Origin: Phoronis australis
Lineage: Eukaryota; Animalia; Phoronida
Assembly (NCBI GenBank): GCA_002633005.1
Contig: NMRA01000698.1
Location: 1 to 64,000 of the forward strand
Length of the DNA: 64,000 nucleotides
Direction: 5' to 3'
The notes under the pieces are model-generated. The model did no database searches. It worked only from the letters and a program-made list of their open reading frames with translations, and had not been told where the DNA came from. The stretch's first letter is position 1. Each line of letters begins with the position of its first letter. Position numbers and translations under genes: made by a program. Shown piece by piece: positions 1-64,000 of this stretch.

Positions 1-196
1 TCTGTATAGTGGACTTATAGTCTCAAGGTGTGAGAAACTATATCTATGTATCACTGTTCAGATGGTCACCAGGGTGGTTGTGAGTTGGGTCTCTGAATGC
101 TGAAAAACACGCTATTAAATATACTGGGCAACCTTAACTTTGGGCTGGTGACCAGATTTCCAAGGCCTGTGTAAATCCCTGCTTCCCCCTTTATAC

Positions 197-1813
197 CTGT
201 CAGCTAGTCCTCCAAACATGAATGCCCCCAGAAGTTTACCAAATCCGTACGAAGCAGTCGCTGTGGAAGCCAACGCCTCCTTCCCACATACCAAGTTCCA
301 CTGTAATGATAAGACACGCACCATTAGCTTCAATGAAAGGTGGAAATGATATCATACGGATTTTTTCCAGAATTTATTACAAACCATTTCTGATTCTAAA
401 CTAGACTTTGAATTGATTTTTAAGTGACATTGTCAATCTTAGCACTAGCAAGATTGTTCACTATGACTGCCAGTGAGATCAGATCAAACCACAGAGATCC
501 TGTTTCTCTAGTGAGCAACAGAGATGAGGATGCCCTTCGCTATCAGACAAAGATTAGCCTGTGGCTGAAGAGACATCACCTCATTTACTTGAATTTTTAA
601 GTTTTTACAGAATAGATTTTACTATCTTGGAATTAATTTAGAATCAATATTCATTATAAGGAAGTTGACAACTGTCCTCTATTTTTTGCTAGTAAACTCT
701 AACTTTTTATATCCATTTCTTTGCTATGCCCAGAGGCTAAAATATCCCATTGACGAAAAATATGTAGCTGTCCCTTTAACTCTCGATCTCAATGTTTTAG
801 AACCCTTTGGTATTTTTTCTTTTTTACAAATACACTACTGAATGACCTTTGACAGGGAAGGGAGGACAGCTAGCAACCTGTGATTCGATATCATAAGTAA
901 GTACAGGTAAAAACGTGATTTAAACTGCATGTAAGGCTTGCAGTGAGGACTAGTGAATAGTAGGTTGGGATAAGTAAATTTTCCACTGACTGGGCAAGTT
1001 ACAGAAAGTGCTGTTGGCTCGTGGGCAGTTTCCAAATTAATATTTTTGTTTGTTCTACGTTTCTCCTGCAAAGTTGACTTATACTTCACATTGGTAACCT
1101 TTTGCCTTGTCTGGGGTGACTCAAAGTTCGTACAGTATAAGCCAAAAGTATAATCAAACAAAATGACATGGAATTCCTCATCGTGACGCCAAATTTATCA
1201 CCCGAGTAGTCTTCCCTCGCAACCGAGAATGAAGGGGCATTAACAGCACTGAACTTAGTAAGGCGCCCTTGCCATTTTGTTATTAAAATTTTTATCACCA
1301 GTAGTTTTGCTGAACAAGAATTAGCCGTCATGGCTAGGAGTGTGGTACTAGTATTTTTTCTTATTATTATCTTGTACTGTAACTATAGGCAGCTTCAGTA
1401 TAGATTACCTGTGACACTATGGTGTTTTTGTACTGCGTTCTGTCGTACTCCCATGAAGAGCATTTCACAACAGGTAGACCATGCGTGATATTTAACACGC
1501 TCGCCTCTTGACCGGTATAACCAAGCACCTCGTCCGTGACTATTGCTGCGTCCAAGTCTGTTACGTTGTACATTTCACAACTGCTAAAACGCCCTTCTTT
1601 GTCACGCGGTATTGTCAGCACTTTGCGAATGTCCACTGTCAGATTTCGAAATGCTTCGGGTGCTTGGCACCAGTGTTTCGGAATAGCAGTGATCAGCACA
1701 AAATCCATGTTTGTGAAGCCTCCTAAAATACTGATGCAACTCAGCAAGAAATAGAATTTGCGCTGGTACTTGCCAAATCCCCCCACCTCTTTCAAAAACT
1801 CGTCGAAATTCAT
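197..1813 (-). CDS. SLC22-family organic cation/anion transporter (MFS), first two coding exons 1813-1409 and 300-197; gene continues beyond the left edge
   Basis: Exon 1 (405 bp, phase 0) encodes MNFDEFLKEVGGFGKYQ, TM1 and a large Cys-containing loop (HWC, CEMY, KCSSWEYD, TIVSQ) and ends at CAG|GTAATC. Exon 2 (104 bp) starts at TTACAG|TGG, encodes WNLVC...GGLADR and ends at AG|GTATAA. These motifs and this exon split are typical of SLC22. The subfamily cannot be assigned. Confidence 0.93.
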
Positions 1814-1828
1814 CTTCTTTTCTCCTGA

Positions 1829-1885
1829 TCAATAACAAAATTCTGTTCTCATCTGACCTCTGATGTATGAACTTGCCTCATCCAT
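1829..1885 (-). promoter_or_regulatory. Upstream ORF (18 codons, MDEASSYIRGQMRTEFCY*) in the SLC22 5' UTR, in frame with the main CDS
   Basis: ATG at 1885 and TGA at 1831-1829, followed by 5 codons and the main ATG at 1813. It lies just downstream of a candidate acceptor TTACAG| (exon start 1899). Confidence 0.45.
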
Positions 1886-4827
1886 ATGGTCAAAACTACC
1901 TGTAACGTGAGAGAGAAGATTTGCATGTGATCATATATAGTACTACAGCATCGGCACATGGACTTGGTTGCATTCACTACGAAGGGTTATCTCTGTGACC
2001 AGTATAAGCTTCCTGTTCTACTTATATAGAAGTTGTGAATGGCAAATTGTACCATTTAATACTTGATAAGTCTTTTATGTTCATTTACTCTTTGTTCATG
2101 GTCTTTTCCTATTCACATTTTATAGGTCAGTCACTAGCTCACTTACCCCTGCAGTAGGCCTACTGGTATGTTAATTACTGTGAAAAAACCTAACACTCAC
2201 TTATACATGTAACTCATTCATCCAATGTGCCATGTGCCTCAGACAGATGGTCTTTAATGTGGGTCAAGACAACTACAGTCTCTTCTGTCTTGTGTTTAAC
2301 CACAGTTTCTTACTTGACTGCCTGGCTTGGTTTCCTCAATCCCATGCGATATGCACCTATAATCAGTCTGTCTAGTTCCCCACGTGGGGGACGTCTCTTA
2401 GCTCAACACAGAATTAGGTTGATGCCTCTGATGTTATTTGCTCTCATGTGTAGCTATGAGTTGTTAGGCTATGTACCAGATCAATATGAATGAACATATT
2501 GTGTAAGGTAGGTTTAGCTGATCTGGGAATGGTACTTTGACCACGTGGTATTTATGGCTTTCTTAATATATATGCACTCAATCATTTTTGGTGCCAAGTA
2601 AGCTTCAAGTGGGAATTCTAAGGTGATTGCTCTGTCATTTCAATTGACCTGTGGGCATAAAACAAGATATGTGTGCTCTGTCTTATATTTTTAAAATGAG
2701 AAGAATTTTCCTCATGCTGTCAGTCCCCAGCCTGCTCCACTGAATTACAGTCAGCTTTGGCTTGTCTGCATGCCCTGCAGCTTGTCTGGTAATCTAATTT
2801 CAGTTTTATCAAGCATTGAGGAGCAAAAATGTTCAGCCCTCTTTGATTGATGGTATCCCAGCTCTGAAGGTCAAGTGCATTGTGCAATTTGTATTTGTTT
2901 GCTCTGATCAATTGGTGGTTTATGAAACTAAGTTTATTGGGGTTCATGTATCCTTTGTCCGAACTTGATTGACTTGGGGGGTGAATTATTTTCACCTCAT
3001 TGTTAATTTTAGTAGGCCATGTTAGTTAAAAGTTACCTTGAGGTGTGCTGGTGTACCATATGTTTTTGTAATCTGGACGCTCGAGTGCGTCTCGTTATGG
3101 AGCCCGGACAGGACTAAATTGTTAACTATTTTGGTATTAAAACGAATGAACTTTTAAGTCAAAGGAAACAATTGCCATGTTGTAGCATAATATAGTATGC
3201 GGCGTTTATTAACTACAGTCGCTAGTACGTTTACTCACAAGCATGCAATCTTCGTTGAGTTAATTTCGTTGTCGAACTTTGTCGGTCTTGTACTGGGGTG
3301 TAAATGCTGTGAGTGCATCTGTGACGATGCGTCTTGTTAGACAATTTAAGCCCCAGCGTTTTGTGGAGAGAACTATGAGAACAATCACTTGCTTGTCGAG
3401 TAAATAGGGGTGAATTTTGAGATATATATAGCCGAAAGTTTAAGGGGCTAAACCTTATTGGACTTACGCATTCATAACTGCGAGCTCCACCTCGGTTGAA
3501 TTTGGTTGAGCCGAAATGCCGCGTCTGTACGACGCTAGAAAAAGTGACTGAACTCCGAAACCACAAGGTGGCCCACTATTTTTAGAGGGTGTCGCATGAC
3601 AAACTGGGCCAGTGACTGGTCACCAAGTTAAAATTCTTGGAATTTATGGTCCCTGACCAAATAAGGTATGACCAAATTATACGGATGTGCTAGTACCGAC
3701 GATGACCAACAGGTGTCATGCTAATACAGAGACAGAGAGATCATTCCTGTTACATTTTCAAGTATCAAAAATAACCCATGACACGGTTCAGAGACATGAA
3801 TGTGCAGCAGCACCTGGTTTATGAAAATGATACTAAATAGTTCTTTGCACTAAAAGTTCAGTTTGGTTTCTGCCCTTTAATATGTTTCAGAAATAGGATA
3901 TGTTTTGAGGAAATGTTACATTATATCTGTCTGCATCATATTCCTGTTATAACAGTACTTAGCAAACTTTGGCAATTTTTTAAACATGTACATCTTAGGG
4001 GACATCATTGCATGGGGCTACATTGTGGGTTATCTTACATCTGGGGCATGCTTTAGAATGTGCATCAACCCTACATGGGGCACCGCTTAGGGCACATCTG
4101 AGACCGGGGACAGTGCAGTGATGTGTAAGATTCCAACAGTGGTGAAGAGCTTGCCAATGGCAAACACTGTAGATTGACGTTGTAATGTCGTAACCTGAAA
4201 GGGGAATGTTTCTTAGAACCTTTACATTAGAATTTGAATATTCAGTATGGGACATGAACAACTGTTGTAGTATTCTTCATTAATTTTGCTGATAGATTCC
4301 CTGCAAATAACTAATGTTGTTTTTTCAAGAAATAACATTCCAGTTGTCCACCATATTGTGTCCAGAATTGGTGAGATTTTAACATTCTGTGCCCTAATGT
4401 TCAAATCGAATCCATTTTCCACTGCAGTTTTTGTTATTTATTCACCTTGGCATCTCGGCTTTGATCCTCAATATCTGCGTTGGAGTTGCACAAATGAAGA
4501 CCTTCGGTATCAAACCACATAAGTGTTTGCTCTCAACTTCTAAATTCTGTGAAACGAACTTTAGAATTCTTGAAATATGAAAAGCTCCATAACTTCCTAG
4601 TGAAACCATATACTGCATGGTGGTCATATTTTGCAATATTTTGTTTTGAATTCTTTATCTTTGTTTTGGAAATTGACAATAAAATTTCACTTGAGTATAG
4701 GTGCCTGCTTGAGGGGTTATAAAAGTCCCTAATAGTGTCACAGGGCAGCTCAAGAGCTTCTATTTATAGAAGTGTTTCCAGACCAGCTGCAGCATATATT
4801 GTGCATTCAACCAAATATAGGCCTATG

Positions 4828-5046
4828 GGTTATGTTTCATGAAAAGTGACTTAGGATGTAAGATCTTATGCTCGACACAACTATTTCTGAAAAAAAATTA
4901 AATCTCACTTGAGCAAAAGTGAAAAGTGTTTGAGAACATGTTATTGCTAGTTAAAGATAAATTCTCCAAATTATTTCTGGACTGTGTTGCATTCATAAAT
5001 ACTATTTATAAAATACTTTATTCAGTGATTGTGATGTTGGGGGACC
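4828..5046. mobile_element. Degenerate MITE-like element, same family as 14490-14688
   Basis: Shares internal blocks with 14490-14688: aactatttct.aaaaa..ttaaa.ctcac.tgagca and aattct..aaattatttct.gact.tg. The ends are imperfectly inverted. Confidence 0.55.
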
Positions 5047-7807
5047 AAGAGACCAAATTATTGTCTTAAGGCTTAAGGTTATCTCAAACATTATTTACAG
5101 AAATGGTCTATTTTTACAATACATCACATATGTCTTAGAGACTAACAAAATACCTTATCTTCATTCTCGGCGAACTTCAAATATGAAATGTATATACCCT
5201 GTAGCAAAGAAAAAAATTAGCAGAACTTCCTTTGAACCGCACAACTGCATGGATAATTGTTTACTACTTTTCAGAAGTCAAAGTTTACAGGGCTGTCACT
5301 CAAATCGAATCTCCCGCCAGGCACAGAGCAGCTCCGTATGTACCCTCAGCCCTTTCATTCACTGAGTCACCATATATTGAGTCAACTAGGTCAAATAAAG
5401 GGGCCGTTTCATAGACAGTGGAGTGATATTTTTAAGAAAGTCACTACTGTATAAATTGAGGGTGGGTGGTGAGTGGAGCACGAGCATTTTAAATTAAAAA
5501 TCGTATACTTAGACATTCTGCAGTATGTAGCCACTACAAAAGCCTCAAGCCCCTTTCATGCTAACATCAATTCATCGATGTTTTAGGAAGTGGCAGTCTG
5601 TGTTAATGGGTAACCGGTCCTGGATCAAATAAAAGCTCCAGTTAACTTCGCAGTAAGCAGTTGAATTTGACTGCAGAGCATTGATGCTGAGGCACGGTAT
5701 GAATCGACCTATCGCCAGGACTATGAATGACGGCTTAAATGACCAGTCAGATCCCAGCATTCTTGACACACCTTTGTTTCCAAGCTGCCATTTTACCTGA
5801 CAACAATTCGTTGCCGGGTAAAACTTGTGCTTTGTTTGTCGACATTTCGCAAGGGGACGGAGCTTGCAATAGGCCAATGGTCAACATCAGTTTTATGTAA
5901 GTTGTCGGCAGGCCCAAGGGCAGTTTCGTCACTAATGTGTTGTGCAAATATTGGGCAGTCGAATAAAAAATCAGTTGTATGCCACTTATTCCAAAAATTC
6001 TTTAACACAGGTGGTATATCCTTTCTATTCAAAAATCTAAGGTGAAGATCACCTTATGTGTTTGTACTACCTTGCCAATAACCTGTTTCGTCCCTCAACC
6101 TACCTGACAATGCAGGTTGAGAATGGAAACAAGACAAGGCAACTAACTGAATCTGGGAAGAAGACCACTCAATAACTTTGTTGACGACAGCGTCACTTAC
6201 CATTTACTTCAATGTCGAAGCCAGTAAGGGTTTTATTAAGTTCCCTGCTTACACCAGTGCTTGTCTTCTACTATAGTTGAGTTCATATGAAAGGATCGTT
6301 TGGTTCCAATCCCTCCTGTACCTACGACTGCTCTATTGTCTGAGTTGGCCAGACTTGATTGGCCTGATCTTATCTTGTCATAAAAAGCGAAATACCCAAG
6401 CTTAAAATCTAAAATTTGGAAAAGATGACCTTCACAATGTTTTTCAACAGAGACAGGTCTTTGATTTTCAAATGTCAGTAATCTATCAGCTGAGAACACA
6501 GCAACTCAACTTGTAGGCTTGCTGACTGCTGTTTACGTACCACTTCAACTGTATAACTAATGACACTTGGTTCAGTTATACTTCTTCAGTAAAACATCAT
6601 GGTTGCCACTCAAAACATCTCCCAATACAATGGGATCTAATAAATTCTTATTTCTGTATCAGTATTTTCACATTTAAAATACAAATTTACTCAAATAGCT
6701 ATGAATGACTGAAGTTCATTTTTTTTTAATCAGTTTAGTAACCCATGCCAAATGACGTCGTATTTACATTGCAAGGTATTGTTTAATTTGCAAGATCCAT
6801 TCAACTGGCGTAAGCGCATCGCATTGGTTATCACCTATGAGACACTTCAATTGTTTTCCTTTGTTGCGACTTTGTTTGATATAACAATACAGGTCGCATG
6901 GACATTAGATCGCAAACCGGATCAGCACGAGTCATGTTCACAAACACAAAGGATAAACAACAAGACAGATTTACTTAATTATTTGAAAGCTTAATAGAGT
7001 ACGAATGTCATCAATAAGTAAACATGAAATTCTGAACATTTTTGACAATGCAGGTAGCAGCTAAAAAATGACAATTTGGTCATTTAATCGAATGTGATGA
7101 AATGATACCATACTTGGTAAGTTGGTAAATTACTCTACTGTTCAACTTTATGTTCAAATGATGCTTATGTCTTCAGACAAAGCTTGTTACCTTGTTGTTC
7201 AGCCTATAACTTTATTTTTTTTTTTATTATGTAGTCAGTACTTCTACCACTTGAGTGTATTCTCCACGGACTTAGCTTCTGTTGCACTTATGCTCAGATG
7301 GAAATGAAGTCCCTGAGATATGCTACAACCTTGAACAAATGTGTTGTTTGTTCTTATTCTGAAGTCAAAGTTATTTTGCAGGTTTATCAAACTGAACTCA
7401 ATTGGTAAAGTTGATCTAGTTATACAAATTTGTAAGCCTAGTCATTAAATATGCAAATTTATATCAGCATGGATTGACTACTTTTTAACACTTAAATGGA
7501 AAATTAGAACACATATTCAGAACAAGGATTCAGTTTTACCTCCACAAACTAAGAAAACAACTAGTGTCTGTCAGCTTACATTGGTTGATGTCCTTGGAAG
7601 TCATCAAGGTTATTCCTTGAAAATAGCCCATTCCACCTCAAATTTGGCAATTACCCGCATGTCTGAGTCACAAGGGAACATCTATCAAGAGTTCTAGATA
7701 AAACCTGTTGTTCTGGTTAGTTTTCTATGGGAAGCCAAAGCGGAAAAATTCCAGGACATAAATTTTCTATTTATTAAGAATTAAATCCTCTGCAGGACCA
7801 AAAAGTA

Positions 7808-8311
7808 TACTCAAAACCAAAATTTATCACACAAGAACCTGCAATTTGTCACAGCAGGACCAAAATATAACACATCATGACTGAAAATGTATCATACCAG
7901 CACAGAAAATTCGTTACGCGGGGAAAATTTCACATCAGGAAAAAATATGGCGTGACCCCTCATTGAAATGATGTAATAGGTACACAGTGTTTCAACGACA
8001 ACAGTCATATTATAGTGACATTGAGGCTGAATTTCTGCCATCTTTTGCACGTTTTACAACTGAAGCCAATGTACATTTGGACACACTAGTCTTGAATACG
8101 CCGGCTGAGTATTACACAGACACAGTGGATCGTCATTGTCACATGGTCTCCTGGCATGAAATTTTCTCTTAGCATGACATTTTCTCCTGGCAAGAATTTT
8201 TCACCTGGCAAGAAATTCTGTGTTCTGGCGTAATAAATGGCGTGTTAAATTTTGGTTCTGATGTGATAAATTGGAGGTTTTGGTACTTAATGAATTATGG
8301 TTTTGAAAGTA
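7808..8311. mobile_element. Foldback/MITE-like element with long imperfect inverted arms built from about 20-bp subrepeats
   Basis: The left arm (caaaaccaaaatttatcac...gcaatttgtcacagcaggaccaaaatataacac) matches the reverse complement of 8240-8311 (caaaaccataattcatt...ccaatttatcacatcagaaccaaaatttaacac). Subrepeats such as tctcctggca.gaaatttt are visible at 8146-8220. Confidence 0.55.
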
Positions 8312-8759
8312 CGTCTGAGGTCAGATGAACTTTCATATTAGCAGCGAAATTCCCAGTACGGCCGTGGAAAGTATGTGCGTGTTTGTTGGTTTTTTGTGTT
8401 GTTTTGGGTAGAAGTTTATCATTTGCTGTTATTTTCATAGTCTAATTCTATTGTAGGTGCACCACATCAGCACAGCCACTCTGGTGTGGCTTTACTCGAG
8501 GTATGATCTCAACAAATCATTAGTGCCAGTCATCACCGCCATATTGGCATTGGGCTGCTACAGACCTCTGATTGTTGAGTAAGTGCTGCAGGCAGTGCCT
8601 CTAGTGATCAATATGAAAACCACTTCTGCAGTTGGTACTATGCGCCACGTACAGTATATGCCAATAGTAAGCGGGCAAATGACCCGAAATTACAATTACG
8701 ACGGTTAGGCGCTTGAGGAGCTCATCATGACAACTTAATTTAAATTGCAAAAATTGTAA

Positions 8760-9500
8760 TTTTTTGTTCCATCAATACATGTTTGCATGCATACATACAT
8801 GCATGCAAACATATGCTATGGGTGCATTGTGCTATCGTCTTCCGCTGTTGTATTGCTGTATCTCCAAAACCCCTTAATGGATGTTAGTGAAATTTTGCAG
8901 GCTTGTTGCTATCATGAATAGGACAGCATGGCTTGAGTGAATTCTCGGTGGAATCCGATTCCAGGTGTGCCCCCTAGTGGCACTTTTAGTTTTTACGTTT
9001 TCTTCCATATCTTTGCAGTTCCTTTGATGGATTTTGCCAAAAGAGATCTCCCCATCTTTAGGCAGTGATGGATTGGGTCGTCATGAAATTTGAGATAGTT
9101 TTACCATTGGGATTGCCTGTCCATTCATGTAGATAGGCTAATGTCGAGTCCTAGTATGCCAATTGACTTTTTTGTGTCTGTTCCTCACTTCAAAATCCAG
9201 CAAAAGCTTTCAGGTTACAGTAACTATCCACTGATGTCACACGACAATCATGGCTGAAAATGGTCATTTTTTCGCTTTCAGTGGCTGATAACATTTTGTG
9301 GCAAATTATGGTAATTTTAGCAAATATTTTGTTTTGGCATCTACACACTTCAAACCATTGTTGTAATGGGCTAAAATGTTCTTAATTTTTACTTTTGTGG
9401 AGAAATTTAGCAATTAAAATAGAATTTCACTTGTGGGTCGTATTGTGTGCTAAGTAAGTGAAGAACAGATTAAACTGACTTTCTGTGGCACCTTATGCTC
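8760..9500 (+). mobile_element. Non-autonomous interspersed repeat, possibly HINE/helentron-like; right boundary uncertain
   Basis: A T-run is followed by a perfect 14-bp palindrome (atgtttgcatgcat at 8779-8792 and atgcatgcaaacat at 8799-8812). The body that follows resembles common marine-invertebrate non-autonomous elements. Confidence 0.3.
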
Positions 9501-12336
9501 TGCTCTCAGTTATTCTTACGGTGAAAGGATTTTAACGGAAAGTTTCAAATTTTTGTTGAATAGCAGCTTAAAAGAATGAAATGCAGTTAATGGAAAGATG
9601 GACTTGTTAATAACACTTGTAGTGATTATTTGTTATTTGTTATTACTGTTTATGTTAAAAAAGTTTAGTCATATTATTTTGCATATTCCAGAATTCTCAC
9701 GCACGCTGTCGGTCTAGGTTCCTGGGCATTACTTGTGGCCAAAACCCTCTTCACAAGCTGCGTTGGTCTCGTGTCGCTACGGATGTTTTTATCATTGCAA
9801 CAAACTGCCAACTCGTTTTGAGAAGATCCTTTTATGCAATTTTTATCTCTCTTAGTGCCTGTTTAAGTATTGCCGTCGTCTCGGTGCGAGTGAAATGGAA
9901 CAAGGTCTTGTTTCATCGAATCGCAGGTGTTTGATGAGAAATTCATGTTAGGAAGCCCTTTGGTGGTGTTTTTGAAAAAATAAGTGTTGTGTATTTTTTA
10001 TTTTCCACTTAGAATGATAAAGTTTGCTATTGTTGGAGTCTGTCTCAAGCTTGCTTTTTGAAATAAGACCAGAGATGTTAAAGAAAACAAGTGACTTAGT
10101 TGTTTAAAATCTCATTTCTTTTCTATTAATGGCCTTAACATGAAAATAATGCAGAACATCTGTCATCCTGATAGCCATTTTTCGTAATTATGGTAAAATT
10201 TTGCTCAAGGTGAGAGCTTATCCAGAGTTCTAGAAGTAGCCAATATTGGCCGACCCAAATTCAAGAACAGCTGGAAAGACGGCAAAAGTACTCACTCTGT
10301 AGATTGAAAATACACTGTCTGAAAGTCGGGAAATAGGGTGAACGCCAAAATCGCACTTGTCCCAATTTACAGAATCAAGAAAATTCAATTTTCCGGGGAG
10401 TTTACATGTTCCAAATTCTAGAGACTTTCCTAAATGGGAGATTTTTTGCTGTTGTGGCAACATAAACAATAAGTAACCATCACAGCTGTTCAGTTTGCAA
10501 AGATTTGTAATTACAGTTCACCCAATTATTACCTAGCGAAGCAATAACATTGTTGAGAAAATGGAACGTAACAAGAGCTTGGCATTAGCCATTGATAGGT
10601 CCCAGTTATTGTCGCTAAATTACTTATTTGGGCATATGAGGCATAGTCAATGGGGTGATGAATCAAAATTTTGAATGTTTTGATTTTGAAGGCACAAGTA
10701 GTAACTAGTCAAACTCTGATTTTAATAAAATGGCATAAGCACATTATAAAGTGAAAAGGAAAACTGATTTCAGATTGCAATAAGAAAGCAGGATTGGCAA
10801 TATATGATAATAATGTTCTTCTTGACATGACATTGGGCTAACCCATTTTGATCTTGTAAATCAGGTCATGTAATTCCATTGAACCAGTCTAATTATCTAT
10901 GATTTAACTTGTCTTAACATAAATTATGTCAATAAATGAGCATCAGAACAGTTAAATGCCTTGCCTAGCATATCATGTGTCCACAGTTCTAATAGCTGCC
11001 ACAAACCGTGAATTAAAGGCGTGTACCACAGACATCTTAATGCTGATGTCTATGGCATGTACAATATTTAAAGTACCCCAATGCTATCCCATCACAACCA
11101 GTCGATTTTCTGAGTTTAGCAATGTTCAGAAAATATGTGTGTCAATTTGAATTATTTGACCCATAATATAGATATGAAGTTGAGGGAAGCTCCTTCCATG
11201 TTCAATTCCGGAGTTCTAAGTAAACACTTAAAAATATGTCAAATTATTCTTCATTAGAAGTACTGGCACATTTTACCTTTCCCTCGGGTTTCCAAAACTT
11301 CTTACTGTTATTTTCTTTTAACACCTTTATCCAGTACGGTTTGTTCCTTTAGAAAGAAACTATTACTTTTTGTTTTTATTTGTATTATGTAGGATTTATG
11401 TTGTTCTCTGTAAGGAAGGGAACAATTTTGTGAACCCAAGAATACATGCCACTTTTGACATGAGAGGTCATTCGTGCATAATTCACTCTAGACATGAATC
11501 TTGCTTTATGAAGCAGTGGACGAGTTAGCAAATTACTTAACACCAGCAGCAGCCCTCGTGGTTGTAGCTAACGAAGCAGTCTGGGTATTACGTAAAATGA
11601 CTGTCCACCCTTGCAGCAGTTTTCAACCTGTTAAAACTTTCGGTGTCCCATAATCGAGCCAATCACATGAGGTGTAGCTAGCCAACGAATGTGTCTAGTC
11701 TCAGTCTAGTGTCACGTGTCCAGCTAAGGGGCTGAAGGGGACGGCGGGCCTCTTAGTAGCCTACTTTAACAGTGCTAAAACTCCAGGCAGCCCACGCTGG
11801 AACTGGAGGTTAGAACTGTAAATCAAACTTGGGGTCCCGGTGATATAGTTAATCCGCCACTGGTGGGGGAGGGATTGACGACAGTCGTGCCAGAGCTGAA
11901 ACGTCCTCTTTTGGTCCCCATTGGCGGACAGTGCCGGGCAAATATGGAAATGGCTTCACATACCAGCATGTTTTTAAGGGGCGATAAAAATCATTCTTTG
12001 AATAGCAGAGCTTTCCAACGAGATTCTGTTAAATGAAAAGAATTTCGGCGCCAACACGGTGGTAAGCTGGTGTACTTGACTTCAACGTCAGGTGATTCTT
12101 GAACAAACAACACTATTTTTGATTTGAAAACCAATTCCAAACAGTATTTAAGAGAATAGTGCATAAATTATAGTATCTGTAAATTTCACATCAATCCAAT
12201 GAGACATTTCTGTGATAAGATGTTCAGAAATTAGATGGAAAGTTTGGATTTGTTACTGCAGGTTTTAGGCGCTCCGCCGTGCAGTGCGCGCCGATTGTAA
12301 TCGGGGGAAAACGGCCCGAAATTAATTCATAGGAGG

Positions 12337-12338
<2 letters not shown>

Positions 12339-12369
<31 letters not shown>
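12339..12369. repeat. (TCA)n microsatellite, about 10 units
   Basis: Read directly from the sequence. Confidence 0.95.
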
Positions 12370-14489
12370 GGCGGAGGATGATGAGGACTTTACAGGACAT
12401 TTAGTATAGTTAAAACTGTATACCGGTATACATCGCTAAAAGGAAGCCATGATAAGCCGTCGTGACCTGGACGAAGGTGGGGGTATTTTTTATTACTTTT
12501 GGTGCGCGCACTAATTTTCTACTTACATGTCGCTCATATTAAAAGTAATACATGCAAAAGCTGTCATTTTGTTGTATTCTTCAAAGTCTGACGGGACTGA
12601 CTGCGCTTATAGTGTAAACATGATATCCCGTTAACACTGCAGCTCCGCTACTTACACTGGTGGATTTATAACTCAAAGCGCCGAACTTTACACAGCGAAG
12701 GCGCGAGGTTCGTGCACCAAAGCAATGTGCGTAGACTAGCTGGACAGTTGAATTTGTGTATTCTGGTACATGTAGTTGTGTCGTCATAAAACAACTAGCC
12801 GTTTTAATGGAAGTCGCAACTTTTTATTTTGCTGTCGGGGTCTGATTTTCCGAAATCGACAGGCATTTTCAATTCATGGAGAAAAGTCCTGCAAAACCCT
12901 ACCTCATACTTGTGACTTTTTAGTTTTGGCGCATCCATATATGTATGGAAAAGTTGTGTCTGGGCGTGTACGGATTTTATTTAAATTTTTCTTTACTTTT
13001 TTGTTTTCCTCAATTTCTAGGACTCGATTTGTCGTGTCCTGACGTTTCAAAAACTCCTGCAACCTTCCATTTCATACAGTCCTTTTAATATATACACCTT
13101 TGCAGAGACCTGTCCAGATACTTCATGGCCTTGCTGTAATGCGCCATGGATAACAAGGTGTGTGTACTTCACGGTGAAAATTACCAACATCGTGCGCATG
13201 AGACTGGTCCATTTTTTTCAAAATCAGTACCACGTGAAATTGCATTTTACAAATATTTACCGGCTCGGTACCAGTGTTGTAAAACAATAAACTTACAAAG
13301 AAAACACTTCAGGAAAATAGGGTTTTACGTAAGTTATATAATGTCACTCCGATCTAAAATTGTTGACCTATATGAACACGACATTGGCAAAATAAAATTT
13401 CACCCGTCTGCCTCATTGTGTGCTTAATGGATAAAGGCTTTACCATACCCTGCCAGCGCAGAAGTCATTCGATCAGATCTTTGGGCATTTCAGAGAATCC
13501 ACGTCATCGCCGATTTGAATTAGGCTATAATTATTCTCTCAATGCTGTGAGCGTAATTCATGAACATGACATTTCTCTGGAACTTGTTGAATTGATGGGT
13601 TGCTTCGCCTAGGAATTTCGACCTCCTCTTGTCTGTATGCTAGCTACTGGGGGACAGTCCATCATGACTAAATTATGTCATATAAGGGCTATGTGTATGC
13701 AAGTGCTCATTGCCGCTATGCCCGACGTCTGCTTTTCTGCCTCCCAGTGGCCACCTGGGGGAATTTTTCTGAATTTCCATAGGCTCGTTTCTACCCCGAA
13801 AGGAATGCACCAGCCCGTTTTGGGACAGATGTGACTTGCATTATTCCACCCTAATGGCAATTTTAGCATCAGGTCGCCTCTTTCCGCCATGCCCTTTGAA
13901 AGACCATCATCAAATTTAGTACGTATTCCTATTGGACGATAGGAGGGCATGGGTTGAGGTGTTGGACTTTCAGATGGGTCCGTACTGTTGTGCACCTATA
14001 GCGGTATTTCTTCATCGAATCTGTTAAAAAGTTCCTTAATGTTATACATGCTCTGGGTCCAAAGCTGAATTGTCAATTTGTAATAAACTCACAGACACAA
14101 CAAACTTTGTTAGTTACTTCATAGTTCTTGTCAAAGCTAAAAATTGTACCCTCCCTACAACAATGCCAAATTGACCCACCGTTTCACTGGTCAGTCGGCT
14201 CTCTGGGTAAACGTGGGATAGACATCATACATCATAACGCGGGGATGGGCAGATTTTGGACGTACTTTTTGTGTGTTTGAGTACTGAAATCGGGTTTACA
14301 ACCAAAATTATAAGCAGAAAATGTGTTGCATACAACTGCTGTGTAAACCCATCTTCCATAACAAAAATAAACTTGATTTACACCAGTTTTGGTTACGAAA
14401 TTGGTTTCAAATTGTTCCTTGGTCTATCTAGATTTTATTTCGGCTCGGAAACTTGAAGAACTGACGCTTCTGATACTGCCCGAGACCAA

Positions 14490-14688
14490 GGGCCCGTTCC
14501 ATAAAAAGTTAATTATGAGACTTGTCAGAAGTTCGACCTTACGTTGAACAAAACTATTTCTAAAAAATAATTAAACCTCACATGAGCATAATCGCGATAA
14601 AAGTTTCTCTCGCTGGAAATACAATTCTGTAAATTATTTCTAGACTATGAGGCGCTCACAATGACTTAGCAATTGTGAAGCGGGGCCG
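14490..14688. mobile_element. MITE with GG(G/C)CCC-type terminal inverted repeats (PIF/Harbinger-like ends)
   Basis: Left end gggcccgttccataaa; reverse complement of the right end ggccccgcttcacaa. Internal similarity to 4828-5046. Confidence 0.55.
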
Positions 14689-16928
14689 TAAGACCAGCCT
14701 CCCGTCGCGGCTAGGACCTAGCTTAAAAGCGAGATTACGCGAGATATTGCCGTGTATTTTAAATAAGAGCACATGACCTTGACTAGCTTTTGGCTAGGTC
14801 CTAGCGTCTACTGAACGCACGCCAGATTTCTGTCTTAAGATGTATTTGCATGCTCCCAACAATGCTATTCTATCGCAGGTACTAAACGACAATACTATTT
14901 TAATACCGTCTACGCTAAGCAGAACAGTTGTGTTCATTGACATCTTGTAAATGTGAAAAAAAAATTCTGCAAATAGCTGACCTTCACATTAGTGACGTAC
15001 TCTGAGGGCTCACGGTTGAGTGATTTAAGGCGGATCATTTTCGACACGAAATTCGTTCTTAAAAACATTTGGCAATTTCAAATGTACTTCACAGTCACAT
15101 CGTCGCTATGTTGTGTTTCTGTCTAATTTGACCAAGCAGTGGCAGAGATAAGAAATCAGTGTGTAAGTTCCACTTTAAGTCACTTTCCATGAAGCTGAGC
15201 CCAGCTCTACAAGACTGCTGGTCACGGCTTGACGTTTTATTTACTGGGTATGGTCACAAGAAACACCTGTTCATCAATTCCTTGAACAACCAAAAATCAC
15301 TTCTCATTTGAGAACGAATCAAGTTAATACCAATGTTATAGCGACAGGTTGTCTAATTTAAAAGTAAGTCTCTTCGAAGGAACCAACCTGGGTTTACATT
15401 CGCATTAAAGTTGCTAGACCCCAGTTTAAAAAACTTTGTGAAACCCCTAAACTCTTGTCTACTTAAATTTCCAAGCATTTCAAAACCACTCAAGATGATT
15501 ATAAAAACGAAGGTTCTGCTTATTAAAGTGAAATTTTCTGTGAAAGAAAAAACGCACCTTAACTGTTCAAGCATTTTATTTTCTTGGCAACAAATTCACT
15601 CAATAAATTCACAAAAGAGCCCTGTCTAGCGCGCAGTGTAACATTAAACTCCAAAAAATATACCTCTTATAAACAACTGAGAAAACAATTCACTATCTAC
15701 AAATTGACCCACAAAATAGCCAAAAAATAATTCAGGAAACAATTACTGTCAATCTAAATTTTTTACTTCAAATCTTTATGTTTTATTTGGATACTTACGA
15801 CCTATAGAAAAAGAAAGAGGATACATAATTGCTCATCAGTGGGGCAACTGTTCAATTCTGGTTTGAATAATCAACTGAGCCAGATCCGAGTGGTGAGAGA
15901 GTGATGCCCGTGACGAAAAATTTAGGCACAACCAAGCCCCATACACAGTGAACACAGCCACTGCCTGACAACAACTTCCAGCAATGAACCCCTCCAAAGT
16001 GACAAAAAATACTGGAGAATAGCCAACAATGAGAATTCAGAAACAAATTAACAATTATGTCAAATAACTATTTAATAAGAAAGACAGCTATTCTGGACAC
16101 TACTCACATGCTAATTCCATCTTATGGTATTTTGTACAACTAGGATGCTGGAGATTTGAAATTTCTAAATTTCTACCCCAATACCTCCCTGGTCATCATA
16201 AGCAAAATAGCGCAAAAATCTAGGGTTTCTTCCTGATGTTTAAATTTCAACTGAGTTCTCTTAGCATGGAATTATTACTAGGAAATGGTAAACATCTTTA
16301 GTGACTCAGTCACACCAACCACTGGGACAGTCTTCCATACCCTGGGTCCAGCACACCTGAACTTCCCTCGAGACTCCACTTCAAAACTGACCAATCTTAG
16401 GGCTTGCTTTGAGTGACACTCGAAAGCGATTGGTCAATTTCCAGGCTGAATCTTCAGGAAAGTTTCCTGGTCTCAGAGCTTGGACTGCAAGTACCCAGGG
16501 CTTACTTTTTTCAAACAATAACAACAGAGCCAACTATGACAAACTTAATAACAACTTTCAAATTGACACTTTCAACAGTAGCTCAGTCGGCACAATCTAA
16601 ATAGCCAATCATGCAGCATATTTTCAAACCACAATCTTCAGAGTAGTGGTTGTCTGAATCAAAAACGAAACCAGCTCATCACTGGCGAGCTCTTCAGAGA
16701 ATTACTTAACCAATCAGGAACGGTCTCTAAACTAACACGCCAAGTCACAAACAAGCAAGTCTGTTGTCAAGGTTTGCGTGAACCGAAAATTAAAAAACAG
16801 TGCAAAAAATGACCGATGACTGCACAAAGCCAGTTTTGTCTCTAAGCACTGTAATTTACTCTCACTTACTCTTTGTTGGAGTTTTTGGTTTCTAAGCAGT
16901 TAAGGTAAAGCTACTGCCTTTATGGTGA

Positions 16929-16948
16929 CACACACACACACACACACA
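16929..16948. repeat. (CA)n microsatellite
   Basis: Read directly from the sequence. Confidence 0.9.
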
Positions 16949-18536
16949 AGCAGGTCAATAGCATTTAGAGCTACTGTACATGTCTTCACACCGTTAATGA
17001 GTGACCCATATCAGGTATTTTTTGTTTATACCACTCATGGATCTAGGGTGTCTCAGAGGGGGGCAACCACAATTTTCGAGACCGCGAAAGCCCTAAAAAT
17101 GGCATGCATTCTGTTGGCGTTTTTTTTTTGGTCCACTGAATCCCCTCTAAATACCCTCTGTGTACAATGGTGGTAACAGCGAACACAGTCACGTTGACAC
17201 AAAACTGTTCGTCTGTGAAGTCTATAATCGTTCACTCATTGAAGGTCCAAGCACTACATTACCATCTTTTGTATATAATAAAAGCCAGTCTGAAGTGTCA
17301 GTCACACCAATACACAGACTAACATAGCAAATCTTGATTCTGGAATACACAATTTTTTAACTACATCGAAGTCCTTCAAGGTAAGCATTTCATTTTGACG
17401 TGATTTTACTCACGGAAATCCAGTTGCATGTTGTGACATAGACTAGAGTATAATAAAGAACAGGAAAGTGCATTTACAAAAATAAACAACCCAAACACGA
17501 AAAACATTTCGCAAAATACTCTACGAAGAAACATAAAATTTGTAACATGGAAACTCCTTTGAAAGGATTTACAATCCCAAAGCAAAAGGACAACTCACTA
17601 ATGCAAACGGACACAAATTTTTGCACTTAGCAAAAATCACCGCAACTTAGAGCTCAGTCAATTGGCCCACATGCGCTGGTCTGGTATGTGAACCAGTCTG
17701 CAATTATTTTTTTTAACTTTGAGCTAAAATATATAACAACCGTTAATAGGAGACTGATGACGCAGGTACAGTTTACGATGACAGCGCTGAGGATGAAGGT
17801 CACAACTGACAAGATTCTCAGTGTTGACAAGGTATTTTGATTCACAGATCTATTTTCTCTAGAACATTTACAGAGACCCACAGTATTCAACGCATCTAAA
17901 CTATAAGCAAGAACGACAGAAGGCGGTCGTATAGAAACAAATCTCATAGCTAGACGAACACTGAGTAATCCAAACACTGTGAAATGTGAAGTGGGCATGA
18001 TCGATTCAAACGCTTTTGAAAGGTGTTAACAATTCGTTGACCCAGCATTTAAATTCTAAGTCAGGCCCAAAACCAGCACTTGAATTTTCAACTTATACAA
18101 AGTGGACCTCAAAATGCTCAGCTAAATCCATCCATAATTAATCTATGGGTGCTACCAGGAGAGGCAGTATGTTTGTCTGTCTGTCAGTACAGTGAAGTCA
18201 ACAACCAATGCAATGGGCAAGGATGTGGATGTGATGGTGGAGAAAAACGAAATTTAAAGATGGCAATGGTGATGAGATGTGATGATGACCATAACGATGG
18301 TGAGATGTGATGATGACGAAATCTGATGATCAAAAGATGTGACAATGACCATAACAATATGATTAGCATAAGGACAATGACAGAAAGCTCTTCTAACAAT
18401 TACAAGGATTTATGTAACATTGCACCACTATCAGCCGTGCGAGTATACAGAAGTCGTCACAGGATTAAACCAAATCATTCAAATTTGACAGCGCTCTTCC
18501 TGCTTGACAATAGCTGCAGTCTTCACACCTGCGTGT

Positions 18537-33272
<14,736 letters not shown>

Positions 33273-35113
33273 TGCTAATGGACGGTCTACAAGCAAAACA
33301 AAAGTGTGCTAAATGATTATATCATAACATAGCGTCAAGTATCTAATATCTAATATTAACGGTCAAAACTAATGTATCATTCACTGACGCAAATTTTCTG
33401 AGATTTAAACTACTGCTATAAATTTGCCTTCTGTCAACAAACTAACTTTTAAATTAGAGGTGATTTCATGGCATAGGATAACCTGAAATTTCATTATTGC
33501 TTAAGACCAGGCACAACTAATTGGCTTGTCACAACTGGGACAATTTAGACACCTAACACGAACACCAATAATAATAATCAATCAGTTCTTTACAATTCCA
33601 GAAATTACTTTTTGTCTCAGTAAGGAACAGGTAAAGACTAGTTTTATAGCAGATGGTGATCAAAATAAAATATTAATTACATTAAAGTAAATGGGTATTT
33701 CGCACCTTTGAAACAATATAAACCTAAATTAGCCAAGACTAGAATTTACAACATTTTCTTCCAGTGAAACATTTCCCAACCTTAGATATTGGTGTAAATC
33801 TATAATGTTGTAAAACTACAACCTGTGACCCACTGGTTTGTCAGTTACTAACCGGGTCTTGGCCTATTAACAGATAAAACAACTTTCTCATCCAGTTCTC
33901 TGAAACAAAATACCTTCCTGTAACCCTCAAAAACCTTCAAAAGCTTGTAGCAAAATTTGAAAACTTTTGCAAAATCTGCTGAACAGGAAAAATGACCTGC
34001 ACTTCAAGCAAGTTAAAGAGCAACTGTGAGGAGGGACCACCCATCGAGAACCCTAATATTCAATCTGTAACACAGAAAGTATAAGTTTGTAGTTGATTCC
34101 TGCATTAATTTATCTGACAAGTTAGATGTTTACGATTCATTTGCAGATAACAGAATGAGGACTAGTTAAAATCAGCAAAACATGATATGTTCACAATGGA
34201 TGCTAACAGTGACAAAAACAGAATCCATTAACAAATGTGTCAATAACAAGAGCTTGTCAAATTTAGAACTTGGTAGTGACCAGTTCCTTTGCAAACATCA
34301 CAGAAATTAACAACCTGTTGGTCCTGAGAACGTGCCCTGAGCCCCTGACTATAAACCATGTCTCATCCAAATAGCATAGCTGCTGTACATAAATGAGTAC
34401 ACGCTTGAAAATAGGAGTAGAAAAAAATTAAATGCCAGTAAGAAGTTAACCTCACTTGCAGTATTCACAAGGGCAGACAACAGACGTTTGGTGTTTTTTT
34501 TTTTTGGTTGTTATTTTTACGTATAAGGCTTCTCCATATGCTTGCCAAGGTCACCTGCTTCACGTCAAAACGGTTTGGATGGTCGATATGAGTGGCCCAT
34601 GTTCAGTATTGGCCATTGCCTTGGCATGTGAATTTGTCTACACTAGCTGTTCAAACTACGTTTAATGACTGAGAGGGCAGGATAGCATGCAATTGTACTC
34701 AGTAACCTCCATAAAAGAACAATCACTGGTTCATAATGTTACATGGCTTCATCAAATTTCTCGGCAGACACCACTACAATCACTACATCTACAGTACAAG
34801 ACTACACGTTGACAGGTTGGTTACATTACAGTGTTGGCTTTGTGTGTTTGAGAAAAAAGGCTGAGCATTGAGCACATTAGAAATTGAAAGCAACTGCAGT
34901 ATTAAGTAAAAGTGCCCCTTTCGACTTCACATTGCACCTTCCAAACTAGTAGGCCACAAACCAAGTTTAACCCACAGCAGTGCACAGCACAGCCACCAAA
35001 CCGAGTCTCGACCACACATGATTTATCTGTGTATATATTAGGCTAATCTTAACTACGTTCGACAACGATTCCAATTAATTCTAGTGGATTAGTATCAACT
35101 GCTAAGCCCATAC

Positions 35114-35496
35114 CTAGTGTTTAAACTGTAATTTTTAACATTCTGTCGCGAAGTCTCCAACAAATGTGACGCATTCCGAAATCGTATCGAAACTCCGCGA
35201 ACTCCATCCTTCTTGTTTTGACTTGCTGAATAATCCTAGACGGACTGACGACCTACAGGATTTTCGATTGGTTAATTTTACGTTAAATAGGTCAAACTGA
35301 ATGAATAAAACATGCGTGTGGAGTTCTGTTTTTCAATAAATGTATTTTTTTCTCGAAGTTAAAGTGGCATTGAATTATTTCTAAAATGCGCTCTCCATGG
35401 GCATTCTATGCGTTGACGTGTTTTTGGAGACAGCGATCTTTTGACTCGAATGGTTTTTGGTCGTCGGGAACAGAATCGGATGACTTCCGCAACATC
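35114..35496. promoter_or_regulatory. Candidate bidirectional promoter shared by DCAF8 (-) and LIPE (+), including a probable non-coding first exon of DCAF8
   Basis: The first coding exon of DCAF8 begins at an acceptor (TTGTAG| at 33286), so an upstream exon is required; a candidate donor TAG|GTATGG lies at 35114. The stretch is locally CpG-rich, with an inverted CCAAT (ATTGG at 35267-35271) and an ETS-like ACTTCCG near 35483. The LIPE ATG is at 35497. Confidence 0.55.
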
Positions 35497-38400
35497 ATGA
35501 TGGACGAAGTTGAGGATGACAGCTCCCATTCACAGGGAGAAAAGGACGAACAATACCGCAGGGAATTAACACAACTGTTCAAAGATTTGCGGTCGCAGGC
35601 CATAAGCAACATGAAGTTCTACCAGGACGATAAAACGGACAGTGGCAGAAGATTTCGTTCTGCATTTTTTCATCTTCATGAAAACCTGTCGGAATCGGGT
35701 GTCATTGAAAGAGGTGTGACAGATATTTTGGAAGTTGCTCAAGATTACGACTTTGATGGAATTCCGGCAAATGGTTACAGAAGTATTGTAAAACTTGTCC
35801 AGTTGTGTTGCAATCGCATCGAACTTCTGTCTAGGCACATTGCTGTCAACAGATCGTCTTATTTCTTTAGAGCTGGACATTACTCCCTTGAACTGGAAGC
35901 ATTTGTTGATTGTCTTTCTCAACTTAAAATAGGCGTGGACTATTTGCAAAAACTGCTCATGTTTTCTCAAGAAGGTGACCTGTTTGTCGATGAGAACAAG
36001 TTAAAAGACCCGGAAACCGAACGCCTTCTGACTGATCTTGAATTTAGCGTAAACCAGGAACCTTTCTATGGAAGAACACTAGGATATCAGGTAATATTAA
36101 CAAAATTAATGTAACATTCATTCAAATTTTCATGTTTCATCTGAATTTTGACCAAGGATTTGGATAGCATTCCTTACTTGATTTTTTACTTGATTTACTT
36201 TTATTTTTCCTTTTAGCTACTTTTGTAAAGAATTTTGGAGTTTAATCAAGCAATTATTTTTTTAAGTTCACTTAATGTCTTAATTAATGTACTGTTTGCA
36301 CCCATGTGGCAGTGAGTTTGGATTTGTGGTTTTCTATGATATGAACTATATGTCTTGTAAATGCATTTTGTTATTTTTTCCATTTAATCCAATATTTTAT
36401 AAAATTTGATAAGCCACTTAACTAAGGGTTGCCGTGTGTGTGCTCTTAAATGCTATCAAAAAGACTGTTCTTAATTGGCCGTTACAAGGCTCATGGCTGG
36501 ACTGCTGCCTAATGTGTGCTTGATTAGTATTCCATGTGCTGTGAAAGGAATCCAACAGAGTGTTTTACTGTAAGATCCTGGCTTGTCTGACCAGAATCAC
36601 ATATTAGCTGTTTGCTTGTGGGCATTTGCTGGTGTATAAATTCACGCTTGCCATCTACAAGTGATACCCAGTGTTGCTTGCTCCTTGATTGTTTTAAATT
36701 CTAGTCATGGAATGCCTATATTTTAATTAAAAATGTGTATATTGAAATCACTGCTTTATGAGTATAATCTGATTTGGTTTACACTATTCATCTTAGTTTA
36801 CAAACAAGATTTAATTCATCTAGTAAGTTAAGACTGGACATTTTCCTCATTGTCTTTTTATGTTCAGTCCTTGCCAGCTGAGAAAATCCAAACATCTGCA
36901 TCTCCAGTCACATTATAATAAAATAATCTTGTAACCTTGCAACTGTGCAGTTAAATTGTCTGAACAAGCTTTCTCAGCCAAAGCAAACAAATCTTTCAAA
37001 AAAAATCGTCTTACTGCCAGTGCTTGACGTCACTTTTTGGGTGAACTTGTTTGTTTTCACTGTTGAATCCAGGTGGCTTCTAAATTGATCTTTGTGAATG
37101 TGACTCTTGACCACTATATTCTGTAATTTATTATTCATTAACGACATTATTGTCTCCTCATATCCTCTGGATAATTATCCGTTGTACGGTGTGTTTGTGG
37201 GATAATGTCCCTGGCAAACGGCTCAAGTACGTCAGAAACTGAGGGTGCCAGAACTGAAAAAAGTCTGTGAATCATATAAATAATGCCAGTGCTGTCAATG
37301 GCAGGTCAGGCAAATGGACATTTTGTGATTTGAAGAAGTGTGAAAAAATAACGGCCCAGGTCACCTATCACATTCATTATTTGCCGTAATTTTATATTTT
37401 AATTCCGTAACATTCAAACTACTAGTACCGAAATTTCAAGTGGGACTTCAGGTTTAGTTTTAATGGTGGCAGCAAAAAGTTAAAATTTCTAATCTTTTTA
37501 TGGGACATTGGGGTATGAGAAGAGTCGGCACCTAGTGTACTTGTGCAACTTTTTGTTTTGTATTCCTAGTTTTGTGACTCTATGAAGAAGCCACTGGAGA
37601 CTGTAGTCAATGTAATGGCTGGCTATAGTCAGGCATACGAAATAGAAGGAGGCTATATGAAGCTGGCCACGTCCCTCCTCAACACAGGAAGGTATTACTG
37701 GAACCCCGAACAAAGAGCTCATCAGGTAAATACATACTTTAGTTAGTAAATATTTGGTGTCAACCAACGCGAAATTGTCTAAGGAACAATTGCACCAATT
37801 TAGCATAGTAGTAGGATGTAATATGCCTGCATTTTGAGTACCAGTTTTCTCCACTGAGTAGCGGTCATCAAACCGGTTCTCAAAATGTGGGCACTTTATA
37901 TCGAACTATTGCCCTAATTAAGGGCAAAATGTAGACAAACTATATGTAACATCTAAGAAGTGTTGAAATAGTGTTCCTGTGAGTTTTGCTGCAGTCACGG
38001 TTAGACTGTCAATGTTTTGTGCAACTGTGGTCATTAAAGGCCTTTGTAAACTGAAAATGGACCAATTTTGGCAATTATTTGTCCAGATGTGGTGACTATA
38101 ATTAAAGCTGGATATTCTGTGATCACAAACCATTGTTTTGGGTCACGTCTGTTGACAAGCCCTCTTATTTTTTATTTTACATTTGTCAGAAGAAATAATT
38201 CTTCCAAAATATCCAAAAGAAAATGAGATGACACTGCTAGACATTCATAAAAATGTTGTTTCTGGAGTGGAACAAATGGGCTTCAAGAAATGTGCAAAGT
38301 TTTAGATTCAATTAAACTAACTTGCTTTTGAATAGAAACGTGTTTTCTAGTTTGGAAATGGTGTACCTACTTGATAGCTATTGGCATTCTGAAATTGAGT

Positions 38401-41400
38401 CAGTTTCAGCAACTACATTTACTGTCAGACCTTACATACTAAAAGCTGTTGACAGTCCAGCATTTTGTTGGTTATTTATTTTTACATACTGAAATCAAGG
38501 ATTGTAGGTTTGTTTTCAGTGTTAAATAGATTGGTCACTGATTCTTAGTATTTGACTGTGTTGCATCAGCCATAAATATTGTTAAAAAGAGTAAGTGTCA
38601 ACAAACCGCCTCTTAAAATAGTTACATATGAAGTGTTAATTAGATTTTAAAGTTGTGTGGTTAAAATCCTAGTTGAAAAGTGCCATGAATAGTACATGTC
38701 TGTGGACTGATGAGTTTTACAGCTGAAAGAAGTCCTCTTGTCTACCTACACTACTGTTTGGGATACTGAGCTCTATCTGTCAATCATTTTGGGTGCTTGA
38801 GTTCTGGTTGGTCAGACAGAAAACTAGGTCAAACATGAGATCCATGCCTCCTTTTATTTTGCAGCTGATCAGAACCACAAGAAGTGCAGACATTTCATTT
38901 TGCAAGTCTTTCTGGAAACTGGGTGATTCAGAAATCGTACAGGTGATTAAAACTTCTAATGTACTGTGTTTTTTTTTCTAAATCTTCAGTAAGTCATAGT
39001 CGTCAAGTGAGTGTATTTGTTGAGGTCCCGCCTGGAACAATGTCCTCTGTATCTTGTAAACTTTCTCTGTATCTTGTGCTCATTGAGGCGGGGATTGGTG
39101 CTCAAAGTTAGGACAAGATTTTGCATTTTTGCTGAGAAACAAAGTTTGATATATATGCAGCAAAAACCACAGAGGTCATCTCACTGAATGCTAAATTAGA
39201 TGTTGACAACACAAAATGAAAAGTATTTCAAGTTTGATGAGTTTGGATATGCTTGGGTAGAGGTTCATAGGTAAACAAGTCATGCCAAACATTGTTTTGA
39301 CTAGACAGTGGGAATAACTGACTCCAACAGATAAAAGAGGACACATTTGCATGGATCTGGATTCCTGCAAAGATTGAAGTATTTGTCAGCCACATCTGTG
39401 CGTCTATTGTAAATACCTTTTTAAAGCCATCTAATCAACTTTTTCTATGTCATCTGGTGTGTTTGTTATTGTTTACTTGTAATGCTGGGAATGGGATTAA
39501 GTACAACGCTGTTATGTACAATTCAGTCTAAATATTATCTCAGTCTGAAAATTGTTGATTCTTGGAAACAAGTATAAAATGTAGTTCTTGATTTCAAGAT
39601 TCTCTCATGTCATTTATCAATCAATTTCAGTCCTGCTTAAGAGAACATTTACTCAAGATTTCTTATTACACTTAAAGTGAAGAACAAAACACCCAATTCC
39701 TCTGGAAAAGTCGACTAAAGCATTCACCAGGTGCCAAGACAGCTCCAATAATTTTTATTATAACTTTTTTCTGTAATTTATTTAAGTATGGACAAATCAC
39801 CATATTAATTCCCGTCCCCACTTTATCTGTATGAGACCACTTGATTACTACGTGTAAATAGTTTCATGGGGTTCAGGCGTTAATCCAGTGACCTGTGCTA
39901 CTGTTCCTGTGATCACAAACTTGACCACATATTGTTAATGTGGTGTTACGCAGACACCAAGTCTGAATGACAGCAAATGGAGCGTGTGTGTTCCCCTGGT
40001 GCTTGGCACTTCCAGGTCAAGCTCGTCAGACCGTGACCTTGTGGCAGATTTGGAATGAAAACAAAAATGTGACGGCGGTTAATTTTATTGGATTTGGTCT
40101 GGTAAAATANGGTCCCGCCTGGAACAATGTCCTCTGTATCTTGTAAACTTTCTCTGTATCTTGTGCTCATTGAGGCGGGGATTGGTGCTCAAAGTTAGGA
40201 CAAGATTTTGCATTTTTGCTGAGAAACAAAGTTTGATATATATGCAGCAAAAACCACAGAGGTCATCTCACTGAATGCTAAATTAGATGTTGACAACACA
40301 AAATGAAAAGTATTTCAAGTTTGATGAGTTTGGATATGCTTGGGTAGAGGTTCATAGGTAAACAAGTCATGCCAAACATTGTTTTGACTAGACAGTGGGA
40401 ATAACTGACTCCAACAGTTAAGAGGACACATTTGCATGGATCTGGATTCCTGCAAAGATTGAAATATTTGTCAGCCACATCTGTGCGTCTATTGTAAATA
40501 CCTTTTTAAAGCCAACTAATCAACTTTTTCTATGTCATCTGGTGTGTTTGTTATTGTTTACTTGTAATGCTGGGAATGGGATTAAGTACAACGCTGTTAT
40601 GTACAATTCAGTCTAAATATTGTCTCAGTCTGAAAATTGTTGATTCTTGGAAACAAGTATAAAATGTAGTTCTTGATTTCAAGATTCTCTCATGTCATGT
40701 ATCAATCAATTTCAGTCCTGCTTAAGAGAACATTTACTCAAGATTTCTTATTACACTTAAAGTGAAGAACAAAACACCCAATTTCTCTGGAACATTCGAC
40801 TAAAGCATTCACCAGGTGCCAAAACAGCTCCAATAATTTTTATTATAACTTTTTTCTGTAATTTATTTAAGTATGGACAAGTCACCATATTTATTCCCAT
40901 CCCCACTTTATCTGTATGAGACCACTTGATTACTACGTGTAAATAGTTTCACGGGGTTCAGGCGTTAATCCAATGACCTGTGCTACTGTTCCTGTGATCA
41001 CAAACTTGACCACATATTGTTAATGTGGTGTTACGCAGACACCAAGTCTGAATGACAGCAAATGGAGCGTGTGTGTTCCCCTGGTGCTTGGCGCTTCCAG
41101 GTCAAGCTCGTCAGACCGTGACCTTGTGGCAGATTTGGAATGAAAACAAAAATGTGACAGCGGTTAATTTTATTGGATTTGGTCTGGTAAAATAGTGACT
41201 ATTCAGCTAGCCGTTAATGCTGTACACAAATTAAGTTTCAAAGTTACATTGTACTTTATTTATTTTATTGTATCAGACCAGTTATTTTTTTCCGTTTCCC
41301 TCAAACAGGCCCAAATACTGGTGAAGGGTAGTAGTGTGTTGACTTTCAAATTAGGTCACAACAGGTGAGCTGTTGCAGAACGGCGCCTAGTCATCTGTTG

Positions 41401-44400
41401 GAGACCTAAAGTCTGGAGCAGTCAGCTGAACTCACTCAGGCATGAAATTGCCAAGTCCACCCAACTTAAACATGATTGATAGCATGGTTGTCATGGCAAA
41501 TGGCCTATGAGGATTTTTTCAAATGCATATTTGCTTTAACACAATCATTTTTAAAGTGAGATTTTTTGACGGAAGAATTTGTGACAACATTGAATACCAA
41601 GTTTCCCTCATTCTTGGTTACTTCAAATAAATTATCATTGCCTTTGTTACAGGCATTCATATATCCATTTGATACTCCCCTCCTCAAATGTTTACCTAAA
41701 ACAATAAAAAAGTCAAGTTTGTTCAAGTGTCTGGGTCCGTAGATACTCTCAGTACTAGAAGGGTGATCGATCCATAATTTAATGGACTAGCATTGTATTA
41801 CGATGTCTTGGTACTAAAATCCACTTTAACCACCAGTTTTGTCTTTCAGAACTTGCCGATGTTGGTTTGCCCAAAGGTGGCAGTAGATGTAGCCTTCTCC
41901 CTGCCTCCTGAGAGTTTCCAAGTCTCCAGAAATGACAAATCAGGAAAGATCACTATCCTGCCGCCTAGTGCCGGCGGTAAAACTTCACCCATTAATGTCC
42001 GTCTGATATCACATGAGTACAGGAAAGGACAGGTACTAAAGTCTTTTTGGCAGAGGGACATTTTGTCTCATAAAGTTGATTATGCGTTTTCAGTCTGCAT
42101 CATTACATTGATGTCACACCTTTGCTGTAAGCTACAACTTTGTAGACCCCAGGGGGACCGTTTCGAGAAAACTGACTTAGCTAAGACATATCTTAAATTT
42201 CAGTCAATTTTAAGATAAAACTTAAAAAAATGTCTCAAATCCGTTTCTAGAAAGAGATCTTATTGAGTTTGACTTAAGTTTTTGACTTAATTTTTTATCT
42301 TAAAATTGGCTGTCCTACTAGACGTGGAAGTTTCAAAGTTTGGTAGTTGAGACAAATATTAGACTTAGATAAAAATGAACTTGAGTCGGTTTCTAGGATC
42401 AGGCCTTAGATTTAAATCCTTGAAGAAATTCAACATATTTTTATTGACAAATTTCTGGGCGCAACATACATGGTTGGAGAGGCATTATATATTAGCACTC
42501 TAAATGTAAATGAGCGCTTTGTTTTATCTAAATTAGGTGTCCACGAATGGACGAATGCCGAGGTATTGTAGACATTGGCTTATTTGTTTGTAGGAATCTT
42601 TGGTAGCTCAAGGCAAGGATGGTGGCGTGCCACAGTCGGCGCGATCCCCATACTTACTGATCCAGTGCCACGGAGGCGGATGGGTAGCACAGTCATCAAA
42701 GACACATGAGGTAACTTGTTTTGAATCGCATATTTCTTGCTCATGAGTCTCAGGATTGAAACCAAGAGGCGTATTTGTTACTTCGTAATGGTATAACTTG
42801 TGGTTCAGTCATCGCGCATGCTTAGCACCTTCTAGACTTGGACTGCATTTGTTTTTCAATGTCATCCCTTGGATCGGTTTGACTGTTGTGTGATGTGATA
42901 AAGCATTGATCAACCGTAGGAGAATAATGTGTTTGTATACTTGTGTGATCGCTTGGTGGTGTTGGGGCTAAGTAAATGTGCATTTTTAATGAAATGAATT
43001 CAGTCAGATTCAAATCGGCTAGATATCTGTTTTGGTATGCTGTCTTGTGGGTGGTTCCACAAAGTCAGAAAAAAATGCAGTGAGCTACCAGACATTTTGA
43101 TTTGTAATTTCTGAATCAATTATGTACTTTTTGTGTATTATATAGCAATACATACGCATATTTCGCAACTTTGCACCAGCTTGGCTACTGATGTTTCGAT
43201 TCACTAGCTGACCAAAGCGCCACCTATTGTTTACACCAGTAACCAGGATGTAGCCGGATGTATTAAAATTTCCATGCTCATGATTCAGGTGTACCTTCGC
43301 CACTGGGCTAAAGAGTTGAACGCTCCTATCTTCTGCATTGATTACTCACTGGCTCCCGAACACGCCTACCCCAGGGCTTTCGAGGAATGCTACTACTTTT
43401 ATGCATGGGCTGTGAAGAACTGCAAAGCACTGGGTAGGCAAGCTTGTAAAGTCAATGATAATTGTAGGATTCAACCTTTCATATGATTGGTTTTTAACGT
43501 TCTTGTTGACTTATGCGTTTGTATTGCAACTATATTTAGTGGCCTTGAAATTTGTTAAACATGGTGGCCTTTCAAGTGATTTCCTCTTGCCAAACAATTT
43601 TGCTCTTAGATGGGTAGGTTGGTTGACAAAATATTAATATACTTTCCCACTCGTTATTGCAACAAATACCTCATGTCTAATTCTCAACTGAAAAATATTC
43701 TAATATGAAATAGGCATTTTGTGTCATGCCAGAGGGATCAATCTTAGTATACCGTTGTACCAAACCTATTGAATTTTGGTTACCATTTTCATCAATCCAA
43801 ATATGTAGCTATGCTGTGAATTTCCGAATTTTTTCTTGCTTCACTATTTATGCAAGCTTAGTGCCTGAATCCAATGAAAATTAAAGCATCAGACATCTTT
43901 TGTCTTTAAATACATAAAGTCTTCAAACAACTAAGTGCAGTGCTGTTATCCCTACTCATTTTTAAAATAATTTTGCAAGAGTTTAATTGTGAATAAATTT
44001 AAAAGTGAGAATTTTTTTATAAATTTATGGCATGGAGTAGTTTTGTTAAATTCTAAATGTGAGAAATTTTGCTTTTTACCCAGGTTCAACGGGTGAGGTG
44101 ATCTGTCTTCTTGGAGATAGTGCTGGCGCCAACCTGATGATGGTCACAGCACTCAAGATTGCACAGGAGGGGATACGGCAACCTGATGGCATCGTGTCTG
44201 CCTATGGTGTGATGGTCACAGGGTTCAATCCATCTGCGTCACGTTTAATGACAGCCATGGATCCCCTAATGCCTATTGGAATCCTTGCAAGATGTGTTGC
44301 CGGTAAGTATCCCTGAGTTGAGAAAGCCATTAAAAATTGCTTTTCGTTTTCTATGCATTTCAATGTGCCATTAATGTTTAAGTTAACAATAGGGATCCAC

Positions 44401-46859
44401 CCTCTTTTCACCCCAACGTTTGCTAAGTTATGAAAAAAGCATTCAGTTGTCGCTGTTTTAAGTGGGCTAAAGGCTGATTACATATTACATTAGTTGTTAT
44501 ATTTTCAGGTTACACCGGCATTAGCATTGAAAATGCCAAAATGCCATCAGTTGCTGAGAATCCGTTGAGTCCACTCACAAACCCTGGAAATGTTTTCTTC
44601 CCGGCCAAACCCAGCCCGTTGATCAATTCAGCTGTAACTGCAGTAAAACCGGGACTAAGCAAAGAATCTGTGAATGGCTGTTGTTGTACGTTGAATCAGA
44701 CTCCTCCGGCTCCTCACTCCGATTCAGAGGATGAAGAGGGTGAAAAGAAAACCGTGTTCTTTATCAATGGAGGGAGCAGCAGGTCGAGTAGTGAGCGAGA
44801 GGATGGGAAAGATTCCGGCCCACCAGACAACGATGCTAATAATAAACTGGCCGTCAGGCTAACGCAACCACGTAAATCGGATCCGGCTCTCAAGAAGGAG
44901 ATGATTGAAAAGTTAAAAAAGCTCGAGATTGACAAGGCGCAGATGGCGAATGACGCGCCCTGTGTTCCCTCGACCATGACAGCTACGCTGGACTATGCGA
45001 GTGAATCTAAAGAGTTTAAAGACATTCAGCAGAAGGTCTCGAGGCAGCGCTTTATGTCGTTAGGAAACAGTGGAAAGGAGGCGAAGAAGTCGGCTGTGAA
45101 CTCGTTCAGGAGTCAACATACACATCATCTGTTGAATCACCACCGCAGCCCATCAGTGCCCTCTATCTCATCCAGTATCTATTTCACTGCCCAGGTTAGT
45201 AGTTTGGTTTAGTTTGGTTGTGTGCAGATTGCTCTGTGAAGGTGTGTGTTTATATATGCATTGTCATGCAGTGTAATGCCTTCTCGTTATGGACAGCTTG
45301 CATTGTCATGCAGTGTAATGCCTTCTCGTTATGGACAGCTTGCATTGTCATGCAATGCAAACTTCAGCGGTTTCAGTCCAAACTTTATATAACTTCAGTA
45401 CACTCACTTCAAAAGCATTCACATAAAATCACCCATAATTCCTTACCACGATAGTAGGGCAGAAGGCAAATTCATTGTCAGAGTAGCCGTGTTTGTCAGA
45501 CCAGTCTTATTGTCTTATTGTCTTATTTCATTAGTGACTGAGAGAATGAAGGGGGAACTAATGAGGACGGTGGTTTGCTAAACCGTTATGTGCTTAGAAT
45601 TTTGCCACCATTTTTTTTATTTTTTTTGCTTTCATAATTTTATTCTTCAATAATATACATTGATAATTTTTAAAGGGTGAAAGGGTGAACAAGGAAAAGG
45701 GGCAAGAACTTTCACTCACACACTCGCACACTCATTCACACACTTCATCATTTAATGATAATACTACTAAACAATGTACGAGTTAAGTGTATTACAGATA
45801 TTACAGATTTTGCCACCATGATAATCACTGCCAATCACCTTTACTCTTAAAATGCTCAGCCATCATTACGGGAAGACGATATTTTGCCAGATTGTTCTTA
45901 TGAGTGTATAGTAGTTGGCTATTGATTGGTTCTAACAATTACAGCCGTTGAAAAGAGCAAAGGCTGTTTTGTCCGATATTTGGGGCCCAGTCACAGCTTT
46001 GGCTTTTGTGTTTTGATTACGTTTTGCTTTTATGAATATTTAGCATCGTGTTTTCATTTATGTACTGGCCCCCATCTGAGGTACTATAGTTGATGTAGTG
46101 GGCCTCAAAATGTCACCACAAAACTAGACACACTCTAGAAGACGTTACAGTTTTCTTTGACCTCTTTCAGGCATCAGTTACTAATCTATCCTCGTCGTCA
46201 TCCTTTGATGATCCCGACGCTGCACCTCAGAACCCACTGTATGCCTTGCGCCACGTGGACATTCCCAAAGATCCGTACTTATCTCCCTTGTTCGCTCCTG
46301 ATGACATGATCTCTAAACTGCCCGCTGTCTACCTGGTGGTAAGTTGGTGCATTGTTGTTTGTATCATTCCATCTTGTCTAGTTCCGATTGTTGAACTAAA
46401 TTTGCCTGATCCCTTGACTCAACCAAGCACGCCAAAATTGTTAAATTAATCATACTAATAATGGTAGTTATTCTGGCAATTAATTGCTTATTTTTAAAGT
46501 GCTTATTTCATCATTATCCGTCATAGTGATGCTACAGTTTGATAAATTATCTAGTCACAGTTAAATTTCATCTGGCTTCGGTTTAAGGTTTACTACACAG
46601 ACGTTTTCTCATGGACGTCATATTTTTACAGACAGGTCACTTTGATCCTCTACTTGACGACTCTCTTACGCTCGCTAAACGCATCAGGAAGCTGGGGGGC
46701 AAAGTTCACGTGGATGTCTTGGACAGTCTGCCCCATGGTTTCCTAAACTTTTCATTGGTCAGCCCAGAGGCGCAGAAAGGTTCAGAGTTGTGCATGTCAC
46801 TTGTGAAAGAGGTGTTCAACTCCAAAGTTTTGATAAGGGCACGAAGTGAAGCCAGTTAA
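35497..46859 (+). CDS. LIPE: Hormone-sensitive lipase, about 857 aa. 10 exons: 35497-36090, 37570-37725, 38865-38942, 41850-42032, 42594-42710, 43289-43433, 44084-44302, 44509-45194, 46171-46338, 46632-46859
   Basis: GT-AG junctions with compatible phases (2574 nt including the stop). HSL N-terminal domain: [45 protein letters not shown]. Oxyanion motif HGGGW, then [14 protein letters not shown]. Nucleophile motif GDSAG. Regulatory insert, then DPYLSPL. Catalytic Asp in FDPLLDDS and catalytic His in LPHGFLN. Confidence 0.95.
39024..41194 (+). repeat. Tandem direct duplication of about 1.09 kb (39024-40109 and 40111-41194) separated by a single N; probable uncollapsed haplotypes in LIPE intron 3
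   Basis: Both copies start ggtcccgcctggaacaatg and end ggtctggtaaaata. They differ by scattered SNPs and a net 2-bp indel. The junction is exactly the n at 40110. Confidence 0.9.
42152..42406. mobile_element. Palindromic AT-rich MITE in a LIPE intron
   Basis: Left end ggggaccgtttcgagaaaactgactta; reverse complement of the right end aggcctgatcctagaaaccgactcaa. Internal inverted pair caattttaagataaaa / ttttatcttaaaattg. Confidence 0.55.
45257..45354. repeat. 42-bp VNTR, 2 full units plus a partial unit (copy 1)
   Basis: Unit tgcattgtcatgcagtgtaatgccttctcgttatggacagct. Confidence 0.92.
45612..45806 (-). mobile_element. 5'-truncated retroposed insertion (non-LTR 3' end or processed fragment) with a poly(A) tail and a 13-bp TSD
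   Basis: Flanked by the direct repeat attttgccaccat (45599-45611 and 45807-45819). The T-tract at 45611-45627 is a minus-strand poly(A), with a minus-strand AATAAA at 45644-45639. The insertion is absent from the duplicate copy, which has a single attttgccaccat near 48097. Confidence 0.85.
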
Positions 46860-46891
46860 CCATGTACTTACTGGGAGGTGGCATGAGATTC

Positions 46892-47030
46892 NNNNNNNNN
46901 NNNNNNNNNNNNNNNNNNNNNNNNNNNNNNNNNNNNNNNNNNNNNNNNNNNNNNNNNNNNNNNNNNNNNNNNNNNNNNNNNNNNNNNNNNNNNNNNNNNN
47001 NNNNNNNNNNNNNNNNNNNNNNNNNNNNNN
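46892..47030. other. Assembly gap (run of N)
   Basis: Read directly from the sequence. Confidence 0.99.
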
Positions 47031-49149
47031 GAGGATGAAGAGGGTGAAAAGAAAACCGTGTTCTTTATCAATGGAGGGAGCAGCAGGTCGAGTAGTGAGC
47101 GAGAGGATGGGAAAGATTCAGGCCCACCAGACAACGATGCTAATAATAAACTGGCTGTCAGGCTAACGCAACCGCGTAAATCGGATCCGGCTCTCAAGAA
47201 GGAGATGATTGAAAAGTTAAAAAAGCTCGAGATTGACAAGGCGCAGATGGCAAATGACGCGCCCTGTGTTCCCTCGACCATGACGGCTACGCTGGACTAT
47301 GCGAGTGAATCTAAAGAGTTTAAAGACATTCAGCAGAAGGTCTCGAGGCAGCGCTTTATGTCGTTGGGAAACGGTAGAAAGGATGCGAAGAAGTCGGCTG
47401 TGAACTCGTTCAGGAGTCAACATACACATCATCTGTTGAATCACCACCGCAGCCCATCGGTGCCCTCTATCTCATCCAGTATCTATTTCACTGCCCAGGT
47501 TAGTAGTTTGGTTTAGTTTGGTTGTGTGCAGATTGCTCTTTGAAGGTGTGTGTTTATGAATGCATTTTCATGCAGTGTAATGCCTTCTCGTTATGGACGG
47601 CTTGCATTGTCATGCAGTGTAATGCCATCTCATTATGGACAGCTTGCATTGTCATGCAGTGTAATGCCTTCTCATTATGGACAGCTTGCATCGTCATGCA
47701 GTGTAATGCCTTCTTGTTATGGACGGCTTGCATTGTCATGCAGTGTAATGCCTTCTCATTATGGACAGCTTGCATTGTCATGCAGTGTAATGCCTTCTTG
47801 TTATGGACGGCTTGCATTGTCATGCAGTGTAATGCCTTCTCATTATGGACAGCTTGCATTGTCATGCAATGCAAACTTCAGCGGTTTCAGTCCAAACTTT
47901 ATGTAGCTTCAGTACACTCACTTCAAAACCATTCACATAAAATCACCCATAATTCCTTACCATGATGGTAGGGCAGAATGCAAATTCATTTTCAGAGTAG
48001 TCTTGTTTGTCAGACCAGTCTTATTTCATAAGTGTCTGAGAGAACGAAGGGGGAACTAATGAGGATGGTGGTTTGCTAAACCGTTCTGTGGCTAGAATTT
48101 TGCCACCATGATAATCACTGCCAGTCACTTTTACCCTTAAAATGCTCAGCCATCATGACGGGAAGACGATATTTTGCCAGATTCTTCTGATGAGTGTATA
48201 GTAGTTGACTGTTGATTGGTTCTAACAATTATAGCCGTTGAAAAGTGCAAAGGCTGTTTTATCCAATATTTGGGGCCCAGTGACAGCTGAGGCTTTTGTG
48301 TTTTGATTACGTTTTGCTTTTATGAATATTTATCATCATGTTTTCGCTTATGTACTGGCCCCCATCTGAGGTACTATAGTTGATATAGTGGGCCTCAAAA
48401 TGTCACCACAAAACTAGACACACTGTAGAAGACGTTACAGTTTTCTTTGACCTCTTTCAGGCATCAGTTACTAATCAATCCTCATCGTCATCCTTTGATG
48501 ATCCCGACGCTGCACCTCAGAACCCACTGTATGCCTTGCGCCACGTGGACATTCCCAAAGATCCGTACTTATCTCCCTTGTTCGCTCCTGATGACATGAT
48601 CTCTAAACTGCCCGCTGTCTACCTGGTGGTAAGTTGGTGCATTGTTGTTTGTATCATTCCATCTTGTCTAGTTCCGATTGTTGAACTAAATTTGCCAGAT
48701 CCCTTGACTCATCCAAGCACGCCAAAATTGTTAAATTAATCATACTAATAATGGTAGTTATTCTGGCAATTAATTGCTTATTTTTAAAGTGCTTATTTCA
48801 TCATTATCCGTCATAGTGATGCTACAGTTTGATAAATTATCTAGTCACAGTTAAATTTCATCTGGCTTCGGTTTAAGGTTTACTACACAGACGTTTTCTC
48901 ATGGACGTCATATTTTTACAGACAGGTCACTTTGATCCTCTACTTGACGACTCTCTTACGCTCGCTAAACGCATCAGGAAGCTGGGGGGCAAAGTTCACG
49001 TGGATGTCTTGGACAGTCTGCCCCATGGTTTCCTAAACTTTTCATTGGTCAGCCCAGAGGCGCAGAAAGGTTCAGAGTTGTGCATGTCACTTGTGAAAGA
49101 GGTGTTCAACTCCAAAGTTTTGATAAGGGCACGAAGTGAAGCCAGTTAA
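47031..49149 (+). CDS. LIPE: Second copy of the LIPE 3' end (partial exon 8 at 47031-47498, exon 9 at 48461-48628, exon 10 at 48922-49149); probable alternative haplotype
   Basis: 47031-49181 repeats 44727-46891 with few substitutions (NSGKEAKKS vs NGRKDAKKS; TNLSSS vs TNQSSS). It begins immediately after the N-gap and lacks the HGGG and GDSAG exons. Only this copy continues into the long 3' UTR. Confidence 0.85.
47561..47868. repeat. 42-bp VNTR, 7 full units plus a partial unit (copy 2)
   Basis: Same unit as 45257-45354. It generates the repetitive spurious ORFs at 47522-47965. Confidence 0.95.
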
Positions 49150-49551
49150 CCATGTACTTACTGGGAGGTGGCATGAGATTCCTAATGGTACTATTGTATT
49201 TTTATTTCAATACGAAAATCCATGTTTACTGATTTTGTATTGTCACCAGTTTATATTACTTTGTTTTAGCTATTATGCTAGTTTGACTCGCATTCCCGGG
49301 TTCCAAAGAATTCGCAGTTTTTACTAGTTACTCAATATCCCATTTAGGGATGCTTTCTTTGACCCCGGGGATCCAAAAGCCAGAAATGTCTCATTTTTAT
49401 TTTCTGGTTTACTTTATGTTAACATGCTGAGGTGCTGTTGGGAGATTTCCTAATTTGTGGTATTTATGCTAGACTCAAATGACTTGCATATTTCACTACT
49501 TTACTGCAGTGGCGCTATGTGTGTTCCAGTCATTGAGAAATCATTTTTCAT

Positions 49552-49632
49552 TTGGTTGTTACCAATTTAGCTGGCCATTGGTTGTTACCAATTTAGCTTG
49601 CCATTGGCTGTTATCAATATAGCTGACCATTG
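49552..49632. repeat. 26-bp tandem repeat, 3 copies, in the presumed LIPE 3' UTR
   Basis: Unit ttggttgttaccaatttagctggcca. Confidence 0.85.
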
Positions 49633-51560
49633 AGTCGACTGTTGCTGTAAAGTGTCACCAATTTCCGCCAAAGATTTTCACCAACATTACCTTTCTTTCA
49701 TTTTTCGAGACCTAATGTTTTGAGTGCCAATTCTTTTTCAAAAAGTGTGCGATTTTCTTTGTATGGTGCAGAATTTGGAAGTGGTTAAGCCTTAATTCAG
49801 TGCTATTTATCTTATATGAAAATTGAGAAAAATTTTTGATTGTCTTATTAATTTTTTTTGAAATAAGTAAAATTTTTGTCCTAAATTGGTGACTTTTACA
49901 ATTGATCGATTGCAATTTATAGGTTTAAATTTTTTGTACATTTCTCAAAGTTTATAATGGTATTTATTCTCTCATTCTTTGGAGTCTGTATGTTAACTTT
50001 CAAAATTCTGATTTCTTGAGCACAAAGTTTATGTAGTTGATAGTACAGCCTTGAGATTATGGTCTCGCAATATTATGAGAAATATAAGACAGCCCAGTAA
50101 ATGGGCAGAAAGCCAGTAGAAATAATTCATGTTATTTCTGATTTTTGTTATATGTCTGTATTTTAAACTCTTAGTTTTTTACTACTGAAATTAGTTTTAA
50201 TCGATGCGTTGACTTATTCTGTTATGGTAGTGCGTGCGGTATATTTGATTCACTAGAAAATCTCTAATATTGAATGAAATAGGTCTTAAACAAAATTTAC
50301 GAACATTGAGTGGCCTTTTATTGTAACATTGAATTGTTGTAGAACATTCAGATCACTATTCAGCACGAGGATTACACAACTTGGCTTCAGACAGGAACAA
50401 CTGGTTAACGATGTGAAATGCCATCGTAGGAGTAGGATTTAACCCGACATTACCCTGTCACCCTGTCCCTACCCACCCCTCTCGATATTTGAAACTAAGG
50501 GACTTGCAGACTTTTTTATTCGTAAGTATGGTTTATTGTTGCGGCGACAAATCAGTTGGGACTTCTGAGATTTTAAACATGTTTAGTGAGAATTCAAGTT
50601 AAGAAAATCCAAGCATTTATTTCTATTGAAACAGTTACTAAATTCTAAGTTTAAGCCCCTGGGAGGCACTTATGAACATTCCCACACCAGACTAATGCAA
50701 TAACTCGAAGACCAGGGAAATGGCCACCCAAGGCAGCTCCAAATGACAACCTCCCCCATACCAGACGACACCAGAGAGGGTGAAATACCCACCCTAGTTG
50801 GCGGCATGTCCCTACCAAATCCTCTTATGGGAGAGCCCTTGGGGTTATGTGGTCAGTGTGGAGCATTGTATATGTTGTTGCTATGGAATCAGTCTCTATG
50901 TGTTAAGTTGGTCTATTATTTATGAAGGCAATGATCAATGCAAAGAATGACATTTCTCTTTAATTGTGTATTAATTTTGAAGAAAGCTCGCATTTCGGTT
51001 ATAGCATTATTTTGTTTGATAATCCTTATATGTAACTGTATTTCAGCACTCCTTTCAATATCATTAAAACATGAAAATGTGATTTCTGCAAAGCCAGTGG
51101 TTGTCAAAATATAACAGTAGTTACTACTGAGAATAGCTTGTAGTCATAACAGAATCATGACCCTAATGCTTACTATTGGACCAAAATGATGTAACTGGCC
51201 ATTAGAAATATTTGATCATTGTACATTGTAATTACATATTACTTCCATTTATTAATTTTCAGACACATTCTTGGCTAGTTAACATTCCACTAAATTTCGT
51301 GGCTTTGGTCGCAGATAAGCATTTTTCTGACATCCCTGTCATTTTTACAAATGGAAAGTGTATAAATACAAATATTTCGAAAGAACTAGTATTTTAATGT
51401 CATATTTTAGTTGACAGTCTGCGTACACATTTCAGTACCCAGTTGTATCAAGGACTTATATCCAAGATCAGCTCGAAACTTATGGAGAACATCCAGTATT
51501 GTGTTCGAGTATCCTTGAAACCAAAGGGTGGCAACATGTCGATGTCAAGTCTAAGATTGC

Positions 51561-54500
51561 CTAAAGCGAAGCGTCTTTCTCAATTGCTTCCAGCATACTG
51601 CGAGTGACGGGGGCGATGGAACTTGCGGACAGGATTTTGTTGTTTTGTTGGCGATTTGTTGCGTTTCTGATACGATCTTTCACATTGGGATACTCACTGA
51701 TAATCTGCAAGGTCAAATAATTCCCTGAAAACTCCTGGAAGGCTCAGCCACACAAGTGGCACCTTCTAAAGCTGCTATGAGCCTGCGCGTTCCGGAAAAA
51801 CGTACACGATTTACACCCCTTGCTGCAAGAAAACTAAGTTACTTGGTTAGACGAGTAGGAGTTTTGGGCGTGGAAAGTTAAGAAGGACTTTGCGTTGGTG
51901 CCTGAAACCATGTTCGGACGCCATCAGCCAACTTATTGAACCTGGTCGCTAAACTTTAAATTAGAACGCTTAAAACGTCATTGCTAATGCATCCTCAAAA
52001 GACAGAAGGCGTGGTAGTAGCCGATATTTTTGTCTGGAACGCACAGATCATGCCATAATATCGATGAAGACGAACGTTTATAACAGTGGATCTTTACTTT
52101 GAAATAGCATTAACACGTGGCATTGTTTAAAAAGCTAGTACATTTCGCCGTGTTTTGCTGGCTGAAAACGATAATAGAATTGGGCCTTTTACTCTTATCA
52201 GATTGTTTTCATAACAAGGCTTACAATAAAAGGATTCTATTTCCTTTACCAACATTAACGTGCAGTGCTGTAGTGGTAAAATTAGAGGTAAGTAGGCGCT
52301 TAACGCCCACTGTATCACTTTGAACACTGAACGTAACTTACGGAGGCGCAACCTTCAAAAACCAAAAGGTGGTTGGCTGCGCCTACCTACTCCTACGCCC
52401 CACTACAGCAATGTTAACGTGGAAACCATCACCGGCTCTGGAACGTTTATTGGAGTTGGCCAACCATAACATTTCTACATCGAAAAATGGCACCATTTAC
52501 ACGTTGCCGGACTTGAGTTTGCAACGGAAATAACAAAAGCTATAACAACAGACTGATAGAATAAGGGAAAGCAACTTCTTGAGTCATGCATGCAACAAAA
52601 GCCAGAATTTGATTATTGTTTTGAACCAGCTAAACACAAATGCAGCTTTCACTCCAAGTATGGGATCTAAAATTGGTCGAAACTGACTGTGTATTATAAG
52701 GCCTCTTAAGTAAGGCGAAATTCTAAAAGAGCCAATGCGGAAATAAAACACCTTCAGTAGTGTTTCTAAAATACGCAAAAGGCAGTCGCCTAGTTCCTGT
52801 TTCAAAGCTGGCAAAGCTTGTCACAATCTCATTCTAGATGAATGCTTTTCAGTGTCATTGTGAATGGTGAACGGTGCTCAGGCTAGTGATGACCACCGAA
52901 TGTCGTCATTTCCGGTTTATAGGAGTTGCATTCAGTTTATTCAGAGTGACGATATACTTTTAAAACCTGCATTTTGACCCAGTTTACTAGATGCCATTTG
53001 GGGTTTCAACACAAAAACACGCTCATCAGATCTTGGATTGTAACAATGCCATTTTTCAATTCCGCAAAGTTAGGATTTGCCACTGAACTTTGAAGCGTAA
53101 TAACTCGAGTCGCTGATGATTTCGATGTTCTTGTTCGTAACGAAAATAGAATCTGTAAAAATATTTTATGACCATGAGAGTAAAAGGTAAAATTTGCTTT
53201 TTGATTTTGGCCAGCTAAACAGGATGAAATGCAGCTTTAACTATCTAAAGAAATATTTTGAAACATTAACTTACAAATGAAGTAGCGTCAAGTTTGTGAT
53301 TTCTGTCAGAAAATCAAGTTTTAATGATTTAGGCAACTTATCGTCAACTAAAAGTGGCGTTCCACAATTTTTGTCGGGGATGTAATGCGTTGTCATACTT
53401 TAGAGTGTTTGAAACATCCATCAATTCATATCGATTCACCTCTACATTATCCCGCGGTATAATTTTGCTCACGGAATTCGGAGATAACCTACCAAGACCA
53501 CCAACTTACTACCTGCGGCAGTAGGGTACTGAGAAGATTGGTGTACCGACTGTCAACATGAGCTTACCTGCTTGAAGGCCTTGCAAGATAAGTAGTATAT
53601 ATAGGTGTACCCCATGGATACTACGTTGCAGGTGCATGCCGTTTGTTCCAGTACGGAGATTTCTGAAACAATTATTTGATATTATCCTTGTCTGGAATTT
53701 GGTAGGGGTGCGTAATGTGGGATTGCAGCTAGTCATTTGTTTGAAAACAGTAAACGGAAGCCAACTCGAAAAGGGGTGTGAGATAGCAGATTTTTCACAC
53801 TTAATGCTTCATTTCAGTAAAAAAAATTAAAGCAGCCTGACTGAGTGAAAGCGTATCCCAAATTGATACTCTCCTGACATAACATCAGTTTTCCAAATAA
53901 ATACAATGGAATTTATCGATTTGATTTTAAAACATAATCGTGCCATCAAAGTTGAATGACAGGGAACTCACTTACGAATGCATAAAATTTGACTGAAAAA
54001 ATAAACACAAATGCAGTAGTAGTAAGTTGCAAGGTATTGAACTGACGGGCGGAAACTGGTAGCTTGGTTTTCACCTATCGTACGTATTGATTGTTTTCCT
54101 TTGTTATGTCTTTGTTGGATATAACAATACTGGTCGCATGGATATCGTTCCTTGGGAGTACATCACACGGTTAACGAAAAAATGCTGGTTAGTAACAACG
54201 GGAACAATGGAGACGCTAATCCACCGATCTTTATTCGATCAGCTTGCGACCTGGCTTCGCGACGCCGCCGCAAAATGTTCGAATTTATATTTCTAAGGAT
54301 GGCATTTATTCAGAGTTCTTAGCTAGTGGAAGCAATGCAACAACAAATTTTAAAACATTCGCTTCTGTCTAGCGAACATATCTCTTTGTCATAGTCTTTT
54401 TTCTTTGTCCATAAACCGTGTAGCCTATTACGCATACTATCCCCAAGTTATACCGCAATCGTTTTTCAAACCAGCAGCAGCAAGTATAATCGAAAACTGT

Positions 54501-57500
54501 TTTCACCGAGAAAAATAGACTACTTGCTAAATGTATATACTTCACAAAATTATTACCTCCAAAGAGACTGCCGTCCTGTAAAGTTGCCAGAAGCGTACCG
54601 TCTGACTTAATACAGGCCACTTTTCCCGTCTCGATGAAGTACAAGTTGGATCCATTCTCCCCTTCACGTACAATGACATCGCCAGGCAAGAATATATCAA
54701 AGTCCATATTCTCGCACACTTCAAGAATAAACTCTCGAGGAGCATTGGCAAATAAGGCAGACTTACAAACGAGATCTCGACAGATGAGATGCATAATCTC
54801 TCGCTTAATATTTGGATTAATATTTCCGAGCAACTCATGGGTGTCGAAATACTTTAAGTTGTACTTGATCGCAAAGTACTCTTCTACTTTGTTTCGAAAC
54901 TGTTTTGGCAGACGATGGAGCTTCATGAATTCGAGGGTTTCCTCGACCTTCTCGTCATACTTGTTGCTCGATGTGTCGGACAACATCACGAGGTGGTTGA
55001 GATTGGCGATAAACAGCGCGTAGCAAATATTACCAATCCACACGCTGACCATGACCGAGGCAATGTCCGTCAACGTGCCGGGGGTGTACTGTCCATAACC
55101 AATGCCCAGCATGTGAGAAATGGTCCTGAACAGACCCCGAAAGTAAATGACGAGGGCTTCTTCGTTAACCAGACCTTCTTGAGCAACCCAGCTGTCTTTG
55201 AAACCAGCCACGTTAGCGACTAGATACTGCAAACATGCGTTCCAGTGTTGCAGCAGGATAAGGACGACCACGACCACAATGAATCGACGAATGGTGGCAC
55301 GCAAAGATATCAGATTGCCTACTTTGAACCTGTAGCGATAGAGGCGGGCGAGACGGATGACACGCAAGAACACGAAATACGGTGTATACTGCTTAACATC
55401 ACCCACGCTATCCATTAACAGGTCCATGGGTAGGGACCCAGGTAAAGTACAAACTACGTCTAAGACGAAGAAAGTCTTTAAGTAGCGCTTAGCCACCACA
55501 CACGAGTCCAGCACAACTGACGTTTTGATGATGTCCTCAATATAACCACTTCTGAAGTTGACCAGAATGTCCATTACAAGCAATAAGTCTCCTACGTGGT
55601 TTATTGTTGACCAAAGTCCCCCGGACTCCATTTTCCTAATACTATCGAAGCTCCACGTTATCGGGGTACTGACAGCTAGGAGAAGAAAAAGCAGGACCAT
55701 CAAAACGTCCCAGAACATTCGACATATGCTGTAAGGATGAATGACATAGCGATCCCAAAACGGGAGCGCCTTCTGACGCTCTCTTTCGGCTATTATGGAC
55801 TGGTGGCTCTTAAACATCTTGCGACAAGCGGAGTTCCCCGTGAACGAAATCTGCAAGAAAACAGACCATGGAACGATATCACTGAAAACCCTTTTTGCTC
55901 AAGGTTATGTTCGACCCTAGAACAATGACTTAATGTGCTTTGTGAATTTTATGAAAGTTGCATAAAACGAAAAGGAAATGATAACTTGGAAACTGTAACA
56001 GCGTTTGTGAGATTTCATCTTGAACATTTATGTTGTCCTGTTGTTTGTTGTGAATGTGCCTTTCTTGTTTGTTGGATCTCCAAGCAAGATCACGTGACCT
56101 AATTAGTGGAAGATTTACATAATAGTCAAAAAGCAAATTCTAAGGAATTTTTACGTTTAGAAAATAATATACTTTTGCCGAGTTAAGTTTAAGAGCACTG
56201 TAGATAATTGGCTAAGTGTACAGACTTGTCGATAAGGTCTTACATACCGTTAATGGGATTAGAAAAATTTCTGATACCAGTAACATCATGGCGGAGTGAT
56301 TTAATGTTGCTTAAACCGACAGACTACAATATGTGCTTACTTAAAGAATAGCTTATTTCTTAATTAACACAATATGCTATTAGTACACCATGTCTGCACA
56401 ACGTGTAACCATTTTTGGTCTTTATCGGCAAGATAGTCTACAGAGGTTTCATACATTTATGTTGAAATTGATACAGTTACCTACTTTTACATTTACATGT
56501 ATGGTGGTAATATTGAAAGTGATGTTGCATTCCCCTACGCGTATTTAAAGCTAGGTCTAAATGTAAATATGTATATTAATGAACATTAAAAACTAAAGGC
56601 CATTGTTTTGGTTCGTGTGTGTTTTGAGATGCAACCTTTTTATTTTATGCTTCAGCGAGTTGGCGTTCCTAATCACATTCATATACTCTGGGATCGAATG
56701 AAGTTCGTTGGTTCAACGGGAATAGACCCGGTCACAAACTTGGCTTATTCGAATTTGGAATTGGCGGCGTGAGCTTGGCATACGATAAGCGACGCCTAGG
56801 AGAAAAGGAGAATTTTTCCGTAAATAATAATGAGAACCAATACAATCATCCACGCGGATGGCCCTTCCAAAAGTGCTAGTCTAGATGACAAAAAAGGTGT
56901 GTGGTTTTTCTTTAAATTTTAAGTACAGGGGCGGATCCAGGATTTTGAGTTGGGAGGGCAGGGTAGAATATCAGTCAGGATTTTGCTCGTCAGACACTCG
57001 CAGCCTCAAACTGCCAAATGGAACCTGGAAGAATTTGTTTTTGGGGCATGGCCCCTTTATAAGTTGTATGTCACTACCTACAAAGCACTAAGTCCTACTA
57101 GTTTCACTGCCAATTCCTTTCTGACAAAATGTTTATTCTGACAGACGGCTCAATGATACTCAGGTTCGAGTTATTTTTAATTGAATATGTGGAGACATAT
57201 TTTCAAGAAATTGCAACAGCTTTTTGTGCGATTGCTTTTGTGTTGATTTCAAGATAAATATGTTGTTATTTTCTAGATCTATGAATCCTCAACGTGAAAT
57301 CAAAGGCATTCTTAATAAAAATCCGTATTTTAAAACGTTTCGTTGAGCATACATAAACTCTTTAAAAATATGCCAATGAAAGTTTGAAACATCATTCCTC
57401 CTAATAGCCGAACATTTCCGAACTAACATATGAGGTCAGAGAAAATTGCACCGCTTGTCGTGCGTTTTTTAAAGTGGTGCGATAATGCCTTCTTTTAGTT

Positions 57501-58080
57501 GTCCATCGTTTCAAAGTGAAAGTCACCTGATGTTAGCTTACGATTTCTTCCTTTACAACCAGCGCCACCAGACGCCAGCTGAGAGGCATTGGTTTCAAAA
57601 TGAGCAGGCTGCAGACCAGAAACAATGGCCTTATAAAAAACCTATGTTTTTAGAGAAATGTTGCAACTAATGTACCGCAGACAAGAGTTATACTTTGCGA
57701 ATGCGTATACCCGGCAAAAACAAGAGCTGCATTTCTCGGGTTCGTTTTACTGAACAGAAAACAAAGTTCTTTTGATAATACCCAATTTCGAGTACGGCCG
57801 CTAGGTGCTACTTTGGCGGCAACGTTACAATTTGTTAGTAATTCAAAACTTGACTTAGGCCTACCATGATGAGGTTTTCGACACACGCCTTGAAATTATC
57901 ACGTATCGTCTCAGATATTGAGCGACTTGTTACCACTGGTTCCTCTACGTCATCATGCTTCTTGTGTGATAAGTCTGCTGGCAAGGCCTCCTTTAAATTT
58001 ACTGGTGAAGCCTCCCCGGGATAGTCAACAACAATTTCTGGTACTGATAGAGACTTGTGTTTTGAGTCTGAATGGTCCAT
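51561..58080 (-). CDS. Divergent HCN-family (hyperpolarization-activated cyclic-nucleotide-gated-like) channel, about 582 aa. 4 exons: 58080-57865, 55850-54557, 53662-53568, 51704-51561
   Basis: HCN-domain-like segment NSACRKMFKSHQSIIAERERQK...YVIHPYS..RMFWD. S2/S3 region DILVNFRSG and KRYLKTFFVLD. S4 LRVIRLARLYRY. S5 HWNACLQYLV. Pore FRTISHMLGIGYG. C-linker DTSSNKYDEK...FMKLHRLP...LFANA. CNBD FLPGDVIVREG..LYFIETGKV..LQDGSLFG/EISVL...YYLSCKAFKQ/IISEYP. Splice phases 0, 1 and 0 are consistent (1749 nt). Exon 1 is the least certain. Confidence 0.88.
52135..52646. mobile_element. Inverted-repeat (MITE-like) relic in the last intron of the HCN-like gene
   Basis: gtgttttgctggctgaaaacgataatagaattgggcctttt (about 52150-52190) matches the reverse complement of 52596-52637 (gtgtttagctggttcaaaacaataatcaaattctggctttt). 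Confidence 0.5.
56926..56960 (+). mobile_element. End of a CAGGGGCGGATCCAGG-type non-autonomous DNA element; partner end not clearly found
   Basis: caggggcggatccaggattttgagttgggaggg. A more degenerate relative appears at about 17032-17160. Confidence 0.4.
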
Positions 58081-58768
58081 AATTTGTACCAGTAGCAGAC
58101 GTGAAACAACTCGGAAAACTAACTGTATAGTTGATTCCTTTCCTTGTGTTTGAGATCAGAGATTGTATTACGTAAACGTGACTGCGTCTTTTACTGCTTG
58201 AAAAGTGTGTCACGTCATTCATTATTTGTCACAGAGGGCTCCAAGTTGCATAAAGCAAGGAGTGTAGTACAATTGCATTACACTCCTTGCTTAAAGTAGT
58301 ACTAATGGTATGATCAAGCTCTCACGGGCAAAACGACTCGCTGATGACCGTCCTTGCTCCAAAACCGATTTGTTACTCAATAGGCACTTTTATTGGTTGT
58401 ATAGTCATGCTTGACTGAAGTTAAGCAAAATGAATGTCTGAGTATGTTTGTATGTATGAAAATATGAATGTAATCGAGAACTTTTTTGCCATTTTATTTA
58501 ATATCTTATATTGTTATGGCCAAAATATTTCTTATTCAGGGGTGAACAACTTTTCACTCGAAACCGACCACGTATACCTCCAACAAACGCTGCCAGGCCA
58601 CTATCACCATAGCTGCTGTGGCTAGTTAGCTACGGACGCTTCCATACATATGGCGCAAAATTAATGGTAGTGGGGAAATCTATCTCATGTAGTTTGACTG
58701 CCAGAGAGATTTTAGTGTCCAGTGGTGACGTCATGGGTTAAGAATAAGAAAATGTCTTGGATTGTTGA

Positions 58769-58819
58769 CGAGGTCACGTTTCCGTTTAGTCACGCGAGGT
58801 CACGTTTCCGTTTAGTCAC
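58769..58819. repeat. 26-bp direct tandem duplication
   Basis: cgaggtcacgtttccgtttagtcac(g) occurs twice. Confidence 0.85.
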
Positions 58820-61819
58820 ATGCAATGTCACCGACATATGCTGCACTAGGTTACATGTTTTTCATAAAATCCAATGAAATTACAAATTATTTGTCTATCG
58901 TTACTTAACTTACTTTGAGCATGGAAGTCTACTCCAATCCTCCAATTCTGTACAGCTTTGATCAAGTTTAATCGGTTCTCTAGACCTCGATGTCCTTAGT
59001 CGCTAAGCCTTTGCAAGTGCATTATATCGAGAATTTTGAACATTGCTGTGTTTAATTAAAAACTTGTTGTCTCTAATAAATGCAGTTTTGAAGTGTGCGA
59101 TTTGAAAACTGCACCCGGCCGTCATGGTGCGGTAGTTTTTCTTGAAGCAAAGTTCCAGCACGTCTCGTGTCACATAGATGACTAAAGTTGCTTGCATTAA
59201 TACGAGACACACCTAATTTTTCAACACTAAATGGGATTCCCGATTGGGTCGTCTGACAATAATTTAAACTAATTAGTTAATGCCAGAAGAAATGTCACGT
59301 TTGTGTTCACCAACAATATACATGTATTTAACTTGTCCAAAAGACAAATCCTTTAGCTCATTTTATACTTTAAGCTTATTGGCACATACCCCTTATGTAC
59401 CGGTAATACTTTTCTCCAACCTTGAATTTCCTTGATACCCTAACCATTGTTCGTTAAAAAAGATGTCAGAAGAAATGTTGTGAAAAATTTTGCAGAAGCT
59501 CGCAGGCGGGAGAAATCACCTTTTTCAACACTGAAATACAAGCTCGAAAGACCTTGCCATCTTGCTGCCTTGGAAATGATTGCTCTCCAAGGATAAGATT
59601 GTTAGTCGGCAATAATTCAACCTTGCTATGAGTCGTGGAAAAGTAGGTCTACACCAGCAATACTAACCTTGCCGAAAACCCTTATTTTATATTGATCTCA
59701 TTAAAATCTTTTCATGCACTATTCTTAGCGGACGTGTACTGTAAATTGCTTTCAAACACACTGAACTGTAATAAAATTATCAAACTAGCTAAAAGTTTCT
59801 TTTTCGAAACTTGGAATTTAAATTGTTGCAACGAACTATTTGAACTGCTCAAGCCAAATGCGCCCCTTCACCTTTAGTTTGAAAACCACTCCACGGTCGA
59901 CACGCCTGCTGGCTGCCGGCGCGCGCTCGGATTTTCAACTAGAAGTCGTTGAATATGAAGCCATTTGAAACGATGGAAGATCGAAAGAATGGTATCTCTG
60001 TAAATCAGGTTAAAATTTGGACTTCGTTGATCAAGCGCTTCCCTCTGGTGGTACCACAGATCGTCCCACTTGCTGTGGATTCCGACGTGCTATCACTCAT
60101 GCAGTCACCATTCCGGGTGGTGTTAGGCTACAATAATAAAGCTGAAATAGTCGCCAAGCTGAAAGTAGGCAATAGGCTAAACACCGAGTTGGCGATACAG
60201 TACATGTTATGCCATACGTCATGGCAGGGAATGTACTTATTAAAGTGTTTTTCAAGGACTTTGGCAGGTTCGTCCTCAGGAAGTTGAGAGATTTGTTATC
60301 ACGTTTACCGTTAGGTTTTTTAGGAAACGTCAGGGAGCACACGTTACACGGGACGAAACTGGTCGGTTATTACACGTGTTTAAGCACACTGACCTAAAGC
60401 GTCATAATTGCTTGTCAAAATTCACTTCTTGATTTAAAAAATTGTTGCTATAAACATGCATTCCGGCAAAGAAACGGGTTTTTGGTTTTGACCATCCGCC
60501 CAAGAACTGGTCTGAGAAAATGTTATAATCCAAGCAGCCGACTGGGGGGTGAGCTGGTCATGTCCATACCTGTACGTATTTTTCAGGAAAAAAGGATGAG
60601 TCGTCAATACATCTAAATATGGTAAATAGGTTTACATTATTTGTTGTTGGCGAATGTCGCTCACTGATGTTACTTTATATGAAATATTGGTTGAGTTCTG
60701 TTCTTTAACCCAGTCTGTGTTGCGGTTCACTTACATGTAGCCTATCTCAGTTTTTTTTCTGCTGATGTATTTTATGCATTATAAATCAAAAAATTTTTTG
60801 CTCCATTTGTTCTTTGTTAATCTTTGTTGTCCCCAGGTGATGTAAATAAATATTTCCTGTTTTACCAATTTGATTCTCTTATCTAGAAACTGATCAATTT
60901 ACATGTATGGTCTACGTTTATATTTTATCAAGGCTCGTGAATGCGGTTGTTACTAATGGTCGAAGACATGTTACTGCTAAATGGACGCTGCATTTTTTGC
61001 AAGAGCGAATTGTTGCTACCGACGTAAGCTTGATTTTAAAGCGCTCGCGTTGAACGCCCACCTTCACAAACCACCTGAATGAGATGCTTATCAATAAAAA
61101 ATTAAGGTTCGATCGTCTTAGCCACGATCAAGCCTTTTGTAAAATACAAGTATAGGCAATGAACAGTCGAGAACCAAAAACGGGACTGAAAAAGTGTGAC
61201 AAGGATTTAAAAGCTAAGCATCTGGGCATTTCAGTTATATGGGAAAATTTCTGTTAGTGGCACAGTAAAAGAGGGTTATATTGCGTGGAAAATCGAAATA
61301 TGTATACTAAGTATCTTAATTCTCGAAGGATATATTTTCGAAAATGAAAAGCCTGTAGAATTTTTTCATATGTCACAGACATTTCAGTAAACACGACTTT
61401 CTCATTCCTAATCGCTGTGACAGCTTCTTTGCTGTATAGGGCGAACGATCCAGAGACTGTGCCTGTCCCTTATCATGATCATGACCATCTTCCGTGGTGT
61501 GCCTGAATCAGCATTCATTCACAGGTTGATTGAGTTTGTCCTGTAGAGCCTCGAGTCCAAAATCGCTGGTCTTCTTGCCGTGGGATGTAATATTCTTTGT
61601 TAGGACTCCTAGAGACGGTTTGTTATGTTCTGTTCCCCATACTTGTTTTCTCGACCTTGGTCATGGGTCGTACGCTAGGACGGGAGTAGCAGCGACCAAA
61701 TCAGTGGACTGGTCATCCATAGTCAGGGTGTCATCTTCTTTCGGACGTTTTATTGATTCCATCAAAGCGACCGGGGCCTGCTTAGCATCTTTCTTGTTAG
61801 TGGTCGTCGTCTTTTCATA

Positions 61820-61956
61820 TCAGTCGTTGAACCTCCACTGCCGGAATGCCATCTCCACGAAGATTGTTAGCCCCAAACGTTTCAGACTTTTCAGTTTCAT
61901 GATATGGTCTTTGTCAGCTACATCTTTGGGTGGGGCGAAGAATCCAGAAAATGTGC
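61820..61956 (-). CDS. Possible terminal coding exon of an unidentified gene (TFSGFFAPPKDVADKDHIMKLKSLKRLGLTIFVEMAFRQWRFND*)
   Basis: Candidate acceptor ATCACAG| at 61956, coding-like composition, and a minus-strand AATAAA about 65 nt past the stop. No family recognised and no upstream exon identified. Confidence 0.2.
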
Positions 61957-62280
61957 TGTGATATTCATAAAAATACACGTCTTTAATTGTATTTTCGGGG
62001 CTAAATTTGTTACAAGTACGTTCGTCAGAAAATTTCAGGATGCAATTACAGTGATAATGATGTGGTAAACTAAGCGTGCTCCAACTGCCTACTCGAAATT
62101 TGCAGATAAGTTTTTCTGGTAGACAGAAATGGACAAACATCTATTCAATACATTGGTTATACTAACTGCAGGACTTTGCATAGACATTTAGTTAAAATTA
62201 ACTCATTTCCCACAAAGTGAAAATTAGTGTTACTGATAAATGTAGTTTGTGTTACCCGCAGTGTAAACAAGAGACACTCG

Positions 62281-62464
62281 CATGCGCGCACCTAGCCTTC
62301 AATATGGGGGCTCGAATTCCTAACGTTGTAGACCTTTTTGGTAACAAAATAGCCGGCGGACTAAAAAAAANTTCTCGCAGGCGGACCTTCATTTTGCCCA
62401 CTTCGCCAAGGGGGGGGGGGGGGGGGGGGGCTCCTTCGAGCCCCCTCCCCTGGGTGCGCGCATG
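62281..62464. mobile_element. MITE with CATGCGCGCACC(T/C)AG terminal inverted repeats and a 5-bp TSD (ACTCG)
   Basis: Left end catgcgcgcacctag at 62281; right end ctgggtgcgcgcatg ending at 62464. actcg flanks both sides (62276-62280 and 62465-62469). It contains an internal poly-G and one N. Confidence 0.85.
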
Positions 62465-64000
62465 ACTCGAACACACTTTTGCAGTTGCGATGTTACTAGC
62501 TAAAGACTGAAGGCACATTTACATAGTTTCATAACAAATGGAGACGATGTTATCTGGAGCACATGTTGCATAGTGTTCAACAATCGCTGAGAATGAAAAA
62601 CGGTACAACCGGAATGAAAATCGAGATATCCGGATAAAAAGAAGGACATCTAGATTGATGCCAACACTCAAGAGTGAAATGCTCGCAAAAACGTCCCGAC
62701 TGCCTTTTTGTGGAATGGTAAATTAGGCCTACGGGTGCTGCAACACTGAATAAGGCAAAACGCCGCAACGGATCGGACGGCGTGTTTCGATTAGTCAGAC
62801 GTGGAATTGCCGCAAAAACCCGCGAAATGTCCTTTTCCACTACTTGGTCGACCCGGCGCGGCAAATGTAGCCCGGCCTGTAGCCTGAGAAATCCCAATAG
62901 TACATGTTATGTCAAGTAGGCCAGGTGTCATGGTTAGCGACATAGCGGGAAATTTGAACGTCATACAGTGGAACAGTACGCCGGCGTCTGAAGAGCAGAG
63001 TTGGCAAATGCAATGTAGCTTACACTATCAAAGTTGTCGTTTTTAATATTAGGCCTAATGATTTCACGCGTGTAGCATTGGTGCTTAGAAATCGAATTAA
63101 TACTTGAAAAATAAGCTATAGAAACAATAAAAAGTAATAAACATAAATACATGCACATACATACATACATTCACATACAATGTACTTATGCAAATGTACT
63201 AGAAGAGATAACTTTTTCGAAAGTTACGCAAAATTGGCGCTCAGTAGTAAACTTTTCATGTATAATTGCACCCCCAGAAACCAAATGTCACTTGTTCCCC
63301 GTAAAATGTTGTAACATGAATTTTAAACACCTCAAAAACGTTTCGTTGAAAAACTGCTACCATGTATTTTGATAGGTTGTCGCCAGTGGCTGTAAGACGC
63401 CTGCAAGATACGGGATAGCGGACTATTCCCGACATCCTCTGGCAACGGATTTGAACAGCAATATTTGCGAACCAGTGTGCGAGTTTGTTCGTTTTGTTTT
63501 ATTCCTTTTTTATTTTTGCATATTACACGACTTGAAAAAAATCAAGATTGCGACGACAAAATGACAAAATGCCGCAATTATGGGCACGCACCAAAGTTCA
63601 TAGAAAACGTACCCGGTACAAAGATTTTATAGTATCTTTGTCCGGTACGTTCCTGATCGTAGCCTCCTCGGCTGGTAGTGAACCGCACTATCACCAGGTG
63701 GCGTTTACATCCGTACGAAGACGAAGAGTACGAGTTAGTAAGGAACATTTCAGCTCAGTTTTTAACTTAAATTGTCATTAACATTATTATGACTAGGCCG
63801 TTATAAGTTACAGGTATGGATATTAAGATAATCTCGCATTTTAGCTGTCAGCATTGAGGTTATTCTGCAGTATGTAATTGAACTTGTCTGAGTGTGTAGA
63901 CAGTTTTCAATCTCAGATTTTGATCGTTGTGCTTGACTTGAGGGATTCGCTGCTTGGAAGCATCTAATTGTCGTGTGACTTCTCAGACTACACTCTGCTG

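What the first reader, a model, noticed from the sequence alone, without database searches (positions are those of the whole stretch)
51561..58080. Rewired HCN-like channel: intact fold but altered voltage sensor, filter and ligand site
Seen in sequence: an uninterrupted spliced ORF with HCN domain, S1-S6, C-linker and CNBD. Three HCN-defining modules are all changed: S4 and the S4-S5 linker, the selectivity filter, and the cAMP pocket. Established: canonical HCNs are very conserved at these sites, and divergent relatives can gain new functions (zebrafish sperm HCNL1 conducts protons through its voltage-sensor domain). Inference: this may be an undescribed invertebrate HCN-like subfamily with different gating, ion selectivity or ligand, possibly specific to sperm or cilia.
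Basis: partly seen in the sequence, partly recalled or inferred. Interest (0 to 1): 0.8.

Follow-up and report, generated by a model that had tools for sequence, protein, structure and literature searches.

The report
Pacemaker-channel cousin uncoupled from cAMP
This invertebrate has an intact, spliced gene, active in only some RNA samples, for a fast-evolving relative of pacemaker (HCN) ion channels that keeps the potassium-type pore and the main voltage-sensing charges but lacks the key cAMP-binding arginine and the residues that make HCN channels open on hyperpolarization, so it is predicted to be a cAMP-blind channel with different voltage gating, which nobody has tested.

Summary
The gene is real: four exons on the minus strand, 582 aa, no stops. 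All three joints are read in two RNA runs (64 and 70 reads) and in none of a third that expresses the neighbouring lipase gene well. It is HCN-family by sequence and fold, about 33% identical to its best relatives.

The cAMP arginine is lost (C513), and so are the outer S4 charges. The filter is only mildly changed (GIGYG; the GYG is intact, and 18 of 182 relatives also have Gly there). The S4-S5 length is normal for invertebrates, and the two gating arginines are kept. The telling changes lie in the gating-polarity residues (S272, W281, E282, N300 equivalents).

Trees favour, without proving, origin in a second bilaterian HCN lineage that includes the uncharacterised sea-urchin sperm SpHCN2, rather than canonical Ih channels or fish HCNL. 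All 21 members examined lack W281. No orthologue was found, so a new subfamily is not shown.

Best reading: a cAMP-insensitive cation channel, leaky or depolarisation-biased, possibly in gametes. The scan noted shark HCN-like genes elsewhere, not this lineage. New variant of a known kind.

The parts
57865..58080 (-). Exon 1, coding part (72 aa, low-complexity N-terminus, ATG at 58080)
   Evidence: joint 55850/57865 in 32 and 19 reads; some reads end near 58133
54557..55850 (-). Exon 2 (1294 nt): HCN domain, S1-S6, pore, C-linker, first part of the CNBD
   Evidence: read depth 20-36 in X1 and X2, 0 in X3
53568..53662 (-). Exon 3 (95 nt): phosphate-binding cassette of the CNBD
   Evidence: joints 53662/54557 and 51704/53568 in reads
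51561..51704 (-). Exon 4, coding part: C-helix, short tail and stop codon
55578..55580 (-). L163, at the charge-transfer phenylalanine position (human HCN1 F186); Phe in 47 of 47 canonical and second-lineage rows
55371..55409 (-). Outer S4 (residues 220-232): the four outer positive charges and the mid-S4 serine are replaced
   Evidence: register is uncertain beyond P229, model pLDDT 71-74 here
55335..55364 (-). Inner S4 (R235, R238, R241, R244 kept); helix-break position is A240 instead of Ser
55317..55325 (-). KVG (248-250) in place of the QWE coupling motif
55092..55106 (-). Selectivity filter GIGYG (321-325)
53634..53636 (-). C513 in place of the cAMP-phosphate-binding arginine (human HCN1 R549)
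51648..51650 (-). Q554 in place of the conserved C-helix arginine (human HCN1 R590 by offset)
51248..51560 (-). 3' untranslated region with polyadenylation-like hexamers starting at 51398 and 51253; converges on the 3' end of the lipase gene

Best explanation
This is an intact, spliced gene, expressed in some samples only, for an HCN-family channel subunit that likely descends from the second bilaterian HCN lineage (the one holding sea-urchin sperm SpHCN2) and is predicted to form a cation channel that ignores cAMP and would no longer open specifically on hyperpolarization. Shown: gene structure, splicing, on/off expression, HCN fold, and the residue changes. Inferred, in steps: (1) it would assemble as a tetramer, since the HCN domain, the C-linker and its Lys393/Glu423/Asp463 positions are kept; (2) the central pore would conduct K+ and Na+, since the pore helix and GYG are among the best-kept regions; (3) S4 would still sense voltage through R235 and R238; (4) the parts that turn a downward S4 movement into opening are gone (S272 to Ala, W281 to Val, E282 to Gly, N300 to Val), so the gate would be largely uncoupled and give a standing or depolarisation-biased current rather than Ih; (5) the CNBD would act as a structural module without cAMP control. 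A role in setting membrane potential in gametes or gonad is a guess from the lineage and the on/off expression.
For: Intact ORF and three joints in X1 and X2; none in X3, where the neighbouring lipase joints have 5-12 reads against 0-8 in X1 and X2. 56 of 79 positions that are near-invariant in both HCN lineages are kept despite about 33% overall identity. Pore helix plus filter is 55% and inner S4 55-62% identical to relatives, against 6-7% for outer S4 and 13% for the C-helix. R267 and R270 dominate the HCN1 gating charge (PMC6904216 and PMC13095418, passages), and their equivalents are kept. Hydrophobic residues at S272 favour depolarisation activation in chimeras (PMC6904216). Deleting QWE gives a voltage-independent open channel, and changing W355 with N370 inverts polarity in spHCN (PMC7078272, passages). 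R549E lowers cAMP affinity 1000-fold (PMC10825183, passage); Arg is present there in 46 of the 47 A and B rows, the other being a truncated model. Lineage: the best 9 of 69 placements all lie on spiralian branches of the second lineage (summed weight 0.80); the best 3 of 13 do so under a site-heterogeneous model (0.65); profile score 411 against 381 bits; K248 and an aliphatic residue at 249 match that lineage (K/R in 20 of 21, aliphatic in 21 of 21) and not the canonical one (Q 23 of 26, W 24 of 26).
Against: No current has been measured; all function is transferred from point mutants of other channels. The QWE-deletion channel was open in the presence of cAMP (PMC7078272), which this protein probably cannot bind. 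Hydrophobic S272 mutants of wild-type HCN1 reached the surface but gave no current (PMC6904216), which fits a silent subunit as well. The S5-S6 closed-gate pair (R261, D364) is kept. The lineage is weakly resolved: at 21 strictly diagnostic sites the protein matches the second lineage at 5, the canonical one at 4 and neither at 12. The careful tree has no well-supported set that holds it (56/100). The 199-row FastTree put it with long arthropod branches outside both lineages. Under the site-heterogeneous model neither canonical placements (AU 0.06-0.13) nor placements among non-animal relatives are rejected. The tissue of X1 and X2 is unknown.
Confidence: 0.45

Rival explanations
1. A silent or modifier subunit: it does not conduct alone but co-assembles with a canonical or second-lineage HCN subunit and dampens cAMP sensitivity or shifts gating.
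For: Assembly regions are kept while control modules are lost. Hydrophobic S272 mutants of HCN1 are non-conducting (PMC6904216). Sea-urchin sperm carry both HCN1 and HCN2 (about 10,000 and 18,000 copies per flagellum), and whether they co-assemble is stated to be open (PMC7024835, passages). Several S6 gate positions differ (H392 to N, T394 to N, Q398 to M).
Against: The pore helix and GYG are among the most conserved parts, as expected of a conducting pore, though a heteromer needs them too. No partner gene could be looked for, since no genome is held.
Confidence: 0.22
2. Still a hyperpolarization-activated Ih-type channel, only cAMP-insensitive and with a shifted voltage range; the lost outer charges matter little.
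For: All four inner arginines, three counter-charges, the R261-D364 pair and the S4-S5 length are kept. The model superposes best on HCN1/HCN4 (Z 29). Plant KAT1 opens on hyperpolarization with a different S4 (PMC13095418, passage).
Against: All four residues known to set HCN polarity (S272, W281, E282, N300 equivalents) are changed together; E282 is kept in 45 of 47 A and B rows and N300 in 42 of 47.
Confidence: 0.15
3. An independently evolved HCNL1-like gating-pore channel: with no arginine above R235 and Leu instead of Phe at the constriction, hyperpolarization opens a proton or cation path through the voltage sensor.
For: The position equivalent to HCNL1 M169 is uncharged (Q226 by simple register), as are the next two; the constriction Phe is L163, against Phe in 159 of 182 rows. 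It is probably cAMP-insensitive like HCNL1, and sample-restricted. One uncharged S4 position is enough for proton flow in HCNL1 (PMC7306766, passages).
Against: HCNL1 and HCNL2 have degenerate filters (PMC7306766), whereas GYG is intact here. HCNL ancestry is disfavoured (AU 0.041 and 0.045). The outer S4 register is uncertain because of the deletion and P229.
Confidence: 0.1
4. A duplicate under relaxed selection that is decaying and has no distinct function.
For: Very long terminal branch (3.2-3.7 changes per column); no orthologue found; dN/dS could not be computed.
Against: 582 codons without a stop or frameshift at this divergence; 56 of 79 near-invariant sites kept; precise splicing and 5-10 times the depth of the neighbouring lipase gene in X1 and X2; no indel listed in the coding exons.
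Confidence: 0.06

Closest known systems
SpHCN2 of Strongylocentrotus purpuratus sperm (NP_001028182, 638 aa) and its lineage: Lingula XP_013401461, Tubulanus XP_074659485, Owenia CAH1788601, Apostichopus PIK50004, hemichordates
   Same: Likely the same lineage; short overall length; no Trp at the QWE position; basic residue before it; Ala at the S4 break in the four spiralian rows closest in the tree; Cys often absent from the filter (Ser 16, Gly 4, Cys 1 of 21).
   Different: Those proteins keep the outer S4 charges, the constriction Phe (21 of 21), E282 (21 of 21) and both cAMP arginines (20 of 21; one truncated). Identity is only about 33%. SpHCN2 has the filter SIGFG (PMC9614928), and its selectivity is stated to be unknown.
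Canonical HCN/Ih channels (human HCN1-4, sea-urchin SpIH, arthropod Ih; PDB 5u6o, 6gyn)
   Same: Domain order and fold (Z 29, rmsd about 3 A over about 420 residues); GYG; inner S4 arginines; C-linker charge positions; Gly-Glu of the phosphate cassette.
   Different: Outer S4 charges, S264, S272, QWE, N300, F186 and both cAMP arginines are replaced; 32-37% identity.
Zebrafish HCNL1 and vertebrate HCNL1/2 (Wobig et al. 2020, PMC7306766)
   Same: HCN-derived; uncharged residue at the M169 position; cyclic-nucleotide insensitivity (shown for HCNL1, predicted here); restricted expression.
   Different: HCNL filters are degenerate and non-conducting, here GYG is intact. HCNL keeps most S4 charges, and the HCNL-clade rows shown keep the Trp. 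HCNL branches from vertebrate HCNs, and this gene probably does not.
Ciona intestinalis ciHCNb and ciHCNc (Jackson et al. 2012, PMC3487815)
   Same: Precedent for an invertebrate HCN duplicate that diverged asymmetrically; ciHCNb has a large voltage-independent current.
   Different: The Ciona sequence in my trees (ciHCNa by its 671-aa length) lies in the canonical clade; ciHCNa and ciHCNb keep cAMP facilitation and hyperpolarization gating.

Membership tests
HCN family (broad, by ancestry and architecture) | HCN domain + S1-S6 + C-linker + CNBD in one subunit | tested here: met
   the model was built from an HCN-rich alignment, so the fold match is not independent
HCN family (broad, by ancestry and architecture) | Closer to HCN than to CNG, KCNH, plant or bacterial CNBD channels | tested here: met
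   phmmer E about 1e-75 for HCN against 1e-31 for CNG and 1e-30 for EAG; Z 29 against 22-23. No CNG or named KCNH outgroup was in the likelihood trees.
Canonical HCN / Ih channels | Long S4 with about eight basic residues interrupted by a serine | tested here: not met
   only the four inner arginines are in register; outer positions S, D, Q, P, and V for the serine
Canonical HCN / Ih channels | S272 break residue, QWE motif and N300 | tested here: not met
   A240, KVG, V264
Canonical HCN / Ih channels | CIGYG filter | tested here: not met
   GIGYG; GYG itself kept; Gly at the first position in 18 of 182 rows
Canonical HCN / Ih channels | cAMP-binding residues (phosphate-cassette Arg, C-helix Arg) | tested here: not met
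   C513 and Q554; G503, E504 and T514 kept. The cAMP role of the C-helix Arg is recalled, not from a call.
Canonical HCN / Ih channels | Hyperpolarization-activated Na+/K+ current modulated by cAMP | not testable with these tools
   needs electrophysiology
Canonical HCN / Ih channels | Nests in the canonical clade | tested here: inconclusive
   excluded at 99/95 and AU below 0.05, but not rejected under PMSF (AU 0.06-0.13)
Second bilaterian HCN lineage (SpHCN2-type) | Nests in that clade | tested here: inconclusive
   best placement; weights 0.80 and 0.65; contrary tree; diagnostic sites 5 against 4
Second bilaterian HCN lineage (SpHCN2-type) | Basic + aliphatic residues in place of Gln-Trp at the end of S4 | tested here: met
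   K248, V249; K/R in 20 of 21 and L/M/I in 21 of 21 rows; Val itself is not seen in those rows
Second bilaterian HCN lineage (SpHCN2-type) | Presence in sperm flagella | not testable with these tools
   sample tissues unknown; on in 2 of 3 raw-read runs
HCNL proton channels | Degenerate, non-conducting filter | tested here: not met
   GYG intact
HCNL proton channels | Met (uncharged) at the third S4 charge position with the other charges kept | tested here: inconclusive
   uncharged (Q226) but the neighbouring charges are lost too, and the register is uncertain
HCNL proton channels | Nests in the vertebrate HCNL clade | tested here: not met
   AU 0.041 and 0.045, both marginal; profile score 330 bits against 381-411
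HCNL proton channels | Proton-selective current through the voltage sensor | not testable with these tools
   needs electrophysiology

The most novel reading that the evidence does not exclude
The second bilaterian HCN lineage (SpHCN2-type, abundant in sea-urchin sperm, never recorded) is a family of HCN-derived channels with non-canonical gating polarity, and this gene is its extreme form: a naturally depolarisation-activated or leak channel with no ligand control, or a two-path channel that passes K+/Na+ through its GYG pore and protons through a gating pore evolved independently of fish HCNL1, used in the gametes of a spiralian animal.
Probability: 0.2. Interest if true: 0.8.

Novelty: new variant of a known kind. 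Interest (0 to 1): 0.5.

Why it matters
Why HCN channels open on hyperpolarization while their relatives open on depolarization is an active question, studied so far mainly with engineered mutants at S272, QWE and N300. This gene is a natural, expressed protein in which all those positions changed together while the gating arginines and the pore stayed, so one recording would test the current model. It also points to a wider and cheaper test: all 21 members examined of the SpHCN2-type lineage lack the coupling Trp, and 10 of 21 have a hydrophobic break residue. SpHCN2 outnumbers the classical subunit in sea-urchin sperm flagella (PMC7024835), and its selectivity is stated to be unknown (PMC9614928). 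Limits: a single sequence from one species, no orthologue, no measured function, and divergent HCN-like paralogues are common (fish, arthropods, tunicates).

Tried and rejected
No whole genome is held, so paralogues and a second, conventional copy could not be sought. No RNA holder was listed by the word index; three raw-read runs and one contig set were offered by species label. The contig set X4 shows no coverage of the exons, which proves nothing.

The word-indexed protein search with exon 2 gave no hit among 7996 candidates, and a search with a lipase exon, meant to place the organism, gave none among 598. The organism's group is therefore only inferred (marine invertebrate, probably spiralian). 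The ESM Atlas returned generic ion-transport and HCN-like clusters and does not hold the sequence.

Folding without an alignment failed (pLDDT 40); the alignment-based model (pLDDT 91) covers exon 2 only, so the cAMP pocket was not modelled. No complex was predicted, because a tetramer exceeds the size limit.

Strictly diagnostic sites did not separate the two lineages. dN/dS could not be computed without an orthologue. The idea of a deleted S4-S5 linker was rejected: the four missing residues are an insertion in vertebrate and some arthropod sequences. The idea that the Gly in the filter is unique was rejected.

A paper search for HCN2 S4 charge mutants by residue number found only unrelated papers; my recollection that neutralising the outer charges shifts the voltage range without changing the slope was not verified and is not used. 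Searches for a published description of the second lineage showed none in the listings; the library lacks most subscription papers, including the original SpHCN2 cloning paper. No supplements were read; the alignments and trees in the supplements of PMC4640657 and PMC7306766 may bear on whether this lineage was already drawn.
Full report
Gene structure. The region holds one gene on the minus strand with four exons (58080-57865, 55850-54557, 53662-53568, 51704-51561) and GT-AG introns; they give 582 codons and a stop. Stranded RNA reads confirm all three joints exactly: 32, 19 and 13 reads in run X1, and 19, 21 and 30 in X2. Exon depth is about 20-36. Run X3 has no joint read and no exon depth. 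As a control I laid the same runs on the neighbouring lipase gene: its seven listed GT-AG joints have 5-12 reads in X3 against 1-8 in X1 and 0-6 in X2. X3 is therefore a good library in which this gene is off. About 18-19% of each run was read. The tissues are not known. No insertion or deletion is listed in the coding exons, and none of the differences shown lies in them, but 30 and 134 lower-ranked rows were not displayed.

Family. Exon 2 aligns end to end with human HCN1 and HCN4 (E about 1e-75), far ahead of CNG (1e-31) and EAG (1e-30). An AlphaFold model of exon 2 from a 73-sequence alignment is confident (pLDDT 90.6) and matches HCN1/HCN4 structures at Z 29, ahead of plant and CNG channels at 22-23. 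That is partly circular, since the alignment was HCN-rich. Among 1.84 billion cluster representatives, the best 150 hits are at most 39% identical. The best full-length match is a Lingula protein at 33%, nearly tied with canonical arthropod HCNs. No orthologue was found.

What is changed and what is not. I use human HCN1 numbers, taken from the alignment. Kept: R267, R270, R273, R276 (R235, R238, R241, R244), three acidic counter-charges (D160, D166, D203), R297 and D401 (R261, D364), the pore helix and GYG, C-linker K393, E423 and D463, and G503-E504 and T514 in the phosphate cassette. Lost: the four outer S4 charges and S264, with a shorter S3-S4 stretch; F186 (L163); S272 (A240); Q280-W281-E282 (KVG); N300 (V264); R549 (C513); R590 (Q554). 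Of 79 positions at least 90% conserved in both HCN lineages, 56 are kept. Identity to relatives is 55% in the pore helix and filter and 55-62% in inner S4, but 6-7% in outer S4 and 13% in the C-helix. This is targeted loss on a conserved scaffold. Of 198 aligned relatives, 182 had all sites aligned: 18 have Gly at the first filter position, 22 lack the cassette Arg, 11 lack all four outer charges, and 2 combine lost outer charges, lost Arg and intact GYG or GFG. Both of those lie among the distant non-HCN rows; one carries PAS domains.

The filter change is minor. GIGYG or GIGFG occurs in starfish, a unicellular holozoan and others, and a review reports that Cys-to-Ala at this site left the HCN2 reversal potential unchanged (PMC9614928, passages). 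HCNL1, by contrast, has lost GYG (PMC7306766, passages). The S4-S5 stretch is not shortened relative to invertebrate HCNs. The voltage sensor keeps the two arginines that carry most of the gating charge in HCN1 (PMC6904216 and PMC13095418, passages). The more telling change is in the residues that set gating polarity. Hydrophobic residues at S272 favour depolarisation activation in chimeras and silence wild-type HCN1. Deleting QWE gives an always-open channel in cAMP, and the W355N/N370W pair inverts polarity in the sea-urchin channel (PMC7078272, passages). W281, E282 and N300 are central in the coupling model of PMC10317503 (passages). The cAMP claim holds: R549E makes HCN1 virtually cAMP-insensitive (PMC10825183, passage).

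Ancestry. A profile search and cluster look-ups revealed two well-supported bilaterian groups: the canonical Ih clade, and a second clade with brachiopod, nemertean, annelid, hemichordate, echinoderm and probably sea-spider members. The second includes the 638-aa S. purpuratus protein NP_001028182, whose SIGFG filter matches what PMC9614928 gives for SpHCN2. The window protein sits on a very long branch. It joined the second clade in a 109-row FastTree (0.94) and a 55-row PMSF quick tree (SH-aLRT 99, with a long-branch warning). It did so weakly in a 34-row careful tree without the sea spider (56/100). A 199-row FastTree instead drew it to long arthropod branches outside both clades. The 55-, 34- and 37-row sets were hand-picked from the 199 rows and left out the long arthropod sequences. 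Placing it on each of 69 branches of a fixed 36-row backbone, the best nine placements were on spiralian branches of the second clade (summed weight 0.80); placements among unicellular relatives were not rejected (0.19); all canonical and HCNL placements had AU below 0.05. With site-specific frequencies on 13 of the 69 placements the order held (0.65), but canonical placements were no longer rejected and HCNL only just. Profiles scored it at 411 bits (second clade), 381 (canonical) and 330 (HCNL); the more diverse profile may be favoured. Strict diagnostic sites were uninformative, 5 against 4 of 21, while the end of S4 is of the second-clade type. I put this ancestry at about two in three.

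Mechanism. Some of the rewiring looks inherited: all 21 second-clade rows lack W281, 10 have Ala or Val at S272, and 17 have Trp at F143. On top of that, this gene lost the outer charges, F186, E282, N300 and the cAMP arginines. The simplest reading is a tetramer with a conducting GYG pore and a sensor that can still move but is poorly coupled to the gate, giving a standing or depolarisation-biased cation current that cAMP does not tune. A silent modifier subunit, a cAMP-blind but otherwise ordinary Ih, and an HCNL1-like gating pore are the rivals. Sea-urchin sperm flagella hold about 10,000 HCN1 and 18,000 HCN2 subunits (PMC7024835, passages). With the on/off expression this makes a gamete role plausible, but nothing here shows it.

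Novelty. Divergent HCN paralogues are known (HCNL in fish, ciHCNb and c in Ciona: PMC3487815, passages), and the databases hold many unstudied ones in arthropods. The cnidarian study PMC4640657 (passages) and the survey PMC7576140 (passages) did not describe this second bilaterian lineage in the passages I saw. Six paper searches listed nothing on it. The coral sperm paper PMC8640785 (passages) reports a conventional HCN only. All papers were seen as keyword passages, not whole. Earlier scan notes had nothing on this sequence and two on shark HCN-like genes of the HCNL side. Verdict: a real, expressed, unusually rewired HCN-family gene; a new variant of a known kind, not a shown new subfamily; interest 0.5.

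Noticed in passing
proteins P0003, P0034, P0188, P0197, P0280 and relatives: A second bilaterian HCN clade that includes SpHCN2 lacks the coupling Trp in 21 of 21 rows, has Trp at the F143 position in 17 of 21 and Gly at R404 in 19 of 21, while keeping cAMP arginines; it may not gate like Ih.
   Followed up: partly
window 44727-46891 and 47031-49181: The last exons of the hormone-sensitive lipase gene occur twice, 97% identical, on either side of the N gap at 46892-47030; reads split between the copies. Probably an assembly artefact.
   Followed up: partly
window 35374-51350 (+), 20151-33308 (-), 1370-1828 (-): Neighbours by translation: a hormone-sensitive-lipase-like gene ending tail to tail with the channel gene, a DCAF8-like WD40 gene and an SLC22-like transporter exon. 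These names are recalled from the motifs and come from no family search.
   Followed up: no
window 50500-51100 against 51561-58080: The RNA reads differ from the assembly at many sites in the lipase 3' UTR, but no difference is listed in the channel's coding exons; low diversity, a sweep or a haplotype switch in the assembly are possible. The tables were truncated.
   Followed up: no
window 54557-55850: One 1294-nt exon spans HCN domain to CNBD. The next intron, inside the Gly-Glu of the phosphate cassette, seems ancestral, since several truncated database models break at the same point. Partial intron loss is possible.
   Followed up: no
proteins P0118, P0131, P0149, P0261, P0262, P0266, P0268, P0275: Arthropods (beetles, springtail, mosquito) hold very divergent HCN-like proteins with degraded S4 and, in most, no GYG; they may be further offshoots of the second lineage.
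   Followed up: no
window 52260-52440, 53100-53240, 56000 and 56926-56975: Short repeated elements in the introns attract many partly matching reads in all runs, including X3.
   Followed up: no
window 47544-47903: A tandem repeat with a unit of about 42 bases lies in a lipase intron.
   Followed up: no
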